This document shows, one piece after another, positions 1 to 64,000 of a stretch of DNA of 64,000 bases (position 1 is its first letter; each line of letters opens with the position of its first letter). Below the pieces are notes generated by a model. The model saw only the letters and a list, made by a program, of their open reading frames with translations. It had not been told where the DNA came from and searched no databases. The translations under genes and the position numbers were made by a program. The stretch spans positions 2,255-66,254 of the forward strand of contig CAYVXE010000011.1 in NCBI GenBank assembly GCA_964455375.1, written 5' to 3'. The DNA is from an uncultured Calditrichaceae bacterium. Its GTDB lineage: Bacteria > Zhuqueibacterota > Zhuqueibacteria > Oceanimicrobiales > Oceanimicrobiaceae.

Positions 1-105
1 CGGCGCACATGCTTCGCGGAATAACGCCGTGCTCACCGACAAATTTGGAGCGCAGCGGAAAATTTGTCCGAGTGCAGCGCTTTGTTAGCTGTTTTTATTT
101 GCGCA

Positions 106-585
106 TTACTCAGCGATTGATTTTTTATGTGGATTTCCTTTTCCAGTTTCTAAATAGTTTTTTAAACTTTCTAAGAAATAACCCCATCCTCCTTCACAGA
201 TTTCATAGCATTCAAGGGCTGGGATCAAGCCTTCATGAGTGAAAGTAATCTTGCTTCCTGACCCATTTTTCTCAATTTTCCATTTAATGCTGGTTCCTTT
301 CCATTCATCTTTTGTTGATATGCTTTCAAGATCGTGATTTGCTTCAATAACCTTCCAGGCAAGAGATTGATTTGGGGAAGCCTCGGACACTGTCATCACC
401 CAAGATGTTGTTTTCCCAAATTTAACGGTCAGCTGTTCTCCAACTTGCAAAGCCTTGTTTGATAATTCGGTCCACCATTTATCAATCTCTTTTGTAATTG
501 CGTTGTACACAAATTCTGGTTTTGCAGAAACTAACATTTCTGTTGAATAACCTTGTTCTGGCATAATTAATCTTCCTGATTTCAA
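106..585 (-). CDS. SRPBCC / AHSA1 (activator of Hsp90 ATPase)-like START-domain protein
   Basis: 159-aa ORF. Size and hydrophobic-pocket pattern fit polyketide-cyclase / SRPBCC small proteins. No signal peptide. Confidence 0.55.
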   Translation of the reverse strand: MKSGRLIMPEQGYSTEMLVSAKPEFVYNAITKEIDKWWTELSNKALQVGEQLTVKFGKTTSWVMTVSEASPNQSLAWKVIEANHDLESISTKDEWKGTSIKWKIEKNGSGSKITFTHEGLIPALECYEICEGGWGYFLESLKNYLETGKGNPHKKSIAE

Positions 586-750
586 AATTGTTGGCCGACC
601 TTAATACAGCTAACGCTTCACGCGCGGCGGGATTTAAACGCACGGAGCATTCTGAAAAGACAAACTCTGAAAAATGCACAAAACTAGCCCATACCGCCAG
701 CGCTAGCTTTTCAAGAATCTTATAGTGAAGTGTTCTTCCCCGATCATAGT

Positions 751-3426
751 TTATTTTTTCGCCGCAGGTGCGAGCCTTTTGAGTTCTTCAAACCAATTCT
801 GTACTAGGTTTATATTATTTGAGAGTTCATCGTCTAATCCGGAATGTGTGTCTTTTATTATTAGAAATGAATCTCCAAGAGGATCAATATCAAAAACTCT
901 GGATAGCGTTGCGGCATATATTTTACTTCCTGCGTCAAAATAAAGCATAGGATTTTTATAAGTAAAAACACCTGTTATATCAACATCAACGGAATATATA
1001 CGTGTACTCTCCGGAGCTCGATAATAGAGCTTTTTCCCGTCTGGTGCCCATACCGGGTTAATTCCTCCGCCAACAGATACCTTCCATAATCCGGCATTGC
1101 TCTCCGGAAACTGCCGGACATAAATCTCAATTGATCCGCTTTCATTAGATTGGTATGCAACAAACTTTCCGTTTGGTGAAATTGAAGCATCTCCCTCCCT
1201 TGTGGATGTTTCCATATACTTTCTGGCAGTGCTGTCCTCAAGGGAATATACATATATATCAGATCCCTCATTAAAGAAGATATATTTTCCATCATCCGAC
1301 CAGTCAGATACAAAAGGAGTCGTTTTTGAATTGTAGATAGGGAATTCCCGGCTGGTATTGTCTGCTTTTTTAAGATAGATTCCGGGCAATGAGTCAATAT
1401 TTGTTGACGAAAATGCAATATAGTCACTTTTGGGAGACCACTCCATGCTGGAGATATTCCGTCCATTTAGAAAGGTAAATTGGCTCAACGATCCGCTTGT
1501 TATGTTATACAAGAAAATGTTACCAGCATATATGCCAATCGCAACAGTTTTCCTGTCTGGTGAATACCGGACCCGGCGTACAGATAGAGCGTTATCGTAT
1601 AATGTAGAAATTTTCCCGTCTGAATTTACTCTGCTAACCTTTCCAACAGGTACAGAGGATTGCGTCTCTGCACTGCCCGGTACATAAACCGCTGTTCCAT
1701 CGTTTGCAAGTGCGAACATCATCCCGCCGTTTAAACTCGTGTTCACATCATTCAACACGGGAACAGGATCACCAATCAACTCTCCTGAATCAATGTCAAA
1801 TGGGACTGCCATTATTGCCCCTGAACGTCCATAAAGGATATGACCGGAATAGGAGTATACCGCATTGTAGCCTTCCTCGTTGAGAAGGATCCGGTGCGTA
1901 CCTGTTTCAAACGAATAAAGTCCGATCCTGCTTTCTGAAAGCTGCCCAGGAGGACCAACCGAAAAGAGCATCTCCTTTTCACCCGGAAGAAACGACGGAA
2001 AACTTATCCGAAGTCCTTCATCTACTCCAAATAATGATTTGGGAATTCCGGCTGTTGCCGATACCTGGTAGAGAGTATCATGTGAACCATATACGATCGT
2101 ATCATCATTACCCCATGCAAACCCTAAATTATTTGCTCCGCCTCGAATTTTTGCTATCAATAGTGGTGTTCCACCATCAACGGTGACTTTTTTCAATTCA
2201 CCAACAACAGACATAAATCCGAGCCATCTTCCATCAGGTGAAAAAAAAGGACTTCTGATATTCGACCCCAAATCCGGGATGGAAAATGTTTCATAACTGT
2301 CTAAACTGCGTAAATGGAACTGCGCCTGTTCAACACCACTATAGGCATAATATGCCAGTTTACTTCCATCTCTGGTCAATGCAAGAGAATTCCAGCTTGA
2401 AGGATGAAAATGGATTGAGTCTTCCAAGACTATATTTGATTTTCGTAACGGACTGAGTTTTGTTGCTGCTGAATCCGGTTTCAAAAACCACGCAGCGATA
2501 AAAAACATAACCGCCCCGGTAGCAAATGCTGAAATTGTCTGATTTGAATATTTAAATTTAAAATTGACTTCGTTTTTTTTCGCCAGTGATTCAGATATTA
2601 TCGATGACCCCGTTTCATTTGTCCCAACTGTTTTCAGATCAACAGGTAGTTCGATGATATTCTGATATCGTTCGGCCGGGTCTTTGGCGATCAGCTTATT
2701 CACGATCTTTTCCAGGTCCATCGGCACCCCGGTTCGGACAGCCGTAAGGGGTTCCGGCGGCTCGTTCATGATGGAGTAGATAATGGCAGATTCATAATCG
2801 CCCTTGAAGGGAAGTTGGCCGGAGATCATTTCGTACAACACGACACCCAATGACCAGATGTCCGAGCGATGGTCGACGTTTTCTCCCTGGGCTTGCTCCG
2901 GTGACATATAGGAGATGGTGCCAAGTGTCGTGCCAGCTTTGGTGAGCATTGAAGCCGTGGACATTTTCGCCAGACCAAAATCCATGATCTTGGCAACCCC
3001 CTTTTTCGTGATCATGATGTTGGCGCTTTTGATGTCGCGATGCACAATACCGAGTTCATGCGCACAATGAAGACCCTCGGCGATCTGCTGTGCGATTTTC
3101 AAGGCATCCTTGATCTTCAACGGCCGCTTTTTGACCTCATCTGAAATGCTCCCGCCTTCAATATATTCCATGGCAATGAAGGTTGCGCCGTCATACTCAT
3201 TAATCTCGTAAACCGTTGCAATATTAGCATGGCTCAACTGCGCCGCCGCTTTGGCCTCTTGTTGAAAACGCTGTTTGTCCTCATCGGTCGCTAGTTGAGT
3301 CGTTGGCAGGAATTTCAACGCGACGGTTCTATTGAGCTTGGTGTCCTCGGCCTTGTACACGACACCCATGCCGCCTTCGCCGAGTTTTTCGAGGATTTTG
3401 TAATGAAGTATATTTTTTCCGATCAA
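751..3426 (-). CDS. Ser/Thr protein kinase fused to C-terminal TolB-like (PD40) beta-propeller
   Basis: The N-terminus has the GxGxxG ATP loop (LGEGGMGVVYKA), VALK, HRDIKSANI and DFGLAK catalytic motifs and an SPE motif. A TM segment follows, then repeated SPDGK/SPNGK PD40-like blades over about 550 aa. Confidence 0.85.
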   Translation of the reverse strand: MIGKNILHYKILEKLGEGGMGVVYKAEDTKLNRTVALKFLPTTQLATDEDKQRFQQEAKAAAQLSHANIATVYEINEYDGATFIAMEYIEGGSISDEVKKRPLKIKDALKIAQQIAEGLHCAHELGIVHRDIKSANIMITKKGVAKIMDFGLAKMSTASMLTKAGTTLGTISYMSPEQAQGENVDHRSDIWSLGVVLYEMISGQLPFKGDYESAIIYSIMNEPPEPLTAVRTGVPMDLEKIVNKLIAKDPAERYQNIIELPVDLKTVGTNETGSSIISESLAKKNEVNFKFKYSNQTISAFATGAVMFFIAAWFLKPDSAATKLSPLRKSNIVLEDSIHFHPSSWNSLALTRDGSKLAYYAYSGVEQAQFHLRSLDSYETFSIPDLGSNIRSPFFSPDGRWLGFMSVVGELKKVTVDGGTPLLIAKIRGGANNLGFAWGNDDTIVYGSHDTLYQVSATAGIPKSLFGVDEGLRISFPSFLPGEKEMLFSVGPPGQLSESRIGLYSFETGTHRILLNEEGYNAVYSYSGHILYGRSGAIMAVPFDIDSGELIGDPVPVLNDVNTSLNGGMMFALANDGTAVYVPGSAETQSSVPVGKVSRVNSDGKISTLYDNALSVRRVRYSPDRKTVAIGIYAGNIFLYNITSGSLSQFTFLNGRNISSMEWSPKSDYIAFSSTNIDSLPGIYLKKADNTSREFPIYNSKTTPFVSDWSDDGKYIFFNEGSDIYVYSLEDSTARKYMETSTREGDASISPNGKFVAYQSNESGSIEIYVRQFPESNAGLWKVSVGGGINPVWAPDGKKLYYRAPESTRIYSVDVDITGVFTYKNPMLYFDAGSKIYAATLSRVFDIDPLGDSFLIIKDTHSGLDDELSNNINLVQNWFEELKRLAPAAKK

Positions 3427-3533
3427 TATATTATCCTAAGTTCATTTCATTAAGTATAACGCAGCGATAACCGGCAACTTTGAGTGTGCTGTAGCGAAGC
3501 GCAGGCATGAATTTGAATTAGACATTTCTGGGA

Positions 3534-3686
3534 CTATTCTACCGATGCTGGGATTTTCTGAGATGATTCGGCCTTGCTTATGAGATAATTTGTAAAATCA
3601 ATCGCTCTCGTCGGACTGTCATTTACAATCAATTCTTCAATTTCGCATAAGTTTTTTAATGCTTCTTGGGTCCAAACGAGATTCAC
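3534..3686 (-). pseudogene. Truncated ParE/RelE-family toxin remnant downstream of Phd antitoxin
   Basis: A GTG start overlaps the antitoxin stop (GTGA). It translates as VNLVWTQEALKNLCEIEELIVNDSPTRAIDFTNYLISKAESSQKIPASVE then stop, which is a ParE-like N-terminus of only 50 aa. Other frames further downstream read RIVPEM and LKVAGYRCVI, resembling the ParE GRIVPE and YRIIY motifs. This suggests frameshift decay. Confidence 0.45.
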
Positions 3687-3976
3687 TTTGAGCTTCGTTT
3701 GGCTCTATTTTTTGCAAGTTCCACTTTAAGCTTCTTTGTTGAATAGACTTTTCCGGAATCAGCGTCAGAAACTCCTCGATTGATTGAATCGACGAACAGT
3801 TTTTTGTAAACTAAGCTATCATATTCTGTTGGAGTCAGCAGGACACCTGCAGGTTTACCATTTTGAGTAATAATTAACGGCTGTCCAGTTTCACGAATAT
3901 TTTTTATCCACCTGGATATATTTGTTTTAAACTCCCCGATTGGTACAATATCATTTGCGATTCGGATATGTTTCAT
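3683..3976 (-). CDS. Type II antitoxin, Phd/YefM family
   Basis: 97 aa. The N-terminal 60 aa match the Phd/YefM fold pattern (ITQNGKPAGVLLTPTEYDSL). The C-terminus is basic. An AAGGAG Shine-Dalgarno sits 8 nt upstream. Confidence 0.8.
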   Translation of the reverse strand: MKHIRIANDIVPIGEFKTNISRWIKNIRETGQPLIITQNGKPAGVLLTPTEYDSLVYKKLFVDSINRGVSDADSGKVYSTKKLKVELAKNRAKRSSK

Positions 3977-3990
3977 TATAACGCTCCTTA

Positions 3991-4014
3991 TTTAGACCAT
4001 TATACAAGTCTAAA
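3991..4014 (-). promoter_or_regulatory. Putative autoregulatory operator and extended -10 promoter of the Phd antitoxin
   Basis: A 7-bp inverted repeat TTTAGAC-N10-GTCTAAA lies immediately upstream of the Shine-Dalgarno sequence. On the transcribed strand it contains TTGTATAATGG, an extended -10 (TGnTATAAT). Confidence 0.4.
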
Positions 4015-4275
4015 TATAACTCATAAACGGAAAATTTTCAAATACTTTTTTCAAACTCTGGCGAATAGTTAACCGGCAGCATGGGATTAGTTGCACTGCC
4101 GCTGCTACTCAATTTATAGTTAATTTATTGCAAATTTCTGAAAAATCGCCGCCGCCCCTGCTGTCGGGTTGAATGACACGTTAGCGACGCAGCAGCGGCA
4201 CGAACGCTGCCACCATCAATACAAGATTTTGAACGTTCACGATGTTTTTTACGCATTGCTGGTGGTAGAAGATTT

Positions 4276-4668
4276 TCATTTGCTTTCATGTACTAACATC
4301 CATTGTACTCCATATCTGTCTTTTAGCATACCAAAATTATCTTCAATCGGGAAGAGAGTTTTACCACCTTTAGACAACTTATTGAAAGCTTCTTCTTTTG
4401 TTTGCTTATCAGAAAAAACTACATATAAAGAGATATTACTTCCAATAATTACTTCATGGTTTGGTAAATCGTCAGATGCTTTAAAGTGAACGTCTCCTGC
4501 TCTTAGTTCTGAGTTGAAAATTCGATTTTGAGACTCTTTAGGAACATCAATTGGCGAATCTCCAAATGTTTGCATTAAAGTAATTTCTCCGTTTAGAGAT
4601 TCTTTGTAAAATTCCATTGCTTCTCTACAAGTTCCAGGGAAAACGATATAAGGTGTTAGAGATGTCAT
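4276..4668 (-). CDS. VOC-family protein, PhnB-like (glyoxalase/bleomycin-resistance fold)
   Basis: 130-aa ORF. Its pattern (YIVFPGTCREAMEFYKESLNGEI...GMLKDRYGVQWML) is typical of the PhnB/YjdN 3-demethylubiquinone-9 methyltransferase-like VOC domain. Confidence 0.6.
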   Translation of the reverse strand: MTSLTPYIVFPGTCREAMEFYKESLNGEITLMQTFGDSPIDVPKESQNRIFNSELRAGDVHFKASDDLPNHEVIIGSNISLYVVFSDKQTKEEAFNKLSKGGKTLFPIEDNFGMLKDRYGVQWMLVHESK

Positions 4669-4753
4669 GATCGTAAGTCCGTGTTAGTTATTGTTTTAAT
4701 ATATGTTTGAAACTTTTTGGCAAAGAAATACTTAAATTCCTATTTATTTGTCC

Positions 4754-5089
4754 TTACTTCTTTGATGCTTTCGGTTTTAGTGATTTTACATAATTGTAGC
4801 TGTCGTTTAAATAGGATGAAAGCAATTCCAAGTTTTCTAATAGCTTTTCTGGCACTAATACGTATTCTTTCATTACTGCCCCATATGATTTAAATAAAGT
4901 TGTCTGATGTTCTTTTATAAATTGTTCCCTTTCTTCTTCTGGAAGTCGAATACCGATTTCAGCATCTTTATTTAGCTGTGAAAACATATGGCCATTAACA
5001 GATGTATATGGCATCGTCTTTCCCTTTCTTTCAAAATTCGGGTTTGTGTCTATTAGCTTATCGTAGAACTCCAATTTTTCCTTCCACAT
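4754..5089 (-). CDS. Small conserved hypothetical protein (DUF1801/TfoX-N-like, uncertain)
   Basis: 111-aa ORF with a clean start. I cannot assign a family. Confidence 0.35.
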   Translation of the reverse strand: MWKEKLEFYDKLIDTNPNFERKGKTMPYTSVNGHMFSQLNKDAEIGIRLPEEEREQFIKEHQTTLFKSYGAVMKEYVLVPEKLLENLELLSSYLNDSYNYVKSLKPKASKK

Positions 5090-5344
5090 ACCATTTTCCC
5101 TTTTTAATTACCGTTAACATTCAATTGTTCACCTGCTCACAGGTCGTCTGCGCCAGGCATAATAACCACTCGGCCTGACTTGCAAAGCCCGGCATTGGAC
5201 AATTACTGGAAATTCCTGCCTGTGCTCAGTATGGGGACACCTCGCTTTCTGTTTTCTATAAAATAAAAAAACTTAACTCCGTGTCCACTTTAATATAGCA
5301 AGATCATCCCAGTAAAGCCGCTCAATGTAGTTTTAAAATTAAGC

Positions 5345-6898
5345 TCAAGAACCTTTTCGTAACAAGAGAACCATTGTCATATCATCATTCTGTGGTGCGT
5401 TACCAAAATGTAAATTCACAGCTGCAATGATGTTTTCCATAAGCGCATCAGCAGAATAACCACAGTACCGTTGAACAATTTTCAGCAGGTTTTCATCACC
5501 AAACTCTTCCATCCGCTCATTCATTGCTTCGGAGATCCCATCTGAATAAATCAACAGTCGATCTCCCGGATTGACAGAGATTTCTTCTTTCTGGTAGGAC
5601 ACGTCTTCCTGCATGCCCAGCACAGGTCCATGAGTTTTCAGGGGGACAGGCTTTTTTTCCGGAGAAAAAATAAGCGGCAAGTTTTGTCCGGCGTTGGCAT
5701 AACACAGGGTATTTTTTTGGGTATCCAAAATTCCATAAAAAAGGGATACAAATGTTTTGGAGTCAATGCTACGAAATAGTAGTCTATTTGCCCTCTCCAA
5801 ACATTCATTGGCAGTTACATCAAAAGATGCTAGACTTCGAATTGTGGCTTGCAGGTTTGACATCACCAGAGCAGCCGCCAGTCCCTTGCCGCTTACATCT
5901 CCCAAGCCGATCGCCAGTCGATGATCATCCAAACGGATAAAATCATAATAATCTCCCCCAACATTTAAAGCGGGGATACTCATTCCGGCAATGTCGTACC
6001 CATCGATTTCGGGATTGGAGTTTGGCAGGAGATTTACTTGAATATTTCTTGCCATCCTCGCTTCTTCCAGCGACCTGATCCGGGCTTCCTCTGCCTTTTT
6101 GCGTCCGGTAATGTCGCGATAGATTGCATAAACTCCCATCTGTTTACCGTTATGAATAATAGGAGCCCCGATAATCCAGACATCAAAAAGAGTCCCGTCT
6201 TTACGTTTGCGTTTTGAATCATTGTCCGTTCTTTGGCCATGAATCACCATATATGAATTCGCAGCCGCATGCTCTTTGAACTCTTCTGAAGCGAGCAAAT
6301 CATTTATTGGTTGTCCGATTGCTTCCTCACGGGAATAGCCAAACATTCTTGTGAATTCATCATTGACATTAACCACAATATCGTTGTTGTCGTGCAATAC
6401 AATGGCCTCAGGAGCACTGTTGAACAACTTTTCAAGATAAGTTTTCTCAATGCGCAGTTCTTCCTCTGCTTTTATTCGTTCGGTAATATCCCGATAGATG
6501 GCATAGTCTCCCATCTGTTGACCTTCATGAACAATAGGAGCACAGAGAATTGAGACGTCAACGACAGTTCCATCCTTACGTTTGCGTTTTGAATCAACCT
6601 CTACTGTTTCCCGTTGAATCACCTTATGCGACAACATAGAAGCTTCATCCTGTAACTCTTCCGGAACGACCAACTCATTGATTGGTTCTCCTATAGCTTC
6701 CTCGCGAGAATAACCAAACATTCTTGTGAATTCTTCATTCACATCGACAATAATTTCATTGTCATCCTGCAATGAAATTGCCTCAGGAGCGCTATTGAAC
6801 AGCTTTTCGAAATAGGTTTTCTGGAGATAAAGTTCCTCCTCTGGTTTTTTAAGATTTTTTATACGTTTTTCTAATTCTTCATACGTTGGTTTACACAT
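5345..6898 (-). CDS. PAS-PAS-PP2C (SpoIIE/RsbU-like) serine phosphatase
   Basis: Two near-identical PAS blocks (LFNSAPEAI...FTRMFGYSREEAIG...DSKRKRKDGT...YAIYRDIT) precede a C-terminal PP2C/SpoIIE domain (GGDYYDF...GDVSGKGLAAALVMS...). Confidence 0.85.
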   Translation of the reverse strand: MCKPTYEELEKRIKNLKKPEEELYLQKTYFEKLFNSAPEAISLQDDNEIIVDVNEEFTRMFGYSREEAIGEPINELVVPEELQDEASMLSHKVIQRETVEVDSKRKRKDGTVVDVSILCAPIVHEGQQMGDYAIYRDITERIKAEEELRIEKTYLEKLFNSAPEAIVLHDNNDIVVNVNDEFTRMFGYSREEAIGQPINDLLASEEFKEHAAANSYMVIHGQRTDNDSKRKRKDGTLFDVWIIGAPIIHNGKQMGVYAIYRDITGRKKAEEARIRSLEEARMARNIQVNLLPNSNPEIDGYDIAGMSIPALNVGGDYYDFIRLDDHRLAIGLGDVSGKGLAAALVMSNLQATIRSLASFDVTANECLERANRLLFRSIDSKTFVSLFYGILDTQKNTLCYANAGQNLPLIFSPEKKPVPLKTHGPVLGMQEDVSYQKEEISVNPGDRLLIYSDGISEAMNERMEEFGDENLLKIVQRYCGYSADALMENIIAAVNLHFGNAPQNDDMTMVLLLRKGS

Positions 6899-7089
6899 TT
6901 TAAAACTCTCATTGTTAACACTTTAATAATCTACGGCATTAGTCACGATATTGTTTTCTAATGGATGATTAATCCCTCGAAAAAAGTTAGGTTTTCATCG
7001 CATCCTAACGACTGAGTTTCAGCGGTTGAAACTGCAAAGTCTTGTTATCAAAAAAGAAATGTACTTTGGTTTCTCAAAAAATTTCCACT

Positions 7090-7635
7090 TTTTCAGGGAA
7101 GGTTCAACGTCTGCTCCCAATGAAGTCGGGGTAACTGATATCACCTATATTTGGACAACGTCGGGATAGTCGTATCTGACGGTCTTCATTGACCTTTTTT
7201 CGCGGTTGGGCAATTAGCCGCTTCTGAGTCATGAAATGGTACTTGAGGCGCTTCAGAGGGCAATATGGCGCCGGAAGCCACCTAAAGGGCTGATGATCTA
7301 TTCTGACCGGGGGGTGCAATATGCCTTGTGACAGTTTCAGAGATGCGCTTAAACAGAACAGCTTTATACAAAGTATAAGCCATAAAGGTGATTGTTGGGA
7401 TAATGCTGTTGCTGAGTCGTTTTTCAAAACGTTTAAAACTGAGTTGACTTATCATGTCGATTTGTTTAATATTCATAGGTAAAACGAAATATTTTTGAGT
7501 ATATTGAGTTATTCAGTAATCGAGAACGTCTTCATACTACTCTTGGATACAGAACTCCCGCTGACTTTGAGCAACTTGTGTATAAAAAATGCGCATAACT
7601 TTGTGTCCATTTTTTCGGGGCCATATCACATCTTC
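7090..7635 (+). mobile_element. IS3-family transposase (OrfB, DDE) remnant, copy 1, 5'-truncated and frameshifted
   Basis: The translation reads SAPNEVGVTDITYIWTTSG, then a stop, then YLTVFIDLFSR, LMIYSDRGVQY, RKGDCWDNAVAESFF and IFEYIELFSNRERLHTTLGY across three frames. This is a nearly identical inverted copy of the remnant at 41240-42040. Confidence 0.7.
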
Positions 7636-7639
7636 CACG

Positions 7640-8065
7640 AAACCATTCGACAGACATTTCAAAAAAAGAATTGAAGCCCTGGTTGAAATATATGTGGTGT
7701 ATTCCCCCAGCCGCCAATGCAGCTTGTCTGGGCGATGGAAGACATTCTTGAAGTTTACAGGCGACCTTATGACCCGAATAAACCTTTGGTCTGCATGGAT
7801 GAGACAACCAAGCAATCGACCAAAGGAATACGCTGTAGAATTCCTTCTAAACCTGGTAAATCTACTCGTGTTGATTATGATATATGAGCGCAATGGCGTC
7901 AGCAATCTGTCATGTTCTACGAGCCGTTTGGCAGCAAGCGCTATGTGTCGGTCACGGTGCGCCGAACCAAAGTTGATAGGGCCCATCAGATAAAAGAATT
8001 GTTGGATGTTCATTACACCAATGTAAAAAAAAAGTTGTTTTGGTAATGGATAATCTCAAATGCAA
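7640..8065 (+). mobile_element. IS630-family (Tc1/mariner DDE_3) transposase fragment, frameshifted
   Basis: The translation reads ILEVYRRPYDPNKPLVCMDE, DYDYERNGVSNL, FYEPFGSKRYVSVTVRRTKVD and LVMDNL in shifting frames. It corresponds to the central part of an IS630 transposase. N- and C-terminal parts are absent. Confidence 0.55.
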
Positions 8066-8654
8066 CTTTTTCGAATCTTATGTATTGTATAAAATAAACA
8101 CTTTGACTGACAAAAAAATACTAAACGAAATCAGAATAAATCCTCATAAATTTGAAATAGTTTATAATGCACATTATGAATCTATTTTTAATTACTGTTA
8201 CCGACGAACTAATAATTTTGATGCGTCATATGATATTACTGCTGAAGCATTCCTTAAAGCCTACTTAAATATCAGGAAATTTAGATGGAAAGGAATTCCT
8301 ATCAAGAGTTGGCTTTACCGAATTGCAACGAATGAACTAAAAATTTATTATCGATCTAAGCAATATAAGCCAAAACTTTTTAGTGAAATCCCCCATGATT
8401 CAAAGGATTTTACATCAATTGAGACCTTATTGATCGAAAAAAATAATGCACAACTTGAAATGGAAAAATATGAACAATTCCGTCAGGTTCAAAAAGCCAT
8501 AACGAAGTTACCGTTAAAATACCAGGAAGTGATTACTCTAAAATATTTTGAGAATCTAAAATTAAAGGAAATAAGTGTTGTTTTAAATAAAAAAGAAGGA
8601 ACAATAAAGTCGTTACTATCAAGGGCGATTGAAAAATTAAAAGGATCTTTATAG
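8040..8654 (+). CDS. ECF-type RNA polymerase sigma-70 factor (5' end chimeric with IS630 remnant)
   Basis: Region 2 reads ITAEAFLKAY...WLYRIATNE. Region 4 has a helix-turn-helix (KYQEVITLKYFENLKLKEISVVLNKKEGTIKSLLSRAIEKLK). The first roughly 8 codons (VMDNLKCN) read as a continuation of the IS630 ORF. The true start may lie between 8046 and about 8100. Confidence 0.7.
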   Translation: MVMDNLKCNFFESYVLYKINTLTDKKILNEIRINPHKFEIVYNAHYESIFNYCYRRTNNFDASYDITAEAFLKAYLNIRKFRWKGIPIKSWLYRIATNELKIYYRSKQYKPKLFSEIPHDSKDFTSIETLLIEKNNAQLEMEKYEQFRQVQKAITKLPLKYQEVITLKYFENLKLKEISVVLNKKEGTIKSLLSRAIEKLKGSL

Positions 8655-8687
8655 TGCAACTAAAATTGAATACTTGTATTTTAGCAT

Positions 8688-9170
8688 ATGATGAGAACAA
8701 AAAATAATCCAGGAGATAATTTTATGTTAAAAATGAAAGTCCCCACAGTTGATGTTTCTCACCACCAAAGTGAATTTAGAATTACGCTTTTTAACACAAA
8801 AAAATCTGCTGTTCTCGGTTTGATTTTTCTAATCCTCCCGTTACTCTTTTTGAGTGGTGTAGTTTTGAAACATTATTTACAGATTGATTTTGGAATATTT
8901 ACATCGGTTTATGAGTGGATTGGAAACATGGACCAGGAATATGGGGATGGTTCGCTGTTGAATTGGGTAATAAGATTTTTACTGTTATTTGGTCCCCTTC
9001 TTGCGATCGGAATAAATTTAATTTCCATTGTCTACATAAGACACGAACCAATATCAAAAGAGATTTTAATTTCAATAAAACTAAAATGGGTTAATCTGGT
9101 AATCATTTTTTCATGTTTTTTTATTTTTTTCATATTCTTTTCTTATTTAATTCTTGAAAATATAAATTAA
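8688..9170 (+). CDS. Membrane protein, candidate anti-sigma factor (no recognisable ZAS motif)
   Basis: 160-aa ORF with three predicted TM helices, lying 34 nt downstream of the ECF sigma gene. Very AT-rich. Confidence 0.4.
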   Translation: MMRTKNNPGDNFMLKMKVPTVDVSHHQSEFRITLFNTKKSAVLGLIFLILPLLFLSGVVLKHYLQIDFGIFTSVYEWIGNMDQEYGDGSLLNWVIRFLLLFGPLLAIGINLISIVYIRHEPISKEILISIKLKWVNLVIIFSCFFIFFIFFSYLILENIN

Positions 9171-9199
9171 ACTCACAATATTTTATTAATAATCTTTTT

Positions 9200-9715
9200 A
9201 TGGATTCAACCAACTACGGGAAACCCAATCCAAACGCACCAGGCCAACTTTCAACATTTGCTTTTCTTGTCGGGAAGTGGGCCTGTGAGGTTGCTATAAA
9301 ACAGGCAGATGGAAGCTCCTCCCGACTTCAAGCAACGTGGGAAGGACATTATATTCTCGACGGATACGTCATCGCAGATGAATACAGAATGGTTGATGCC
9401 TCTGGAAATCTATTGATGTTAGGAATGAATTTTCGGGCCTATGATTCGGAAACGAATCGTTGGAATATAAAGTGGCTTGAAGCTTTATCTGGCACGTGGT
9501 TAGAACTGGGTCCGCAAAAGCTTGGTGGCGTCACTATTTCCGACTCTTCAATTGAATACAAAGCCGAATACAAACCAGGAGAACTGCATCGAATAACGTT
9601 TTCAAATATAAACGAGGAGCATTTCACCTGGAGTGTCGACATCTCAACGGATAAAGGTCAAACCTGGAATGAATCGGTGATGACAATACAGGCCAAACGG
9701 GTTCAAAACCACTAA
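9200..9715 (+). CDS. Hypothetical protein (DUF1579/lipocalin-like, uncertain)
   Basis: 171-aa ORF rich in Trp and Gly beta-strand pattern (LVGKWACE..., TWEGHYILDG). Confidence 0.4.
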   Translation: MDSTNYGKPNPNAPGQLSTFAFLVGKWACEVAIKQADGSSSRLQATWEGHYILDGYVIADEYRMVDASGNLLMLGMNFRAYDSETNRWNIKWLEALSGTWLELGPQKLGGVTISDSSIEYKAEYKPGELHRITFSNINEEHFTWSVDISTDKGQTWNESVMTIQAKRVQNH

Positions 9716-9947
9716 ACTAAACCGAAAAAGCCAAACCTAACTTAGAGGTCCTTGGTCAAGCAAAAATAGCCTCTATACCGATTTTTTTCTTTTTAAAATC
9801 AGCGGGCCTTCCTTATGACGACGGCTATATCTGGAAGAAACAGCTTGGTGTAGTTCAGGATCAATTACCGGGAATATTTCCTGACCGACAGGTCGTTTAT
9901 CTAATAATAATTTCTCATGGTACTTTCACAAAAAATCAGGCTTTAGC

Positions 9948-12146
9948 ATGACATCCATCCTCCAAAAAACGAAATCATTTATCGATTCGCTATTCGACAA
10001 GAAATTCGATCCGGCCATCGTAAAACTCCCGCAAGTTAACGAAAACCATGAAAGCAACATTCCCGGCTTGTATATGATCGGTGAAGTTCGCGGCACCCCA
10101 CTGATCAAATTAGGCCTGAATCAGGGTAACAATTTAATTAACCAATTATTCGAGAATAAGCCATCAAATGGTTTACCCACCGATGTTCTTGATGTCCTCA
10201 TCGTCGGAGCCGGCGCCTCCGGAATCGGGGCAGCCAATCGCGCCCAGGAATTGGGGCTCAACTACATCGTCATTGAACAGGGACAACCGGCCAACCTCAT
10301 TCGCTCGTTCACCAAGGGCAAGCCGCTATTCATTGAACCGCTGGACGTCCCTTTGGAATCCACAATGTGGGCGGAGGAAAGCAGCAAGGAAGAGTTACTC
10401 AAACAATGGGACAAGCAAATTAAAGAGCGTGGCTTAAAAATCAACAGTTTCGAAGCTGTTTCAGACATTCAGCGTTCCTCCGACTATTTTAAGGTAACGA
10501 CCACCAAAGCAACCTACAAGACAAAATATGTTGTTTTAGCCATCGGTAAAGCCGGCAATCCACGCAAAGCCGGTGTGCCCGGCGAAAAGGAACATGCCGA
10601 AAAAATCGCTCACTTTTTAGCCGACCCGGATGAATTCAAAAACAAAAACATTTTGATTTATGGCGGCGGTGACGTTGCAGCAGAAGCAGCCATTACCCTT
10701 GCTGCAACCAATAACGTGACTTTGGTAACCATCGACCCGCAATTCATCTTTCCCAAAAAACGCAACGTGGACAAAATGCTCGATCTGCAAAAGCAGGAAA
10801 AACTTAACATTCATTTCAACAGCCATTTAAAGGAAGTGGGAAAGGATTTCGTAAAATTCGAAAAATACGGTCACGTTGAAGAAATAAAAAACAACCAGGT
10901 TTTTGAAATGATCGGCGCCGAACTGCCCATAAAATTCTTCAATAAGATTGGCATTAAAATGGAAGGCTCCTGGGATTTTAAGCGCTATCTGTTTCTAACG
11001 GCCATGTTTATCGTTTTCTATAGCGTCTACGCCATGAAAGCGCCGTGGTGGCCATTTAACCTGCAATTGTTCCAGGACTCCTCCGGACATATCATAAACG
11101 TAAAACAGTACCTCACCTTTAACTGGAATATTTTCGGATTCACCAAACACATTTCTCCGAGTTTCTGGTATGCAGCGCTGTACACTGCATTTATGACTTT
11201 TTTCGGGATGAAAGCCTACAAACGCTGGGGGGTCGGTTACAATGACAGCTACCAGAAAAAACGCTATATTTCACTCATCACCACGCAATGGACATTGGGA
11301 TTTCTCATTCCGGAATTTATTATGTGGTATGTGCACCATAAAGCCGGCCCCAGCCTTTTCTTAGGGAGTCCGGATTATTCCTGGAAAGCCTACGGGTTTG
11401 AATATGTCTGGCCGCTGCAGTTCCACCAATTCTTCTACGATATCAGTCTATTTTACATCGTCTGGGGATTACTGACGGCCTTCGTCATCATTCCGATCCT
11501 CTCCATTCATCACGGCAAACGTTACTGCACCTGGTTCTGTGGTTGCGGCGGGTTAGCTGAAACCTGGGGCGATCAATGGCGGCACAAAGCGCCAAAAGGC
11601 AGACGTTCCAAAGCCTGGGAATGGATGAACCGGGCAATCCTGATTTGGGCATTTGTCGCGACCATTTTAGTTGGCGGCAATATGCTTTTCGGAAAGCTGT
11701 ACTACAACGACATTTATCATTGGTTCGGATTTCTTTCACAGGCAGGGGAAGCATCGCGGGCGTGGTATTCCTACATTGCCGATTTCTGGCTCGTGGGCGT
11801 CATTCCCGTCACGCTCTATCCGTTTTTTGGCGGTAAAGTCTGGTGCCGTTACTGGTGCCCGCTGGCAAAATGGATGGAACTTTGGAGCCATCATCTCGGC
11901 AAGTTAGGCATCAACAGCAATGAAAAATGCATCACTTGCGGCGAATGCTCGCGGTTTTGCGAAGTCGGCATTGATGTCATGAGTTTTGCAAAAAATCAGC
12001 AGCGCTTTTCCAACAAAAATACGGCCTGCATTCACTGCGGTATCTGCATCACGGTTTGTCCCATGAGCGTGCTGTCGTTCCAGAAAAACGGGAAAATCAA
12101 AATAAACGAAGACGTTGCAGAGCGGGAGTACATTAAGGCTGCCTGA
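9948..12146 (+). CDS. FAD/NAD(P)-binding oxidoreductase fused to NapH/CcoG-like integral-membrane polyferredoxin
   Basis: The N-terminal part has two Rossmann motifs (LIVGAGASGIGAA and LIYGGGDVAAEAA). About 6 TM helices follow, containing C-x-W-x-C-P-like motifs (CTWFCGCGG and WCRYWCPLAKW). The C-terminus carries 2x CxxCxxCxxxCP 4Fe-4S motifs (CITCGECSRFCE and CIHCGICITVCP). Confidence 0.75.
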   Translation: MTSILQKTKSFIDSLFDKKFDPAIVKLPQVNENHESNIPGLYMIGEVRGTPLIKLGLNQGNNLINQLFENKPSNGLPTDVLDVLIVGAGASGIGAANRAQELGLNYIVIEQGQPANLIRSFTKGKPLFIEPLDVPLESTMWAEESSKEELLKQWDKQIKERGLKINSFEAVSDIQRSSDYFKVTTTKATYKTKYVVLAIGKAGNPRKAGVPGEKEHAEKIAHFLADPDEFKNKNILIYGGGDVAAEAAITLAATNNVTLVTIDPQFIFPKKRNVDKMLDLQKQEKLNIHFNSHLKEVGKDFVKFEKYGHVEEIKNNQVFEMIGAELPIKFFNKIGIKMEGSWDFKRYLFLTAMFIVFYSVYAMKAPWWPFNLQLFQDSSGHIINVKQYLTFNWNIFGFTKHISPSFWYAALYTAFMTFFGMKAYKRWGVGYNDSYQKKRYISLITTQWTLGFLIPEFIMWYVHHKAGPSLFLGSPDYSWKAYGFEYVWPLQFHQFFYDISLFYIVWGLLTAFVIIPILSIHHGKRYCTWFCGCGGLAETWGDQWRHKAPKGRRSKAWEWMNRAILIWAFVATILVGGNMLFGKLYYNDIYHWFGFLSQAGEASRAWYSYIADFWLVGVIPVTLYPFFGGKVWCRYWCPLAKWMELWSHHLGKLGINSNEKCITCGECSRFCEVGIDVMSFAKNQQRFSNKNTACIHCGICITVCPMSVLSFQKNGKIKINEDVAEREYIKAA

Positions 12147-12325
12147 GAAAATTAACAAATCCAGATGGAGTGTCTAACCTGACTCATTCACAAATCTCTG
12201 ATTTTTTCAGTTGCTTCCGCTGAATTGTCATTTCGAGAAATCTATAACTGCAACGATTCCAGCAAATAAAGATTTCTCATCCGGCAAAAAACAGACGTTG
12301 TCCTGATGGCACAACACCGTCAGGG

Positions 12326-14854
12326 CTACTTCACCTTCACCACCACCAGCGTCATGTCATCCGTTTGTGCTTCATCTCCCACAAACTGCCGAACCCGGTC
12401 AATAATAGATTCCCGCAAGGTGAAAGCTGAATCATAGCCGTTTTGTGAAATGAGTTTTTGCAAAATATCGAAATCGAATTCTTCATTCTGCGAATTTCTT
12501 GCTTCAACAATACCATCTGAATAAAAAAGAAATACGTCACCCGACTCAAATGCGATTACAGACTCTTCGAGTTCTCTTTTAAATACTCCCTGATCCTCCA
12601 AACCAATGCCAATGCCTCTGGGGACAATTTGCTGACAGGTTTTATTCTTTTTTGAAAAATAAATCAACGGTAAATGCCCGGCCCGTACAAATTTGAATTT
12701 TTTCGTATCTAAATCAAATGTTCCGCAGGTGAGCGTAATAAACGATTGTTCCTCAATATTGTTGAAAGCCACGGAATTCACTTCAGCCATGAGATCGGTT
12801 AAGCGGGTGTGAAATTTTGCGGCGGTCTGCAAAATTCCTTTTAGTTGCGACATATACAACGCCGCCGATGTGCCTTTACCGGACACATCGCCGACTACGA
12901 CACCAAAACAGCCATCCGGAAGGGTGATGTAATCATAGTAATCGCCGCCAACTTCCATGGCGGGTATAGAAATGCCGCTAACATCGAGACCGGCAATAAC
13001 CGGGTCTGATTGCGGCAACGAGCTAAGCTGTATTTTTCTCGCCACTTCGAGTTCTTTCTTCAATCGCTCCTGCTCTTTCAACTCTTCGGTCAACAGCGCA
13101 TTTTCCACAGAAATATTCAACTGATCGTTCAGCATTTCCAGAAGTTCGATATCCTCTTTATAAAAGGTTTCATCATTTTCTTTACTGCCAATGCTCACAA
13201 AGCCCATCACCTTCGATTTATTGATTAACGGAAGGACGATCTCCGTTCCCAGCACACGCCACTTTTCCTGTTCATTTTGAGTAAAATGGTTGAACTTATC
13301 CTGCAATAGAGAAAAATCCTGCAAGTAGGGTTTCGCCTGTAATATCTTTAAAAAACCATCATGCGTGTTAAAAGAAAATCCTTTTGATAATTGAATGCCC
13401 TGCACTGACCGCAACCTGAATGTAGTGCCATCAGACGTGGAGTAAAAAACAGCCACCGGATGGATGGCCATGGATTTCGAAAAAAAGGTGGACACTTCTT
13501 CAATTAATTTTTCTAAATCTACAACATTCACAAGTTGATGACTAAATTTTCGCACCGCCTCCCGGTAACTGTAGCGGTTTGGATAAAATCGATTTTCAAC
13601 AAAATTTTGAATTCGATTTTTAACCGGGTTAAATATTGCTGCGATTAGCAAGGTTGCCACAATCGTCAGAATCTGACTGCTGGAACCGGTAAAAAATAAA
13701 AACAACCTGCCGACACCGACCACGAGGAGAAAATACGCGGCAACGACAAAGCCGGATATGAGTGCAAATGCCAAACTGCGTTTAATGATAAAACGAACAT
13801 CCATGAAACGGTGTTTAATGATTGCATAGGCAAGCGTCATGGGCCAGAAAACCATCAAAAACAGGAAATACTCTGAGTACGGGATGACAAAATTAAAAAT
13901 ATTCTTAGGAATGAAATACAGTCCTAAAGGCAAACCAAGCGTCAGCATCGTTCCACGGTACATGATGCTCGCCTGGCCAGCCACATGAGGGTCTGTGGCC
14001 GTATGGCAGGAATGACCCAACACACTAAATGCAACAAAAAACTGCAGGCTAATCCATACGCCCCAACCGTATTGCAATACTTGCCCCCGCCACGGCAATT
14101 GATTCACATCTGCATAAATATAAACAAATATCAAAAGCAGAATTCCATAACAAAGAAACAAAAGAATGTTTTTGTGCTTTTTATAAAACCGATTTTTTTC
14201 AGGAAACAACAGGGTGAAATGTAAAAGCAATCCGGTAGCCATGGGTAAAAACATCAAGAATATCCATTCAAACCAGCCGGGAAGCAATCGAAGCAGCGCC
14301 TTTGAACCATAAGGGAAATTCCCCCACATTGCCAGCGCCCAGAACAACACCATCAAATAAAAAATATGGACTGTCTTATCCTGAGCTTTTTTGAGCAGAA
14401 CAAAAACACCGATTAAGATAAGGGTGTAACAAAAAACCACCCCCGGCAGAAGACCGGCAAAAAAACTACCGGTATAAATTTTTATGCGGCTTTTTGAAAT
14501 AAATGAGAAGTCGCGTACAACGTTCCTCCTTGAAACAACAATTTTTACCGGGTCCCCCACTTCAATGTCTTGAAAAGCACGGTATAATGACTTTTCATCC
14601 GTAATATCATAACGATTGAGTTTCAGTATCATATCACCCTCGCGGATGCCGACGAGATCCGCCGGTCCTTTGGGAACCACGTGGGTTATGACAACACGGT
14701 CTGCATCTTTCACTTTCTCGTAGGTAATCCCAACAACCGGATCATTTACCAAAAAGTAAATATCAGCCACGGTTGAAGACACAATATATACGAAAACAAA
14801 CAAGCCGAGCAATAAAAGAGAAGAAACTTTCCAAATTTGAATTGGTTTACTCAT
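12326..14854 (-). CDS. PDZ - multi-TM sensor - GAF - PP2C (SpoIIE-type) phosphatase
   Basis: A signal/TM segment is followed by a PDZ domain (HVVPKGPADLVGIREGDMILKLN). About 8 TM helices and a GAF-like region follow. The C-terminal PP2C domain reads GGDYYDY...VVVGDVSGKGTSAALYMS...FYSDGIVEA. Confidence 0.8.
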   Translation of the reverse strand: MSKPIQIWKVSSLLLLGLFVFVYIVSSTVADIYFLVNDPVVGITYEKVKDADRVVITHVVPKGPADLVGIREGDMILKLNRYDITDEKSLYRAFQDIEVGDPVKIVVSRRNVVRDFSFISKSRIKIYTGSFFAGLLPGVVFCYTLILIGVFVLLKKAQDKTVHIFYLMVLFWALAMWGNFPYGSKALLRLLPGWFEWIFLMFLPMATGLLLHFTLLFPEKNRFYKKHKNILLFLCYGILLLIFVYIYADVNQLPWRGQVLQYGWGVWISLQFFVAFSVLGHSCHTATDPHVAGQASIMYRGTMLTLGLPLGLYFIPKNIFNFVIPYSEYFLFLMVFWPMTLAYAIIKHRFMDVRFIIKRSLAFALISGFVVAAYFLLVVGVGRLFLFFTGSSSQILTIVATLLIAAIFNPVKNRIQNFVENRFYPNRYSYREAVRKFSHQLVNVVDLEKLIEEVSTFFSKSMAIHPVAVFYSTSDGTTFRLRSVQGIQLSKGFSFNTHDGFLKILQAKPYLQDFSLLQDKFNHFTQNEQEKWRVLGTEIVLPLINKSKVMGFVSIGSKENDETFYKEDIELLEMLNDQLNISVENALLTEELKEQERLKKELEVARKIQLSSLPQSDPVIAGLDVSGISIPAMEVGGDYYDYITLPDGCFGVVVGDVSGKGTSAALYMSQLKGILQTAAKFHTRLTDLMAEVNSVAFNNIEEQSFITLTCGTFDLDTKKFKFVRAGHLPLIYFSKKNKTCQQIVPRGIGIGLEDQGVFKRELEESVIAFESGDVFLFYSDGIVEARNSQNEEFDFDILQKLISQNGYDSAFTLRESIIDRVRQFVGDEAQTDDMTLVVVKVK

Positions 14855-14901
14855 TTTTCATTTTAGGCGTGTTCAGCGTTTTGGTTACCTTCCAAGACAT
14901 T

Positions 14902-15561
14902 CTAGGCAATCTGTCCGGACACAACCGGTTTCAGACAATTTTTTGCACATTGCCCAAAAAGGTGTCCCTGCACCACCAACCCCCAAAAATTTGTAAAAGG
15001 GGAGAAAAAACCTAGACCTGCAAACAGTAAAATAGCATTTAAAATCAAGGAAAAAATAATAATTGCCAGAAAGTGACCAAAACCATTTTTAATAATACGC
15101 AGTAGAGCAGAAATATCAAAAGCTGAAGCAAAATTGTCGGTCAGGGCAAACTGCAGCAGGCCAAAATTCGTAAAAAACATCAACAAAAATAACGTCATTA
15201 AAGACACCGACACGATGCTCATAACCATTTCAACTTGGGGAAAATACGCCTGGGTGCAAATACTTACAATCATTAATGCACATAAACCGCCGATAATAAC
15301 AAAATAAATGAGAAGAATGACCGCTCCCATAATTCCATCAATGAATAGTTTGCTCCAATGATGCCAATCCGGCAAACTTTTTTCTGTATCATGAATAACA
15401 TTTCGCATAATACCAATGTAGTATCCCAGGATAAAGAAACCGAAGATGAAAATAAGGCCGAAATAAAAACTGACCAGGATTAAAAGCCCGCCGATGGCCA
15501 TCTTTTTCAACCACTCCTCATCCTGAAATGCGAAAGACAGCGCTTCTGAATAATTCATCAT
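14902..15561 (-). CDS. Polytopic membrane protein (DUF4013-like)
   Basis: 219-aa ORF with 5-6 TM helices. It lies 47 nt upstream of the PP2C gene on the same strand. Confidence 0.45.
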   Translation of the reverse strand: MMNYSEALSFAFQDEEWLKKMAIGGLLILVSFYFGLIFIFGFFILGYYIGIMRNVIHDTEKSLPDWHHWSKLFIDGIMGAVILLIYFVIIGGLCALMIVSICTQAYFPQVEMVMSIVSVSLMTLFLLMFFTNFGLLQFALTDNFASAFDISALLRIIKNGFGHFLAIIIFSLILNAILLFAGLGFFSPFTNFWGLVVQGHLFGQCAKNCLKPVVSGQIA

Positions 15562-15843
15562 TTTCCCATTCGTAAGATTATTTTATAGTTTCGTTTGAAC
15601 CGCACTTTCATATACGAAATGCCGGAAAAATGTTTGCAAATAAAAGCTGTACCCAATAACAATTTAGTTATTCACGAACATAAAGTAAAGGACTGGCAGC
15701 AGATAGCCTGAAAATCCGGAGAACTTAAATTCGGCTTCGATAATTTTCAGCTACCGAAACCGATGAACCCAAGATTCGTAATTGGTCCTTTCGGTTTGCG
15801 CCTCGGTGACTTCCTCAAGTTAGTTCACTTGCTGTTTCAAAAA

Positions 15844-16890
15844 TTAATACCCGCCTTCCTCCGCTTGCAAATTCACTTTACCACGGAACATGTAAAACAA
15901 AAATGAAAAATATCCTATGGCCAGAATAATTCCGATAACCCACCAGACAATTCCGACGGCAAGTCCGTGTGCACCGGCTGCCGAATTATAGATGGTTAAG
16001 GAATATTGAGCTCCTGTGGAAGCGGGCAAAATAACCGGGAAAAGACCAAATGCCGTTGCTACGCCCATGCCAAAGATAAACAGACCGGATGAGAGAAACG
16101 CAGCGGTATCGTTTTGCTTTTTGTTAAATACCATCACACCCACAATACCGGCTACTCCGAGAATCGGAAATATCCACCCCCAGACATGAGCAAAATAATT
16201 GTTCCAGATTTCAGGATGAACGAACGATGCGGCGCCCAAAGCCATTGCCGACAGGACAACAACAGGCCATGAGACCAGAAAGGCAATGTTCCGTGCCCGC
16301 TCCTGAACGGCTCCCTCTGTTTTCATGGCAATGAAATTTGCTCCATGAACCAACAACGTTGTAAAAGCAACCAACCCCATGAGCACGGTAAACCAGTCGA
16401 GAATACCGGCTTCCGGCACAACGGTAAAGGTCGTCCAGAGTGGCTCAAAAAAATATCCCTCTGCATTCAAGGGAACCCCTCGTACAATATTGCCCAGGGC
16501 AGCACCAAAAAATATTGCCAACAAAATACTGGCCCCTGAAAAAACAACATCCCAGAGAGAACGCCACATGGGATGTTGAATATGACTCCGCAGTTCAATG
16601 CCAATTCCCCGTAGCATCAGCAGCCAGAGCACCATCATCAACGGCAGGTAGAAGCCGCTGAAACTCGATGCGTAAATCGCCGGGAAAGCAAAAAACAGCA
16701 CACCACCGGATGCCAGCAACCAGACTTCATTCCCATCCCAAACCGGACCGATTGCATTTAAAACAGTGCGCCGTTCTTCATCCGTTTTTGCCACCAGCAA
16801 ATGAATAATACCTGCACCCAAATCGAAACCATCTAATATGACGTATGTGGTCAACATAAGCGTCAAACCAATAAACCAAAAAATCTCCAT
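15844..16890 (-). CDS. cydB: Cytochrome bd ubiquinol oxidase subunit II
   Basis: 348 aa. The N-terminal motif LDGFDLGAGI...GPVWDGNEVWL is diagnostic of CydB. There are about 8 TM helices. Confidence 0.9.
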   Translation of the reverse strand: MEIFWFIGLTLMLTTYVILDGFDLGAGIIHLLVAKTDEERRTVLNAIGPVWDGNEVWLLASGGVLFFAFPAIYASSFSGFYLPLMMVLWLLMLRGIGIELRSHIQHPMWRSLWDVVFSGASILLAIFFGAALGNIVRGVPLNAEGYFFEPLWTTFTVVPEAGILDWFTVLMGLVAFTTLLVHGANFIAMKTEGAVQERARNIAFLVSWPVVVLSAMALGAASFVHPEIWNNYFAHVWGWIFPILGVAGIVGVMVFNKKQNDTAAFLSSGLFIFGMGVATAFGLFPVILPASTGAQYSLTIYNSAAGAHGLAVGIVWWVIGIILAIGYFSFLFYMFRGKVNLQAEEGGY

Positions 16891-16928
16891 TTTTTATCTC
16901 CAATATTTTTATTTCAAAATAAAACTGC

Positions 16929-18257
16929 TTATATTTTTTTCACTTCAGGTCCGTGATTGATCTCACGCGCGATTAAAAATACAAACAGGAGCCCGAGAAT
17001 TGTATACATGCCCATAAATCCAATCAGGGTGAACAAACTGTTGCCAGCGGAAACCATGTGGGAAAGTCCGTCTTTTGTTCTTAAAAGACCATATATCAGC
17101 CAGGGCTGGCGCCCTAACTCCACCGTCATCCAACCCGTTGTGTTGGCTATGTAGGGAAAAGGAAAACTCAACATAATAATCCACAACATCCAATTAGAAG
17201 AAAACAATTTTCGTTTCCACAACAAGAATGTCGCCAGCGCCATAATAGCGATAAACAAGGTTCCCAGCCCAACCATGATGTGGTAACTATAATAAAGCAG
17301 TGGGATGTTCGTGGGCCATTCATCTTTTGGAAAAGCGTCCAGACCTTTTACTTCTGCTTTCCAGCGGTAATGCGTCAAAAAACTTAACAGCTTCGGAATA
17401 TGCAGTGGATTATCAATTTTCAGTTTTTGCATATCCGGCTGACCGATCAAAACCAGATCAGCGCCGTCTTTTGTATTGAATAAACCTTCCATGGCCGCCA
17501 GCGTAGCCGGCTGGTATTTGACCACATTCTGCCCTTGCTGATCGCCTGTAGGAAACGCGGCCAATACGGAAGCAATCAAACCGGCGATGACGCCAACGCG
17601 CAAAAAGATTTTGCCGAACTCTTCATTTCGTTTGGCCAACACATAGAAAGCGCCTACGGCAGACATCACAAATGATCCGGTTATCGTCGCTCCGAGCATG
17701 TTGTGTATGTACTGCCAGCCGACCCAGGGATTTGTAAGCAATGCCCAAAAACTCGTTAATTGAACAGAACCACCTGCGCCGATTTCATACCCAACCGGAT
17801 GCTGCATCCACGCGTTGGTCGCAATTATAAAAAAACCGGATAACCAGGAACCCAGAAAAACCATGAAAGCAGCCACGAAATGCAATTTCGGCCCTAAACG
17901 TTTTTCACCGAAAAGAAAAAGTCCGAGAAAACTGGACTCCAGAAAAAAGGCGAAAACGCCTTCCATTGCAAGTGTCTGACCAATGACGCCACCGGCAAAA
18001 GCCGAGAATTTAGCCCAATTGGTGCCAAATTGAAATTCCATGGGAATGCCGGTCACAACACCAATCGCAAAATTAACGGCAAATATTTTTGCCCAAAAAC
18101 GCGCGCTCTGATTAAAGCGCTCATCTTTCCTTTTTAATGCAATCCCCTTGAGTGTAACGATGAGCAGACCCAACCCCATTGTCAATTGCGGAAACAGATA
18201 ATGAAACGTGATTGTGAACGCAAATTGAAGTCGTCCCGTTAAAAGTGCATCTTCCAT
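16929..18257 (-). CDS. cydA: Cytochrome bd ubiquinol oxidase subunit I (short Q-loop type)
   Basis: 442 aa. It reads FAFTITFHYLFPQLTMGL... and GWMTVELGRQPWLIYGLLRT near the C-terminus. It lies directly upstream of cydB with a 38-nt gap. Confidence 0.9.
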   Translation of the reverse strand: MEDALLTGRLQFAFTITFHYLFPQLTMGLGLLIVTLKGIALKRKDERFNQSARFWAKIFAVNFAIGVVTGIPMEFQFGTNWAKFSAFAGGVIGQTLAMEGVFAFFLESSFLGLFLFGEKRLGPKLHFVAAFMVFLGSWLSGFFIIATNAWMQHPVGYEIGAGGSVQLTSFWALLTNPWVGWQYIHNMLGATITGSFVMSAVGAFYVLAKRNEEFGKIFLRVGVIAGLIASVLAAFPTGDQQGQNVVKYQPATLAAMEGLFNTKDGADLVLIGQPDMQKLKIDNPLHIPKLLSFLTHYRWKAEVKGLDAFPKDEWPTNIPLLYYSYHIMVGLGTLFIAIMALATFLLWKRKLFSSNWMLWIIMLSFPFPYIANTTGWMTVELGRQPWLIYGLLRTKDGLSHMVSAGNSLFTLIGFMGMYTILGLLFVFLIAREINHGPEVKKI

Positions 18258-18551
18258 TAAGATAACCCCTTTCTATATTAATTTTTAAAAAATAGTTTTT
18301 TAGAATGATTATATTAATTTGATGCGATAATAATATTTTCGATGCAAGGATTAATGAGAGAGACCATAGATTCCAAAAGGGGGCACTCATCAGATTTGCC
18401 ATTTCGAGTTTGGAAATTATTTGTCATTTAGGATCACGAGTGTCCGGTTAAGCGATAGATAGTTTTACGTAAGGTCTTTAAAAGACAGTAGTCAAACCTC
18501 TCGTTGTGCAAGCCTGAAGTTGTTTTTATCCTCTGCGCGTTGGACTGAGTC

Positions 18552-18648
18552 CCTCCCTTTGGCCAAAGGGAGGATAGGAGGGATTCGAAAAAGCAAATGC
18601 TGCAACTGGCCTCAAATCCTCCCTGTCCCTCCTTTTCGAAAGGAGGGA
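18552..18648. repeat. Pair of related perfect palindromic hairpins built from CCTCC/GGAGG arms in the cydAB upstream region
   Basis: CCTCCCTTTGG-CCAAAGGGAGG spans 18552-18573, a 22-bp perfect palindrome. TCCCTCCTTT-tcg-AAAGGAGGGA spans 18626-18648, a 10-bp stem with a 3-nt loop. The two share arm sequence. Confidence 0.5.
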
Positions 18649-18891
18649 ACTTTCTAAGCTGTTGTTCGATTTTATCTGACAAATTCTTTAACCGGACACT
18701 CATGATTTAGGATTTAAGTTTTAAGAGTGCAGGTTCGCGACGCCGTGCTACACTCAAAGGGACAAGATAAAGATGAATCCTCATTAAGTTGACGGGCACT
18801 GTCTGGTAACTGACAAACAAACTCCAATTTTATCATTGATAAATTATGGAAAATTAAATATTTTGGCAACAACTTTATTTTAGCAATTATC

Positions 18892-20019
18892 TTGGATAAG
18901 TCCATGAACAAAACATCTGACGTTGTTATTATTGGTGCAGGAATCATCGGGAGTTCCATTGCTTACAGACTTGCGAGCAAGGGACAGAACGTTGCGGTCA
19001 TCGATAAAGGCCATCCCGGTAGAGAAGCCACCTGGGCAGCGGCAGGAATGCTGGCACCACACACCGAGATTGCCCATAGCGTTCCCGATGTTCTGCTCAA
19101 CCTATTTGAAAAAAGTTATGATCTTTTTCCTGAATTCATTGAAGAAATCAGAGACGCCTCCGGATTGAAAATTGGTTACCAAACGAAGGGAAGTATTTTA
19201 ACCGCAAGTGACTTTCAGGAGGCAAAACTACTTTCCGGTCTGTTCGAGAAACTCGCGACGAGAGGCGTAAAAGTTGAAGAATTGGGAACACATGAATTGC
19301 AAAAAACGGAACCTGAGTTGGCTCATTCCGTAGAAACTGCTTTATTTTTACCTGAAGAACATTACGTGAACAATCGCGAACTCCTTCGGGCAGTCGTAAA
19401 AGCCGGACAAAATAAAGGCGTCACCTTTATCAACGATACCCCAGTAACCGGTTTCGATTTTGATAGAAAACACGTGCAGGCCATCCATCTGCCAGATAGA
19501 GATCTTTTTGCTGAAACATACATCAATTGTGCCGGCAGTTGGGCAGGACTGATCGACGCAACAAATGCAATTAAAATTCCGGTTCGTCCCATTCGCGGGC
19601 AAATTATTCAACTGCAACTCAACCCACAAAAATTAAACCACCTGATTCATTCATCCTCCGTTTACCTGGTACCCTGGCCGGATGGACGCACACTTGTAGG
19701 CGCTACCATGGAAAACGTGGGTTTTGACAAAACAAATACGGCCGGCGGATTCCGACATTTAATAGATGCGGCGCTTAACCTCATCCCGTCATTGCAGCAG
19801 GCGCAAGTGAAAGATTTTTGGGCCGGTTTGCGCCCGGACACACCGGATAATTTACCGCTTCTCGGCAAAACATCGTTTGACAACTATTTCATCGCTGCCG
19901 GTCATTTCCGCAACGGCATTTTGCTGACACCCATCACGGCGAAACTGATGTCCGAACTGATTTTTACCGGGAAACCGAGTATTTGTCTCGACCCATTTGA
20001 CCCCTTGCGGTTCAAGTAA
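18892..20019 (+). CDS. FAD-dependent oxidoreductase of the DAO family (glycine oxidase ThiO-like)
   Basis: An N-terminal GxGxxG motif (VVIIGAGIIGSSIAY) and ATWAAAGML motif are present. The length (375 aa) and a C-terminal HFRNGILL pattern are typical of ThiO/D-amino-acid oxidase. Confidence 0.7.
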   Translation: MDKSMNKTSDVVIIGAGIIGSSIAYRLASKGQNVAVIDKGHPGREATWAAAGMLAPHTEIAHSVPDVLLNLFEKSYDLFPEFIEEIRDASGLKIGYQTKGSILTASDFQEAKLLSGLFEKLATRGVKVEELGTHELQKTEPELAHSVETALFLPEEHYVNNRELLRAVVKAGQNKGVTFINDTPVTGFDFDRKHVQAIHLPDRDLFAETYINCAGSWAGLIDATNAIKIPVRPIRGQIIQLQLNPQKLNHLIHSSSVYLVPWPDGRTLVGATMENVGFDKTNTAGGFRHLIDAALNLIPSLQQAQVKDFWAGLRPDTPDNLPLLGKTSFDNYFIAAGHFRNGILLTPITAKLMSELIFTGKPSICLDPFDPLRFK

Positions 20020-20361
20020 ACTAACCTCTAAAACAATATTCCGTATTGACGTCACACAGAACGACCTGCTTTCTTAAAAACTGACCTTCAATCCTACATT
20101 CGTATTTGAGAAATATGGGTGTATCGTTTGCTGTTTTGTTTTTACCCCGCACCAATTAACAATTGTGTTGCCCACCCAATAATCGACAATTCCACCGGCA
20201 ATGACATCTGCTCCCCCAGTGATTCCTACTATCGATTCTTTGGATGGCAACTGACTCAGTCAATGTGTAAACGGGAATTTTCACGCACCAGTATTCATAT
20301 TGTTTGGCGATTGAGTTCATCATCGCCAAAGCACAGATTGCACGGCCAGAGAGAAATGAAT

Positions 20362-20404
20362 TTGAATAAATTAAAAAAATAGGGAAAGCCATATGGCTTT
20401 CCCT
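20362..20404 (-). terminator. Rho-independent terminator of lipoprotein gene A
   Basis: The perfect stem AGGGAAAGCC-atat-GGCTTTCCCT is followed on the minus strand by a T-run (ATTTTTTTAATTTATT). It sits between convergent genes. Confidence 0.55.
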
Positions 20405-20450
20405 AACAAGGTCGATATGATTTATTGGAGGACGTTCCCCGACCTTGCGT

Positions 20451-21212
20451 TTACATTTTTTCTTCTACTTCTACATACTTTGCCAAATTTGCCTCGAAAG
20501 CAGCGAGCAAAGCTGTATTGGAAACATTGTCCACGATGATTTCTCCATTGCTAACCTGAGCGCTGCCAAAATCAACATTATTAAACATACCTGTCAAATC
20601 GAACGTCACAACCACAGGTACTGTTGAATTAGCTGCAACCGTAATACCACCGCCTGCAATGCGGATCTGAATTTCCTGAGCAAATGTTGATTTTATCGTC
20701 ATGGGAATGGCTGTTCCGTTAACAGGTATAAATTCCCCGCTGATAACAATCGTCTTGCCATCAAACGGTGGCGCGCTATTGAGCATGAACGTAAAGTCGA
20801 CTTTCTTAAATGTACCGGGATAAACTGCAACCGAATCAATAAAGGTTTCTCCATTGCTGATGTCGATACTAAAGGGCCCGGTGACGGCAATATCAGGCGC
20901 TTCTTGTTCATTGTCTGACCCACCGGAATCATTATCTTCGTGTTGCCCCTGCTGCTCGTTTTCAACGCCGGAATTCTCTTCGATGCGATATTTCTCGATA
21001 TTTAACAGGGCAAATTGCACATTTACAGAGCCGCCCGGTACCGGGATATCGCTCATACTGGAAGTTGAATGCAGTTTTGCTTTCGCTTTCATTAGAACCA
21101 CGCTGTTTTTCTGAAGAGATGTTGATGCAGATGGATTTTTGCCACAATACGTGACCAGAATGAGCAACATCAGGCTCAAAAGGCCAATTGAGTAATGCAT
21201 GATTCGTTTCAT
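20451..21212 (-). CDS. Lipoprotein, paralog A (DUF4382-like, uncertain)
   Basis: A signal peptide with lipobox (LVTYCGK) is followed by a Gln/Asp/Gly-rich linker and a beta-rich C-terminal domain. It is a paralog of 23431-24228, with about 75% amino-acid identity in the C-terminal half. Confidence 0.7.
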   Translation of the reverse strand: MKRIMHYSIGLLSLMLLILVTYCGKNPSASTSLQKNSVVLMKAKAKLHSTSSMSDIPVPGGSVNVQFALLNIEKYRIEENSGVENEQQGQHEDNDSGGSDNEQEAPDIAVTGPFSIDISNGETFIDSVAVYPGTFKKVDFTFMLNSAPPFDGKTIVISGEFIPVNGTAIPMTIKSTFAQEIQIRIAGGGITVAANSTVPVVVTFDLTGMFNNVDFGSAQVSNGEIIVDNVSNTALLAAFEANLAKYVEVEEKM

Positions 21213-21662
21213 GATAAACTCCTTTTGATTTGTTATTGTTAGCCAGAAATTGGCAGTTTAAACGTTACCAAGCTTATGCACTTAATTTTTTAATATTATC
21301 CATTTTATATTTATTCAATTTCTATGCCAGAATCATCAACTTATGTACTAATTATTAATTTATATACAGTTAAGACAATTCAGAAATAACCAATCCATTA
21401 TCGGAGTTTAAGAAAATGGCAAATATTTGACATAGGGCATGATATTATAATTTGTTTAATCGTATAATTATAATAAATTTAAAGGATGTCAAAAACTTGT
21501 TGCAGATACCGGCGAATTTTTTACACCTATCAGTGCACTAATTATTTTCTCACACAATATCGATTGTACCCGTGAGCGTTTCGGCAAGCGTACACCATTC
21601 CTGATCGGGAATGCCTCCATATATGCTTAAAATTCTGTATATGAGATTGTGTTTGTTCAATT

Positions 21663-22418
21663 CTAATCAATAATGAATTCCATTCTATCTCCTCTAAGGC
21701 TCCTGGGATCTGAAACTAAAACATTTTCCTGGAGCTTCTTCAGATTGTATAAATCATAAAAGTCGTTCGGATATAAACTGGGCACTTGTTGTAAACGGCT
21801 CGAACTATATACTCTAAATAATGGATGTTCCTCAATGTCGATCCCTTCCAACCGGCTCTTTTCTTGCTTAGTATAGTCAGTACTGCCCGATCCCCGTCTG
21901 TTCACTACCAAGAGATATTTTGCATTAATGTTGTTAAGAATTAACTCCAGTAAGAGACCAACTTCTTTGTTCAATAAATGACCGAAAACGTCTAAACACA
22001 ACACTAAATCTACCTTCGTTAACGATATCAATTTTTGTTCTTCGGATCTACAGATATCGAGACACTGAAAAGAAACATGTTGGTTCTGAAATTGCTTTTT
22101 GTTGTTCTTGATTAACTCACTCACAATGTCTACACCATGATAACGGTCTATAATAGGCATAATTTCTTTCATCCAATGAAAGTCGCCACAACCCAAATCC
22201 AAGATACTTGAAATATTATGATTTATAATAATATTTTTTATGATTTCGATCTTTTGATTTGCAAATTCACCTTCGGAGCCTGGTCCGCTCCTTGATAATT
22301 CACCTTCCCAACAATTATATCTATATACTCGTTCAAAATAGTCCCTAGGTTCAATAAACTGGTTCGCTTTTACCATCCAGCGAAACAGTCGTAACGGAAG
22401 AGTTGTAATATTTTTCAC
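21663..22418 (-). CDS. Class I SAM-dependent methyltransferase
   Basis: Motif I is ILDLGCGDFHW. Motif II-like VDLVLCLDVFGHL and the length (251 aa) fit a small-molecule or protein methyltransferase. Confidence 0.6.
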   Translation of the reverse strand: MKNITTLPLRLFRWMVKANQFIEPRDYFERVYRYNCWEGELSRSGPGSEGEFANQKIEIIKNIIINHNISSILDLGCGDFHWMKEIMPIIDRYHGVDIVSELIKNNKKQFQNQHVSFQCLDICRSEEQKLISLTKVDLVLCLDVFGHLLNKEVGLLLELILNNINAKYLLVVNRRGSGSTDYTKQEKSRLEGIDIEEHPLFRVYSSSRLQQVPSLYPNDFYDLYNLKKLQENVLVSDPRSLRGDRMEFIID

Positions 22419-22496
22419 GTTTGTTCTCCTTATATATTTTTAACTACCGCCTGCCGTTTTTGAGTTTAGTCAAAACAAAATTCCTCTTAGACAATT

Positions 22497-23168
22497 TTAG
22501 TTTTCCAATATCGCAATTGTTTGTCTTCCGCTAACCAATATTTCATAATTATCTTCTTGCAACGCAGGAATCAGTAATCGACCTTTTCCGCCACCGCCGA
22601 TATCCGTATCATCAATTGAAATGATATTTGTTTTATTTAGCTTGCTTTTTGCCGTTTCGTAGGCTATTAGATGCTTTTCCGCATAATCAATGCCAGGTTT
22701 TACATCCCATGCATCAAGAAAAAGAAGATCTATGGCTTCGTCGAATTCCTGAAGAAATTTGATGCCATCTGAACGAATGACTCTGGTATTTTCAAATTTT
22801 CTGCAACTCCACTTAGCTATTAAAACTGATTTCCAGCTAATATCGACAGATACAACATTGGCTGCTGAAGTACTCCAGTAATAGGTTGAATGGCCGTCAT
22901 TACAACAACTAGGATGAAATTCGGAAATGGGGTGAATTAATGGCTTTCGCATACACCCCAATTCGACTATCCTTCTACCTCCAATAGCATCAAAAAGCCG
23001 GAGTGTTGCTTCCAGATATTTTTGGGGTTTAGCTCTTTCGTAAAGTTGCTGGTCATGCGGTAAAACTATGTCCGAATAAACTTTCTCATAAAGATTGAGT
23101 GTTGATATTTTCCTTTTTATTTCCTCTTTGTTTTCCATTTTTCGCTCCAAATATTCCGTATCAACCAC
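22497..23168 (-). CDS. Class I SAM-dependent methyltransferase (O-methyltransferase family 3-like)
   Basis: IVELGC (motif I) and DLLFLDAWD (resembling DLVFIDADK of catechol-OMT-type enzymes) are present. 223 aa. Confidence 0.5.
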   Translation of the reverse strand: MVDTEYLERKMENKEEIKRKISTLNLYEKVYSDIVLPHDQQLYERAKPQKYLEATLRLFDAIGGRRIVELGCMRKPLIHPISEFHPSCCNDGHSTYYWSTSAANVVSVDISWKSVLIAKWSCRKFENTRVIRSDGIKFLQEFDEAIDLLFLDAWDVKPGIDYAEKHLIAYETAKSKLNKTNIISIDDTDIGGGGKGRLLIPALQEDNYEILVSGRQTIAILEN

Positions 23169-23330
23169 CTCGATTATTGTTTCTTAGAACCTCGAATTCA
23201 AATGAATTGTTTATAAAATGCTTGAAAGGTGGAAATCATAATTCTCAAAAACATTCCTTAAATGCGCCTGTTAGATAAGTGTCTGAAAACCTGTGACGAA
23301 GTAAAACTCTGAAAGATGACGTTAAAATAC

Positions 23331-23377
23331 TTTTCAAAACAAACCTATATGGGGGGAAGCACAGTGCCTCCCCCCCA
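23331..23377 (-). terminator. Putative terminator of lipoprotein gene B
   Basis: The stem GGGGGGAAGCAC-a-GTGCCTCCCCCC (one mismatch) is followed on the minus strand by a T-rich tract. Confidence 0.4.
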
Positions 23378-23430
23378 AGGTCAGGGTTCGTGGTTTCAGA
23401 AGTAGTGAAGGTTATACCGACCCTGAAATT

Positions 23431-24228
23431 TTACATTTTTTCTTCAACTTCTACATATTTTGTCAGATTGGTTTCGAAAACAGTGAGCAAAGCTGCATTG
23501 GAAACATTATCCACGATGATTTCACCATTCTTAACCTGAGCACTTCCAAAATCAACATTATTAAACATGCCTGCCAAATCAAACGTCACCACCACGGGTA
23601 CTATTGAATTATCTGCAACCGTAATGCCGCCTCCTGCAATGCGAGTCTGAATTTCCTTAGCAAATTCGGATTTTATTGTCACTGCAATTGCGGCACCATT
23701 TGTAGGTACAAATTCTCCGTTGATAATGATCGTCGAACCATTGAACGGAGGTGAGGTGTTGGGTATTAAAGTAAAATTAACCTTCTTGAATGTTCCCGGA
23801 TATGCAGCAACCGAATCAAGAAAAACTTCATTACTGCTAATATCGATGCTAAATGGTCCCGTAATTATGATATCAGGTGTGTCGTTTTCTGCGCCAGGAC
23901 TATCCTTTTTTTCTGACGATCCTTTATCATTGTCATTGGCACCCCCCTGTTGTTGTCCATCAAAACCGGTATTCTCTTCGATTCGAAATTTTTCAATGTT
24001 TAACAAAGCAGATTGAACGTTGAGAGAGCCACCAGGTACCGGAAAAGCACTCATACTTGAAGCTGAACTCAGCTTCGCTGCAGCCTTCATCACAATCATG
24101 CTGGTTTTTTGTAAAGACGTGAAGGATAAAGGTGGGGAAGATGTTGGACTCTTTTTTCCACAACTTACGACCAAAATGAGCAAACTTACGCTCACAAGTT
24201 GAACTGAATACTGCATGATTCGTTTCAT
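23431..24228 (-). CDS. Lipoprotein, paralog B
   Basis: A signal peptide with lipobox (LVVSCGK) is present. The architecture matches 20451-21212, and the two are about 80% identical over about 480 nt. Confidence 0.7.
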   Translation of the reverse strand: MKRIMQYSVQLVSVSLLILVVSCGKKSPTSSPPLSFTSLQKTSMIVMKAAAKLSSASSMSAFPVPGGSLNVQSALLNIEKFRIEENTGFDGQQQGGANDNDKGSSEKKDSPGAENDTPDIIITGPFSIDISSNEVFLDSVAAYPGTFKKVNFTLIPNTSPPFNGSTIIINGEFVPTNGAAIAVTIKSEFAKEIQTRIAGGGITVADNSIVPVVVTFDLAGMFNNVDFGSAQVKNGEIIVDNVSNAALLTVFETNLTKYVEVEEKM

Positions 24229-24760
24229 GATAAACTCCTTTCAAGTTATTAGTTTGAACTATTAGATAACTGATTGCCAGAATAATCACTCAAATAATAT
24301 GCCAAAATTTAAAAGCTATATTAAAAGAGCCATAATTTCTTATATTATAGATAGTTACTGCAGATAACGAACAACATTTATTATCTTAAATTTGCGGAAC
24401 TGACAAATATTTACCACTCACGGTATTGATAATGGCGTCATATTTATTTAATTATTAAGGACTTATAGTTTGTCAAAAATATGAGAGCAAATAGTTAACT
24501 TTTTGACGGAATACTTTATTAGTAGACTCTAAAAAATAAATATGTCTTTGTGGATGAGGAAGAAACTAATTTTGGGGAGAAGGATTCGTTAGGGCAACTT
24601 AGGGGTTATGCAGTTAGAAGGTCAATTCGTATTTGTTCATAGACTGCAATTACTAAAAAAACAAATATCACATACAGGTCATTTGTAGGTATGAGCGTAT
24701 TTTGCATGGTTGTGGAAAACTTGTCCAGCACCGTATTATTTATAATCAACATCCTGTTTC

Positions 24761-25351
24761 TCAATGGCGCCACACCCTTTTGTAAATTGAAAATGCAATT
24801 AAGACGACGACGCAAACCAATGTTATTCCCCCAATATGCCGATATATCCGTTGCAAGATAGCTGCCCAATTTCCCCCTAGATAATACCCCAATACCACAA
24901 AAGTGGCAGACCAAAGCAACGCTCCGAAGTAAGCGAACAGTGCGAACACCGGCAAAGCAAGTTTGACGGAGCCGGCGCCGATTGCGGTCAAGTGGCGCAA
25001 GCCGGGCACAAAGTAGCCAATTGTGAGTAGCCATTTCCCACCACGTCGAAACCACGATTCCATGTTGGAGAGCTTTTTTTCCTGCACATGCAGAAATCCG
25101 CCGTATTTGCGGATAAATCGTGACCCGGGATAGCGGCCAATAAAGTAACTCGTTGTTATACCACAGCAACTACCGAGAAAAGCGGCCGCAATGGTGGCAG
25201 CAAAGTTCAAATCTCCTTTACTAACCAAATAACCCGAAAAGGCCAACAACGTTTCATCCGGAACAGGTAGCCCTACAATTCCAAAAATTAGCAAGGAAAA
25301 AATCGCGACATATCCGTATTGACCAATCCAGCTAAAGACTAAATCATGCAT
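24761..25351 (-). CDS. DedA/SNARE-associated (VTT-domain) membrane protein
   Basis: Carries the motif VGLPVPDETLLAFSGYLVSKG...FIGRYPG that is characteristic of the DedA family. There are 5 TM segments. Confidence 0.8.
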   Translation of the reverse strand: MHDLVFSWIGQYGYVAIFSLLIFGIVGLPVPDETLLAFSGYLVSKGDLNFAATIAAAFLGSCCGITTSYFIGRYPGSRFIRKYGGFLHVQEKKLSNMESWFRRGGKWLLTIGYFVPGLRHLTAIGAGSVKLALPVFALFAYFGALLWSATFVVLGYYLGGNWAAILQRIYRHIGGITLVCVVVLIAFSIYKRVWRH

Positions 25352-25681
25352 GCTTCAATATTTTCCTGAAGACCTCCCGGTTCATTTGAGAACGTTTTCA
25401 GATAGTTTTTATTCTTTACCTTGTAAAAATATTTTTTGGGGAGACTAAATGACCATATAGAGCAATAGAGATAATTGTAAATCAAGAAGCCTATTTGGGT
25501 TGAAAATCGGCTAAACTGCGGGCAATTCATCCCTACTTATCCTCCTCCAGAGTTTTGTTGATCGTTTCTAAGCGTGCGAGCGATGCGCATGCGATGGTTA
25601 GAAAACGCATACCACAAAAAATGGACCCGGACAGCATTGTGGGATTGAATAAATCCCTGTAAATCATTTCTTTGAAAATAG

Positions 25682-26413
25682 TCACTTTGGGCTTTTCGTC
25701 TTAAAATAATGTTCAAGTAAATCCACCAGATCGAGATCGACTTGAGCCGCAAAAGCCGCCATGTCAAGATTCTTTTTGGCCGCTGCCTGTTCCATGCCTT
25801 CGATCGCAGTGTTCATCACGTCATGTAGTCCCTTTTCTTTTACCTTGGCTTGAATAGCATCCCAGAAGCCGCGCGCTTCTGTCACGGTATTGGTCATGGC
25901 GCCAAAATCAGGGCTTTTCGCATTGGCGAGAACGTTGAGCTTAAAGCCTGCATAATCCAGGAGCGATACCTCAACGGGAACTATGAGGGTCGTTTTGTCA
26001 AGGGATGATATTAACAATCGATATGTTTCTGCCGCATGTAGCGCTACAGTCGTGTTATCCGAAGATGCAATCCCTTGCCGAATGGCTTGAAGGTGAGAAT
26101 CAAAGCTTGCCAGCATCTCGGAAGATAGCGTTTGCTTGATGTTTTTTACCTGGGAGCGGATTTTGTCATAAGTGGCCTGAATATTGTCCTGGTCTCCTGC
26201 CTCCGCAAAATCAATCAGATCTTCAAACGGAGATGCAGCGGCAAGAAGAGTTTCATTGTGGCCGCTGCTTTGCGGTGCATTCGAACCTGTGGATTCTTGC
26301 TGCTGTTGCTGCGACATCTCCGACACACTTTTAGAGCCACAGCTCAGCATAAATAAACTTGAGAAACTCAAAAAAATGAGCATGACAAAATAGATTTTTG
26401 ATTGACTTAACAT
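25682..26413 (-). CDS. Hypothetical lipoprotein (all-alpha, Gln-rich linker)
   Basis: A signal peptide plus LSCGSK lipobox is followed by a poly-Q stretch. I found no catalytic motif. Confidence 0.45.
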   Translation of the reverse strand: MLSQSKIYFVMLIFLSFSSLFMLSCGSKSVSEMSQQQQQESTGSNAPQSSGHNETLLAAASPFEDLIDFAEAGDQDNIQATYDKIRSQVKNIKQTLSSEMLASFDSHLQAIRQGIASSDNTTVALHAAETYRLLISSLDKTTLIVPVEVSLLDYAGFKLNVLANAKSPDFGAMTNTVTEARGFWDAIQAKVKEKGLHDVMNTAIEGMEQAAAKKNLDMAAFAAQVDLDLVDLLEHYFKTKSPK

Positions 26414-26616
26414 AATACACTCTCCTAATATTAGTAAACAAAAGTAACTGTCGCGATTCTTTAGAGAAATGATTCACAAAACACTTGCAGACTGGCATCT
26501 CCCGTATCAGAGCTGAAAACCCTGCTTAGAAATTTTCCATGGAAGACTGAAAAGCAAAACAGCCAGCACTATCTGCCACTTAGATGATTCAAACCTCTCA
26601 TGAGTCTCCCAATGCC

Positions 26617-27276
26617 CTATTGGAAGTCAAAAAACGACACATACGCAACGCCTTCTCCCCAATAAAGTGTGACTTTGTAGGTATAGCACATGTTTATGTT
26701 TTCGAAAAGAACGTCAATACCAGAAAATCTTCTCACTCTCAGGTCATAAATGCAATTATCTTCCCTGGGAGTAAACGAGATGTAAGCTTCATCACCATCA
26801 CTCAATACGACAGTCCCAAGAATATTTAAAGACCACAAATCAGTATTTGTATCTGAAACATACATTTCATCAAAAGTAAAACCTGTCTGATTCTCAATGA
26901 TGATATTCTGTTTTAGGTAAGCCGTATTATCTTCAAAATAAAGAGTGACGTTAAGCAAATGGCACAAATTGAGTTTATTGAATATGATGCTGTCTCCGTT
27001 TACCTTTACCGTTTTTAAGTCGTACTCGCAAACATTTTTGCTCTGTGGAGTAAACGTAAGAACCTCGTGCTCATCCTTTTTGAATACGCCAGTAACCAGG
27101 ATATTGTTGCTCCATTGCTTGCGGCCAGAGGGTGAAATTTGCACCGAGACAATATCCACTTTCGTTTTGTTCACAAGTTGAATAATTTTTTTGACGGTGG
27201 TTTCCTTTGCAAAAACACCGTTGCCTGCAAATAGTCCCAGGACAAAAATAGAGATGGAAAGAGTGAAGTGTCGCAT
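26617..27276 (-). CDS. Secreted protein with internally duplicated Cys-pair domain
   Basis: A signal peptide is followed by two homologous repeats of about 85 aa (NVCEYDLKTVKVNGDSIIFNKLNLCH...TLYF and NCIYDLRVRRFSGIDVLFENINMCY...TLYW). Confidence 0.45.
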   Translation of the reverse strand: MRHFTLSISIFVLGLFAGNGVFAKETTVKKIIQLVNKTKVDIVSVQISPSGRKQWSNNILVTGVFKKDEHEVLTFTPQSKNVCEYDLKTVKVNGDSIIFNKLNLCHLLNVTLYFEDNTAYLKQNIIIENQTGFTFDEMYVSDTNTDLWSLNILGTVVLSDGDEAYISFTPREDNCIYDLRVRRFSGIDVLFENINMCYTYKVTLYWGEGVAYVSFFDFQ

Positions 27277-27311
27277 GCTTTTACCTCCATTTAATTATTA
27301 TATCGATTTGA

Positions 27312-28178
27312 TTATTTGTGCCGGGAATCATGATTTTGAACCTGCTGTTTAACGAGCACTGCCTCCATTTTCAGGCCAAAAATAAAATCAACTACATTTG
27401 CGGGCTCTCCGTCAATTGGGACTTGAAGAAAAACGCCGGGCTTAAATTTCTTCGTAATTAGTTGGCCGCCCAACAAAAAAGAATGGTTCACCCGTTGCCC
27501 AAAATTCAGAAAGTCTGATGTAATACTCACAAGTCCTAAGAGTTCCCCCCAAACCGCAAACTTTTTAGAATGAAAGCCGCCCGATAAGCCGTAATGCGAA
27601 AAAAGTTCAACGGTCTGACCGTTTCCTGCGGTAGGAATAAACAATTGTGGCCCGAGTTCCAACCCCAAAAAAAGTTTACCGCTTTGGAATTTCTGAAGAC
27701 CATAATTGGCATAGAGCGTTAGTGTATTCGGCAGTGATTTCTGTGGCTCGTACAAATTGGCAAATAATCCAATAAATGTCGCCCTGGTAATTCTTTCGGA
27801 TGTGGTTGGCAGAAAAACGCCAAAAGAAAATGTCGAACGAAGGCTCGAAACAGATTCTGAACGCATCTGCAATCCAAGATATAAATTGCCGGGGCCGCTT
27901 TCTACTTCTTTGCCGTTGGAAGTTTTTATGGTGAAGGGTAAACTAGTCAGAACGTTAATCCGTTCCGAGAGAGGAAAGTTTAGATATACTTCGTAGTCTC
28001 CCGCTAACGTTGACAGATTAGCCGGGTAATCGACGCCATATCGGGGCCGGAGGTATCGTAATCCGGTAGTGACTTCGTTATCCGGATGTTTTTGCATAAT
28101 AAAGGTTTGGGAATAACAGAGATGAGAATAAAATAAAATGAATGGCAGAAGAAGTAGTGGTAAATACTTCGGCTTCAT
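27312..28178 (-). CDS. Putative outer-membrane beta-barrel protein, fourth gene of RND efflux operon
   Basis: A signal peptide is followed by alternating hydrophobic beta-strand periodicity. Its start codon overlaps the RND permease stop (ATGA). Confidence 0.45.
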   Translation of the reverse strand: MKPKYLPLLLLPFILFYSHLCYSQTFIMQKHPDNEVTTGLRYLRPRYGVDYPANLSTLAGDYEVYLNFPLSERINVLTSLPFTIKTSNGKEVESGPGNLYLGLQMRSESVSSLRSTFSFGVFLPTTSERITRATFIGLFANLYEPQKSLPNTLTLYANYGLQKFQSGKLFLGLELGPQLFIPTAGNGQTVELFSHYGLSGGFHSKKFAVWGELLGLVSITSDFLNFGQRVNHSFLLGGQLITKKFKPGVFLQVPIDGEPANVVDFIFGLKMEAVLVKQQVQNHDSRHK

Positions 28179-31100
28179 ATTTTTGTCGCCTTTTTCAGTC
28201 TCTGATGAAAAAAAGATTTATAAAATACCGGCAGCATAAACAGCAATAAAAGCGCCGAAAACGAAAACCCTCCGATTACCGCTACTGCCAGGGGCTGCTG
28301 CATTTGTGCCCCCGCGCCAATTCCGATAGCCAGTGGAGTAAGCGCCAAAACAGCCGCAAGAGTGGTCATAATGATAGGCCGCATCCGTAGTTTTCCCGCT
28401 TCTATCAAAGCGACTTCCAGGGGCTGTCCCTTCTGTCCCAGAAGTTGAATGTAATGAATAAAAAAAATTGCGTTCTCGGCCACAATCCCGATAATCATGA
28501 TCATCCCCATCATGGAAGATATGTTTAGAGGAATCCCGGAGACGCGCAAAAATAAGAAGACACCAAAAAGAGCCAGAATGTCGATAATGAGAATAATCAA
28601 GGGGATCTTAAATGACTCGAATTCAAACAGTTGCACGATGAACACCAGAACAACTGCAATGGCCAAAACAATAAGCAAACCTTTAAACGATTTTTGCTGC
28701 TCGCGGTATAGGCCACCGTACTGGATATAGACGCCTTGGGGTAGTTTGAGGTTTGCGCGAATCTTGGACTTGATTTCCTGCAAAGCGCTTCCCATATCAC
28801 GGTGACTGAGTCGGGCGGTAACGGCAATCATCTGTTTGAGGTTTTCCCGGTTTAATTCCGGCTGCCCTTCCTTAATGGAAAGATTGGCGATCGAGGCAAG
28901 AGAAATATAATCTCCGGCTGATGTGAGGATGCGAAGGTGCTTTATTTTATCCAAAGTGGTTCTGCCGCTGGCTGGTAAACGGACTCGAATACCGACCATC
29001 ATTTGCTTCTCTTGAATCTGCGAGGCCAGAACACCATTGATCGCGACTTCCACCTCCCTTTGTACAGCATCGGTGGTTAGGCCAAATATGCCGGCGCGCA
29101 GCGGGTCTACTTTGACTAACAGCGATGACCCGGCGATGGTGATGCCGTCGTAAATATCAACCACGCCGGCAACATCCGTAAGGATCGCAACTGCCTTTTC
29201 GGAGATTTGATGAATCTGGTCATAGTTGTCTCCAAAAATTTTGATTTCTATTGGTTGCGGCACAGCGGTCAAATCTCCGATTAAATCACCCATTAATTGG
29301 GCAAACTCAATCTCAATACCCGGAACGCTTCCCAAAACCTTCTTCCTAACTTCATCAATTATCCGATTAATCCCCCGGCTGCGATGCATCTTTAACCGGA
29401 CGAGAAAATCACCCATATTTGCTTCGGTCAGCCCGCCGCCCAGTTGCAGACCAGTGCGTCTGGAATAGCTCACAATTTCCGGTATTTCGGTGAGGATGGC
29501 TTCAATTTGCTTGACCACCCGATCTGTTTCTTCTATCGACGTACCGGCGCTAGTACGATAATCCAGGATAAATGTGCCTTCATCCATTTCGGGCATAAAA
29601 CCAGTAGGAAGCCCTTTGTAAAGAACATAACTCAACACTATCAGAAAAAATGAAACAACCCAAACGATATAGCGTCGCCTTAGCAGAAATTTTAGAGCCA
29701 GCTCATAAAAATGATTCAGGTACGTAAACAGACGACTGGGACGTTCCTGTTTCTCTGCGTCCTGCTCGTTGATGAACCGGTGCGATAGGATTGGAATAAA
29801 GAAGATCGCCAGTAGCATGGAAACCAGCAGGCTGCTGGCCATGGTTAGTGAAAGCGATTTAAAAAATGCCCCGGTTACGCCGGTAAGAAATGCCAGGGGG
29901 GCGAATACGACAATCGTGCTAAATGAGGACCCCAAAATCGGGCGTAGAAGCTCTTGCAAAGACGCCTGGACGGCGTCTCGAGCTTTTGATTTGCGCATTG
30001 CCAGGTGCCTGATAATGTTTTCGACAACCACAATGGCATCGTCGATGATCAACCCTATGGCTGCTGCGATGCCACCGAGCGTCATGATATTCAGGCTCAT
30101 GCCAAGGGCCGACATAAACAGCATGGTCACGGCAATTGTTAGAGGAACATCCAGTGAGGCAATGACGGTAATTTTCCAGTTGCGCAGAAACGCCATCAGG
30201 ATTGCCACGGCCAGCAGAATACCAACCAAAATGCTGTCGCGCACGTTCTTCATGCTCTCCACAATCAGTTCCGACTGGTCGTAAAATTTTGACAGCTTGA
30301 TGTCGGCGGGAATGAGGTCTTTCATCTCCTCCAGGGTCTGGATAATCTGAGCATCGATTTGTACTGTATTGCCGCCAGGCTGCTGGTAAATATTGAGAAG
30401 TACAGCTTGCTCGCTATTACTGGTCACCCGGACCCATTCCGGGGCTGTAGTTTCCCGGATAATGGCCACATCGTCCAAAAAAACCGGCATTTGACTTTCA
30501 ATTTTTATGACCGTATGTCCGATGTCTTCCTTTGAGATATATTGTCCGTCCACTAGAGTAAGAAAGAGTTTGTACTCCTGTTCAATTTTGCCGACGGCGC
30601 CAATAATATTGGCGTTTTCTATTGCCTGTACCAACTCGGTCAAAGATAACTTGAACGAGCGCAATCTTTCCGGATTTACAAGCACTTCATATTCTTTGGT
30701 ACGACCGCCAAGTACGGACACAACCGCCACACCATCAATACTTGTTAAAGCCGGTCTTAGAGTTAGTTCAGCGAACTGACGGAGTTGAGTTAAACTGCGT
30801 GAATGAGAGATAAGGCTATAGCCCAGAATCGGAAAAACAGTCGGATTCATTTTTCTCACTTCAAATTCTGTGCCCGGAGGGAGCTGGTTTTTTATTTGGT
30901 TAATGGCGTTGTTTACCTGCAATTCCGCCTGCACCATATCGATATTCCAGTGGAAATTGATGGAAAGCTCTGTGGCACCGCGGCTGGTCGTGGACCGCAC
31001 GGTCAAAACGTCGGGAATGGAATTTACCGCTTCTTCTAAATTGCGGGTTACAGTAATCATCATCCGGTCGGCGGGCATTTCACCTGCATTAGCCGAAACA

Positions 31101-31237
31101 ACAATCCGTGGGAAAGCAATATCGGGAAAAAGGGATACCGGCAGCTTGAACGCGCCAAACAAACCGGCTAAAGACAGGACCACAACAACAAAAAGTGTGG
31201 ATTTTGCGTGACTTTCGATTAGTTTGCCAATATTCAT
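28175..31237 (-). CDS. RND efflux transporter permease (AcrB/CzcA superfamily)
   Basis: 1020 aa. 12 TM helices are arranged as two pseudo-repeats with large periplasmic loops. The N-terminus reads LFPDIAFPRIVV. Confidence 0.9.
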   Translation of the reverse strand: MNIGKLIESHAKSTLFVVVVLSLAGLFGAFKLPVSLFPDIAFPRIVVSANAGEMPADRMMITVTRNLEEAVNSIPDVLTVRSTTSRGATELSINFHWNIDMVQAELQVNNAINQIKNQLPPGTEFEVRKMNPTVFPILGYSLISHSRSLTQLRQFAELTLRPALTSIDGVAVVSVLGGRTKEYEVLVNPERLRSFKLSLTELVQAIENANIIGAVGKIEQEYKLFLTLVDGQYISKEDIGHTVIKIESQMPVFLDDVAIIRETTAPEWVRVTSNSEQAVLLNIYQQPGGNTVQIDAQIIQTLEEMKDLIPADIKLSKFYDQSELIVESMKNVRDSILVGILLAVAILMAFLRNWKITVIASLDVPLTIAVTMLFMSALGMSLNIMTLGGIAAAIGLIIDDAIVVVENIIRHLAMRKSKARDAVQASLQELLRPILGSSFSTIVVFAPLAFLTGVTGAFFKSLSLTMASSLLVSMLLAIFFIPILSHRFINEQDAEKQERPSRLFTYLNHFYELALKFLLRRRYIVWVVSFFLIVLSYVLYKGLPTGFMPEMDEGTFILDYRTSAGTSIEETDRVVKQIEAILTEIPEIVSYSRRTGLQLGGGLTEANMGDFLVRLKMHRSRGINRIIDEVRKKVLGSVPGIEIEFAQLMGDLIGDLTAVPQPIEIKIFGDNYDQIHQISEKAVAILTDVAGVVDIYDGITIAGSSLLVKVDPLRAGIFGLTTDAVQREVEVAINGVLASQIQEKQMMVGIRVRLPASGRTTLDKIKHLRILTSAGDYISLASIANLSIKEGQPELNRENLKQMIAVTARLSHRDMGSALQEIKSKIRANLKLPQGVYIQYGGLYREQQKSFKGLLIVLAIAVVLVFIVQLFEFESFKIPLIILIIDILALFGVFLFLRVSGIPLNISSMMGMIMIIGIVAENAIFFIHYIQLLGQKGQPLEVALIEAGKLRMRPIIMTTLAAVLALTPLAIGIGAGAQMQQPLAVAVIGGFSFSALLLLFMLPVFYKSFFHQRLKKATKI

Positions 31238-31285
31238 AGAATGTAAATTGTTTCCTTTTTCTTTCGACGACCTAAACAGGATGTT

Positions 31286-32314
31286 CTACTGCGTCACGGT
31301 CACCGTCATCCCGTCTTCTAATTCATAATTGCCCTCATAAACCACCTGCTGGCCCTCGTGAATTCCATCAAGAATCTGAATTTCTCCATCATTCTCAATA
31401 CCAGTTTTCACCTGAATCTTGCGTGCAACTTTTTTTTCAACAACGAACACATATTTACCTTTATCGTCCTTTAAAACCGAAGATCTTGGAACGACCAAAG
31501 CACGATCTTCGGTTTTCACAAAAATAAGTCCTACAGCGAACATTCCGGGCTGCAGCAGGCCGTCCGGATTCTTGACCTCAATCCAAATCCGAACCAGTTG
31601 TGTGGCGGGATCAATCTCTTTATTCTTTTGCTCAACAATGCCGGTTAGTGGTTTTGCATCGGGGAAATTGGGAATATGGATTTCGACTTTCTGTCCGACC
31701 ATGACTTTGTCAATATCTTCAACTTCAATGCCGACTACGGCGAACATTTTTTCCGTATTGACAATCCTTGCAATCGTCAAAGACGGATCCGCAATTTGTC
31801 CTACTTTACCGGTTACGCTGCTGACGACACCAGTGATTGATGAGCGCAGCTCGCTATTCGCAATCGCGAAATCCAAAGTTTTTGATTTCAGGTCTAAGTC
31901 GGCTTTGGCAAGATTGTATTCAGTCTGCTTCTGCTCATAATTCACACGAGGATAAACGCCTTTTTCATATAGCTTCTTAGCCCGATCGAGATTTACTTTT
32001 GCCTGTTGCATGATGATTCTTGCCTTTTCCACTTCGACATCTAACGCTTTGTCGCGTTGTAACTTAACCAGCAATTGACCTTTCCGGACGCTATCGCCAG
32101 GCTTTATCAGAATTTTCTCGATACGCATCGCGGCAACGGCTGATATCTTAATGTCCCCCTCTGGTTCAGGTTCCACAATTCCATGCCCGGAGACCGTTTC
32201 TGAAATGGATTGGAATTGAGCGGATGTTATCTTGACCGGCGCAACAGTCTGTGAAAGACAAAGGCCAAATAGTGAAATCAATAATATAAATAAAAAGTAT
32301 GCTACTTTACCCAT
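31286..32314 (-). CDS. RND efflux periplasmic adaptor (membrane fusion protein, HlyD-like)
   Basis: A signal anchor is followed by coiled-coil hairpin, lipoyl and beta-barrel pattern. It sits between the outer-membrane factor and the RND permease. Confidence 0.85.
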   Translation of the reverse strand: MGKVAYFLFILLISLFGLCLSQTVAPVKITSAQFQSISETVSGHGIVEPEPEGDIKISAVAAMRIEKILIKPGDSVRKGQLLVKLQRDKALDVEVEKARIIMQQAKVNLDRAKKLYEKGVYPRVNYEQKQTEYNLAKADLDLKSKTLDFAIANSELRSSITGVVSSVTGKVGQIADPSLTIARIVNTEKMFAVVGIEVEDIDKVMVGQKVEIHIPNFPDAKPLTGIVEQKNKEIDPATQLVRIWIEVKNPDGLLQPGMFAVGLIFVKTEDRALVVPRSSVLKDDKGKYVFVVEKKVARKIQVKTGIENDGEIQILDGIHEGQQVVYEGNYELEDGMTVTVTQ

Positions 32315-33606
32315 GTTAAGTCCTCCTCTAATTTGCCGGCCGTCTGGAAGAGCCGCGCTTTTGCAATATAAAAATCATACTGAGCCAGCAAATATTGAAT
32401 ATTGCTTTCGGCTAAAAGCTTTTGCGCATTGATGACTTCAAGATTTGTCACCGTACCCTCCTGATAGCCAAACCTGGCCATTCCCATGGCTTTAGCGGCT
32501 TCGGTGCGGCTCTCCTGCATTACCTGCAGTTGTTGCGTCTGAAACAGGCAGTCCTGGTAGGCATCAATGACCTCCCTGACGACTTTCCTTCGTAACTGCT
32601 CAAATCGTATTTGACTTTGCTTGTAGCGGATAGAAGCAATTTGATGCGTAATCAGTTGTCCCCCCCAATGCCAAAGAGGCATCCTTACATTGAGGAAAAT
32701 CTGCCATCCGCGGTTCTGAGACCGCAAAGTCATCCCGGTATCCCAACCATAAAAGAAGTTGACGTCAACCTGCGGAAGTCGCTGTAACAATGCCGCTCTC
32801 TTTTCAGCAGCAAAGCGTATTTTCTCAACCTGATTGAGCAACAGTTCTGGCCGATTTCTTAGTGCTATTTCCCGATATACGTTTAGGCTGTCAAGGGTGG
32901 TGTTTTGATACGGAAAATCATTAATGGAAAGCGGTTCCTCAATCGGTAGCCCGACTAACTCTTTGAGTAAATTAAGTAAAGAGCGATAATCGTTGCGTGA
33001 ACGCGCCAGGATGTTTTTCTGTAACAAATATTCTGTGTGCGTTTTTCTTACGTCAAATTCGCGCACGATCCCACTCTCGAAAAGTTGCTCACTTTGTTCG
33101 TAGAGCGCTTCAAATGCCCGGAGGTTTTGCTCAAAAACCTTCATCCGCCCGCGGGCTTTGAGTACGGAAAAATAGGCCTCCACAACGCGCAAAATGACAG
33201 CCTGGTCGAGTCGCCGAGAGGCCAATTTTTGTCTACGTCGCTCGATACCGGTTCCGGATACGCTCAAATATTTCTCCGCACTAAAGATTGTCTGTTGGAC
33301 GGAAAGCCAGGCCAGTTTTTCGTCAATTGCGTTAGCGGCAATAAAATCCGGAACGCCTTTCTGCCCGGAAGCGCCAAAATAGCCGCCATCGACATCCAGT
33401 TGAGGAAGCAGTGTCGATACCGCCTGCCGATGGTTAAGGCTTGCAATCCGCGCCTCTCCGCTTTGAATTTGAACCTCGGCGTTTTTTTGCAAGGCAAGTT
33501 TAAGTAGTTTCGGCAGATCCACTACCTTTTCCTGACCTGAAACTGTAGCAGGCAGAATCAAACAATGAGCGAGAAACAGACCTACAAGAAACCTAAGGTA
33601 TTTCAT
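32302..33606 (-). CDS. TolC-family outer membrane efflux protein
   Basis: A signal peptide is followed by two repeats with alternating coiled-coil and beta segments. It overlaps the adaptor gene by 13 nt. Confidence 0.85.
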   Translation of the reverse strand: MKYLRFLVGLFLAHCLILPATVSGQEKVVDLPKLLKLALQKNAEVQIQSGEARIASLNHRQAVSTLLPQLDVDGGYFGASGQKGVPDFIAANAIDEKLAWLSVQQTIFSAEKYLSVSGTGIERRRQKLASRRLDQAVILRVVEAYFSVLKARGRMKVFEQNLRAFEALYEQSEQLFESGIVREFDVRKTHTEYLLQKNILARSRNDYRSLLNLLKELVGLPIEEPLSINDFPYQNTTLDSLNVYREIALRNRPELLLNQVEKIRFAAEKRAALLQRLPQVDVNFFYGWDTGMTLRSQNRGWQIFLNVRMPLWHWGGQLITHQIASIRYKQSQIRFEQLRRKVVREVIDAYQDCLFQTQQLQVMQESRTEAAKAMGMARFGYQEGTVTNLEVINAQKLLAESNIQYLLAQYDFYIAKARLFQTAGKLEEDLTWVK

Positions 33607-33850
33607 TTTTTTATGTCCACTTTTGCAATATTTTCATCAGAGATTTATTTGTACAGAGCTTCCAATTCATCCACCCAATCCAGTACGGTGCCCTCCATTT
33701 TTTCTGCTACAAAATGAGTTTTTTCATGGACAGAAATCTGAGCCAATAATCCTGTGAACGGCTATGCAACAACTCAAACTTTCACTATATCCAACCTGAG
33801 GATCTGAATTTCTACTTTTGTCAGACAGTTAGCCTTTTTCAATTATGACA

Positions 33851-33883
33851 CAATAAAAAAGGAAAGTCTTAAAGGCTTTCCCT
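33851..33883 (-). terminator. Putative terminator downstream of the phosphodiesterase gene
   Basis: The stem GGAAAGTC-ttaaag-GCTTTCC is followed on the minus strand by TTTTTTATTG. Its arms resemble those of the terminator at 20381-20404. Confidence 0.4.
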
Positions 33884-33994
33884 ATGAAGAATGTATCTAT
33901 ACAAAACCTAAATAGCTACATAATTTTTTTCTTCCGGTATCCAATTATTCTCTAAAAGATCAGTCGCAAGTTCTGCCGCCTTAACATGACCTTT

Positions 33995-34924
33995 CTACCA
34001 CGGAACAATATCTAAGGGAATCTTCCTGAGAATCTCTTGATTCATCCATATCCGTTTATGGTTGCGATTAGAGGTGGCCAAATGCCCATTTTGAAATTCA
34101 TCGTGGTTTAACAAAAATGCTTTCAGACCATCCAAATCTTCGGTATTAATAAAATCAACACCGGCGTTTAGCAATTGGGTCCAGACGGCTGTTTCATTTT
34201 CCATGGGGCTGTCAGGGGTATTCCAGAAACGGAGCTGCTTTCCCTGTCGATGAACCAGGCTAACATACCCCTCGAGCTTTTTCCTCTCCTCTGCAGGAAA
34301 GACACCTTCGCCATTCCAGGTAAATATGTCCGTCCACTTATCACTGATGAGTTCGATAAAATGATCCGGCCCGGTGTAATTTAAATCCGGCAGTCTGCCG
34401 TCCATGGTTGCAAATCGTCTCTTTTGCCGGGCCATCTGCCCGCGGGCCCGGTGCCCGGAGATCACGACTTTGATCGGCCCTGGTATGATGTAACCAGCCT
34501 CATAGATAGTCAATATGTTTTGATATCTGGACAAAACTTTTCGTAATACCTTGTAGGATGCCACTGCTTCAGTTTTGATATCGATTAACAAAGTCAGTGG
34601 CATCCCATTTCGAAACACCGTACCACCATTTGAGTGAATTAGCCTCTGCAGTGGGGAAAGATAAAGGGTCTCCAGCGTCTGGCTTTTTTGGATATATTTC
34701 CTTTTATGAGCCACCATGAGTTCGCCATCGACCAGATGAACGTCGGCTTCGACGCTGGTGAACCCGTGACCCAGAGCTTCATACAGTGGAACGGGATGCA
34801 AATAGTCATTATGTGCATGAGCGCAGGTGAGAGGTTGAATATATATCTGAGCAATATGGGTTGATTCATTAAATGAGAATGTTTTCAAGATTAAGAACGG
34901 CAGAACTAAGTGAACAAGCATCAC
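33995..34924 (-). CDS. PLC-like phosphodiesterase (GDPD_2/AIM6-like TIM-barrel)
   Basis: The motifs CAHAHNDY and SVEADVHLVDGELMVAH match the PI-PLC-X/GDPD-superfamily catalytic His and Glu/Asp signature. An N-terminal signal peptide is present. Confidence 0.55.
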   Translation of the reverse strand: MMLVHLVLPFLILKTFSFNESTHIAQIYIQPLTCAHAHNDYLHPVPLYEALGHGFTSVEADVHLVDGELMVAHKRKYIQKSQTLETLYLSPLQRLIHSNGGTVFRNGMPLTLLIDIKTEAVASYKVLRKVLSRYQNILTIYEAGYIIPGPIKVVISGHRARGQMARQKRRFATMDGRLPDLNYTGPDHFIELISDKWTDIFTWNGEGVFPAEERKKLEGYVSLVHRQGKQLRFWNTPDSPMENETAVWTQLLNAGVDFINTEDLDGLKAFLLNHDEFQNGHLATSNRNHKRIWMNQEILRKIPLDIVPW

Positions 34925-35011
34925 AATCCTCGTATTTTCATCTACTGATTATGGTCCTGAGTCTGTGTTTGATGAGTGTATCTTTCCACCCGAAGTGATA
35001 TTGAATTTGTA

Positions 35012-35833
35012 TCATTCAACGAAACCATACTTAACCAACCTCAGGTCTTCGTCCCTGATCAACCCTACCCCCGGCGCATAAAATTTATATTCCTTGTTTT
35101 TTGGCTCCAGGTCAGACCTTTCCTCAACCTTTAAACAGTTCTTGAATTTACCGGCCGGTATATCAAATATTTCACCGCTGCTCATGATTTCCGCTTTGTC
35201 CATGGCAATATCCGGAGCCATTTCCTGATAATATCTCGCGCCCAACAAGACGGTTCCAGGCATCATTAATCCCGGTTTAGCATGATTCGAGTATGCATGC
35301 CAGGTACCATCGTGATTATCTATTTTTCCATTTTTGTAGATATCCACATCTTCACCAAAATAGAAAATATTATTGGTCCTCATACAAATCGCAAAGTAGT
35401 TTCGGGACACTTCCGTCAATTTACCTTCCACAGTCTCGCGTTCTTCCACAATTCTGGTTTCGACATTCCCAATTTTCTTTGTTTCATTTAAGACCGTAAT
35501 GGTGAGCTCCACCGTTTTATTATCTTCTTTGCCCTGCAAAGTTAACCGGTAGCCGGGTTCGAGAACAAAGTAGGTTGTCTTGCCAGTGGAAACAAAGTTG
35601 CACGTCTCCAGGCCAAAATTCATGGTCCACAATTTCTGCTTTTGTTTGTTTTGCGCACATACTGAGTTAAATGCAGGGCTTAAAACCATCAGCAAAGCAA
35701 TTACCAACACCTTGCCGACTGCACCTGTCCGTTGTTTGTTAGTCACAGCGAACCCTCTTTTTTTAAGTTTGCACATCAGCCGAATCAAAAAATATATTTT
35801 TGAGTGCTTACATGTTACTGGAATTTCGTTCAA
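35012..35833 (-). CDS. Secreted protein of unknown function, paralog of 57380-58120
   Basis: Shares with 57380-58120 the blocks YFGEDV/YFGEDS, G.WHA/G.WEAG, PG..M, F.NCLK..E.S.LEP and KY.PG.G. The real start may be an internal Met before the hydrophobic signal segment. Confidence 0.5.
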   Translation of the reverse strand: MNEIPVTCKHSKIYFLIRLMCKLKKRGFAVTNKQRTGAVGKVLVIALLMVLSPAFNSVCAQNKQKQKLWTMNFGLETCNFVSTGKTTYFVLEPGYRLTLQGKEDNKTVELTITVLNETKKIGNVETRIVEERETVEGKLTEVSRNYFAICMRTNNIFYFGEDVDIYKNGKIDNHDGTWHAYSNHAKPGLMMPGTVLLGARYYQEMAPDIAMDKAEIMSSGEIFDIPAGKFKNCLKVEERSDLEPKNKEYKFYAPGVGLIRDEDLRLVKYGFVE

Positions 35834-36027
35834 AGACTATGCCACAAAGAACATAAAACCTGAATGAAAACACGGTTCATTCGAGCCTGAAAAACAGGCA
35901 TGACTGTGATTCACTGGAAGGCAGCAATAGTCCTTGTCAGTTTTTTGACGATGCTACAGATAAAACATCGCGCCAAATCGTAAATTTACAATGAATTACA
36001 TCCCCGCCAGGTCAAGGCATGATTTCG

Positions 36028-38424
36028 TCAACTTTTTGACATTGGGGTAAATGTCTCAAAACTTTGTATGAGCGCTGGTAATACGACAATTGCGGTTAAA
36101 AATGTTGATAAAATACCAATAACTGCCAAATCACCGATAGAATTCAAACCGGGATGATGCGCCAGAATCAAGCCCGAGTAACCGACGATCGTTGTGGTCG
36201 TGGTCATGAGAATTGCCAGTCCGGTGTTTTTCAGAACAAAGTATAAGGAGCCCGGGCCTTCTTCCAAGTAGCGATGATAGATGTGCACACCATTGTCCAC
36301 GCCGATTCCAATGACACTCGGAATCACGACGATATTGAAAAGATTAAATTTCATTCCTGTTGCATACATCACCAGACCCATCCAGAGAATTCCCACGACC
36401 AGGGGAGATAATACCATCAAGGCTGATTTTATACTACGAAAGTCCAATAGGACAATAACAAAGACGACACAAATCGTTAACACCACAGCGATACGCCCTT
36501 CCCTTATCATAATGATAAGCATATCGGCGAGAATAATATTGGAACTGGATGCATGAAAAACCTTACCGTCTTTTGTCGTAATGGTTTCAACATCATTGCG
36601 AAAATCAATAGCGTTCCGGCCATTACTCAATGGTACACTGGGATAAATGAACACAAATTTGCCGATTTCGCCCTGTTTATTGATAAACTGACGTTTGTCT
36701 TTTTCCGGAAATTCCTCCCACGTAAAAGGTTGATTCACCTTCAAATATTGTTTCAGCTTATCGAGCTTTTTTTTGTCCTCGCCCTTAACAACGCCGTCGG
36801 CTTCAGTGTCAATCAGCTCTCTAATTTTTCGCATTTTAATCAATTTTTCAGGTTGGTCTTTTGGCACCAGGGAAAACACAGAACGCACTGCTTTTATGGT
36901 TGGGGAAACGGTATCTGTGGCGATGATATGTTTTACCGCCTCGACAATTTCGCTGACCTCTTCATCAGTGTTCGCGAGCACGACGGCCGGGGAATCGGAA
37001 AGCTTGAAAACCCCCCTGATTTTTTCCCGCACGATCGTCTGTTCTTCAGTGGTAGCGCGCAGGTTGGTAAAATCGTATTCAAAGCCCACCTGAGAAAGGC
37101 CGTAAATTGCAAGAAGTGTGAGCAAACCGGAAAGAAGTAAGATGGGCTTCGCATAACGAAACTGCTTACGTTTAAATTGCAATGTTTTACCCGGCACCGG
37201 TTTAACTTTTAGAATATGTAGCTTTTCAAACAGAGTAATAAACGCTGGTAAGACCACAACCATGGCGACCAGAGCGAAGAGCATGCCGACCCCGGCGATA
37301 AATCCCAAATCAGAAAACCCTTTGAAATCCATGAGCGTCAGGGAAAAAAAAGCGGCTGAGGTAGTCACAGCCGTGGTTGCAAGGGCCTTGCCGGTCTGAC
37401 AGACCAGCTTTTCAATGGATTGTTCAAAATCCAACCCGGCCCGGCGGCTCTCTGAATAACGGCCGAAAGCATGGATGCCGTAGTCGATGCCCATACCAAA
37501 GAGAATGACAAACAGGAATCCGGTAATCGTATTCAGCTCACCTATGACTCCGTAAGTCACGCCGAAAGTCCAGGCCAACGAGAAGAGTAGCGTCACGGTG
37601 ATCAAGATCGCACCAAGAAGCCGACGAAAATAGATGATGATCAACAGGAAAACACCACCAAATCCGTAAGCAGCCGTACCGATAATGTCTTTCTTCACGG
37701 ATTCGTATTCGACGAGACGATTTTCAAAATTTCCGCCGTAATAGATTTTCATGTCGGGCGCATATTTCTTATAGTTTGTTGCATCGATTATATCCTCTAC
37801 CTCATGGATCATCTTGCGAACGAAATTCAAATCTGTGTTTGATTTGGCAGGAAAGATTTTCATCACCAGAACCGTGCTGTCTGCATTGGTGTAGTACTCT
37901 TTGGGTTCCTTATCCCGGTATTTTGCTTCCCACTTGGCCAAATCATCGCCGGTATTATCAGCCGTACTCTCGCCAAAGAGATCTTCCACATAGAGAGGAT
38001 TCAGTTTCTGTTTTTCTGCATCGATTTTCTGTTTAATGGTTGTGTAGAGAGAATCTAATTCTGACGGTTCCAAAAACAACAGGGCATTTTTCTTGTAAAA
38101 TTGCACATCATTCTTGTGATCCACATAATTTATGAGCGGGCTGGCCAAAAGTCTGGGACTTAGCGTCTCGATGAATTTCCTGGCCGCGGAATAATCTTTC
38201 GTTTCAACAAGGATTTGCAATTGCCCAACACCGCCGACCTCTTCTTTGATACGATTTAAGGCTTTCACGCTCTCAAAGGTGTCCGGCAACAAAGCGGACA
38301 GATCGCTTTGCAGTGTCAACTTCGAAGCGTAGAATCCGCCAATAGCGGTCGCACTCAGGGCGACGAGCAAAATCGGAATATAGTATTTAGATATCAAATG
38401 ACATTTTTTGCGCAAATTCAACAT
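36028..38424 (-). CDS. MMPL-family RND-superfamily exporter (HpnN-like)
   Basis: 798 aa with two 6-TM bundles and two periplasmic domains, typical of MMPL/SSD transporters. Confidence 0.8.
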   Translation of the reverse strand: MLNLRKKCHLISKYYIPILLVALSATAIGGFYASKLTLQSDLSALLPDTFESVKALNRIKEEVGGVGQLQILVETKDYSAARKFIETLSPRLLASPLINYVDHKNDVQFYKKNALLFLEPSELDSLYTTIKQKIDAEKQKLNPLYVEDLFGESTADNTGDDLAKWEAKYRDKEPKEYYTNADSTVLVMKIFPAKSNTDLNFVRKMIHEVEDIIDATNYKKYAPDMKIYYGGNFENRLVEYESVKKDIIGTAAYGFGGVFLLIIIYFRRLLGAILITVTLLFSLAWTFGVTYGVIGELNTITGFLFVILFGMGIDYGIHAFGRYSESRRAGLDFEQSIEKLVCQTGKALATTAVTTSAAFFSLTLMDFKGFSDLGFIAGVGMLFALVAMVVVLPAFITLFEKLHILKVKPVPGKTLQFKRKQFRYAKPILLLSGLLTLLAIYGLSQVGFEYDFTNLRATTEEQTIVREKIRGVFKLSDSPAVVLANTDEEVSEIVEAVKHIIATDTVSPTIKAVRSVFSLVPKDQPEKLIKMRKIRELIDTEADGVVKGEDKKKLDKLKQYLKVNQPFTWEEFPEKDKRQFINKQGEIGKFVFIYPSVPLSNGRNAIDFRNDVETITTKDGKVFHASSSNIILADMLIIMIREGRIAVVLTICVVFVIVLLDFRSIKSALMVLSPLVVGILWMGLVMYATGMKFNLFNIVVIPSVIGIGVDNGVHIYHRYLEEGPGSLYFVLKNTGLAILMTTTTTIVGYSGLILAHHPGLNSIGDLAVIGILSTFLTAIVVLPALIQSFETFTPMSKS

Positions 38425-38480
38425 TTAAGTCCCTGATTAAATTAATACACTGTTATCATCATACCACAAAATTTTTACTC

Positions 38481-40028
38481 CTAAATTATCTTTCCGGAGG
38501 CGAAAGAGACTTTTCTGATTTTACGTTTAATATTAGAAATCAGGCGTCTTTCTTCAGGTTCCAGTGGTCCCAGGAAATAAATAACTGCATAGATAAAAAT
38601 CATGAAAACAAAAACGAGAATTGTTTCAAAAGTGGTATCGATATGAAAGGCAACCTTAAGCAAATAAATAATGGTTGCTGTAAGTCCGGCAGTGATAACG
38701 GGCCAGAACAACGAAAGACTAAACGGTAGCAATCGAAATTGCTTATAACCCTGATGCAGCCTGGCAATACTGACCGCGGCAATAGATGTGAGGGTACCAA
38801 GCGCCGCACCGACCAACCCCAGTTTCAGAATGAGCACATACGACACGGTGAAATTGAGGATGAGCATCATCGCCCCGAGGATCGTGTTCAGTAAGGTCTT
38901 TCCGGTCATCACCAACAGGCTTTCCGCAGCACTGAACACACCGTTCAGACCGTATGCCACTGCCAGAACCATCAAGGCAGAACTGGCTTGAATTGAATTC
39001 ACGTCAAAGAATGCCAGGATTTGCCCTGGAAACATGACTATGGCCACCACGGGCAGGAAACTACCTACCATAAGCCAACGTGTTACCAACACATAGTTTC
39101 GACGTAAACGGCCCTGTTGTTCACTGTAAAACAATTCCGATACGATCGGTGAAAAAATCGGCTCCAGTCCCTGACGCACGGATTTAATCACGGATATGAC
39201 TTCAACAGCGATTCCATACAAGCCCGCTGAGGTTGCGTTCAACAATGCTCCAACCAACAGTATGTCCGTCCTGGCAACCAGTAAATTCAAAAAATCCATG
39301 GCTGCAATTGGGTAGATGTACCGCAATGTCTCTATCTTTTTTTGTTTTTCAAGGGGTTTTGGGTTCCACCCAAGATGGTTGTATTTACGTAAGACAATAA
39401 TGAAAGCAGACACAGCCGCCACAAAACTTGCGAACACATGGGCCATTGCCAGACCGAACGCTCCCAGTTTTAGCGGAATAAACATGATTGCTGCAACAAG
39501 GAGAAACAACGGCTCAATCCCCTGTCGCACTAAAACTTCATACTGCATTAAACGCAGGCCTTTTGTCGTGGCGATAAACACGTTGGTCAGTACAACAAAC
39601 GGGATGGCAAGCGACAAAAAACGAATCGTTGAAGTTAAATGGCTATCTTTAAAAATGGTCGTAGCTATCCACGGGCTGACAACAACAACGATTCCTGTAA
39701 CCAGCAGGCTCAAACATAAAGCGACGACGGCGTTAAAATATATGGTACTGAAAATACGTTGATTCGACTCAGGGCTACGGTCTGAATTGAAACGCGCAAT
39801 ATCCCGCACCAGGCTTTTATCCAGGCCCCACAATCCAAATTTTGAGGAAATATCGACAACACTCCAGGCCAGGAAGTATTGCCCCAGAGCCGTGACCCCG
39901 TAAGATTTCGCCACCACGTAAACAAACAAAACTTTGCTGATTTTAACCACCATTCCCAGGACATTAAACATTAATCCCCGAATGAGGTCTCTCGCATCTT
40001 GGTGGTTGCCACTATCGATATTTTTCAT
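38481..40028 (-). CDS. MOP-superfamily polysaccharide/oligosaccharide flippase (Wzx-like)
   Basis: 515 aa with about 14 TM helices. The N-terminal pattern KSYGVTALGQYFLAWSV is typical of the polysaccharide biosynthesis protein family. Confidence 0.8.
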   Translation of the reverse strand: MKNIDSGNHQDARDLIRGLMFNVLGMVVKISKVLFVYVVAKSYGVTALGQYFLAWSVVDISSKFGLWGLDKSLVRDIARFNSDRSPESNQRIFSTIYFNAVVALCLSLLVTGIVVVVSPWIATTIFKDSHLTSTIRFLSLAIPFVVLTNVFIATTKGLRLMQYEVLVRQGIEPLFLLVAAIMFIPLKLGAFGLAMAHVFASFVAAVSAFIIVLRKYNHLGWNPKPLEKQKKIETLRYIYPIAAMDFLNLLVARTDILLVGALLNATSAGLYGIAVEVISVIKSVRQGLEPIFSPIVSELFYSEQQGRLRRNYVLVTRWLMVGSFLPVVAIVMFPGQILAFFDVNSIQASSALMVLAVAYGLNGVFSAAESLLVMTGKTLLNTILGAMMLILNFTVSYVLILKLGLVGAALGTLTSIAAVSIARLHQGYKQFRLLPFSLSLFWPVITAGLTATIIYLLKVAFHIDTTFETILVFVFMIFIYAVIYFLGPLEPEERRLISNIKRKIRKVSFASGKII

Positions 40029-41209
40029 TTTCGGTCCGAGCTCTTTTCAACGCTGTTTACAAAGAACTTTCTATCCACTTCCCTTGTCATCAATTCTTGA
40101 TAGATTTCCACATACGCCTGCGCCGCCTTCTCCCAGGTAAATCTGGCCGCTCTTTTCAGACCCTCCCGACGCAATCGTACACGGATGGACTTGTTGTTGA
40201 TGACTACGCGCATGGCTTGGGCGATTTCCGCAACAGAAGTCGGCTCCTCGATCATCCAGGCCGCCCCGGCGGCGATTTCCTTCAGCGAAGCCACGTTGGA
40301 TGCGATAACCGGGCAGCCAAAAGCGAACGCTTCGATGACCGGCAGGCCAAATCCTTCCCAGAGTGACGGAAAACAAAGCAGCAGGGCATGCCGCATCAAA
40401 AAGGTCAGTTCCGCATCGGAAACCATGCCGAGAAAATCGACATCTCTGACGAGACCATATTCACGAACCAAGGCTTGTAATTGTGTCAACGTGTCAATCT
40501 TACCAACCATCAGCAACCGCATGTCCTGATGTTTTGACTCACGTTTGATCAGCGCAAAAGCACCCAACGTACCTTGCGGATTCTTGCTGGGGCGTCCGCT
40601 GCCCACACTCAAAAGAAACCGCGTGTCTCCGTAACACCGAATCTGAGAACGTATTGCACCGGCGCAAAAACCTGCCGCGTCGATGCCATTATGAATTACC
40701 GATACCGGCGTCGTAGTATCGGGATAGAGATGAAACAAATCTCTTTTTGTCTGTTGAGAAATGCAAACCACATGATCTGTAGCACGAACGCTGTAAGCAT
40801 GCATAGGCCGTCCATGCAAACCACTCACCCATCCACGCCAGGGCCGTACTCCTGCAATTGATGGCCTCTGAATCCAGTTGAAGTCGTGCACAGTGACGAC
40901 TGTTTTCACCGTTTCCCGCACACCAAATGGCAAGAACGAGTGCAGCGAATGGTAGACAGAGGGGCGGAGGCCTTGCAACGCGCGCCCGAAGCAAACATAG
41001 TTGCGCAACGAAGCGATGTCGTAAGGGAAATGCACGACCCGAAATCGCGGGCCAGAAACGATCGGTTCCTGCAGAGCCGGCCTTTGGATGAGCAGATACT
41101 CATTCTCGTGGTCGATCTCAGCGATATGCCGGATAAGATTCTCGGCCACCCGTCCGATACCCGAGGGCTCGATTCGTACATTGCGAGCATCAAAAGCTAT
41201 TAGTGCCAA
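40025..41209 (-). CDS. GT4-family glycosyltransferase (paralog A)
   Basis: The C-terminal GT-B domain has EGFGLPVIEA (the E-x7-E region). It is about 70% identical in amino acids to 53040-54239. It uses a TTG start with a GGGAGG Shine-Dalgarno. It overlaps the flippase gene by 4 nt. Confidence 0.85.
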   Translation of the reverse strand: MALIAFDARNVRIEPSGIGRVAENLIRHIAEIDHENEYLLIQRPALQEPIVSGPRFRVVHFPYDIASLRNYVCFGRALQGLRPSVYHSLHSFLPFGVRETVKTVVTVHDFNWIQRPSIAGVRPWRGWVSGLHGRPMHAYSVRATDHVVCISQQTKRDLFHLYPDTTTPVSVIHNGIDAAGFCAGAIRSQIRCYGDTRFLLSVGSGRPSKNPQGTLGAFALIKRESKHQDMRLLMVGKIDTLTQLQALVREYGLVRDVDFLGMVSDAELTFLMRHALLLCFPSLWEGFGLPVIEAFAFGCPVIASNVASLKEIAAGAAWMIEEPTSVAEIAQAMRVVINNKSIRVRLRREGLKRAARFTWEKAAQAYVEIYQELMTREVDRKFFVNSVEKSSDRK

Positions 41210-41239
41210 TATCGGCCTCCCGATGAATTATATTTTACA

Positions 41240-42040
41240 GTGAGCTGATATTGCCCTTAAAAAATGGACACAAAGTTACGCTCATTTTTCATACTCTAGT
41301 TCTTCATACTCAGCCGGGCTTTGGTATCCGAGTGTAGTATGAAGACGTTCTCGATTATTGAATAACTCAATATACTCAAAAATGTTTCGTTTTACCTGAT
41401 GAATATTAAACAAATCGACATGATAAGTCAACTCAGTTTTAAACGTTTTGAAAAACGACTCAGCAACAGCATTATCCCAACAATCACCTTTACGGCTCAT
41501 ACTCTGTATAAAGCTGTTCTGTTTAAACGCATCTCTTAATCTATCACAAGTATATTGCACACCCGGGTCAGAATGAATTGTCAGCCCTTTTCCTGGTTTC
41601 CAGGCGCCATATTTGCCCTCTGAAGCGCCTCAAGCACCATCTCATGGCTCAGAGAGTGGCTAATTGCCCAACCGGTGACGATACGCGAAAAAAGGTCAAT
41701 GAAGATCGTCAGATAGGATCATCCCGCCTTTGTCCAAATATGGTTGATATCACTGACCCATACTTCATGGAGCAGAAGCTGTAAAATTACGGTTCAGCAA
41801 ATTTGGCACAACCGGATAGTTATGTTTAGAATTGGTCGTCACTTTAAACTTTTTTCTCGTTTTAAGGCTATACCCATTTTCCGCATCCCGGCAGCAATTC
41901 GTTTACGGCTATAGTTTTTACCACAATTCCGAAGCTCACGGGTTAAGGCGATCAGACCTCTTCCGACAACTAAACGTCTGCTTCACGCTTAAAAGTTTCA
42001 CCATACTTCTTGTGGAAATTCTTAGAATTCATTGACACGC
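41240..42040 (-). mobile_element. IS3-family transposase remnant, copy 2 (inverted relative to copy 1), frameshifted
   Basis: On the minus strand it reads RKKFKVTTNSKHNYPVVPNLLNRNFTASAP, then after a frameshift SDRGVQYTCDRLR, SRKGDCWDNAVAESFF and IFEYIELFNNRERLHTTLGYQSP. It is over 90% identical at the nucleotide level to 7300-7630. Confidence 0.7.
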
Positions 42041-42128
42041 CTCCTGTTAAATATCAGGTAAATAATTTTAAAAAACAAAATAATATTGTTAGATATTTGG
42101 TGTGTCCACTAAATCGGGTACGATTCAA

Positions 42129-44489
42129 TTATTTCCTAAGCCCTTCTCCTTCATATTGATGATCTTGTTTTTCCTCGTGATTATTGAATCTCCAAGCAAA
42201 TCCAAGATATATCACAGGAAGCCTTCTTTTTATCATTGTTGTTTGATTCAATTCTATAGAGTCAATAGAACGCTTAATTTTGTAAGTATGCAAAACGTCC
42301 GTCGCTGAAAGTGTTATAGACAATCTTTTATCAAATAACTGCCGTTTAACACCGACGTTAAAGTAGTAATATGGACTTCTCTCACCTTGGGGAGTAATTG
42401 AAGGAAAGTAATAAAAGGCGTTTAATTGTACAGCAGTATTTGCCCACAATTTTAATAATAAATAACCTTTAATATTGCCTGAAACAGTTGATTTGCTTGA
42501 TGAATAGCCGAGATTTGCAGCATCAATAGTTGTATAAAAAATGTTTCCTGTCAAGTCAAAATCCCACCATTCCTCTATGCTACCGGATAACACTGTTTCC
42601 AAACCGAAAGCATTTTGTGTTTTTAGATTTGCCACCGTATTAATCAGGATTGTGTCTGCTATGCTGTTTTGGATATTCGTAAATGCATCATATTTATAAC
42701 GGGAATATAAACTGTTTGTAAGTATCAATTTTTCGCCAACTGTTTGGTAACCTAACTCTAACGAATGAATTTGTTCCGGCTTGAGGTTTGGGTTACCCGA
42801 CTCTGCATTTCTTGGGTCGGTAAATTCAGGGTTCGGATTTAATTCGTCGGCATCCGGACGGTTTACTCTTTTTGAGTAACTAAGCGAAAGCCTGTCGTTA
42901 TTATTTAATGCGTAGCCGAAGTGCAATGTAGGATAAATTTTAAGATATTGATTTTGAATCAGAGAGTCAGTTGGAATTGTTAGGTGTGATTTAGTGGATG
43001 TTAGTTCTCCCCGTAGGCCTGCCTTAAAGTTAAAGCTTTCTATGGAGTGCCCGAAAATTGCATACACAGAATACATATCCTGATTAAATAAAAACCGGTT
43101 GGCAGATGCATCTTTGTTATAACTAATATCTTCAAAGATAAACTCACCTAAATAACCGCTTTCAAAATCAGTCTCTTCATTAACAGGCAAAGTATAATCG
43201 AGTTTAATTTCTTCCTGATTTCCGCTTTTCTGAATTAGATTGCTGCTTAGTTCAGTTAGATTAGAGGGAATTGTGTAATTCTGTTGAAAGTTTAAATCTT
43301 CACTTTCAGCGAAAGCTGAATAAGTGGCTTCGACAGTTAGGGTGTGGTCTTCATTATTTTTGAACTTATGCTCATAATTAAAGTTTACTTCCCCCTCTCC
43401 TTCAAATTCATCATTTGTTTGTGTGTCTGTAAAATTATATACTGGGTCTTGTGAAGAATCAAATGAAAAAATATTAGAGATACCTTTATGAAATGAGTTT
43501 TGTAAGAAATAATTAGCCGAAATTTCAAAATTGTTATTGGCGCTTAAATCATAATTTATACCTGCAGAGACGGTATGGGACAACGCATCGATCTTGGAAT
43601 CACCCCTTTCGTTGTATTGGCTATAATTGGATTTAATTAACCTGTCGTCAGTGTATAATATTGTCCCTTCGGAATGCCTAATCCCATAATTGCTATAAAG
43701 CTTGAGTTTATGTGTCCCGTAATTTAGGGAACCATTACCGTTATATCTATTCTCAGTTCCTATGTTAGCCCCTATTTGTCCATTGAGGCCCTCCCCGGTT
43801 TCTTTTTTCATAACGATATTAATGATACCGCCGATACCATCTGGTCGGTATTTTGCTGAAGGATTCGTAATAACCTCAATACGCTCGATCGAACTTGCCG
43901 ACATCTGTTCCAAAACCGCAGCGGCGTTTCTTCTAAGCATTGCAGAGGGCCTGCCATTAATGAAAAAGGTGATGTTTCCGCTGTTTCTCAACGTGACATT
44001 TCCGTTTAAATCCACAGAAACAGATGGAATGCTTTGTAACATATCACTAACAGAACCCGACTCTGATAATACATCTTGTTCTACATTATAGATTTTCTTT
44101 TCAAGCGTGTTGGTCAATATGGCTTTTTCCCCGGTTATAGTCACGGCATCCATTAAAATATTAGTGGCTTCCAGGTTTATAGTACCTAAATCCATATTTC
44201 CTTCAACGGAAAGGCTTTCTATTTTGTACGGTATAAAACCAATAAAACTGACAGTTATAGAATAATTTCCTTTTGGAACATTTGTTAATCTGAACACTCC
44301 ATTTTCGCCGGTCACAGTTCCTTGAACAATCGTCGAATCATTTGGCAGATATAAAGCAATTGATGCTCCCACTAAAGGTTCACTTCTTGCTTTATCAATC
44401 ACAATTCCTTTCACAGCTGTTGTCTGCGCGGATACTTCAACACTAAACCCAATGATTATCATCATTAGAATGGTAAAAATTTTTATCAA
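42129..44489 (-). CDS. TonB-dependent receptor-like outer membrane protein with N-terminal CarboxypepD_reg domain
   Basis: A signal peptide is followed by VKGIVIDKARSEPLVGASIALY (carboxypeptidase-regulatory-like fold) and a plug (ITGEK...). The C-terminal beta-barrel ends with an aromatic residue. AT-rich. Confidence 0.8.
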   Translation of the reverse strand: MIKIFTILMMIIIGFSVEVSAQTTAVKGIVIDKARSEPLVGASIALYLPNDSTIVQGTVTGENGVFRLTNVPKGNYSITVSFIGFIPYKIESLSVEGNMDLGTINLEATNILMDAVTITGEKAILTNTLEKKIYNVEQDVLSESGSVSDMLQSIPSVSVDLNGNVTLRNSGNITFFINGRPSAMLRRNAAAVLEQMSASSIERIEVITNPSAKYRPDGIGGIINIVMKKETGEGLNGQIGANIGTENRYNGNGSLNYGTHKLKLYSNYGIRHSEGTILYTDDRLIKSNYSQYNERGDSKIDALSHTVSAGINYDLSANNNFEISANYFLQNSFHKGISNIFSFDSSQDPVYNFTDTQTNDEFEGEGEVNFNYEHKFKNNEDHTLTVEATYSAFAESEDLNFQQNYTIPSNLTELSSNLIQKSGNQEEIKLDYTLPVNEETDFESGYLGEFIFEDISYNKDASANRFLFNQDMYSVYAIFGHSIESFNFKAGLRGELTSTKSHLTIPTDSLIQNQYLKIYPTLHFGYALNNNDRLSLSYSKRVNRPDADELNPNPEFTDPRNAESGNPNLKPEQIHSLELGYQTVGEKLILTNSLYSRYKYDAFTNIQNSIADTILINTVANLKTQNAFGLETVLSGSIEEWWDFDLTGNIFYTTIDAANLGYSSSKSTVSGNIKGYLLLKLWANTAVQLNAFYYFPSITPQGERSPYYYFNVGVKRQLFDKRLSITLSATDVLHTYKIKRSIDSIELNQTTMIKRRLPVIYLGFAWRFNNHEEKQDHQYEGEGLRK

Positions 44490-44665
44490 GTATTATTAGT
44501 CTCCGAATCAGGCAGTATTAAAATAATTCCTACTTTTTTTCTAAATAAGTTATACTGTAAGCGTATGATTTCATACAAAGTGATAATCTCTCGTTTTCAA
44601 CATAGTTATGTTTTACCGTAAGTTGACACTCTGCGTTCTACTTGAGAAGCTGTTCACACTAGGGG

Positions 44666-46378
44666 TCACCGACTAACGGCATCGTCCCGTTCAACAGCAG
44701 TGCAGTGCCATTTAACCGAGCTTATTCGATTATCGGCGCTTTCCCCACTGCTTAAGGCAACACCGGTGAAGTCATCTATTTTTTCTGTCTGGCCAGTGCC
44801 AACTAAGTCAAAGTATCCTCCACGCTGGTTACCTTCGCTGAACAGCCGCAGGACATACCCCTCAGGAATTGCGTAAAGCACTGAAGATGATATGTTGTCA
44901 AATGCCTCAATGTTTTCTAAATGATTGTAATCTCGAAGCTTCCTGTCTTTATAGTCGAGAACGATCGATCGTCCATCGAAATTCTTTTCATCGTATAATT
45001 CAACCCAGGCTTCCTTGATGTCTGTCACCGTACTATCAGGCACTTCTGGAGCGAATTCAATCATCGTAACAAAACCACCGTGTCCCGAAACCCCGTGCTC
45101 AGTAGCATAAAAGTACAATTTGTTGTCGGGACTTACATAGATTCCTGCGGCTGCCTGCAAGTCTCCCTGGCGTGCACCGGCATTACCCACTGGATGTAGC
45201 TGTCGTTTTGCAACTTTAGTGATAATAACACCGTCCGGTGAATCGGGCTTCGGGCGCTCTACCGGAACCTCAAGGCGATAAGCATCGAGGTAGTCTTCCC
45301 CACCAAACCCGGAAGGTCGACGTCCGTGGGAAGCGATCAAATAAAGCCTACCGCTACCGCATTCGGTAACGATATTCACGTTCTCATAACCCGCTTTTCC
45401 CAAAACGTTGTACAAGTCGGCCCAATTCAGATCTAACGTACCGTCAGCCTCATGGAGATCGGACTTAAGTTCTCTGTAATCCCACCGGTCCCAGGGCAAC
45501 CCGTCATGGTAAGTGGCAGGATTTTCCTCAAGGTCAGATTGCAGTATGTAAAACTCAAGTTGTTTGGCATCTTTCAATGCACGTACAAGAAGGAATTTAC
45601 TATTCTCCAACTTGACAATGCCAACTGATCCTGCATATCTACCCGGCAATTCCCAGGCCGGATCACGCCACACGTTTTGAGGAGCGTATGGTGTTGACAT
45701 ATCCCAGAGTGTAAGAAGTGACAGATTCTGTGAGTCCGACGTACGCTCATCAGCACTCACAAGTAAATATTTGCCAATTGCTTGCATCGCCCCTGCATGG
45801 TCAAACTCCGGGGTTATCATCTGAGCTTTGACGATTCGGTCTAACGGGTTCGGAGGGACATTTCGAGTCAACTTGCCGAACTCTAAGCGATTTGACCGCA
45901 ATCTGCCGGTAACGGCTCCACGAGACTCCATTTCAACTACAGCGAAGTAAGCCGGTTTTGGAATATTTATAGGATACCGATGTGACGATGACACGACCAG
46001 GTAAGGCGCCGCAAGTCCCATCAAAGGCAAGCGCTGAATACCTTGCCAATGATTTGACGTGCCAGCTCCTGCTACAGCCGGGTAATTGTCACCCCAATGA
46101 AACCCGAGCGTCTCACCGCGATTCTGCAGCGTGTTTATGGACTCGATCACATTCTCCACACATGGATTGCACGTGCCGCTGCCAGAGGGACTCTGCAAGT
46201 AACCGAGGAAATGACGCCCTTCAGGGAGAGGCATTGAGGCCTTCGCTTGGTAGGTACGGACGCTTGTCACCATGAGCATGCAAAGAAACAAGCACAGCGT
46301 ACCGTGTGTTTTCAGCATAAGCATTATGGGTAACTTGCTTCTTTCAGAACGTTGGCCTTGAAATGTGAAAAGCTTCAT
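44666..46378 (-). CDS. Secreted hypothetical protein (possible C-terminal beta/gamma-crystallin-like Greek-key domain)
   Basis: 570 aa with a signal peptide. The C-terminal 100 aa read ELYDEKNFDGRSIV...FDNISSSV..., resembling a beta-gamma-crystallin motif. Its start overlaps the DUF4249 stop by 4 nt. Confidence 0.45.
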   Translation of the reverse strand: MKLFTFQGQRSERSKLPIMLMLKTHGTLCLFLCMLMVTSVRTYQAKASMPLPEGRHFLGYLQSPSGSGTCNPCVENVIESINTLQNRGETLGFHWGDNYPAVAGAGTSNHWQGIQRLPLMGLAAPYLVVSSSHRYPINIPKPAYFAVVEMESRGAVTGRLRSNRLEFGKLTRNVPPNPLDRIVKAQMITPEFDHAGAMQAIGKYLLVSADERTSDSQNLSLLTLWDMSTPYAPQNVWRDPAWELPGRYAGSVGIVKLENSKFLLVRALKDAKQLEFYILQSDLEENPATYHDGLPWDRWDYRELKSDLHEADGTLDLNWADLYNVLGKAGYENVNIVTECGSGRLYLIASHGRRPSGFGGEDYLDAYRLEVPVERPKPDSPDGVIITKVAKRQLHPVGNAGARQGDLQAAAGIYVSPDNKLYFYATEHGVSGHGGFVTMIEFAPEVPDSTVTDIKEAWVELYDEKNFDGRSIVLDYKDRKLRDYNHLENIEAFDNISSSVLYAIPEGYVLRLFSEGNQRGGYFDLVGTGQTEKIDDFTGVALSSGESADNRISSVKWHCTAVERDDAVSR

Positions 46379-47268
46379 GGCCGCAAAACCTCGAAGTAGA
46401 CTGTATCGACTACCGCGGACCCGAATACGCCAATGCCGTCACCTTCAATATGAAATGCCGGCTCATGAAAGTTGCCATCGACTCCCTGCACGATCTCGTG
46501 TGTTGACTGAAAATCACGGAGGTTCCTATCCGTAGCGTATACGATAACACGATAGTTGCAGTAAAAATAGGTATATAACCAGAGAATTTCCGTGCTGGAT
46601 ACTCCGGCGGTCAGTGGCCTGTCCTGGATCCAGTAAAAATTGTACTTATATTCTTCAAAGTCTGCCAGCACGTCTGCCGGTGTGTTGTCATTGAATGGGT
46701 TATCATAAATATAATTGGAGGTGTCGGGCGCGAGCGCGACAATCGAGACAAAATAGTAGCCCGTGCCAGGCGAGCGTTCGAACACCATCTTGAAATTGAC
46801 GATGTTTCCCAGGTCGTCTCGCTGACGATAAACCATCCTGCCAAGCCGGGATTGGTCTTGCAGAATCTTGAAACCGGCGTTGGGAACCAGCGTTGTAGAG
46901 CTCGCATGCAACGTCTGCCCATTAATGGTGGCATCTACACTGAGTTTGTACGTTCTTCCGTACTGGACCTCAAATTGCGGTGCTTCGTAAGACTGCGTTT
47001 CGGGATTATAAAGCAGGTCATACTTAGTACCTGCGTCGTCGGTGATTGTCGCGCTGGCGTCCTTCAGTGAGATTCCGGACGGATCGACAACCGCATTTAA
47101 CGGAAAGTTCCTGCGTAGTTTAACCTGAGCAATTTGCCCGGGTACGAGCACCCCCTGAATAACGACTTTGGGCTTATAGGTTGCTTCAGTGATGGAGACA
47201 TTACCCTGTCCGCAGGCCATCAACATCACCTGTGCTATGACGAAAAAAGTGAATAGTCTGTTCATCAT
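46375..47268 (-). CDS. DUF4249-family lipoprotein (TonB-dependent-receptor partner)
   Basis: A lipobox (LMACGQ) is present. The size and position immediately downstream of a CarboxypepD_reg TonB-dependent receptor match this family. It is a paralog of 49732-50604. Confidence 0.65.
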   Translation of the reverse strand: MMNRLFTFFVIAQVMLMACGQGNVSITEATYKPKVVIQGVLVPGQIAQVKLRRNFPLNAVVDPSGISLKDASATITDDAGTKYDLLYNPETQSYEAPQFEVQYGRTYKLSVDATINGQTLHASSTTLVPNAGFKILQDQSRLGRMVYRQRDDLGNIVNFKMVFERSPGTGYYFVSIVALAPDTSNYIYDNPFNDNTPADVLADFEEYKYNFYWIQDRPLTAGVSSTEILWLYTYFYCNYRVIVYATDRNLRDFQSTHEIVQGVDGNFHEPAFHIEGDGIGVFGSAVVDTVYFEVLRP

Positions 47269-47292
47269 TTCATCTCCATTATGCTTTGCTGG

Positions 47293-49719
47293 TTAAAACT
47301 TAAAATTCACGCCTATGGTAGGCAAAATCGGGAACATACCAATGTTGTCAATAACGGGATTAAGTCTTTCGCCGTTGCTCGTGGGTTTGGCATCATAATC
47401 TACAAACCAGACATTCCTCCTGTAGCCAACATTAAAAATCTGAAGGTACGGAAAAAGCGACCAGGTCTTGTAATGCTTCTCGTAGGTAAAACTCAAGTCG
47501 AGCCGCATGTAGGGCGGCAATCTCAATTCATTAATGCCGCTGGGATAGACCTCATGACTCACAAAATCCCAATCGGGCGCCGTATTTACAAAATAAGTCG
47601 AACCCGGCAGGGTGATGGGTTGACCGCTGGTGTAAACAAAGGTAAACCCGATGCGCCAGTTTGATTTGTGCGGCACAGGCGCTTCGCCACGCATCCAGCG
47701 TTTGAAATTCTTCCAGTCGAGGCTACCCACCAGGTTCAACGCATGTGTACGGTCATGGCGTGGGGCAAATGCCCTTCCCTGATTGATTCGGTCAAATCTG
47801 TATTTTGTGGATGCAAGACTGTAACTCAGCCAACCGGTGATTGCGCCGTAATCCTTTCGCAGCAAAAACTCAATGCCTTTGCTGTCGCCATCCCCGCGAT
47901 TGAGGATGCCATCGGTTCGAGTATAAACCGGGCTTTCACCTTCATAGCGATCGGGAGTGACTTCTACGCTAAAGATATTGTTGAAAGCATAGATGTTTTT
48001 GTAATCCTTGTAAAAAGCCTCTACCTCAATTTGATAGTCATCAGAAAAATCCTTGCTAATTCCGATAATGGCGTGCCTGGATGAAGATTCTTTTTGGGAG
48101 CGGTTCGAAGCAACCCAATTATCTGCCAGAAATGTCTTTCCTATTCTGTGCAAATATTGGTAGTAGATGCCAGTAGCGGCCTTGAGGTTGATCGAGTCTG
48201 TGACACGATACTTTGCCGAAAAGCGTGGCGCCAGATTCTTGAATTTCCTTCCGGCGTCGAACAGGTTATAGCGCAATCCTGCTTCCACATCCCATCGGTT
48301 GGTCGGTTTCCAGTTTCCGGACAGGTAGGCCGCATAGTGCCTGGGCCGTCGGTTAATATCAATGATACCGCTCTCCCATTGACGCCTGAAAATCAAGTGT
48401 AGATTCTTTTGTTCAAATCCCAGGCCTAAGTTGAAGACGTCGGACACGTAGTATTCGAAATCGCCCTTAAATGAAATATCAGAGATAAAGTTCTTTTCCA
48501 CAAACACCTGATCGAAAGTCTGGCTGAAATCAGCCCTGGAATCGAAACGGCTGCCGGTCACCCAGAAGTTGGCAAACAATTGCGGCGAAAAAATGCGTGT
48601 CCATCGGATGCTGCCCGTACGGTTGCCCCAATCGTACGTGAGTCCGGTTCCGGCTTTGTCTTTAGCTCTTTGGTTGTAGGTCAGACCCAGGTTATCGGTG
48701 CTGCCATAGCCACTAATGGTCAGCTTATTCCTGTCGTTGAGGTCAAAGAACGCTTTGATATTGCCATCGAAGAAATAATAGTCCGGAGCGTTGTTGATAA
48801 ACGGGGCGACGGTCTTATCAAAGTAGGTACGTCGAAACGAGCCCGACAGCGAGCCGACATTGCCTATTGGCATCTGAATCGTCATTTTTGCGCTGAGCAG
48901 GCTAACAGAGCCGGTCGCCTCAAAGCGCTCACGATTACCATCCAGATTGATTACGCTCAGAACCGAAGACAACCGTCCGCCATATTTTGCTCCAAACCCA
49001 CCTTTGGAAAGCTCCACCTGTTTGATGGCGTCGGTAATGAAGGTGGAGAAAATGCCAAAAGCATGCTCAGGGTTATAAACGTCCGTCCCGTCCATCAAAT
49101 ACAGGTTTTGATCGGGTGTGCCGCCGCGCACATACAGCGCCGATGAAAAATCGGATACCGGCAAAACACCCGGCAGCGTTTGCAGCGACCTCAACAAGTC
49201 TGTCTCCGCCACCTGCGGAATTTGGTTGATTTGCCGTGGCGAGAGCCTGAGAGTGGACACGTCCTTCTCGAACAATTTTTCGGCTGTGGAAATCGTCTCG
49301 TCCGTAATAACAATTTTTTCCATGATAATATTTTTGGCATGTAAACTTACTTTAAAGGTCTTCTCGTCCCCAACCGTTAACGAGATATCTTGTCTGTAAG
49401 TTTTGTAGCCGATGTAGCGAACAATCAGTGTGTAATTACCGACAGGAACGTGCGGGATGACGTAGTAGCCGCTGCTGTTTGAGCTACTTCCGATTTGCGT
49501 TCCTTTCAGAAAGACGTTCGCGCCAATCAACGCCTCGCCGTTAGAGACATCATAAACGTAACCGCTGATTGTCGCAACCTGCCCGTCCTCGACAAATGCG
49601 AATGCACCAGAAGCCGCGGCTAGGCACAGCAAGATTAAGAGCTTTCTCATAAAAAAACCTCCTTTAATGCAAAACCGTAGTGTCACAAGTATGGGCTCAC
49701 TCCGGTCAGGCCCCCGCAA
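47293..49719 (-). CDS. TonB-dependent receptor with CarboxypepD_reg N-terminal domain
   Basis: QVATISGYVYDVSNGEALIGANVFLKG... is followed by a plug and a 22-strand barrel. It ends in F. Confidence 0.85.
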   Translation of the reverse strand: MRGPDRSEPILVTLRFCIKGGFFMRKLLILLCLAAASGAFAFVEDGQVATISGYVYDVSNGEALIGANVFLKGTQIGSSSNSSGYYVIPHVPVGNYTLIVRYIGYKTYRQDISLTVGDEKTFKVSLHAKNIIMEKIVITDETISTAEKLFEKDVSTLRLSPRQINQIPQVAETDLLRSLQTLPGVLPVSDFSSALYVRGGTPDQNLYLMDGTDVYNPEHAFGIFSTFITDAIKQVELSKGGFGAKYGGRLSSVLSVINLDGNRERFEATGSVSLLSAKMTIQMPIGNVGSLSGSFRRTYFDKTVAPFINNAPDYYFFDGNIKAFFDLNDRNKLTISGYGSTDNLGLTYNQRAKDKAGTGLTYDWGNRTGSIRWTRIFSPQLFANFWVTGSRFDSRADFSQTFDQVFVEKNFISDISFKGDFEYYVSDVFNLGLGFEQKNLHLIFRRQWESGIIDINRRPRHYAAYLSGNWKPTNRWDVEAGLRYNLFDAGRKFKNLAPRFSAKYRVTDSINLKAATGIYYQYLHRIGKTFLADNWVASNRSQKESSSRHAIIGISKDFSDDYQIEVEAFYKDYKNIYAFNNIFSVEVTPDRYEGESPVYTRTDGILNRGDGDSKGIEFLLRKDYGAITGWLSYSLASTKYRFDRINQGRAFAPRHDRTHALNLVGSLDWKNFKRWMRGEAPVPHKSNWRIGFTFVYTSGQPITLPGSTYFVNTAPDWDFVSHEVYPSGINELRLPPYMRLDLSFTYEKHYKTWSLFPYLQIFNVGYRRNVWFVDYDAKPTSNGERLNPVIDNIGMFPILPTIGVNFKF

Positions 49720-49731
49720 TGCGATTCACTT

Positions 49732-50604
49732 TTATTCAGGATAAGTAAATCTAATAGGCCTCGAATCATTGCTTGCTCCGAAAATTCCAAAGGCCCCTGC
49801 AATGTTTGAGTTGATAAATACGGGTTCAATAAAAGGATTCACTTTTGCACTTTTCTGGCGATCCAGGTCATCAAAGAATCGTGCGCTTGCAGCATCAAGA
49901 GTTTCCAGAAATACAAGTGCAGTATCCCCTACCTGATGCTGGAATGCGGGCTCAATGACGATTGTCAAAGGAGCCCCATCTGTGTTTTTGTCAAAAAAAA
50001 CAGAGCGGCCTATTTCTGAGGCGAAGTATGGTCCGTTAGCACAATTCGGAATATCTGTGTTTGACGACTGCAACGTTCGGTCCATTCGATAACGGTAGTA
50101 GTTCTTCTCATTCGGTAAATCACGAAACGAGACGACGACACCTTCATGCTCTCCATAAAGATCACTGAAGGCCGCGATATACGAAATTGAATCGATCTGT
50201 ACCGCGTCTATATTCATTTCAGTGTCCGCTTCATAGACATTGCCATTATATTCAATCTTTAGATGATAACTCTGTCCCTGCAAAACGGGAATTCTACCCT
50301 GGTAAAAAAATTCTTCCCGGCACTGATAGTAATTATACTTACTGACAGTGTGGAGCGTATCTATCCCGTTTACACTACTTATCGTGACCAGAGCGTCATT
50401 CACAAACAAGTCCAGGTTTTTTGTGAGAGAATCAAAAAAAGCGACTGATTTACCAAGATGCAGCGTCGGAACGTGGTTAGGTTGAAGAATACACTCTACT
50501 GCTAACTGACTTTGATAAGGCTTTAATGTGACATTTATGTTTTTTTCACAACTATTTAATATCAAGAATGCGAGCATGAGAGTTATTATTTTTATCTTTG
50601 TCAT
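49732..50604 (-). CDS. DUF4249-family lipoprotein
   Basis: A lipobox (ILNSCEK) is present. It lies 12 nt downstream of the TonB-dependent receptor at 50620-52920. Confidence 0.65.
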   Translation of the reverse strand: MTKIKIITLMLAFLILNSCEKNINVTLKPYQSQLAVECILQPNHVPTLHLGKSVAFFDSLTKNLDLFVNDALVTISSVNGIDTLHTVSKYNYYQCREEFFYQGRIPVLQGQSYHLKIEYNGNVYEADTEMNIDAVQIDSISYIAAFSDLYGEHEGVVVSFRDLPNEKNYYRYRMDRTLQSSNTDIPNCANGPYFASEIGRSVFFDKNTDGAPLTIVIEPAFQHQVGDTALVFLETLDAASARFFDDLDRQKSAKVNPFIEPVFINSNIAGAFGIFGASNDSRPIRFTYPE

Positions 50605-50619
50605 TTTTCTCTCTTATGT

Positions 50620-52920
50620 TTAAAAGCTGAAATTATAACTAATACTTGGGAGCACGGGCAGCAAAGAGACCTCTTTAGCCAGAGGTTTGCGAGAGACGGC
50701 ATCCACATCCACGTAAACAAAATAAGGATTGTGACGATTACTCAAATTGTAAACACTAAAAACTAATTCAGCATCGTAGGTTTTCTTGAAAATTCTGGTT
50801 TTGTGTTTGTAAGAGAATGTCAGGTCAAAGCGTTGATATCGCCTTAGACGATAATTGTTTTTGCCTGTATAAATATCGAAAACGCCATTGTACAAATCAC
50901 CGCCTTCAAAAATGTCAACTCTGCCTACGGGTAAAGTCATGGGGTGCCCTGTCGTAATAACAACGTCTGTAGATACTGTCCATTTTTTACTCAGTTCATA
51001 TACGGCTACGAACGATAAATCGTGCCGCTTGTCATACTTAAATGGGAATGACTTCCCAAAATTTAAGTCCTTAAACTGTTGATTCGTCCAGGACAGAGTA
51101 TAGGAAAGCCAGCCCGTGAAGCGACCTCTTGCTTTTCTTAGAAAGAACTCCACCCCATAAGACCATCCTTTGCCAAAAACAAGTTGTTTGTCTATGTTGG
51201 TCTGTTCGTCTAATCGAGTACCCTCCTTAAAAGCCACCTGGTTTTTCATGGTTTTATAATATGTCTCTATACTTGCTTCATACCTACCGTCGTGAAAATT
51301 ATGAAAATAACCGAGGGCAATTTGCTCAGAACGTTGCGGTTTGACCACATCGCTAGTTGGCAGCCAAATGTCTGTGGGAAGCGAAGCCGTGGAACTTGGG
51401 ACGAGGTGAACAAACTGATTCATCATTGTATAAGCTGCTTTTATAGAGGATTGGTGAGTCAAGGTGAATTTAGCTGTGGCCCTTGGCTCAATTCTATAAT
51501 AGGAAGCATTGCCACCGTGAAACCCCGGAACTCGCAAACCCAGATTCATTCCGAAACGGTCGGAAATATCAAACTCGTCATTAATATAAACGCTTGCTTC
51601 CGTGGCATATTTTATTTGAATGGTGCTTGTGTTAATAGTTGATACAAGAGAGTCTCGCGGGACAATGCCAGTGGTGCCGGTCGGGGTGAATGCATGATGT
51701 GTAAAATTGAGACCTAATCTAATAGTGTGGTGAGGGTTTGGGAAATATTCAAAATCCGTTTTCATGTTGAAATCATTTATTTTTGAATAAAACTCTGAGA
51801 AAAAATTGCCTTGAATCGTCTTGAGGTTGAGCAGATAAAAGTTATAAATTAGTGAAGTGTTGGCAAATAACTGATTTCCGAAAAGGTGATTCCAGCGAAA
51901 CGTTCCCGTGCTATTGCCAAATTTTAGAGCATAGTTAAGACTGTTAGCATCTATATAAGATGCGTTGTCCTTTCCTGTGAAAAAACTCAAAAATATTTTA
52001 TCTTGTTCAGAAAATTTATAATTGACCTTGGCATTCAAATCGTAAAAAATGTAATTGGTTTTCGAATTTCTTCTTGCTACTTTTTGTATTAAGTCCAAGT
52101 ATGTTCTACGAGAAGAAACTATGAAAGAGGCTCTATCTTTTAGAATAGGGCCTTCCACCGTCAACTTAGATGCTATCAATCCAAGACCACCGTCGACATG
52201 ATAGGATTTGTTATTTCCTTCTTTCATCGAAATTTTTAAAATAGAGGATAAACGGCCGCCGTATTGTGCCGGAAATCCACCTTTGATCATCGAAACATTA
52301 TTTATTGCCCTGGAATTAAATGTACTCAACAACCCGAAAAGGTGATTGGGGTTGTATACCACAGCTTCATCCAGCAGCACGAGATTTTGGTCTGCATTGC
52401 CGCCACGAACGTAAAATCCAGTAGTACCCTCCGAGCCTGACTGTACTCCCGGCAGAAATTGCAAGACTTTTAGCACGTCTGTTTCTCCAAGAATTGCCGG
52501 CAATTGCCTCACCATCCTCACAGGAACATCAATAACACCCATCTGCTTTCTTTCCACGTTTTCGTTTTTTTTTCGGGCTGTGACAACAAGTCCTTCCATA
52601 GAAATGGTTGTTGGCACAAGCCTGATGTCCAGTCTTAGGTTTCTTTTTATGAATAACTTCTTGACTTGTGGTTCATATCCAATGTAGGAAAAAACAGTTG
52701 TAACACTGTCAGCCACCGGAATTGAAATGGAATAGAAACCGTATGTGTTTGTTGTCGTCCCCAATCTTAGTTTGCTGACGTACACATTGGTGCCTATCAA
52801 CGCTTCGCCGTTGGAAGCATCATAAACGAAACCATTAATTGTTGCGACCTGCCCCCCCTGCCCAAATGCGCACGGTGTAAGGCCGGCGACAGTGCACAGT
52901 AAAATCAAAATCCTTCCCAT
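50620..52920 (-). CDS. TonB-dependent receptor with CarboxypepD_reg N-terminal domain
   Basis: QVATINGFVYDASNGEALIGTNVYV... is followed by a plug and barrel. It ends in F. Confidence 0.85.
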   Translation of the reverse strand: MGRILILLCTVAGLTPCAFGQGGQVATINGFVYDASNGEALIGTNVYVSKLRLGTTTNTYGFYSISIPVADSVTTVFSYIGYEPQVKKLFIKRNLRLDIRLVPTTISMEGLVVTARKKNENVERKQMGVIDVPVRMVRQLPAILGETDVLKVLQFLPGVQSGSEGTTGFYVRGGNADQNLVLLDEAVVYNPNHLFGLLSTFNSRAINNVSMIKGGFPAQYGGRLSSILKISMKEGNNKSYHVDGGLGLIASKLTVEGPILKDRASFIVSSRRTYLDLIQKVARRNSKTNYIFYDLNAKVNYKFSEQDKIFLSFFTGKDNASYIDANSLNYALKFGNSTGTFRWNHLFGNQLFANTSLIYNFYLLNLKTIQGNFFSEFYSKINDFNMKTDFEYFPNPHHTIRLGLNFTHHAFTPTGTTGIVPRDSLVSTINTSTIQIKYATEASVYINDEFDISDRFGMNLGLRVPGFHGGNASYYRIEPRATAKFTLTHQSSIKAAYTMMNQFVHLVPSSTASLPTDIWLPTSDVVKPQRSEQIALGYFHNFHDGRYEASIETYYKTMKNQVAFKEGTRLDEQTNIDKQLVFGKGWSYGVEFFLRKARGRFTGWLSYTLSWTNQQFKDLNFGKSFPFKYDKRHDLSFVAVYELSKKWTVSTDVVITTGHPMTLPVGRVDIFEGGDLYNGVFDIYTGKNNYRLRRYQRFDLTFSYKHKTRIFKKTYDAELVFSVYNLSNRHNPYFVYVDVDAVSRKPLAKEVSLLPVLPSISYNFSF

Positions 52921-53039
52921 GAAACAACCTCCTGTTTAGCTCCAAAACTATCATTCAAGGTTTTTGCGTTACAGCATCGCTCAAGATCGACTTCTTGCCG
53001 GGTCCTCAAGCGGGAAGTCCACAAAGTTTCCGGTACTTC

Positions 53040-54239
53040 CTATGAATCTTTTTCAACATTATGTTCGCGGATGTCATGCTTCTTTGTACCCAGCTCCCTC
53101 GCAAAAGCAGTCTCACTCATCAATTGCTTATAAATCTTCACATAAGCCTGTGCCGCACGGTCCCACGTAAAGTGCTTCGCCTTCTTCAAACCCTGTTTAC
53201 GCAGCCGTTCCCGGACTGAATTATCATTTATGATCGTTCGCATGGCGTTGGCGATTTCTGCAACCGAACTCGGGTCGTTGATCATCCATGCGGCGCCGGC
53301 CGCGATTTCCTTGAGCGAGGCGACATTGGACGCGATGACCGGGCAGCCAAAAGCGAAGGCCTCGATAACCGGCAGACCAAATCCTTCCCACAGCGAGGGG
53401 AAGCTAAGCAACAAAGCGTGCTTCATTAAGAAAGCGAGTTCAGCATTAGAAACGAGACCGGCATAGTCGATATGGTTCTCTATATTAAGTTGTCGCGCAA
53501 GTGCTTGCAACCGGGAGCGCGTGTCACCCCGCCCAACGACAAGTAACCGGACGTCGGCATGTCTCGGCTCGCGCCTTATTTGAGCGAAAGCGCATAGGGT
53601 GCCTTCCGGATTCTTATAAGGGCGCCCGTGCCCGACACTTAGAATAAACCGACACTCTCTGTAGCGCCGGATGTCAGCACTTACTTTACCCGAATTAAAA
53701 TCTTCACGACTGACGCCGTTGTGGATGACCGAAACTTGTTTTTGATTTTCCGGATACAGATAAAAAAGGTCTTGTCTGGTCTGGTTAGAAATACACACAA
53801 TATGATCAGCAACCCGCACCATTTGTGCATACATTGGTCGCCCATACAGGCTGTTCATCCATCCCTTCCATGGCACGGGAGCAGCGATGGATGGTCGTTG
53901 GATCCAGTTAAAATCGTGCACGGTGACAACCGTTTTCACAGTTCTTGGTACACAAAACGGGAGGAAGTCGTGTAGTGAATGATAAATGGATGGCCGATAG
54001 CGCTGCAAGATACGTCCAAAGTAAAAAGCGTTGCGCAACGACGCGATATCATAAGGGAAATGAACGATACGAAACCGCGGGTCTGAAATGATAGGCTCCG
54101 TGACAGATGTCCGTTGGATTAGCAGATACTCATTTTTGTCATCAAACCGCGCTATATTACGAATGAGGTTACCCGCGACGCGTCCGAGACCGGTGTGCAC
54201 TTCGCGTACGCTACGCGCATCAAAAGCAATAACTCCCAT
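53040..54239 (-). CDS. GT4-family glycosyltransferase (paralog B)
   Basis: 399 aa. It is about 70% identical in amino acids to 40025-41209, with long runs of identical nucleotides. It carries the EGFGLPVIEAFAFGCPVIASNVASLKEIAAGAAWMI block. Confidence 0.85.
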   Translation of the reverse strand: MGVIAFDARSVREVHTGLGRVAGNLIRNIARFDDKNEYLLIQRTSVTEPIISDPRFRIVHFPYDIASLRNAFYFGRILQRYRPSIYHSLHDFLPFCVPRTVKTVVTVHDFNWIQRPSIAAPVPWKGWMNSLYGRPMYAQMVRVADHIVCISNQTRQDLFYLYPENQKQVSVIHNGVSREDFNSGKVSADIRRYRECRFILSVGHGRPYKNPEGTLCAFAQIRREPRHADVRLLVVGRGDTRSRLQALARQLNIENHIDYAGLVSNAELAFLMKHALLLSFPSLWEGFGLPVIEAFAFGCPVIASNVASLKEIAAGAAWMINDPSSVAEIANAMRTIINDNSVRERLRKQGLKKAKHFTWDRAAQAYVKIYKQLMSETAFARELGTKKHDIREHNVEKDS

Positions 54240-54285
54240 GATCTTTCTCCCGATTAAATTATACTGTTACAACAGTCATTTTCGA

Positions 54286-55476
54286 TTAGTAAATTATTGC
54301 CGTGAGCCCGAGACTAACCGTAAACGCACTTAAGCCATCGGAACGGTTATAACGTGCAAAACGCAAATCAACTCTCTTTAAACCCAAAGCCTTGTTTCCC
54401 AGGATGACCGACAGCGGATAGTAGCGCAGACCAAAACCGTATTTGTTGCTGTGGAATGCGGCAAGGTCATAGTCCGAGGTGTAATACGCATCATCGGGCT
54501 GGTGCTGCCCAAATTTCGCGAAGTATTTGGCCCTGCTTTGATGATGATAACGGTAGAACGGCTTGACGGAAATCGCCCGGCTTATTCGCAACGGTAACTC
54601 GACGCTGAAAGTGTTGGCGCTGATTTTGAAATCATCGCGAAAGTAGCGGTAGTAAAAACGCGTGATCACAAAGTCGTTCACGTAGTAATTAAAACGCAGC
54701 GCCACAGGCAGTTTGAACCGCGTGCTCGGTAGCCTTTCGATTCTCGGTAAAGATTCACCCGAAAAATAGACCCGGTGGAAAGGCGTGGCTAAATAGCCGG
54801 TTTGATAGACAACATCAGTGTTAATCGAGGCCTGTGCCCTTTTTGACAGCACCTGTGAGTAGGTAACCGAGAGATTATACGTTTTTCTACCTGTGGACGG
54901 GTAGCTTAGCTCTTCGTTGTGAATTTGCTGTTCGGGCGGACGTAATTCAAACGGCGTGATCAGATCGAGATTGTCCAGGAACGCCTGGCCGCTCACATTC
55001 AGTTCTCTGTTTCCATCCAGAGACGATTTTGCCCAATTGGCTCCAAATGAGAATGAGCGGTAATCGTACTCGGCGGAGGCTCCAACATTGATGCCGTAGG
55101 TGGTTGTGCTGTTCGGATTGGTGATGCGATAGCCGACGTTCACATGGGTGCGCGTGTCCCCACTAGAGGCGCCGGACACCACAGGATCGATATTGTCCGA
55201 GGACGCGGACGAGTAAACGTCGACTCCCAAGTTCAGGGAAAGTTGCTGGTTGCTTTTGATCGGCAGGTTGACAATAATCATTGGAGCTGAATCATGCAAT
55301 TGCTCCGTACCGTTGCCGCCAGTGACCGCCGAATGATCGCCAGCCTGCCTATAATAGTCCAGAAGAAAGTTGACCTCAATCGGATGGCGCTTTCCTGAAT
55401 TATTCTCTTGAGAATAGAGACCTGTGGCCCCGGTAAAGAACAGAACTAAAACCAGAAGTCTGCTGATTAATTGCAT
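54286..55476 (-). CDS. DUF3570-family putative outer-membrane beta-barrel protein
   Basis: A signal peptide is followed by Tyr/Arg-rich amphipathic beta-strands. It is the last gene of the ApbE operon and overlaps DUF4266 by 10 nt. Confidence 0.65.
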   Translation of the reverse strand: MQLISRLLVLVLFFTGATGLYSQENNSGKRHPIEVNFLLDYYRQAGDHSAVTGGNGTEQLHDSAPMIIVNLPIKSNQQLSLNLGVDVYSSASSDNIDPVVSGASSGDTRTHVNVGYRITNPNSTTTYGINVGASAEYDYRSFSFGANWAKSSLDGNRELNVSGQAFLDNLDLITPFELRPPEQQIHNEELSYPSTGRKTYNLSVTYSQVLSKRAQASINTDVVYQTGYLATPFHRVYFSGESLPRIERLPSTRFKLPVALRFNYYVNDFVITRFYYRYFRDDFKISANTFSVELPLRISRAISVKPFYRYHHQSRAKYFAKFGQHQPDDAYYTSDYDLAAFHSNKYGFGLRYYPLSVILGNKALGLKRVDLRFARYNRSDGLSAFTVSLGLTAIIY

Positions 55477-55691
55477 CCGCAGCCTCCACCGACTTTGCCG
55501 CCGTTGGCCCCGGCAGCGCCCTCGCGGTAGGTTTCGAAATTGGTTTCGTATACTTGCAGGTTTTCATCCGCCAACTGCATATCTTCATCGTTCAAATACA
55601 TTTTCTGGTAGGGCTTGACCGAGGCGCAGCTCGTGTAAAAACCACACATGCTCACGACACCGGCTACGAGGATCCAATTGATTCGCTTCAT
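55467..55691 (-). CDS. DUF4266-family small lipoprotein
   Basis: 74 aa with a lipobox (FYTSCAS) and a C-terminal Gly/Cys tail (GGGCGCN). It overlaps ApbE by 4 nt. Confidence 0.65.
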   Translation of the reverse strand: MKRINWILVAGVVSMCGFYTSCASVKPYQKMYLNDEDMQLADENLQVYETNFETYREGAAGANGGKVGGGCGCN

Positions 55692-56728
55692 CTCATCGTT
55701 CCTTTATAAAAATTCAGATGCAAATTCTTCGACGTGAAGATCAGGTTCCGGTCATTGATTAGGAGACCCTCAATCCTGTCCAGGCGATTGAGGAGATCGA
55801 TGCCGTCCTTTTCGCCCAGAATAAATACCGAGGTGGCCAGAGCGTCGGCCAGTTCTGCATCGGGACAAATGATAGTGACGCTCTTAGTGCCCGTGGCCGG
55901 CATCCCGGTTTTGGGATTGATGATATGCGTGTAGCGCTTGCCATCGAATTCCACATATTTTTCGTAGTTGCCGGAGGTGACCACCGCCTGATTGCTCATG
56001 TTTAACCAACAGAAGGTTTTGTCCTTGTCATTGGGGTCGGTGATACCAATCTTCCAATCCTGACCTTTTTCTTGTGTACCCCAGGCTATTAAATCGCCAC
56101 TGGCGTTCACCACCCCGCTGGTGATGCCCATGGCCACCATCACGGCTTTCGCTCTGTTTGCGGCATAACCTTTGCCAATGCCGCCAAAGCCAATTTTCAT
56201 CCCCTTTTCTTTCAGGAAAACTGTATGATTTTTCGCAACCAAAATGATATTTTTGTAATTTACTTTCGCAACCGAGGTCGCCAATTCCTCCTTGGTGGGA
56301 AGCCGGGTCATAGAGCCGTCAAATTTCCAGATTTTGTCCATGGACGCGTAAGAGACGTCGAAAATACCATTGGTTAGTCGGGAAACTTTCTTGCTGCGGC
56401 GAATGAGCTCAAACAATTCTTCATCTACCGCCAACGGCCGGACACCGGCGTTGCGGTTAATCAGACTGGTTTGAGAATTCGGGTTCCAAGACGAGATCAT
56501 CTTTTCGATGCGTTGGATTTCCCGAATGGCCGCTTCGATGCCGCGCCATGCCAGAGCCTCGTCGTCAGATACGGCGATGATCTCAAAGCGCGAGCCCATG
56601 AGCTTAAGTACCTTTTTATAAGTGTGAGTCGCAGTCTTGTCCACTGCCCCCCAACTGCCCGTGGTGCTTGCTGAGATGATCAAGAAAGAGAAAATAAGAA
56701 TCGTGAGTACTTTACTTTGAGCCTTCAA
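55688..56728 (-). CDS. apbE: FAD:protein FMN transferase (ApbE family)
   Basis: A signal peptide is present, with the ApbE-typical blocks GIGKGYAAN, VNASGDL, VVTSGNYE and THIINPKTG. Confidence 0.8.
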   Translation of the reverse strand: MKAQSKVLTILIFSFLIISASTTGSWGAVDKTATHTYKKVLKLMGSRFEIIAVSDDEALAWRGIEAAIREIQRIEKMISSWNPNSQTSLINRNAGVRPLAVDEELFELIRRSKKVSRLTNGIFDVSYASMDKIWKFDGSMTRLPTKEELATSVAKVNYKNIILVAKNHTVFLKEKGMKIGFGGIGKGYAANRAKAVMVAMGITSGVVNASGDLIAWGTQEKGQDWKIGITDPNDKDKTFCWLNMSNQAVVTSGNYEKYVEFDGKRYTHIINPKTGMPATGTKSVTIICPDAELADALATSVFILGEKDGIDLLNRLDRIEGLLINDRNLIFTSKNLHLNFYKGTMR

Positions 56729-57383
56729 CCTGTGCCAATCTTATTTTGCCGATTAATCTTTTCAAGTGTGCAACATACTTCCCGGCGTCTTCGCGCTGGT
56801 ATCCGCTAATACGGCCAGCTACGTTGCCATCCTTATCGAGTAAAACAACCAGAGGAAACTCGCCTCTTTGGTTGTATCTCTCAGCCAGGTGCTCATTATA
56901 GGCAGCCTGCTCTCTGGAAAGCCGGTTCCTCTTTCGCGCTGGAAAATCGATGCGCACAAGTAGCAGATTCTCCCTGGCAAACTTTGTGAAAACTTTCGAT
57001 TCGAACACCCCCTGTTCCAACAGCATGCACGGGCGGCACCAGTCAGAACCCGAGAAGCAAACCAGTATCGCTTTCTGATCCTTCTGTGCTTGCCTTTCCG
57101 CCTGTTCAAGATTTGTAAGCCAGGGTGAGAGAGGTTTTCCATTTCTGTGGTCTGTAAAACCAGTTAAGAGCATTGTCATTACAAGTGAGAGCAGGAACAG
57201 AAGACCTCCTGCTTTCCGGTTTCGAGAGTTGATCCTCGGACCGATTGAAAAGATCAACATGGGTTTATCATCCTTGTTAGCATTCTGTTGCAGAAATACG
57301 CTACGCTGATTTTTGCATTCCATCCCGAACCAGCGTCTCGCAAAAGCGCGTAAGAAAACAGTTTTGAATTTTGCAGATTTCAT
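56712..57383 (-). CDS. Membrane-anchored thioredoxin-fold protein (TlpA/DUF255-like)
   Basis: A TM anchor is followed by a periplasmic domain with a WCRPC redox motif (Cys-x-x-Cys). It overlaps the upstream lipoprotein gene by 4 nt. Confidence 0.7.
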   Translation of the reverse strand: MKSAKFKTVFLRAFARRWFGMECKNQRSVFLQQNANKDDKPMLIFSIGPRINSRNRKAGGLLFLLSLVMTMLLTGFTDHRNGKPLSPWLTNLEQAERQAQKDQKAILVCFSGSDWCRPCMLLEQGVFESKVFTKFARENLLLVRIDFPARKRNRLSREQAAYNEHLAERYNQRGEFPLVVLLDKDGNVAGRISGYQREDAGKYVAHLKRLIGKIRLAQVEGSK

Positions 57384-58120
57384 TCGCTCACCACGTTTAT
57401 GAGTTCAACTCGCTCGGAGCCGCCTTGCACGGTGACTTCGAGAACACACCCTATTCCCGGCACATAGTATTTGTTGGCAACAATGTCCGGCTCAAGTGGG
57501 CTCCACTCTTTGGTCTTAAGACAGTTCGTAAAGGTCCCATAGGGCACTGTGACCCTTTCGTTCAAACCGAGCACTTCAGCCATGTCTTCGGCCACGGCCC
57601 GGTAGAATTCCTGCCGGTAGGTTCCCCCTACTTTTGGCATGGCTTCCATGATGATGCCTGGTTTGGCGCCATCGGCGCCGGCTTCCCATGAGCCTTCTGT
57701 GCCGGCCTGCACCCCGCCTTCAAACTGTTTGGAATCCTCGCCAAAGTACCAGACATTACCGTCCGTGTCCTGCGCATACCAGTCGAAGGTAGCCTCGATC
57801 AAGTCTCCTTCGAGCCAGACGCTGTCCGCAACCACCACGCACGCAACCCCCAGGATGTCTCTTGTTTCATGAGTGACATAGACTTTGTCGATTTCAGTAC
57901 CGTCCGCTGTCTTGCCTTTGTAGTTGGAAAGGGTCCCAGGCGTTAAAGGGAAAAGAAGATTGGTAACCTCTGTGACAAAATTGGCAGGATCGATGATCGG
58001 GTTGTAATCCAAGCTGTCGTGGTTCTTTGAGGAACGCTTGCACCCGCTTGCCAACAAGACAATGAGCATGATGACGAAGGGAGTCACGGTTGTCCTGCTT
58101 GAGCAAAATCTCTGTCTCAC
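57380..58120 (-). CDS. Lipoprotein of unknown function, first gene of ApbE operon; paralog of 35012-35833
   Basis: It uses a GTG start with an AAGGAG Shine-Dalgarno. The lipobox is LLASGCK. It shares conserved blocks with the 35012-35833 protein. Confidence 0.55.
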   Translation of the reverse strand: MRQRFCSSRTTVTPFVIMLIVLLASGCKRSSKNHDSLDYNPIIDPANFVTEVTNLLFPLTPGTLSNYKGKTADGTEIDKVYVTHETRDILGVACVVVADSVWLEGDLIEATFDWYAQDTDGNVWYFGEDSKQFEGGVQAGTEGSWEAGADGAKPGIIMEAMPKVGGTYRQEFYRAVAEDMAEVLGLNERVTVPYGTFTNCLKTKEWSPLEPDIVANKYYVPGIGCVLEVTVQGGSERVELINVVSE

Positions 58121-58633
58121 CTTATCTTACTCCTTTTTTTTGTTGTTGTATGAAAACTGCTGGCAGCAAATCAAAAACGCAATAGCGATCGGCTCGCGCT
58201 AAGACTGTGCTTGTAGATTTGCTTTTGATGCATCGCCACAAAATTCCGCCGTCAAGGTGCTATATCGATCCCATCAAAGAACCGCCAGCCCAAAACGGTC
58301 GCCCGTTTCATGAATTCACAATTCTATGTATTCTTTGTCTGGTTCTTAACTTGAGATGATCGCTTTCTGACACGTCAAAAACTATGCCACGCAAAAGAAA
58401 AAGCACTCAGTTAGACAGGTCTTTTTAGCCATGTCAGAGCTTAGAATATAGGCATTTTTAACCTCAGAAAGAGCGGTTGTCAAAAAGTTGACGCCTAACT
58501 ATCGAGCCTGACATTAGAAAGTCTTTAGTTTACAAGCTGTTGAGGTATTGACAATGAAAAACACAAATTGCGTCAAATTCTTGACACGAGATGACCGTGT
58601 GACGACAGTAGGTTTGAAAGCTACCGGCTGCCT

Positions 58634-59770
58634 TCATCTGACAAAGTTCAAACCGATTGAAATGGAATTGATTTCGTATTTGTAGGGATGCAAATTAGTC
58701 CTGTTGGTTTCAAAAGTATACCGAAGATCGAGACTGATCTTTCTTGATAATTTAAAGCGGATTTTATTCGAGAGAAATACTAATTTATCCCGGCGTTTTG
58801 GGCCTTTCGGTGTTATAAGCCAATACTGAAATCCCTTTGTATAAAACTGATAAAACAACAGAAATGAGATTTTAGGGGTTGCTTTAAAAAGTACGGAAAA
58901 AGAACTCAGGTGTTTACGATAGCCAAAATCAGAGTCTTCGGACAAAAACTCCTCTGAGTCTTCATCGTCAAAATTTTCACCTTTCTGGTTTACGTTGAAA
59001 GCATCGGCATTATCCAATTCATATCTATAGCTGAAGTTTGTTATAAATCTACGATTGAACACTTTATCCACATTTAGCCGGAATACGTAACGGTTGCCCC
59101 GATTATTAAGCGGCTGTTTCGGTGCTGTACTGCCGACGTACAGGTTACCCTCATGATTTTGGAATTCAATTTTTAATCCCAAATTTGCACCGTGAGAAAA
59201 CTCATGTCCGAATTTTAAATTTACCCTGTTACTGATATAGCTCTTTAAGGAAGAATTGCTGGTGTAAGTTTTGAACCAGTTTTGATAACCTATGGAAAAA
59301 TCGTTTCGTCCTGAAACTTTGAGTTTAAAAATGAAATCCAGAATATTTCTTCGATAGTTGAATGCATTGAACGATGGGTGCAAACGGAACCGCAATTCAT
59401 CTGATGCTGTTAGAAGAAATCGGTCTCCCAGGCCTTGCCTGAATTTGCCTTCAAGGGTTTGATCGTAGCGTGTAAAGTTCTTAAACTCACCATAACGGTA
59501 GTGTTGCAAATCATAGTTAAAAGCAATTTTGCTATGACCGGGAATCTCCCACTGTTTTTTAATATGGAAGAACAGGCCAACGCGAATGTCTTCCTCTTGA
59601 TCTATACTGGGTTGACGCGTAATGTTACTTCGAAATTCTCCGGATACTTTTCCCTGAAAATATAAAGGAAGGTCCTTCTGGCCGTACACGAAAGAGCTTT
59701 GACAGCATACAACCAAAACATACAGACTAAGCTGCAATGTAAATTTCTTGAATAGCATATTGGATCTCAT
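58634..59770 (-). CDS. Putative outer-membrane beta-barrel protein
   Basis: A signal peptide is followed by Tyr/Phe-rich alternating strands. The C-terminus reads GLNFVR (terminal aromatic-x-basic). Confidence 0.45.
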   Translation of the reverse strand: MRSNMLFKKFTLQLSLYVLVVCCQSSFVYGQKDLPLYFQGKVSGEFRSNITRQPSIDQEEDIRVGLFFHIKKQWEIPGHSKIAFNYDLQHYRYGEFKNFTRYDQTLEGKFRQGLGDRFLLTASDELRFRLHPSFNAFNYRRNILDFIFKLKVSGRNDFSIGYQNWFKTYTSNSSLKSYISNRVNLKFGHEFSHGANLGLKIEFQNHEGNLYVGSTAPKQPLNNRGNRYVFRLNVDKVFNRRFITNFSYRYELDNADAFNVNQKGENFDDEDSEEFLSEDSDFGYRKHLSSFSVLFKATPKISFLLFYQFYTKGFQYWLITPKGPKRRDKLVFLSNKIRFKLSRKISLDLRYTFETNRTNLHPYKYEINSISIGLNFVR

Positions 59771-59779
59771 ACTTTATTT

Positions 59780-60694
59780 CTATTTTTGATTATTTGAGGT
59801 TATGGTGTCCCTAAAGCGTCCTATTTTGACTTTGATGTGCCTGATATCTTGCTGTAACACCGCCATCTGATTTTTCAATTTTGCGCTTTCTCCATCCAAA
59901 TTATCGATTTTCTCCTGCAATTCATCAAGACGATTATGATCAAAAATATCCTGATCGTCATCAAGTGATTCTTCTAACTCCTTGTAAAAATCGAGTAGCT
60001 CCAGATAAGTTTTGCGTTCGCTTTGAATTTTTTGATTGTCTGTTTTAAGTATAGTTGAGTAATTACCCAGGTTTTTCAGAAAATCTTCAAGCAAAGCCAT
60101 TTTGAGTTTTAGCCGTCTAATAGAATCTCCTGATTCTATCCGTATTTTTTCCCAACCCTTCTCATCAATTTGCATTTTTTGCAGGCGGTTGGAATAGACG
60201 GTCATTTCGTCTTCCAGATCACTAATATAGTCCAGTTGACGTTTACTGCGATTCTTATCATGGCCATTGAGTTTCACATGGCTCATTTCTTGCCCTATGG
60301 CTATTTGTATTTGTCCAATAGCGGCCTTATATACTTGCTGTAATCTTAATCTTTCCTTCCGTAAATATTGGCTTGTCGCGTCGATACTATCCGCCAATTG
60401 ATGAGAGATTCTCAGCGCATTCTGCATTTGCAAACGAGAGAGCGGGTTCATTCCTTGACGCTTCTCGACTTTATACTTATAGATTTCCCTGTTGACTTTA
60501 TTGAATTCTTTTGACAGGCCGGTCATAACCTTTTGTTTCTGCTCGATAGTATGTTGAAGAGAGCGAATCAAAACTCTGAGACTATCCAATTCAGTTGCCC
60601 GCACCGACATACATACGACCAGACTGGCAATATTGATAAGTACAAGAATCGTTTTTAATTTTTTGAAAAAATCAATGTCGTAACAACGTTTCAT
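59780..60694 (-). CDS. Coiled-coil protein of unknown function
   Basis: An N-terminal TM or signal segment is followed by about 270 aa of heptad-rich Glu/Lys/Gln sequence. It overlaps the response-regulator stop. Confidence 0.45.
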   Translation of the reverse strand: MKRCYDIDFFKKLKTILVLINIASLVVCMSVRATELDSLRVLIRSLQHTIEQKQKVMTGLSKEFNKVNREIYKYKVEKRQGMNPLSRLQMQNALRISHQLADSIDATSQYLRKERLRLQQVYKAAIGQIQIAIGQEMSHVKLNGHDKNRSKRQLDYISDLEDEMTVYSNRLQKMQIDEKGWEKIRIESGDSIRRLKLKMALLEDFLKNLGNYSTILKTDNQKIQSERKTYLELLDFYKELEESLDDDQDIFDHNRLDELQEKIDNLDGESAKLKNQMAVLQQDIRHIKVKIGRFRDTITSNNQK

Positions 60695-62115
60695 TCAAAT
60701 TTGAACCTTAAAAGATCATGCTTTTCCATTTTATAGCGCAATGTGGTTCTTTTGAGCCCGAGGAGTTTCGCCGCCTGGGATATATTCCCCCGGGCCTCCA
60801 TCAATGCATTAAAAATCAATTGCTTTTCATAGTCATCCATGCGTTTGGTATAATTGTCTTCAGAATTCAGGTCATCATCTAAAGGGGTATGGTCAACGTT
60901 AATCTCATTTAAAATATTGGGGGTCAAATCATCCACATCGATGATGGCATCGGCAGACAATACGCTGGCGCGTTCTATGACATTTTCTAATTCTCTAATG
61001 TTTCCCGGCCATGTGTAGGCCAGTAAGTATTTCAGTGCTTTTGGTGAAATTGTTTCGATCTTCTGTCCGCCGATTTCACTTACTTTTCTCATGAAATGTC
61101 GAACAAGTGCGGGAATGTCTTCCAACCTTTCTCGCAGGGGCGGAAGATCTATGGCAACAACATTCAGGCGATAAAACAGATCTTCACGAAAGTCGGAACC
61201 TTTCATTCGTGACTCTAAATTCTGATTTGTAGCCGCGATGACGCGTGCTTGCATGGATAACGTTTGTGTACCACCAACACGCTCAAATTCTCTGTCTTGC
61301 AGAACGCGCAACAACTTTACCTGTACGGTGGGAAAGATTTCCCCGATTTCATCGAGAAAAATTGTGCCACTCCCGGCAAGTTCAAATCTCCCGAGTTTGG
61401 TTTTCAAGGCACCTGTAAAAGCGCCCCGTTCATGGCCAAAAAGCTCACTCTCCAGTACCCCCACAGCAAGTGCTGCACAATTGACTTTTATGAAGGGTTG
61501 ATTGGCCCTTGGACTTAGATAATGAAGTGCTCTGGCAACCAATTCTTTACCGGTACCGCTTTCACCAAGTATTAAAACAGGTGAATTTGCCGGCGCCGCT
61601 TTCCTGACTATGGAAAAAACTTGCTGCATTTTGGGAGATTGGCCAATAATATCAGAATAAGGACTATGTACTTTTTCCCCTGACTTGAATACGTTTTTCT
61701 GCTCTGAGAAATGGTCCGTTTCCAAGTTTTGCTGGATGAATACTTTGTTGATTTTGATTTCGATCTCCTCAACCGTAAAAGGTTTTGCGATATAATCAAA
61801 AGCCCCAAACTTCATGGCTTCAACAGCATTCTGAATCGTTCCAAAAGCAGTAATAATGACCACGGGAACGTCAGGGTCGATTTCATGCACTTGCTTCAGA
61901 AGTTCCAAACCGGATTTACCGGGAAGCTTCACATCAGTTATGATCAAATCGACCTGAGATGAATTAAAAAGCTCGAATGCTCGTTCAGCACTATAAGCCA
62001 CCAGCGCCCTATTCTTATGTTCTTCGACAATTTTCTTTATCGCGTCGGTGGTACTTTGATGATCATCAACAATCAAAATTGTTTTCATTTGTGCCCGTTC
62101 TCCCTTACAAATCAT
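60691..62115 (-). CDS. Sigma-54-dependent response regulator (NtrC family)
   Basis: Three domains are present. The receiver reads ILIVDDH...DLIITDVKLPG. The AAA+ sigma-54 activator has GESGTGKE, ESELFGHERGAFTGA and GNIREL. The C-terminus is a Fis-type helix-turn-helix. Confidence 0.9.
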   Translation of the reverse strand: MICKGERAQMKTILIVDDHQSTTDAIKKIVEEHKNRALVAYSAERAFELFNSSQVDLIITDVKLPGKSGLELLKQVHEIDPDVPVVIITAFGTIQNAVEAMKFGAFDYIAKPFTVEEIEIKINKVFIQQNLETDHFSEQKNVFKSGEKVHSPYSDIIGQSPKMQQVFSIVRKAAPANSPVLILGESGTGKELVARALHYLSPRANQPFIKVNCAALAVGVLESELFGHERGAFTGALKTKLGRFELAGSGTIFLDEIGEIFPTVQVKLLRVLQDREFERVGGTQTLSMQARVIAATNQNLESRMKGSDFREDLFYRLNVVAIDLPPLRERLEDIPALVRHFMRKVSEIGGQKIETISPKALKYLLAYTWPGNIRELENVIERASVLSADAIIDVDDLTPNILNEINVDHTPLDDDLNSEDNYTKRMDDYEKQLIFNALMEARGNISQAAKLLGLKRTTLRYKMEKHDLLRFKFE

Positions 62116-63995
62116 ATATTCAAGATAACTTTTGTGCCTTTTGGAATGTTATTTTTAACAATTATCGTGCCATTGTGTGCAGTTATAACATTTTTCACAA
62201 TCGCCAGGCCAAGGCCTGTACCCTGGCTGCGAGTAGAATAAAAAGGCTGAAAAATTTTATCCAGACGGTCCGGGGCAATGCCCATACCCGTGTCTGCAAT
62301 TTCAATCTGGACGTGTTTTGCTTTTTTAGAATTGGTCAGGGACACAGCACTTACTGTTAAGGCACCACCTGTTTCCATAGACTGGACCGCATTCAGCACC
62401 AAATTCAAAAGCACCCTCTTGAGTTGCTCAAAATCACCATGAATTTTTAGGTTTTTATTCCGCAGGTTTAATCGTACATCGATCTCTTTCTCCTGTAAAT
62501 CCTTAAATGCCAGAAACATCACCTCCTGAAATAGTTTCGAAACCAAAACATTCTCCGTCTTCAATTCGTTTGGCCGGGCGAAGGTCAGAAAATCCGTGAT
62601 AAACGTATTTAGGGTTCGAATCTCTCTTTGTATATTATTTATCGCCTGTTCACGTTCTGTTTGATCACTGATCCGCCTTTTCAACAGTCCCACAAACAAT
62701 TCTATTGAGTTCAGGGGATTCCGGACTTCATGCGCCACGGTTGCAGAAAGTTCTCCCAGATATGCCAATCGTTCTTTCTCACTTATCTCATCCTGCAATT
62801 TGCGGATTTCGGTTAAGTCTGTAATTACAAAATTTACCCCAATTGTTTTTTTATTCGAATCGACCAGGGGCGAGACTTCCACAGAAAGAATTTTATTGCT
62901 TTCGGGCAAAACAATTTCCACTTCTTTTTTTGTCTGATGAGGAACCGAATGCAGCATCCGTTTTATGAAAGGAAAAAATGGATGATTTTTTCCGAACACT
63001 TCCGTGTATTTCATACCGGTTGCCTGCTTCCGGAACAATAACAAAATTCGTTCGGCCGCTGGATTTATAATCGTCATGGTGCCCTGCAAATCAAAGGTCA
63101 TAATGCCATGGGCAATACTGCGTAAAATATAATTATTATAAGATTGAATGGATTCTGCTCTGCCTTCGGCAACTCGTTTTAGTTTTTTTAACCGTTCCTC
63201 TTTGATTTTGATGTTTTCCTGCATCGAATTGAAAACTTGGGCTAAAAACCCAATTTCATTTTTTGAGGTCATCATAACTGGTTGAGTAAAATCACCGCTG
63301 CTAACCCGTTGCGCCGCATCTACAAGCAATCGCACCGGTTTCAAAATAGACCGAGCGAGAACGAGGCTTATCAATACAGCCAAACCGACACTGACCAGAT
63401 TAAGTATCAGGATCAGATTTTCTATACGGTCGATGACATGCAAAAATGCAGGACTGGCATCTACACAAACGGCTGCAACCACCTGACCATGGTTATCAAA
63501 CACGGGGGCGTAGGCTGATTTATATAAATTACCGTCATAATTGCGATAAAGCGTTGAGAAGGTTGCTTTACCGTTCAGGGCAGATTCAACCTCTGGAAGA
63601 TTGATTTTCAGTTGTGGCGGGACTACACCAATTGGTGATTCTGTGTTCGTATCGAGTAGTGTTTTGAATGTTCGGTCTATAAGAAAAATTCGATTGACGT
63701 TAAAATCCTTTTTAAGTACTTCCAAATTGATCTGCAATTCTTTATAAAACTGCCCTCCTTCGTAGCCGGGTTTCAAAAATTCAAGCAAATCAGCATCGAT
63801 CAGATCAGACTCCGTTTCGGCCAAACTAATGAGTGTTTGCCCCAACTCAGAATCAAAGTAGTCCCGAGCCCTTGAATAAAAGAACCATCCGGCGATATTT
63901 AAAACAACGATCACCGTGAAAATTAAGGAAAATACAATCTGGTATTTCAATCCCCGTCTGCGAGGACTCAATGTTGCTGCATCTTCGTTCTTCAT
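62112..63995 (-). CDS. Sensor histidine kinase (periplasmic Cache-like sensor - HAMP - PAS - HisKA - HATPase)
   Basis: Two TM helices flank a periplasmic domain of about 170 aa. The H-box is ATVAHEVRNPLN. The N, G1 and G2 boxes are LLNLVLNAVQ, DTGMGI and GTGLGL. The 5' end is within 6 nt of the window edge, so the start is not fully verifiable. Confidence 0.85.
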   Translation of the reverse strand: MKNEDAATLSPRRRGLKYQIVFSLIFTVIVVLNIAGWFFYSRARDYFDSELGQTLISLAETESDLIDADLLEFLKPGYEGGQFYKELQINLEVLKKDFNVNRIFLIDRTFKTLLDTNTESPIGVVPPQLKINLPEVESALNGKATFSTLYRNYDGNLYKSAYAPVFDNHGQVVAAVCVDASPAFLHVIDRIENLILILNLVSVGLAVLISLVLARSILKPVRLLVDAAQRVSSGDFTQPVMMTSKNEIGFLAQVFNSMQENIKIKEERLKKLKRVAEGRAESIQSYNNYILRSIAHGIMTFDLQGTMTIINPAAERILLLFRKQATGMKYTEVFGKNHPFFPFIKRMLHSVPHQTKKEVEIVLPESNKILSVEVSPLVDSNKKTIGVNFVITDLTEIRKLQDEISEKERLAYLGELSATVAHEVRNPLNSIELFVGLLKRRISDQTEREQAINNIQREIRTLNTFITDFLTFARPNELKTENVLVSKLFQEVMFLAFKDLQEKEIDVRLNLRNKNLKIHGDFEQLKRVLLNLVLNAVQSMETGGALTVSAVSLTNSKKAKHVQIEIADTGMGIAPDRLDKIFQPFYSTRSQGTGLGLAIVKNVITAHNGTIIVKNNIPKGTKVILNI

Positions 63996-64000
63996 TAGAG

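What the first reader, a model, noticed from the sequence alone, without database searches (positions are those of the whole stretch)
9948..12146. Single-polypeptide fusion of an NAD(P)H/FAD oxidoreductase to a NapH/CcoG-like membrane polyferredoxin, next to cydAB
The 732-aa ORF has three parts. The first is two Rossmann GxGxxG motifs, the FAD and NAD(P) sites of a pyridine-nucleotide-disulfide-oxidoreductase-like module. The second is a polytopic membrane domain carrying CxWFCGCGG and WCRYWCPLAKW motifs, resembling the C-x-x-x-CP-x-G motifs of NapH/CcoG/RdxA. The third is a C-terminal 2x[4Fe-4S] ferredoxin. NapH/CcoG-type proteins normally receive electrons from the quinol pool or partner subunits. 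A covalently attached flavoprotein would make a self-contained NAD(P)H-to-membrane or periplasm electron conduit. The very N-terminus (NIPGLYMIGEVRG) also looks like the C-terminal FAD-ribityl motif (x-PG-x-[FY]-A-x-G-[DE]) of this oxidoreductase family, yet it sits before the first Rossmann motif. That would imply a circular permutation.
Basis: partly seen in the sequence, partly recalled or inferred. Interest (0 to 1): 0.62.

Follow-up and report, generated by a model that had tools for sequence, protein, structure and literature searches.

The report
Permuted flavoprotein fused to NapH-like membrane protein
This gene encodes one polypeptide joining a circularly permuted NAD(P)H/FAD enzyme to a six-helix, iron-sulfur membrane module of the NapH type; the family is widespread and, as far as I could find, unstudied, and it most likely passes electrons from NAD(P)H to the membrane quinone pool.

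Summary
ORF 9948-12146 (+) encodes 732 aa with three parts: a TrxR/YpdA-like FAD + NAD(P)H module (res 21-343), a polytopic membrane domain with two Cys motifs matching Pfam Fer4_5 and the NapH/MauN model, and a C-terminal 2x[4Fe-4S] ferredoxin.

The proposed circular permutation is supported by sequence tests. A profile of the N-terminal 62 residues alone hits only two-dinucleotide-binding flavoproteins in the PDB. It always hits at their C-proximal GD FAD motif. Moving the segment behind res 341 lengthens and raises every TrxR/YpdA match.

The flavoprotein part has no cysteine, so it is not a disulfide reductase. All 13 Cys, all in the C-terminal half, are invariant in 55 homologues. Topology is N-in/C-in with six helices. 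Conservation is concentrated on the cytoplasmic face.

The family occurs at 458 loci among species-representative genomes of many phyla, with no conserved neighbours. The cydAB proximity is coincidental. Two-gene versions exist: stand-alone membrane subunits lie directly behind a canonical ferredoxin-reductase-like flavoprotein gene.

Best reading, which is inference: a self-contained NAD(P)H -> FAD -> Fe-S -> quinone oxidoreductase acting at the cytoplasmic face. No characterised member was found.

The parts
9948..12146 (+). Whole ORF: 732 aa plus stop. Apparently monocistronic, with a 232-nt upstream gap and a convergent gene downstream.
   Evidence: Full-length homologues.
9948..10007 (+). 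Res 1-20: poorly conserved N-terminal helix. No signal peptide.
   Evidence: AF2 helix 2-15. Mean conservation 0.36.
10008..10178 (+). Res 21-77: the permuted FAD 'GD-motif' strand plus helix (NIPGLYMIGEVRGTPLIKLGLNQG). In canonical relatives this segment lies after the NAD(P)H domain.
   Evidence: A profile of this segment alone hits only the C-proximal GD region of GR, TryR, LipDH, TrxR and FNR (best E 2.8e-6). De-permutation extends the HMM matches. pLDDT is 86-91. Seven residues are invariant.
10179..10547 (+). Res 78-200: first part of the FAD-binding domain, with Rossmann motif GAGASG (87-92) and E110 at the end of beta2. Ser90 replaces the YpdA active-site Cys.
10548..10907 (+). Res 201-320: NAD(P)H-binding domain, with GGGDVA (239-244) and nearly invariant D263 after beta2.
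   Evidence: Pyr_redox hit at 235-300. Alignment to YpdA. Conservation.
10908..10976 (+). Res 321-343: last retained strands of the FAD domain (VFEMIGAELPIKFFNKIGIKME). They lead directly into TM1 at the point where canonical enzymes continue to the GD strand.
   Evidence: The YpdA/TrxR alignments end at res 339-341. AF2 secondary structure.
10977..11234 (+). Res 344-429: family-specific TM1, a periplasmic beta-hairpin loop, and TM2. No Pfam family matches.
11247..11912 (+). Res 434-655: NapH-like four-helix core (TM3-TM6) carrying the two cytoplasmic Cys motifs.
   Evidence: TIGR02163 NapH/MauN at 507-712 and NF007013 NapH. Fer4_5 twice. Topology.
11514..11588 (+). Res 523-547: Cys motif 1, GKRYCTWFCGCGGLAETWGDQWRH (C527, C531, C533). 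This is the most conserved stretch of the protein and it is cytoplasmic.
   Evidence: 23 of 36 residues of the enclosing cytoplasmic loop (res 523-558) are invariant. Fer4_5 scores 21 bits. The same motif occurs in the split subunits.
11829..11873 (+). Res 628-642: Cys motif 2, GGKVWCRYWCPLAKW (C633, C637). Canonical CX3CP, cytoplasmic.
11913..12083 (+). Res 656-712: 2x[4Fe-4S] ferredoxin domain (C661/664/667/671 and C694/697/700/704).
   Evidence: Fer4_7, Fer4_21 and Fer4_10. PDB polyferredoxin, NuoI and PsaC hits. All 8 Cys are invariant.

Best explanation
The gene encodes a self-contained, membrane-anchored NAD(P)H dehydrogenase belonging to a widespread family with no characterised member that I could find.

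Shown by the analyses:
- A cytoplasmic TrxR/YpdA-like FAD + NAD(P)H module is circularly permuted. Its GD-motif strand and helix come first, and the chain leaves the FAD domain straight into TM1.
- This module has no cysteine, so it cannot do dithiol chemistry on its own.
- It is followed by six transmembrane helices. The last four form the NapH/NosR/RdhC-type core with two cytoplasmic Cys motifs, five invariant Cys in all.
- A cytoplasmic 2x[4Fe-4S] ferredoxin domain ends the protein.

Inferred mechanism: NAD(P)H donates a hydride to FAD. FAD passes single electrons to the two [4Fe-4S] clusters, as TrxR-type ferredoxin reductases do with free ferredoxin. The electrons then go via the membrane-proximal Cys site to a quinone bound in the NapH-like helix bundle near the cytoplasmic face. 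This would be NapH's quinol-dehydrogenase reaction run in the quinone-reducing direction. NADH may be the preferred donor, because Asp263 replaces the Arg/Gly of NADPH-dependent YpdA.

The enzyme would be a non-pumping functional analogue of NDH-2 that uses Fe-S centres. The permutation probably exists to place the polypeptide exit of the flavoprotein at the membrane.
For: - Domain assignments.
- Permutation: the N-terminal segment profile hits only the C-proximal GD motif of canonical flavoproteins. In the native protein, res 29-88 match GR 293-354. The de-permuted construct extends the YpdA HMM match from 1-263 to 1-289, gaining 9 bits over native and 12 over a shuffled control. It extends the TrxR match from 2-249 to 2-277, and PDB TrxR alignments to about residue 300. 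The permutation is kept in relatives at 32-36% identity.
- No Cys in res 1-526, and Ser replaces the YpdA Cys.
- All 13 Cys are invariant.
- Topology is N-in/C-in. Cytoplasmic loops carry 5, 8 and 4 K+R against 2, 2 and 2 in periplasmic loops. AF2 gives six long helices with mean pLDDT 81.
- Conservation is 0.80-0.88 in the cytoplasmic Cys loops and ferredoxin, against 0.23-0.56 in periplasmic loops.
- There are no conserved neighbours in 80 genome loci plus 3 contigs, which fits a self-sufficient enzyme.
- Independent gene-fusion evidence: stand-alone membrane subunits with the same CSWxCGCGG motif lie 4-10 nt downstream of a canonical ferredoxin-NAD+ reductase-type flavoprotein gene. This held in 3 of 3 informative families.
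- The literature describes NapH as the menaquinol-dehydrogenase membrane module shared with NosR and RdhC (PMC5928378; PMC9012536).
Against: - No biochemical data exist for any member, and I found no paper on the family.
- The acceptor is not identified. No quinone-site motif is known for NapH-type modules, and the cofactor role of the CX3CP motifs is unresolved in the literature: dithiol or Fe-S.
- I could not read model coordinates, so FAD-to-cluster distances and the packing of the N-terminal segment are not measured. Only secondary structure and pLDDT are available.
- The ferredoxin part of both AF2 models is poorly predicted, with pLDDT 35-60.
- Some relatives (P0142, P0159) lack the NAD(P)H domain altogether, so NAD(P)H is not the universal donor in the wider superfamily.
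- The NADH preference rests on one residue.
Confidence: 0.5

Rival explanations
1. NAD(P)H-driven reductase of a cytoplasmic-face metal ion or small molecule. It would work like CcoG, a NapH-superfamily membrane protein with two [4Fe-4S] clusters that reduces Cu(II) for cbb3 oxidase assembly, but with its own built-in electron donor. The invariant loop HGKRYCTWxCGCGGLAETxGDxWRH would be the substrate or metal site.
For: The most conserved element is a cytoplasmic Cys/His-rich loop with an extra Cys (CX3CGC) compared with NapH. All redox parts face the cytoplasm. From my own knowledge (Marckmann et al. 2019 PNAS, not read here), CcoG-type proteins lack an identified physiological electron donor. 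One relative has bolA directly downstream.
Against: No FixG_C/Ig-like domain is present, and Fer4_18 scores only E 0.007. The best membrane-domain models are NapH/MauN, not CcoG. There are no metal-homeostasis or oxidase-assembly neighbours in 89 loci. Six conserved helices with invariant polar and aromatic residues (Y361, K364, Y408, Y412, Q436, R439, Q447) are more than an anchor would need.
Confidence: 0.15
2. Transmembrane electron export, one of the first reader's options. NAD(P)H electrons cross the membrane through the NapH/NosR-like module to a periplasmic acceptor, as proposed for NosR, PceC and other NapH-like systems.
For: NosR, PceC and many NapH-like proteins are linked to extracytosolic redox partners (PMC8238504; PMC5928378). 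The family has an extra periplasmic beta-hairpin loop, res 366-403.
Against: No periplasmic FMN-binding domain is present, and no periplasmic Cys or His is invariant. The periplasmic loops are the least conserved parts, at 0.23-0.56. No gene for a periplasmic partner is conserved nearby. No cofactor is predicted that could bridge the bilayer.
Confidence: 0.1
3. Thiol/disulfide chemistry. The CX3C motifs would form a redox-active disulfide that sits against the flavin, acting in trans like the CxxC of TrxR. It would relay reducing power to a membrane or lipid-linked disulfide substrate, with the [4Fe-4S] clusters assisting as in ferredoxin:thioredoxin reductase or HdrB.
For: The closest flavoprotein relatives are disulfide reductases (YpdA/Bdr, TrxR). 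The flavoprotein has lost its own Cys, while five invariant Cys sit in adjacent cytoplasmic loops. The literature leaves open a dithiol role for CX3CP, since NosR had only about 8 Fe.
Against: TrxR-fold enzymes without Cys are known as ferredoxin/flavodoxin reductases, and such PDB hits appear here (8c16, 6gas, 3lzw). The split versions pair the membrane subunit with ferredoxin-reductase-type flavoproteins, not disulfide reductases. No thioredoxin-like partner is conserved nearby.
Confidence: 0.1

Closest known systems
[quoted passage not shown]
   Same: Four-helix membrane core with two cytoplasmic Cys motifs, each matching Fer4_5, followed by a cytoplasmic 2x[4Fe-4S] ferredoxin domain. TIGR02163 aligns to res 507-712 at E 2e-18.
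   Different: It scores 67 bits against a cut-off of 213. There are two extra N-terminal helices. The first motif is CX3CGC rather than CX3CP. There is no nap operon and no NapG partner. A covalently attached NAD(P)H flavoprotein is present, which implies the opposite electron direction.
YpdA/Bdr bacillithiol disulfide reductase (PDB 7a76, 7a7b) and low-Mr thioredoxin reductases
   Same: Best sequence and fold match of res 82-340 (E 1e-40 and 8e-27; Foldseek E 1e-20). Same FAD and NAD(P)H Rossmann domains.
   Different: The order is circularly permuted, with the GD segment first. There is no Cys at all; YpdA Cys14 corresponds to Ser90, and there is no CxxC. It scores 139 bits against a cut-off of 340. 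It is membrane-tethered. Asp replaces the NADPH-binding Arg/Gly position.
TrxR-type ferredoxin/flavodoxin:NAD(P)+ oxidoreductases (e.g. Bacillus FNR1/2, YumC; PDB 6gas, 8c16, 3lzw)
   Same: TrxR fold without redox cysteines, exchanging electrons between NAD(P)H/FAD and an Fe-S protein. This is the likely working analogy for the FAD -> ferredoxin-domain step (hits).
   Different: In those enzymes the ferredoxin is a separate soluble protein, the order is canonical, and a C-terminal extension covers the flavin. Here the ferredoxin is in the same chain, attached to a membrane module.
NosR/NirI and RdhC/PceC
   Same: They share the membrane module of four helices plus two CX3CP motifs. NosR also has the C-terminal 2x[4Fe-4S]. 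JGI names several homologues NosR/NirI.
   Different: They carry a periplasmic, covalently flavinylated FMN domain and sit in nos or rdh operons. This protein has a cytoplasmic FAD/NAD(P)H domain instead, and no operon.
Type II NADH dehydrogenase (NDH-2)
   Same: A single-polypeptide, two-dinucleotide-binding-domain flavoprotein at the cytoplasmic membrane face that would catalyse the same overall reaction, NADH -> quinone, without pumping.
   Different: NDH-2 has no Fe-S clusters and no integral membrane domain, and it reduces quinone directly at the flavin. It belongs to a different subfamily with canonical order.

Membership tests
NapH / NapH-MauN family | Score at or above the curated cut-off of TIGR02163 (213 bits) or NF007013 (234 bits) | tested here: not met
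   67.0 bits and 44.8 bits. The alignment covers model positions 62-254 of 255.
NapH / NapH-MauN family | Four TM helices with two cytoplasmic CX3CP motifs | tested here: inconclusive
   The four-helix core is present (TM3-TM6), and both motifs are cytoplasmic and hit Fer4_5. However, motif 1 is CX3CGC with no Pro, and two extra helices precede the core.
NapH / NapH-MauN family | C-terminal 2x[4Fe-4S] ferredoxin motifs | tested here: met
   CX2CX2CX3C occurs twice, and all 8 Cys are invariant.
NapH / NapH-MauN family | nap (napG/napA) or mau operon context | tested here: not met
   Neighbours are an ECF sigma factor, a DUF1579 protein and a SpoIIE phosphatase. No conserved neighbour was found in 89 loci.
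YpdA/Bdr bacillithiol disulfide reductase | TIGR04018 score of at least 339.9 bits over the full 316-position model | tested here: not met
   139 bits over model positions 1-264 only. The de-permuted construct reaches 152 bits over positions 1-289.
YpdA/Bdr bacillithiol disulfide reductase | Conserved active-site Cys inside the first GxGxxG motif (GGGPCG) | tested here: not met
   The aligned motif is GAGASG, with Ser90. There is no Cys anywhere in res 1-526. That this Cys is the catalytic residue is from my own knowledge.
Low-Mr thioredoxin reductase | CxxC redox disulfide in the NADPH domain, and TIGR01292 score of at least 343 bits | tested here: not met
   No Cys is present. The score is 82.6 bits.
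NosR/NirI | Periplasmic FMN-binding (flavinylated) domain N-terminal to the membrane module | tested here: not met
   No FMN_bind hit among 35 Pfam families. The N-terminus is a cytoplasmic FAD/NAD(P)H module with no signal peptide.
CcoG/RdxA/FixG | Fer4_18 plus a C-terminal FixG_C Ig-like domain | tested here: not met
   Fer4_18 scores only E 0.007 (17 bits against a cut-off of 27). FixG_C was not among the Pfam hits shown. The protein ends 20 residues after the ferredoxin.
Two-dinucleotide-binding-domain flavoprotein superfamily (Pyr_redox_2/3) | FAD Rossmann GxGxxG, NAD(P)H Rossmann GxGxxG/A, and GD-type FAD motif | tested here: met
   Pyr_redox_3 scores 135 bits and Pyr_redox_2 scores 88 bits, both above cut-off. 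All three motifs are present, but the GD-type motif (GE here) is permuted to the N-terminus.
The uncharacterised family itself (NCBI name: 'NAD(P)-binding domain-containing protein', about 700-790 aa) | Full-length collinear similarity including the permuted N-terminal segment, HGKR[YF]CTW and WCRYWCPL motifs, and the ferredoxin | tested here: met
   428 homologues. 55 were aligned at 46-81% identity over 95-100% of the length. 458 loci were found in species-representative genomes.

The most novel reading that the evidence does not exclude
The family is a previously unrecognised class of respiratory NAD(P)H:quinone oxidoreductase. It would be a single polypeptide, Fe-S-dependent, built from a circularly permuted TrxR-fold flavoprotein and a NapH-type quinone module running in reverse. 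It is present in hundreds of species of Planctomycetota, KSB1, Latescibacterota, Gemmatimonadota, Acidobacteriota, Myxococcota and anammox bacteria. A more speculative extension is that the single FAD could bifurcate electrons from NADH between quinone (via the Cys site) and a low-potential acceptor (via the [4Fe-4S] pair), as FixABCX does with several subunits.
Probability: 0.4. Interest if true: 0.72.

Novelty: new variant of a known kind. Interest (0 to 1): 0.58.

Why it matters
NapH, NosR, RdhC and CcoG-type membrane Fe-S proteins are widespread, yet they lack any solved structure I could find. They also lack an agreed role for their CX3CP motifs and, in several cases, a known electron donor. 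A natural fusion, and matching two-gene operons, that wire this module to an NAD(P)H flavoprotein give a defined, assayable donor. One 732-aa protein could therefore be used to test what the module does and what the Cys motifs bind.

If it reduces quinone, it adds a fourth architectural solution for NADH:quinone oxidoreduction, beside complex I, Nqr and NDH-2. It would also change respiratory-chain reconstructions for many uncultured phyla, where the gene is currently labelled only 'NAD(P)-binding domain-containing protein' or mislabelled NosR or thioredoxin reductase.

The conserved circular permutation of a classic two-Rossmann flavoprotein fold is also a clean case for studying how permutation enables domain fusion.

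Tried and rejected
1. cydAB linkage. tblastn of the window's CydA, CydB, DUF4013, DUF1579 and orf160 proteins against 89 related loci found nothing. Only sporadic, non-adjacent SpoIIE and ECF-sigma hits appeared. Rejected as a functional context.
2. Conserved-neighbour search. ORFs from 83 loci were clustered by all-vs-all BLASTP. The only recurrent clusters were antisense artefact ORFs inside the high-GC target gene and generic Ser/Thr kinases.
4. Foldseek of the full model returned only canonical TrxR/YpdA chains covering about 270 columns. Being sequential, it cannot show the permuted segment.
5. Six literature searches for a characterised member or a reported permutation found none. The library is open-access only, so absence is not proof.
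6. Disulfide-reductase function of the flavoprotein alone was rejected, because there is no Cys in res 1-526.
7. Rfam and tRNA scans of the window, and promoter/terminator scans around the gene, gave nothing informative.
8. I could not access model coordinates.
Full report
**1. The observation**

The ORF at 9948-12146 (+) is real. It is 732 aa with an ATG start. It has a 232-nt upstream intergenic region and a convergent gene downstream. Homologues of 728-737 aa align over 98-100% of its length, which confirms the start.
- GAGASG at 87-92 and GGGDVA at 239-244.
- CTWFCGCGG at 527-535 and WCRYWCPLAKW at 632-642.
- Two CX2CX2CX3C ferredoxin motifs at 661-671 and 694-704.
- NIPGLYMIGEVRG at 37-49.

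**2. Domain assignment**

Pfam gives Pyr_redox_3 at 84-338 (E 4e-39), Pyr_redox_2, Fer4_5, and Fer4_7/Fer4_21 at 658-707. NCBIfam gives three relevant matches:
- YpdA (TIGR04018) at 82-341, covering only model positions 1-264 of 316.
- TrxR, model positions 2-249 of 300.
- NapH/MauN (TIGR02163) at 507-712, model positions 62-254 of 255, E 2e-18.

All of these score far below the family cut-offs. Scanned separately, each Cys motif with its preceding helix matches Fer4_5: res 506-547 at 21 bits and res 613-655 at 26 bits. Res 341-500 match no Pfam family.

The best PDB sequence and fold matches of the flavoprotein part are the bacillithiol disulfide reductases 7a76 and 7a7b, then TrxRs and TrxR-type FNRs. 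The membrane part has no solved relative. This holds both for a profile search (ferredoxin-domain hits only) and for Foldseek (nothing below E 0.4).

**3. The circular permutation**

Three sequence tests agree.
- *Native protein.* Res 29-88 weakly match glutathione reductase 293-354, the GD FAD-motif region.
- *De-permuted construct.* I built a sequence with res 78-341 followed by res 20-77. The YpdA HMM match grows from positions 1-263 (142.5 bits) to 1-289 (151.9 bits), while a shuffled-segment control gives 140.3 bits. The TrxR match grows from 2-249 to 2-277. The lipoamide dehydrogenase and GR matches now run to model positions 331-333. PDB TrxR alignments now run to about residue 300.
- *N-terminal profile alone.* A 63-position profile built only from the N-terminal segment of 25 homologues was searched against all PDB sequences. 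It returns exclusively two-dinucleotide-binding flavoproteins, always at their C-proximal GD motif. Examples are human GR 315-361 (E 3e-6), trypanothione reductase 310-357, lipoamide dehydrogenase 302-345, TrxR 265-303 and FNR 271-294.

The AF2 model (55-sequence alignment, mean pLDDT 81, pTM 0.72) gives a strand at 41-43 and a helix at 53-68 with pLDDT 86-91. That is the strand-helix expected for this element. The segment has 7 invariant residues in the family. It is retained before the first GxGxxG in relatives at only 32-36% identity. The permutation is therefore old and selected.

Where canonical enzymes continue from '...GI.(I/M)(D/E)' to the GD strand, this chain goes directly into TM1. 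I could not read model coordinates, so the packing against FAD is inferred, not measured.

**4. What the flavoprotein is not**

Res 1-526 contain no cysteine. The Cys inside YpdA's GGGPCG motif aligns to Ser90, and there is no TrxR-like CxxC. It therefore cannot be a disulfide reductase on its own. It resembles the Cys-less TrxR-type ferredoxin reductases, which are among the PDB hits.

After the NAD(P)H beta2 strand, the nearly invariant Asp263 stands where NADPH-dependent YpdA has Arg/Gly. This suggests, weakly, a preference for NADH.

**5. Membrane domain and topology**

Hydropathy and AF2 agree on six helices, at about 345-365, 404-422, 441-461, 499-519, 561-581 and 608-628. The cofactor-binding N-terminus has no signal peptide, so it is cytoplasmic. 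The positive-inside rule fits N-in/C-in: cytoplasmic loops carry 5, 8 and 4 K+R, and periplasmic loops carry 2, 2 and 2. Both Cys motifs and the ferredoxin domain are thus cytoplasmic, as established for NapH.

All 13 Cys are invariant in 55 homologues. Mean conservation by region is as follows:

| Region | Mean conservation |
|---|---|
| Cys-motif-1 loop (23 of 36 residues invariant) | 0.88 |
| Cys-motif-2 region | 0.80 |
| Ferredoxin domain | 0.83 |
| Three periplasmic loops | 0.35, 0.56, 0.23 |

No periplasmic Cys or His is invariant. The chemistry therefore happens at the cytoplasmic face or within the bilayer.

**6. Distribution and context**

The full-length architecture is found in 428 clusters. 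It occurs at 458 loci among 185,579 species-representative genomes. The phyla and lineages include:
- KSB1, which holds the closest relatives at 75-77% identity and is the probable source of the window.
- Calditrichaceae, Phycisphaerae and other Planctomycetota, including Brocadiaceae and Anammoxibacter.
- Acidobacteriota, Latescibacterota, Gemmatimonadota, Myxococcota, Cloacimonadota, Krumholzibacteriia and Eiseniibacteriota.

Neighbour analysis covered 80 genome loci and three long contigs. It found no conserved partner. None of 89 loci has cydA or cydB within about 6 kb. In the window, cydBA lie 3.7 kb away on the other strand, behind a SpoIIE-PDZ-GAF gene and a DUF4013 gene. The cydAB proximity is coincidental.

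**7. Split versions**

An exhaustive profile search with the membrane half gave 184 representatives at E below 1e-30. They show several architectures:
- Fused forms of about 670-840 aa.
- Forms of about 580-620 aa that keep the permuted segment and first FAD Rossmann but have lost the NAD(P)H domain (P0142, P0159).
- A form with a C-terminal DUF547 (P0191).
- Stand-alone subunits of 330-406 aa.

Three stand-alone families with enough flanking DNA (P0175, P0220, P0227) were examined. Each lies 4-10 nt from, or overlapping, an upstream flavoprotein gene. That flavoprotein is a canonical, non-permuted member of the ferredoxin-NAD+ reductase / NirB / PadH type. It has its GD motif in the usual late position, for example LPDVYAIGD. 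These membrane subunits keep the family motif GKxWYCSWxCGCG[GA]LA.

The membrane module has therefore been coupled at least twice to different NAD(P)H flavoproteins whose known job is to reduce Fe-S proteins. This is strong support for the pathway NAD(P)H -> FAD -> [4Fe-4S].

**8. Mechanism**

*Shown:*
- The cofactor-binding modules, their order and their sidedness.
- The invariance of the Cys ligands.
- The self-sufficiency of the gene.
- The flavoprotein/membrane-module partnership.

*Inferred:*
- Electrons flow NAD(P)H -> FAD -> 2x[4Fe-4S] -> five-Cys site -> quinone in the NapH-type helix bundle.

This would make a non-pumping NAD(P)H:quinone oxidoreductase (confidence about 0.5). NapH is described as the menaquinol-oxidising module. 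With a low-potential donor attached, the same module would run towards quinone reduction.

Rivals:
- A CcoG-like metal or small-molecule reductase at the cytoplasmic face (0.15).
- Transmembrane export to a periplasmic acceptor (0.10, disfavoured by the conservation pattern and the lack of a periplasmic cofactor site).
- Dithiol/disulfide relay chemistry using the CX3C motifs (0.10). The literature leaves the motifs' cofactor role open.

**9. Comparison with known families**

The protein is a relative of NapH, YpdA, TrxR, NosR and CcoG, but a member of none. It fails their score cut-offs, lacks their catalytic Cys or periplasmic FMN domain, and lacks their operon contexts (see the membership table). 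It belongs to a coherent family that NCBI labels 'NAD(P)-binding domain-containing protein'. JGI labels members variously as NosR/NirI regulator, thioredoxin reductase/polyferredoxin, or YpdA. Six literature searches found no characterised member and no report of the permutation. The library covers open-access papers only.

**10. Verdict**

- The cydAB context should be dropped, and the periplasmic destination is unlikely.
- It is a new variant built from known kinds of module. It is already present in databases but, as far as I could find, unstudied.
- Interest is moderate to high for bioenergetics and for protein-fold evolution. The function rests on inference, and simple biochemistry could settle it.

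Noticed in passing
P0142 (582 aa), P0159 (616 aa); alignment A3: Relatives of the family keep the permuted N-terminal GD segment and the first FAD Rossmann, but the whole NAD(P)H-binding domain is deleted. They would therefore need a different electron donor, or the FAD domain is only structural.
   Followed up: partly
L084:3438-6125, L085:631-2960, L086:2712-5221, L087:1504-4013: Two-gene operons in which a canonical ferredoxin-reductase-like flavoprotein gene overlaps, or lies 4-10 nt before, a stand-alone membrane Fe-S subunit with the CSWxCGCGG motif.
   Followed up: yes
P0191 (680 aa); P0183 (626 aa): Other architectures of the same membrane module. One has a C-terminal DUF547 domain. One has an unassigned 270-aa N-terminus that starts with a hydrophobic stretch.
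   Followed up: no
L003:10192-10413 (same genome as L079): A bolA gene lies 38 nt downstream of the homologue in one deltaproteobacterial MAG. This was seen in that genome only.
   Followed up: no
window 8040-9715 (+): An ECF-type sigma factor (8040-8654), a 160-aa ORF without a Pfam hit (8688-9170) and a DUF1579-like protein (9200-9715) lie co-directionally just upstream of the target gene. This arrangement is not conserved in relatives.
   Followed up: partly
window 5345-6898 (-) and 12326-14854 (-): Two large SpoIIE/PP2C phosphatases with sensor domains (2x PAS; PDZ + GAF) flank the region. A Ser/Thr kinase with PD40/WD40 repeats lies at 751-3426.
   Followed up: no
window 14902-18257 (-): DUF4013, cydB and cydA lie in one direction, looking like a cytochrome bd operon with a DUF4013 membrane protein downstream. 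Small ORFs of 81-93 aa lie upstream of cydA at 18121-18959.
   Followed up: no
window 42129-52920 (-): Three CarboxypepD_reg / Plug / TonB-dependent-receptor-type outer-membrane genes are interleaved with a 570-aa ORF (44666-46378) that has no Pfam family.
   Followed up: no
window 28175-33606 (-): A complete RND efflux operon: OEP outer-membrane factor, HlyD-type adaptor and AcrB-type pump.
   Followed up: no
window 1-64000: There is no tRNA gene and no Rfam family at gathering threshold in the whole 64 kb.
   Followed up: yes
L003, L011, L012, L038, L053, L070, L083 and others (target gene, minus strand): Long antisense ORFs of 780-1600 aa run through the high-GC homologues of the target gene. 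A naive ORF caller picked these instead of the true gene. They are an artefact to watch for in annotation.
   Followed up: yes

Follow-up and report, generated by a model that had tools for sequence, protein, structure and literature searches.

The lipoprotein genes lipoA and lipoB are best explained as old, lineage-specific paralogs that encode envelope lipoproteins under σ54-type control, with two unrelated methyltransferase (MT) genes, MT1 and MT2, lying between them; we hold this explanation to be probable, with moderate confidence. The four genes, labeled here for convenience, lie in a 64,000-nt stretch of DNA from an uncultured Calditrichaceae bacterium (GCA_964455375.1, CAYVXE010000011.1), referred to throughout as the window. 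All four ORFs are present on the minus strand, with lipoA and lipoB bracketing the MT genes, and gene order is identical in a sister strain. Because this order recurs in independent assemblies as well as in the sister strain, the arrangement is no assembly artefact. It is a lineage-specific rearrangement, and not a new lipoprotein-methyltransferase system.

Table 1. Features of the window discussed in the text (positions are those of the window)
Feature	Position	Strand	Description
lipoA intrinsic terminator	20380..20405	-	11-bp stem then T-run
lipoA	20451..21212	-	lipoprotein, 253 aa; ORF
σ54-type promoter of lipoA	21315..21329	-	TGGCATAGAAATTGA (GG-N10-GA); motif 5' base 117 nt upstream of ATG
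Putative UAS of lipoA	21417..21432	-	palindrome TGTCAAATATTTGCCA, ~100 nt upstream of -24 element
Further half-site of lipoA	~21487-21495		TTTTTGACA
MT1	21663..22418	-	class-I SAM-dependent methyltransferase, 251 aa
MT2	22497..23168	-	divergent class-I methyltransferase, Methyltransf_24/31-like
Hairpin after lipoB	23351..23375	-	11-bp GC-rich stem, without U-tract
lipoB	23431..24228	-	lipoA paralog, 265 aa
σ54-type promoter of lipoB	24290..24304	-	TGGCATATTATTTGA; motif 5' base 76 nt upstream of ATG
Putative UAS of lipoB	24401..24416	-	palindrome TGGTAAATATTTGTCA, ~105 nt upstream of -24 element
Second putative UAS site of lipoB	24472-24485		GTCAAAAATATGAG
Fourth σ54-type promoter	35830..35844	-	TGGCATAGTCTTTGA; upstream of ORF 35012-35833
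Palindromes of fourth promoter	36027-36040 and 35936-35949
TonB-dependent receptor and DUF4249 lipoprotein	49732..52920	-	receptor 50620-52920; DUF4249 lipoprotein 49732-50604
Third σ54-type promoter	58375..58389	-	TGGCATAGTTTTTGA; upstream of lipoprotein gene 57380-58120
Palindromes of third promoter	58572-58585 and 58479-58492
NtrC-type σ54 activator	60691..62115	-	receiver + Sigma54_activat + HTH_8; GAFTGA at residue 231
Partner sensor histidine kinase	62112..63995	-	HAMP-PAS-HisKA-HATPase

The lipoprotein paralogs and their family

The original prediction of two paralogous lipoprotein genes is confirmed by the proteins, which are 68% identical (E=2e-122); the nucleotide identity, put at about 80% over the 3' 480 nt, measures 78% over the last 480 nt and 75% across all aligned codons. 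Aligning the two copies, as had been proposed for dating the duplication, gave a dS of 0.89 for the whole alignment, rising to 1.20 once the last 70 codons are left out, with a dN/dS of 0.21; each copy is the nearest relative of the other in the front of the alignment as well as in its tail. These data indicate an old, lineage-specific duplication, with the 3' end a probable gene-conversion tract. Both proteins feature an N-terminal signal, an invariant Cys, and the Gly/Asp/Gln/Asn-rich spacer and identical KYVEVEEKM ending that had been noticed at the outset. The lipobox reads ...VTYC/GKN in lipoA and ...VVSC/GKK in lipoB, each after a hydrophobic h-region, and its Cys (Cys23 in lipoA) is invariant in 44/44 aligned homologs, most often in the form [SG][GS]C. 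With a signal sequence followed by such a lipobox, both are predicted to be bacterial lipoproteins (Lgt/LspA substrates).

The AF2 model of lipoA (pLDDT 83, pTM 0.75) is a confident β-sandwich with an acidic disordered loop at residues 83-106. Across the family this loop spans 17-61 aa with a mean net charge of -8.6, and in the family alignment it is flanked by invariant IEENSG and D..GP motifs. No structural or sequence relative with a known function was found. The Pfam domain DUF4382 (PF14321; gathering threshold 25 bits), itself without known function and with a single paper found to mention it, matches lipoA at a sub-threshold 16.8 bits. This alignment covers most of the domain, pairing residues 52-211 with positions 7-124 of the 136 in the profile, and both lipoA and DUF4382 are all-β and begin with a lipoprotein signal. 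Weak matches occur in 10/44 family members (best E=4.1e-5) and none in lipoB, every member scanned individually falling below 25 bits, and the family differs from DUF4382 in carrying the inserted acidic loop. Membership in MbnP (PF20243), defined by at least 27 bits and a nearby MbnH di-haem peroxidase partner, is not supported: some homologs gave short 13-18-bit matches only, and neighbor clustering returned no MbnH-like partner among the conserved neighbors of the family. The lipoproteins belong to an uncharacterised envelope family with a β-sandwich that is distantly DUF4382-like.

Promoter architecture and its candidate regulator

Long AT-rich regions had been noted upstream of both lipoprotein genes, and the intergenic spacers indeed have a GC of 0.30. 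Within them, lipoA and lipoB each feature an apparent σ54-type promoter of the form TGGCAT-N5-TTGA with a GTCAA-N4-TTGAC-like palindrome approximately 100 nt upstream, and the promoter motifs are identical in the sister strain. The same architecture is found at two other window genes, one of which (57380-58120) occupies the slot held by the lipoprotein family in the relatives L004 and L007, and in three Calditrichaceae relatives. In 903 kb there are 11 occurrences of the strict motif TGGCAY-N5-TTGM. All seven intergenic sites precede a gene and face it, 11-269 nt upstream of the start codon: lipoA, lipoB, the two further window genes, and one each in L004, L005, and L007. Palindromes lie 100-196 nt upstream of 4/4 window promoters and ~153 nt upstream in these three relatives. 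Counting promoter motifs alone does not decide the matter (4 observed; simulated mean 0.87, maximum 4); the palindrome and its positioning are needed as well. Under a strict definition, the joint architecture was observed three times and appeared in 0 of 300 simulations. This architecture would explain the long AT-rich upstream regions, which are better seen as enhancer-type control regions for σ54 than as part of an island.

Promoters recognized by σ54 carry GG at -24 and GC at -12 with exactly 10 nt between them, and the -12 GC is near-universal. The lineage sites have the -24 TGGCA element and the exact GG-N10 spacing, but the -12 dinucleotide is GA rather than GC in 7/7, so that recognition by σ54 is not certain. 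The motif and palindrome could instead be the sites of another regulator or a lineage-specific (e.g. ECF-type) promoter, with which the GA dinucleotide would agree, as would the σ70-like hexamers also present in the AT-rich spacers and the fact that rpoN was not seen in the 64-kb window, a part of the genome. We consider this rather unlikely, given the exact GG-N10-G spacing, the orientation of the sites and their distances from start codons, the enhancer-like placement of the palindromes, and the σ54 activators that are conserved neighbors in the same lineages (cluster c6; L003, L005, L008, L012, L013, and others). In the independent relative L040, moreover, a σ54 activator (CHASE2) lies directly upstream of the lipoprotein copy with TGGTAT-N5-TTGCA between them, its -12 element being the canonical TTGC.

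The σ54-type control that we infer for lipoA and lipoB has a candidate regulator in the activator at 60691-62115, a response regulator (Sigma54_activat E=1e-67) whose orthologs adjoin the lipoprotein gene in relatives; as expected of an enhancer-binding protein, this GAFTGA activator is accompanied in the window by palindromes at a suitable upstream distance, sites about 80-200 nt from the promoter being typical. NtrC-type σ54 regulons (e.g. glnAp2-type) share the -24 TGGCA, the exact spacing, the palindromes 100-200 nt upstream, and the activator with its partner kinase; this lineage differs in the -12 GA, and its regulon appears to be concerned with envelope lipoproteins and proteins of the outer membrane, not with nitrogen metabolism. 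Each lipoprotein gene would be its own transcription unit, with a σ54-type promoter and upstream activator palindrome, and both most likely belong to the regulon of the NtrC-type two-component system at 60.7-64.0 kb.

Each gene had also been assigned its own hairpin terminator. Strong hairpins do follow both (z=-5.9 for lipoA, in a tested region of 94 nt, and -3.4 for lipoB, against shuffles), with a canonical terminator at lipoA and none at lipoB. Since the lipoB hairpin has no U-tract, transcription of lipoB may read through into MT2-MT1, which would then be co-transcribed with it.

The methyltransferases and the origin of the arrangement

As originally stated, there is no relationship in sequence between MT1 and MT2 (mutual comparison E=3.7). 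Their assignment to the class-I SAM-dependent methyltransferases holds directly for MT1, which has motif I (LDLGCGDF, D/E-x-G-x-G-x-G-like) and scores above the Pfam cutoffs for Methyltransf_25 (32.0 bits, cutoff 27), Methyltransf_12 (31.8, cutoff 30), Methyltransf_11 (29.3, cutoff 21.2), and Methyltransf_23. MT2 reaches 17.2 bits against Methyltransf_31, under the 27-bit cutoff, and is assigned through its 327 homologs, many of which have precomputed PF13578 or PF13847 matches and the source name 'class I SAM-dependent methyltransferase'. Gene callers place the MT2 start at the ATG at 23138 (213 aa). No solved relative of either protein was found beyond the SAM-binding core, and reading the translations revealed no N-terminal hydrophobic signal stretch in MT1 or MT2. 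PADLOC did not support an anti-phage defence system, which would call for a full-length match with the remaining components close by: MADS mad2 was matched only in its SAM-binding core, at 21.8 and 30.3 bits over positions 290-397 of the 492 in the profile, and lipoA and lipoB had no matches.

The best relatives of both MTs belong to other phyla (57-69% identity). Among the 67 MT1 homologs, 4/4 sampled contexts are glycosyltransferase/O-antigen/capsule clusters, and 4/4 sampled for MT2 are clusters of LPS/O-antigen type that contain GT9, Wzy_C, Methyltransf_21, DUF6492, and Acyl_transf_3. MT1 and MT2 thereby resemble O-antigen/LPS/capsule sugar methyltransferases, their homologs (55-69% identical) sitting among GT2/GT4/GT9, Wzy_C, Wzt_C, Polysacc_synt, Acyl_transf_3, and DUF6492; unlike these, the window genes stand apart from glycosyltransferase clusters, with GT4 genes no nearer than 40.0-41.2 kb and 53.0-54.2 kb. 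Both are presumably cytoplasmic glycan/LPS-type enzymes.

The original prediction treated the four genes as one cassette, in which the MTs would act on the lipoproteins or their ligand by modification, or else on a small-molecule or surface product that the genes have in common. The common strand, the order kept in the sister strain, and the potential lipoB-MT2-MT1 transcript all fit such a cassette, but the proposed conservation check went against it and bore out a refuting sign named at the outset, a lipoprotein family unlinked to MTs elsewhere: tblastn detected MT1/MT2 homologs in 0/32 related lipoprotein loci (2-10 kb of flank available), and the lipoprotein gene is absent from 8/8 sampled MT homolog contexts. 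Nor do MT1 and MT2 homologs travel together in the sampled loci; neither gene has a σ54 promoter or palindrome in front of it, and the MTs lack the signal sequence and lipobox of the lipoproteins. A single cassette is thus improbable. The LPS/O-antigen setting of the MT homologs does overlap in theme with the PagL-like, PAP2, PMT_2, and GT9 genes among the conserved lipoprotein neighbors, so a loose functional tie between lipoprotein and MTs may exist.

The AT-rich composition had also been taken as a sign of acquisition. It is real: GC is 0.35-0.385 over 21-25 kb and 0.43 in the window as a whole, and the MT GC3 z-scores are -1.0 and -1.6. The position beside thiO/cydAB is found in no relative. 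Together with the other-phyla relatives of the MTs, these features would suit a horizontally acquired genomic island spanning the whole 20.4-24.3 kb segment. Compared within the 64-kb window, however, the segment is only mildly atypical: lipoA is average (GC 0.436, z=0.03), followed by lipoB (0.404, z=-0.58), MT2 (0.379, z=-1.03), and MT1 (0.360, z=-1.40), and far more AT-rich ORFs exist, e.g. 8040-9170 at GC 0.285-0.294. By tetranucleotide distance, 21-25 kb (z=1.8) ranks fourth among the 61 subdivisions compared, other segments deviating more, and much of the GC dip stems from regulatory spacers, which total ~1.2 kb and have a GC of 0.30-0.38. Mobility signatures were not found either: there is no tRNA in the window, and the segment has no flanking direct repeats except the paralogs themselves, no element-like inverted repeats, and no integrase- or transposase-sized ORF among the larger ORFs screened. 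An island of this extent is very doubtful. The lipoprotein genes are not foreign in composition and share promoter/UAS motifs with other host genes and related species, which argues against their acquisition, whereas acquisition of the MT pair alone, with its other-phyla relatives and low GC3, is plausible at about an even chance. Under the explanation that we favor, MT1 and MT2, probably acquired horizontally, would have arrived between the paralogs in this lineage alone, and they are not conserved partners of the lipoprotein.

Conserved neighbors and a proposed envelope role

In relatives the lipoprotein gene is present as a single copy, usually after a σ54 two-component or ECF σ/anti-σ pair and before a TonB-dependent receptor and DUF4249 pair or a PagL-like outer-membrane protein. 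Across 33 family genes, the gene immediately upstream is an ECF σ/anti-σ gene in 15 and belongs to the σ54 regulator block, as its histidine kinase or its porin-like gene, in six; that immediately downstream is a TonB-dependent receptor in 12 and PagL-like in six. DUF4249 lies within 6 kb in 10/33, and lipid-A/LPS-modifying and RND efflux genes are often nearby. Receptor adjacency is seen in Calditrichaceae, Bacteroidales, and Prolixibacteraceae. The receptor and DUF4249 pair that directly follows the lipoprotein gene in relatives lies at 49.7-52.9 kb of the window, and the regulator block at 58.6-64.0 kb, placing these partner genes 26–40 kb from lipoA and lipoB. As neither copy adjoins a TonB-dependent receptor in this genome, the functional link comes solely from the association seen in the family.

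DUF4249 is a transporter lid, and lid lipoproteins of non-SusC TonB-dependent transporters comprise DUF4249, DUF4876, DUF4625, BtuG, and XusB (Price et al., bioRxiv 10.1101/2023.03.17.533168). The lipoprotein family resembles these in its position, in 12 of the 33 genes, on the receptor's strand and directly upstream of it, conserved across phyla; both window copies differ in lying away from any receptor. The receptor loci of the family already hold a DUF4249 lid, so the lipoprotein would be a third component. We infer that it may act as an accessory to an inducible outer-membrane transport or remodelling module, with the acidic loop as a possible binding site for cations or a cationic ligand.

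The four-gene arrangement and its conservation

The four open reading frames forecast for this segment, namely two paralogous lipoprotein genes (lipoA and lipoB) flanking two small class-I SAM-dependent methyltransferase genes (MT1 and MT2), are present exactly where the original prediction placed them, all on the minus strand. The sister strain and independent assemblies of this organism all share their order, so the arrangement is not an assembly artefact. The lipoproteins are 68% identical (E=2e-122). Nucleotide identity is 75% when every aligned codon is counted and 78% in the final 480 nt, close to the ~80% claimed for that 3' stretch. Their common features, a lipobox-cysteine signal sequence, a Gly/Asp/Gln/Asn-rich spacer and a C-terminal KYVEVEEKM, were likewise borne out, and MT1 and MT2 are unrelated to each other, as proposed (E=3.7). 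Each lipoprotein gene had also been assigned its own hairpin terminator; strong hairpins do follow both, but only that of lipoA has a U-tract. Besides these terminal hairpins, both genes carry a second stem directly after the stop codon, at a conserved position. The sister strain (L042, 4011-5726) lacks two unannotated genes present at 25682-27276 in the window, an indel polymorphism adjoining the flagged segment (~20.4-24.3 kb).

Features of the window and of related loci
Feature	Position	Strand	Remark
lipoA	20451-21212	minus	ORF
MT1	21663-22418	minus	ORF
MT2	22497-23168	minus	ORF
lipoB	23431-24228	minus	ORF
Low-dS 3' end, lipoA	20451-20660		last ~70 codons
Low-dS 3' end, lipoB	23431-23640		last ~70 codons
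Second stem, lipoA	20406-20448	minus	AAGGTCG...CGACCTT
Second stem, lipoB	23382-23425	minus	CAGGGT...ACCCTG
σ54-type promoter, lipoA	21315-21329	minus	
σ54-type promoter, lipoB	24290-24304	minus	
σ54-type promoter, ORF 35012-35833	35830-35844	minus	
σ54-type promoter, gene 57380-58120	58375-58389	minus	
σ54-type promoters in relatives	L004 2267, L005 7813, L007 2217		
ECF-type σ factor gene	8040-8654		next gene 8688-9170
Genes missing from sister strain	25682-26413, 26617-27276		between RND-adjacent gene and VTT-domain gene
DUF4249 lipoprotein	49732-50604		
TonB-dependent receptor	50620-52920		
Porin-like protein	58634-59770		
Unknown protein	59780-60694		
Response regulator	60691-62115		Sigma54_activat E=1e-67; GAFTGA σ54-contact motif
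Sensor kinase	62112-63995		

The lipoprotein family is small and unnamed: a word-indexed search returned 74 clusters, and a full profile search against representatives of 50%-identity clusters returned 70 at E≤1e-30 and 936 at E≤1e-3. We took 32 related loci from Calditrichaceae, Ignavibacteria, Melioribacteraceae, Bacteroidales, Prolixibacteraceae and others, none of which contains an MT1 or MT2 homolog (tblastn, E≤1e-3). Reciprocally, the lipoprotein gene is absent from 8/8 genomic contexts of methyltransferase homologs (four sampled per methyltransferase), within which relatives of MT1 and MT2 never occur together. The four genes had been read as an acquired cassette resembling no described system; the lack of linkage in both directions leaves their reading as a system unsupported. 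The arrangement is instead a lineage-specific juxtaposition of two unrelated glycan-type methyltransferase genes between old lipoprotein duplicates. The chief value of this result is corrective: there is no case for pursuing this odd-looking gene set as a new system.

History and composition of the segment

Aligning the two copies, as had been proposed for dating them, indicates an old duplication (dS=0.89, Nei-Gojobori), and the overall dN/dS of 0.21 shows that both lipoA and lipoB are under purifying selection. Along the genes, dS falls from 1.20 in the first 183 codons to 0.43 in the last 70. Protein-level constraint does not explain this drop, which suggests that the 3' ends of an older duplication later underwent partial gene conversion. 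The copies are mutually closest in both the front (71% vs ≤65% to others) and the tail (87%), hence the duplication is lineage-specific. A Prolixibacteraceae locus (L028) also has two family genes (2526-3128 and 10070-10741), ~7 kb apart, one after an ECF σ/anti-σ pair and the other before a receptor and DUF4249 pair; its second copy is an independent duplication.

The description of the segment as an AT-rich island holds in part: its AT content does exceed that of its surroundings, though by a small margin. Measured against the window's 44 large genes, lipoA is average (GC 0.436, z=0.03), lipoB slightly low (z=-0.58), and MT1 and MT2 moderately low in both GC (z=-1.40 and -1.03) and GC3 (z=-1.0 and -1.6). 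Spacers of ~1.2 kb account for part of the GC dip; those upstream of lipoA and lipoB have ~0.30 GC each, and the lipoB–MT2 spacer 0.38. The tetranucleotide distance of 21-25 kb (z=1.8) ranks 4 of 61 windows. No ORF of integrase or transposase size lies in the flagged segment, nor is it flanked by direct repeats; tRNA and Rfam scans of the window gave no match, and a repeat scan for insertion scars recovered only paralogs and regulatory blocks. The most AT-rich genes of the window, at 8040-9170 (GC 0.285-0.294, z about -2.7), are much more atypical than those of the flagged segment and include an ECF-type σ factor gene.

Several class-I methyltransferase models of Pfam match MT1 above threshold; MT2 falls below threshold but has 327 homologs, many annotated as methyltransferases. 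Their nearest relatives, at 57-69% identity, belong to other phyla, and the sampled homolog contexts are polysaccharide, O-antigen or LPS clusters in 8/8 cases, with GT2/GT4/GT9 glycosyltransferases, Wzy_C, Wzt_C, Polysacc_synt, Methyltransf_21, Acyl_transf_3 and DUF6492. A PDB search gave no informative match for either, that of MT1 being confined to a Hen1-type SAM core (E≈5e-4). A role in defence was also considered and rejected, as the mad2 matches given by PADLOC lie in the SAM core only. The simplest reading is that MT1 and MT2 are cytoplasmic sugar/LPS-type methyltransferases whose genes were inserted between lipoA and lipoB in this lineage. Neither has a σ54 promoter or palindrome of its own, and a σ70-like match, by consensus only, lies directly upstream of MT2. 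Because the lipoB hairpin has no U-tract, read-through from lipoB into MT2 is possible; this, together with the loosely outer-membrane-related character of both gene sets, leaves a small probability of a functional tie between the lipoproteins and the methyltransferases.

The lipoprotein family and its neighbors

An AlphaFold2 model built with a 44-sequence alignment is a confident β-sandwich (pLDDT 83, pTM 0.75), in which, apart from the N-terminal signal region and the final four residues, pLDDT falls below 50 only at residues 83-101, within the spacer loop. Across the family this loop comprises 17-61 residues with 71% G+D+E+N+Q and a mean net charge of -8.6, starts with a semi-conserved NDVEQQG-H-NDGDQGG-DNE, and is bounded by invariant IEENSG and D..GP motifs. 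Sub-threshold Pfam similarity to DUF4382 extends across the whole domain, relative to which the loop is an insertion; a literature search on DUF4382 found nothing useful. Foldseek detected no solved structure related by fold, and the family profile had no meaningful match among PDB sequences. Identity with MbnP was rejected, the matches being short and weak.

Neighbors of the 33 family genes in the 32 loci were clustered without prior assumptions and then annotated with Pfam, revealing a clear, co-directional pattern. In the closest relatives the upstream genes encode a sensor kinase, a σ54-dependent response regulator, a 304-aa unknown protein and a porin-like protein; in Bacteroidales they encode a PepSY-like protein, an ECF σ factor and an anti-σ with an outer-membrane β-barrel. 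Downstream, 12/33 genes are followed by a TonB-dependent receptor with a CarboxypepD_reg N-terminal domain and a DUF4249 lipoprotein, and 6/33 by a PagL-like outer-membrane protein. PAP2 phosphatase, PMT_2 (ArnT-like), GT9 heptosyltransferase and RND efflux genes are frequent nearby. AlphaFold-Multimer and cofitness data have led to the proposal that DUF4249 lipoproteins are "lids" of adjacent TonB-dependent transporters (bioRxiv 10.1101/2023.03.17.533168). These partner genes (kinase, regulator, unknown, porin-like, receptor and DUF4249) also occur in the window, 26-40 kb away from lipoA and lipoB. A six-frame search with the family HMM found no third copy or remnant in the window, including the "canonical" site at 58120-58634. 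In a Planctomycetota MAG (L022), a 979-codon open frame (1438-4374) ends in a family match (3556-4365); it either encodes a fusion protein or was created artefactually by the simple ORF caller.

Context and composition suggest an accessory role for the lipoprotein in outer-membrane transport or remodelling, as part of an inducible module; its acidic loop possibly binds cations. With a clear genomic signature and no Pfam coverage, the family is a candidate for the study of accessory outer-membrane-transporter lipoproteins.

σ54-type promoters and a putative envelope regulon

Nucleotide alignment of the two copies revealed a conserved island within otherwise diverged upstream DNA, TGGCATAGAAATTGA in lipoA and TGGCATATTATTTGA in lipoB. 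It comprises a σ54-type -24/-12 element with exact GG-N10 spacing and GA instead of GC at -12, where GC is near-universal in σ54 promoters. The strict pattern TGGCAY-N5-TTGM occurs 11 times in the 903 kb searched (both strands of the window and the loci), four times inside ORFs and seven times in intergenic DNA, and all seven intergenic matches are correctly oriented shortly upstream of genes. Within the window these genes are lipoA, lipoB, the lipoprotein gene 57380-58120 and ORF 35012-35833; in two related loci (L004 and L007) the match precedes a family gene, and in a third (L005) a small gene ahead of one. The -12 dinucleotide is GA in all seven (TGGCAY-N5-TTGA), which may represent a lineage-specific promoter variant. 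A literature search on Calditrichota and sigma-54 returned nothing useful.

A GTCAA-N4-TTGAC-like palindrome, a putative activator site, lies 100-196 nt upstream of 4/4 window promoters, often twice, and ~153 nt upstream of those in L004, L005 and L007; the lipoA and lipoB promoters have theirs at 21417-21432 and 24401-24416. The combination of promoter and palindrome appeared in 0 of 300 first-order Markov simulations of the window and was observed three times under strict matching, or four when the two-mismatch site of lipoB is allowed. Moreover, the sister strain keeps both promoters and both palindromes exactly, and in another locus (L040) a CHASE2-σ54 activator lies directly upstream, with TGGTAT-N5-TTGCA between it and the lipoprotein gene. 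We infer that lipoA and lipoB each form a σ54-dependent unit of their own within an envelope regulon, the non-canonical GA being the main caveat, and the regulator at 60691-62115 is a candidate for its activator. The long AT-rich upstream regions are probably enhancer-type control regions.

The products of 57380-58120 and 35012-35833 are paralogous (common motif ...YFGED...W.A...AKPG), the former with a lipobox and the latter with a weak DUF3108-like match, and each gene is preceded by a σ54-type promoter that has two palindromes. The former stands where the studied family sits in L004 and L007, and its product has no homology to that of the small gene preceding the lipoprotein in L005. Downstream of it, a block at 54286-57383 encodes a DUF3570 outer-membrane protein, an ApbE flavin transferase and a thioredoxin-like protein, followed by a GT4 glycosyltransferase and the receptor/DUF4249 genes; the whole stretch may be one long σ54-dependent operon.

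Overall, lipoA and lipoB are an old, lineage-specific duplication of an uncharacterised envelope lipoprotein gene that is probably σ54-regulated. A more elaborate joint reading, which we regard as improbable, would make the lipoprotein a hitherto undescribed third component of inducible TonB-dependent receptor and DUF4249 modules, its conserved acidic Gly/Asp/Asn loop capturing a cation or cationic ligand or sensing outer-membrane perturbation, with a dedicated σ54 two-component system switching it on through the unusual GG-N10-GA promoter and, in this lineage, lipoB co-transcribed with both LPS/glycan methyltransferases. If true, surface-glycan methylation would be coupled to the same envelope response. 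The promoters themselves, in which GA replaces the canonical -12 dinucleotide and an activator palindrome is conserved, offer a small, testable putative σ54 regulon in an uncultured, little-studied lineage related to Calditrichaceae.

Follow-up and report, generated by a model that had tools for sequence, protein, structure and literature searches.

Do the five consecutive open reading frames (ORFs) on the minus strand at positions 54286–58120 of a 64,000-nt stretch of DNA from an uncultured Calditrichaceae bacterium (the window) form one functional system, and which of their products carries the flavin? The ORFs lie at 57380–58120, 56712–57383, 55688–56728, 55467–55691, and 54286–55476 (genes 1–5), and successive genes overlap by 4, 17, 4, and 10 nt when the longest ORFs are used. 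The first-pass annotation had reported five genes over this span, and the ORFs, their coordinates, and their family assignments are real. Its overlaps of 4–17 nt depend on start codons: the 4 nt between genes 1 and 2 require Met1 of the latter, and the 17 nt require a TTG start of the ApbE gene. The proposed coupling is tight for the last four genes, which encode a thioredoxin-like protein, ApbE, DUF4266, and DUF3570. Profile searches confirmed DUF3570 (PF12094, 2.7e-28, 99.4 bits versus a cut-off of 25) and DUF4266 (PF14086, 5.2e-19, 69.4 bits), and these hits, like those to ApbE and Thioredoxin_7, exceed the gathering score.

This cluster type has a precedent. Méheust, Huang, Rivera-Lugo, Banfield, and Light defined the ApbE/DUF3570/Thioredoxin_7/DUF4266 flavinylation cluster in 2021 (eLife 10:e66878, PMC8238504), and their survey counted 543 of them. 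Overall, the locus is best explained by genes 2–5 (54286 to approximately 57260) being a complete copy of this DUF3570-type extracytoplasmic flavinylation module, a reading that we regard as rather probable. The earlier description of an uncharacterized envelope flavin/redox module thus holds for an envelope-located flavin and thiol redox module but not for "uncharacterized", since the cluster type is already defined and DUF3570 flavinylation has been demonstrated. In Chlorobium luteolum, the cognate ApbE was shown experimentally to flavinylate two serines of DUF3570, and in-gel flavinylation was abolished only when both were mutated; the protein was flavinylated even though it was recovered from the insoluble Escherichia coli pellet, with constructs lacking signal peptides (PMC8238504).

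The gene neighborhood was surveyed in 80 related genome loci. The order thioredoxin–ApbE–DUF4266–DUF3570 on one strand is kept in approximately 70 of them, whereas the five-gene set including the lipoprotein of gene 1 occurs in none. Any further gene family is common to at most 12 loci, and in the three closest relatives these four genes stand between unrelated flanks. DsbD (PF02683), whose co-localization is an optional trait of the cluster type, is present in 227 and absent from 316 of the 543 published clusters (PMC8238504). It adjoins the module in none of the 80 surveyed loci, and no DsbD- or CcdA-like ORF was recognized in the window by a crude check of transmembrane segments and cysteines and a Pfam scan covering part of the ORFs. 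The window module therefore falls in the subclass without an adjoining DsbD gene. The published link of DUF3570-type clusters to VIT1 iron transporters (PMC8238504) was seen again in five surveyed loci. In six loci, the module is adjoined by the gene of a cell-surface flavoprotein, of the DUF2271 family and carrying a type IX secretion tail, and in L094 the gene of a Por_Secre_tail protein comes after DUF3570.

ApbE (55688–56728, minus strand) is an FAD:protein FMN transferase (PF02424, 4.8e-84, 282 bits) homologous to the solved flavin transferases 1VRM (3e-44), 7ESA, and 4IFU. Automatic gene callers picked a 303-aa form without a signal peptide. The TTG start, which gives 346 aa, is supported because it supplies an N-terminal signal peptide (MKAQSKVLTILIFSFLIISA...) and because the closest relatives have 333–341 aa; relatives in general have 330–350 aa, signal peptides, and similar N-termini. 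A Pfam search of the five products and three neighboring products found neither NqrB–F or RnfA–G subunits nor an FMN_bind substrate. The predicted target is not an NQR or RNF subunit, a possibility raised in the first-pass annotation, and DUF3570 is a predicted barrel without FMN_bind.

The predicted ApbE substrate is DUF3570 itself (54286–55476, minus strand), a protein of 396 aa with a signal peptide, a C-terminal end of ...AIIY, and 2,089 homologs. Site A (D86-V-Y-S-S-A-S92, 55201–55221, minus strand) fits D-x-x-[ST]-x-A-[ST], with Ser replacing the usual Gly, and site B (V-S-G-A-S104, 55165–55179, minus strand) has the canonical SGAS core, with Asp97 at −7 and not at −6. S90, A91, and S92 are invariant among 120 close relatives, as is S104 (120/120), and among 128 diverse representatives S92 and S104 are each retained in 127. 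At both sites, S-S-A-S is the sequence found in most relatives. ApbE modifies 7-residue peptide tags and tolerates Gly-to-Ala or Asp-to-Ala changes in the motif (PMC12052999). When the window ORFs of at least 80 aa were scanned with D-x-x-[ST]-[GSA]-A-[ST], the only match was in DUF3570. The first-pass annotation had found no target motif in the five products because its pattern, D-x-x-[ST]-G-A-[ST], was too strict for either site; it had placed the substrate possibly elsewhere and given DUF3570 no function, and both statements give way to gene 5 as the predicted substrate, of a family with an experimentally shown ApbE substrate in C. luteolum (PMC8238504). Since the two tandem serine motifs match the two reported serine sites, we infer that S92 and S104 are equivalent to the mutated C. 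luteolum serines.

The AF2 model of DUF3570, which the first-pass annotation had suggested making, is a confident 16-stranded outer-membrane barrel. The protein has the traits of such barrels: a signal peptide, an even count of long antiparallel strands closing the barrel, and a C-terminal aromatic residue. In the model, the odd-numbered strands are followed by 9, 16, 2, 22, 24, 4, 27, and 4 residues and the even-numbered strands by 2, 4, 5, 4, 4, 8, and 11. This pattern places both flavin sites on the long-loop side. Site B falls in the loop between strands 3 and 4, with pLDDT below 50 at residues 101–104. Both termini of outer-membrane barrels are, as a rule, periplasmic, and the loop orientation follows from this general rule, the AF2 model itself giving no membrane orientation. 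Both flavin serines would thus lie in the long strand 3–4 loop, on the outward or lumen side. The flavinylated protein of the module is accordingly modeled as an outer-membrane barrel with predicted outward-facing flavin serines, a point that is new here.

DUF4266 (55467–55691, minus strand) has 74 aa, a signal peptide, Cys22, and a Gly-rich tail ending in GGGCGCN-COOH. The codons of its C-terminal C-G-C motif (55473–55481, minus strand) contain the DUF3570 start codon (55474–55476) within the Gly-Cys codons, and the embedded ATG that gives the 10-nt overlap is also found in 26 of 84 loci. In 77 related loci, a Cys at the lipobox position stands immediately before the mature region, and GGGCGCN is the C-terminal end in 74 of these 77. 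Judged by its sequence, DUF4266 is of the lipoprotein type with a near-invariant C-terminal GGGCGCN, which is also new here; we found no discussion in the searchable literature of the outward-loop barrel of DUF3570 or of the near-invariant C-G-C of DUF4266.

The thioredoxin-like protein (56712–57383, minus strand; PF13899, Thioredoxin_7, 5.6e-12, 46.1 bits versus a cut-off of 27) has an N-terminal signal or anchor and a W-C-R-P-C motif (codons at 57027–57038, minus strand). Its relatives mostly have 137–163 aa, and their alignments begin at approximately query residue 41–104, with one exception at residue 15. These shorter relatives make Met42 at 57260 the probable start, giving 182 aa and a gap of about 120 nt after gene 1. 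The best solved relative is 2JU5 (3.5e-14). The best NCBIfam model is DsbH (NF043050), but the score of 88.2 bits is below the equivalog cut-off of 190, so the protein is related to DsbH and not a member. The protein is probably reducing because it is DsbH-like and has the C-x-P-C that is found in most relatives.

From these features, we propose a pathway. ApbE is predicted to be exported and to transfer FMN from FAD onto the DUF3570 serines, in line with the published experiments on orthologs, DUF3570 keeping two tandem target sites at S92 and S104. As the flavin loop is predicted to face the outward or lumen side, ApbE would act on the unfolded chain in the periplasm, before barrel insertion. 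The thioredoxin-like protein would receive electrons from a DsbD or CcdA protein whose gene lies elsewhere, and would hand them on through thiol-disulfide exchange to the C-G-C at the DUF4266 C-terminus. DUF4266 may bind on or inside the barrel and pass the electrons to the FMNs. The reduced FMNs could then serve an acceptor at the outer membrane or beyond it, such as ferric iron, the published suggestion for DUF3570-type systems (PMC8238504). More tentatively, and with low confidence, DUF3570 and DUF4266 may form a conduit that carries electrons through the outer membrane without haem, in which two covalent FMNs on outward loop 2 are attached before insertion and lipid-anchored DUF4266 extends its Gly-rich C-G-C tail from the periplasmic side into the barrel, linking the thioredoxin/DsbD thiol pool to extracellular acceptors (iron or surface DUF2271 flavoproteins).

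The flavins may instead face only the periplasm or the barrel lumen, DUF3570 being an outer-membrane anchor for a periplasmic reductase, e.g., of imported ferric chelates, and no conduit. Folding back into the lumen is common among long barrel loops, the model has low confidence at site B, and the VIT1 link, both published (PMC8238504) and seen again in five loci, fits such a role. On the other side, the strand and loop pattern sets both sites on the long-loop side, a cell-surface DUF2271 flavoprotein adjoins the module in six loci, and a Por_Secre_tail protein follows DUF3570 in L094; we hold this possibility to be doubtful. The electrons may also run in the opposite direction, in an envelope flavin-dependent sulfhydryl oxidase passing them from substrate or thioredoxin-like thiols via the DUF4266 C-G-C and the DUF3570 FMN to oxygen or another external oxidant. 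C-X-C disulfides are comparatively oxidizing, and the Erv and QSOX oxidases run on flavin-disulfide pairs. The absence of DsbD from beside the module in all 80 loci and from 316 of 543 published clusters (PMC8238504) is consistent with such an oxidase. It is unlikely, however, given a Thioredoxin_7 member whose nearest characterized relative, DsbH, is annotated as a disulfide reductase, the C-x-P-C of most relatives, and the DsbD in 227 published clusters (PMC8238504).

Gene 1 (57380–58120, minus strand) encodes a lipoprotein whose fold is a soluble beta-barrel of the DUF3108-like or LolA-like kind, and no Pfam family matched its ORF. Its paralog at 35012–35833, noted in the first-pass annotation, was confirmed (32% identity over 217 aa, E = 1e-34), whereas the label of a lineage-specific lipoprotein fails against a family of more than 7,400 homologs, which occur in Chloroflexota and in archaeal-type gene context, among others. 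A syntenic relative, L083, has a gene 1 ortholog (74% identical) in the same synteny and no flavin module. Beyond the module, 46 nt downstream, lies a GT4 glycosyltransferase gene (53040–54239, minus strand; Glycos_transf_1, 6e-34), a host-synteny neighbor that is 75% identical to its L083 ortholog; in L083, one 287-aa ORF separates the latter from the gene 1 ortholog. A sigma-54-like motif (TGGCATAGTTTTTGA, 58375–58389, minus strand), 255 nt upstream of gene 1, is likely the promoter of the transcription unit. Exact matches to TGGCAT-N5-TTGA number four in the window versus 0.24 expected, each of them minus-strand and preceding a lipoprotein gene; an exact TGGCATAGTCTTTGA is present at the orthologous position in L083, and a sigma-54 activator gene lies at 60691–62115. 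Gene 1 and the glycosyltransferase gene may thus belong to a sigma-54-driven host envelope operon with the four-gene cassette inside.

This context bears on the first-pass view that all five genes, including gene 1, are one functional system, a distinctive local variant whose substrate is elsewhere or has a non-canonical motif. In favor of this view, gene 1 shares the strand of the other four, its stop codon reaches 4 nt into the thioredoxin ORF in its longest form, no terminator-like site was found between the two genes, and co-transcription from the sigma-54-like site is plausible. Nevertheless, that view is very unlikely and largely refuted by the survey: gene 1 homologs are absent from all 80 module loci and from the three closest relatives, the very large family occurs in Chloroflexota and archaeal-type context without ApbE, L083 keeps gene 1 without the module, and the predicted substrate is DUF3570 itself. 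The absence from the surveyed loci and the module-free synteny of L083 show the window module to be a four-gene cassette between two host genes, gene 1 probably being a co-transcribed neighbor outside the conserved module. It is highly improbable that DUF3570 serves as a barrel for polysaccharide export in partnership with the adjoining GT4 enzyme. No adjacent GT4 homolog was found in the 80 loci (L079 has one weak match at a distance of about 9.8 kb), the fold resembles generic 16-stranded barrels with no more than 12% identity, and the DUF3570 family constantly accompanies ApbE and DUF4266 and has invariant predicted flavinylation serines.

As a copy of the published module, the window locus matters little alone, the cluster type having been catalogued 543 times and its key biochemical step demonstrated. 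A modeled barrel with flavin serines in a predicted outward loop and a constant C-G-C lipoprotein partner make the physiological role of the family easier to test. Should the trans-outer-membrane reading hold, it would provide a cytochrome-free route of extracellular electron transfer widespread in Bacteroidota and relatives. In Bacteroidota, Calditrichota, and related bacteria, the conduit would then parallel the MtrAB porin-cytochrome, with thiols and flavins as its redox groups.

The window module shares with the clusters of Méheust et al. the four families PF02424, PF12094, PF13899, and PF14086, a secreted ApbE, a CXC at the C-terminus of DUF4266, and, as predicted here, a pair of Ser-type ApbE motifs in DUF3570. 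It differs from some of them in having no nearby DsbD, which places it in the group of 316, from the type in its setting, a probable envelope operon of sigma-54 type with a lipoprotein gene on one side and a GT4 gene on the other, and at site A, which is S-S-A-S versus [ST]-G-A-[ST]. NqrC and RnfG share the transferase chemistry and a D-x-x-[ST]-G-A-[ST]-like target whose last residue, Ser or Thr, is the one modified, but they reside in the cytoplasmic membrane, whereas DUF3570 is a predicted outer-membrane beta-barrel without an FMN_bind domain and with two adjacent sites, and NQR/RNF subunits are absent here. DsbH and DsbD-dependent reducing pathways likewise have a Thioredoxin_7-fold periplasmic protein with W-C-x-x-C, DsbH (2JU5) being the nearest solved and NCBIfam relative, but the partner genes here are specific to the flavinylation module. 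The 16-stranded barrels PgaA and PelB have 12% sequence identity with DUF3570, which, unlike them, has no TPR domain and no polysaccharide gene link across the family. In MtrCAB of Shewanella, an outer-membrane barrel houses a redox carrier and has a partner on the periplasmic side, so that electrons could cross the outer membrane; the likeness to the module is conceptual only. The module has no haems, its 16-stranded barrel is smaller than MtrB, and there is no homology; its carriers would be covalent FMN and a C-G-C thiol pair, and its role as a conduit is our proposal.

The ORF listing reproduced exactly the five consecutive minus-strand ORFs of the first-pass annotation: a lipoprotein gene (gene 1, 57380-58120; 246 aa, GTG start), followed by genes for a thioredoxin-like protein (56712-57383; longest ORF 223 aa), ApbE (55688-56728; 346 aa, TTG start), DUF4266 (55467-55691; 74 aa), and DUF3570 (54286-55476; 396 aa). 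The Pfam scan gave no family for the gene 1 product and bore out the proposed names of the other four, all of which exceed the gathering score: Thioredoxin_7 (5.6e-12), ApbE (4.8e-84), DUF4266 (5.2e-19), and DUF3570 (2.7e-28). Taking the longest ORFs, the overlaps are 4, 17, 4, and 10 nt, within the reported 4-17 nt, and two of them hinge on the choice of start. The TTG start of ApbE is supported because it supplies a signal peptide and the ApbE proteins of the closest relatives are 333-341 aa long. Met1 of the thioredoxin-like protein is a doubtful start; its relatives mostly have 137-163 aa, and the alignments start at approximately residue 41-104 except in one case (residue 15). From Met42 (57260), the protein would comprise 182 aa with an ordinary signal or anchor sequence, leaving approximately 120 nt after gene 1.

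A neighborhood survey with one genome per species yielded 80 loci from more than 600 matching stretches, almost all in Bacteroidota and one in Calditrichaeota. In tblastn searches with the window proteins, the genes for the thioredoxin-like protein, ApbE, DUF4266, and DUF3570 occurred in one order and on one strand at approximately 70 loci, while the other 10 or so were mostly cut by contig ends or lacked ApbE and the thioredoxin-like protein only. DUF4266 is the most constant neighbor of DUF3570. In 77 loci its signal peptide ends in a Cys that immediately precedes the mature V-K-x-Y-Q-K region, and its C-terminus is GGGCGCN in 74 of the 77. In the window, as in 26 of 84 loci, the Gly-Cys codons of this tail contain the ATG of DUF3570, so that the two genes overlap by 10 nt. 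The thioredoxin-like protein has the motif W-C-R-P-C, and most relatives have C-x-P-C. DsbH is its nearest characterized relative, with an NCBIfam score of 88 bits, short of the cut-off (190), and a match to the solved structure 2JU5 at 3.5e-14.

The first-pass scan with D-x-x-[ST]-G-A-[ST] had found no ApbE target in the five products, but this pattern missed two sites in DUF3570. Site A is D86-V-Y-S-S-A-S92, where Ser stands in place of the canonical Gly, and site B is D97-P-V-V-S-G-A-S104, where the Asp is one residue farther off. According to a review of ApbE (PMC12052999), seven-residue tags are enough for flavinylation, and changing the Gly or Asp of the motif reduces flavinylation without abolishing it. 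Among the window ORFs of at least 80 aa, the sole match to D-x-x-[ST]-[GSA]-A-[ST] is site A. S90, A91, S92, and S104 are invariant in 120 close homologs, and S92 and S104 are each conserved in 127 of 128 representatives (50%-identity clusters, down to 32% identity), in which [ST]-S-A-S is the most frequent form at both sites. Chlorobium luteolum DUF3570 was flavinylated on co-expression with its cognate ApbE, and abolishing this modification required changing both serines to alanine (PMC8238504). Since the window protein likewise has two tandem serine motifs, we infer that S92 and S104 correspond to these serines; the C. luteolum protein is absent from the best 120 or 150 homologs and from the 80 loci. 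A nearly invariant motif, Q-[DE]-G-x-[HN]-S-A-V-T-G-G-x-G-T-E, lies in loop 1 (55303-55344, minus strand; residues 45-58), with 127 of 128 relatives retaining Q44, G46, and G54 and 123 retaining G53. Its core, Q-x-G-x-x-S-A-V-T-G-G-x-G-T (residues 44-57), was considered as the first flavinylation site and dropped in favor of S92, because serine is the residue at both published sites, Thr predominates at position 57, and S-A-S92 stands in a D-x-x-S-x-A-S frame. The loop 1 motif is not of the ApbE type.

The AF2 model of DUF3570, built on a 61-sequence alignment (pLDDT 90.4, pTM 0.84), has a signal helix (residues 2-22) followed by 16 long strands forming the barrel predicted in the first pass. 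The C-terminus, ...AIIY, is typical of a C-terminal sorting signal. In the model, odd-numbered strands are followed by long connections (9, 16, 2, 22, 24, 4, 27, and 4 residues) and even-numbered ones by short connections (2, 4, 5, 4, 4, 8, and 11 residues). S92 and S104 both lie in the low-confidence loop between strands 3 and 4 (residues 90-105). Outer-membrane barrels have both termini in the periplasm. By this general rule, the modeled loop would face outward or the lumen, suggesting that ApbE modifies the periplasmic chain while it is still unfolded. Such action is consistent with the peptide-tag data and with the flavinylation of the insoluble, cytoplasmically expressed C. luteolum protein. 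The word "barrel" is nowhere used in PMC8238504; a 2024 publication by that group hints at the outer-membrane localization of a flavinylated domain.

Building on these gene identities, flavinylation sites, barrel fold, and cassette structure, and on the ApbE-dependent double flavinylation established for an orthologue (PMC8238504), we propose a route for electrons. DsbD or CcdA encoded elsewhere would reduce the thioredoxin-like protein, which would pass electrons to the C-G-C of the lipoprotein DUF4266, from there to the two FMNs in barrel loop 2, and finally to an acceptor at or beyond the outer membrane. Electrons might alternatively flow in the reverse, oxidase direction; the annotation of DsbH in NCBIfam as a disulfide reductase favors flow towards the flavins. 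The module might also have a role in the periplasm only. At six loci in Bacteroidota (L048, L057, L068, L076, L080, and L082), the module is adjoined by DUF2271, the other published ApbE substrate, here carrying a C-terminal domain for type IX secretion (e.g., L076, 10573-11340). This module-adjacent copy carries D-A-V-T-G-A-T and would be a flavoprotein bound for the cell surface. Together with a Por_Secre_tail protein after DUF3570 in another locus (L094, 8398-9732) and VIT1 adjoining the module in five loci, it favors an outward role. A reading of DUF3570 as a polysaccharide channel is very unlikely; by tblastn, the glycosyltransferase gene downstream of it (GT4, 53040-54239, minus strand) adjoins the module at none of the 80 loci.

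The reading that includes gene 1 as a fifth member is decisively countered by L083, a syntenic relative that retains gene 1 and GT4 without the module, so that the cassette comprises four genes. L083 has, in order, a histidine kinase, a sigma-54 response regulator, orthologues of a 304-aa and a 378-aa protein of the window, gene 1 (74% identical), GT4 (75% identical), a TonB-dependent receptor, and DUF4249. The place that the module has in the window, between gene 1 and GT4, is taken by a single unrelated 287-aa ORF, which puts the cassette between two host genes. The conserved neighborhood excludes gene 1, which had no tblastn homolog at any of the 80 loci, and clustering of all flanking ORFs gave no further family in more than 12 of them. 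The three closest relatives (DUF3570 53-55% identical) carry these four genes as well, in three contexts unrelated to one another. The gene 1 family has more than 7,400 homologs at 55-74% identity, Chloroflexota included, with no ApbE nearby in the contexts examined. The proposed paralogue at 35012-35833 is genuine (32% identity, E = 1e-34). A sequence search of the PDB with the gene 1 protein gave nothing significant, and fold comparison alone is informative. One homolog (P0192, 64% identical; L084-L086) lies near a TATA-binding-protein gene and archaeal-type HTH regulators. The former points to archaea, and the lipoprotein-like family seems to span bacteria and archaea at high identity.

The cassette may have been gained in the window or lost in L083. 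A search for repeats on either side of it, as an insertion could leave, gave just two short ones, both within the genes and probably due to chance. The gene 1-GT4 block has 47-53% GC and the whole window 43% on average, which is weak evidence of transfer since 40025-41209 and 44666-49719 are equally GC-rich.

The cassette is probably expressed from a host sigma-54 promoter. Four copies of the sigma-54-like motif TGGCAT-N5-TTGA lie in the window, where 0.24 would be expected; none of 100 shuffles reached four. All copies are on the minus strand, upstream of gene 1 (58375-58389), its paralogue (35830-35844), and two mutually paralogous lipoprotein genes, 23431-24228 (motif 24290-24304) and 20451-21212 (motif 21315-21329). 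An exact copy occupies the orthologous position in L083 (5319-5333), ahead of an intact gene for a 190-aa outer-membrane protein (5382-5954). A remnant of this gene in the window, at 58191-58259 (minus strand; 78% identity over 23 aa), explains the length of the spacer upstream of gene 1 (513 nt). Just upstream are genes for a sigma-54 activator and a histidine kinase (60691-63995), and the window may contain a small envelope regulon under sigma-54. Scans for terminators and sigma-70 promoters were uninformative, their results lying near the shuffled expectation, and no FMN or other riboswitch matched Rfam at E ≤ 1 in 52900-58800.

Gene 1 and GT4 each recur as a paralogue in another block of the window, at 35012-35833 for gene 1 and 40025-41209 for GT4; an MMPL transporter (36028-38424) and a Wzx-like flippase (38481-40028) are encoded between the two. 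This suggests that the lipoprotein and GT4 cooperate on a glycolipid or polysaccharide of the surface. By eye, the two GT4 proteins have very similar N-termini. The 378-aa protein (58634-59770; 59% identity in the syntenic relative) matched the BBP2_2 and EpsL outer-membrane barrel models weakly, below thresholds, and is a further hint at an exopolysaccharide-like host operon. Elsewhere, two ORFs at 15844-18257 resemble cytochrome bd oxidase subunits II and I in their N-termini and transmembrane patterns, which would suggest a microaerobic or aerobic lifestyle.

The first-pass observation holds for the most part. Its interpretation was partly right about the kind of system and wrong on novelty, substrate, and fifth gene. 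Méheust et al. (2021, eLife; PMC8238504) had already defined clusters of ApbE, DUF3570 (PF12094), a thioredoxin-like protein (PF13899), and DUF4266 (PF14086). Given this definition and the C. luteolum flavinylation, the module, earlier taken as uncharacterized, is of a published kind, and the ApbE substrate, for which the first pass considered a gene elsewhere or a non-canonical motif, is DUF3570. That study left the physiological function open and proposed a link to iron via VIT1. The find in the window is itself modest; follow-up interest lies in the function of the whole family and the barrel and loop topology of DUF3570. Flanking-ORF clustering placed DsbD beside the module at none of the 80 loci, and the published clusters number 227 with DsbD and 316 without it. 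Their DUF4266 is described as carrying a strongly conserved CXC at its C-terminus, as in the GGGCGCN tail found here.
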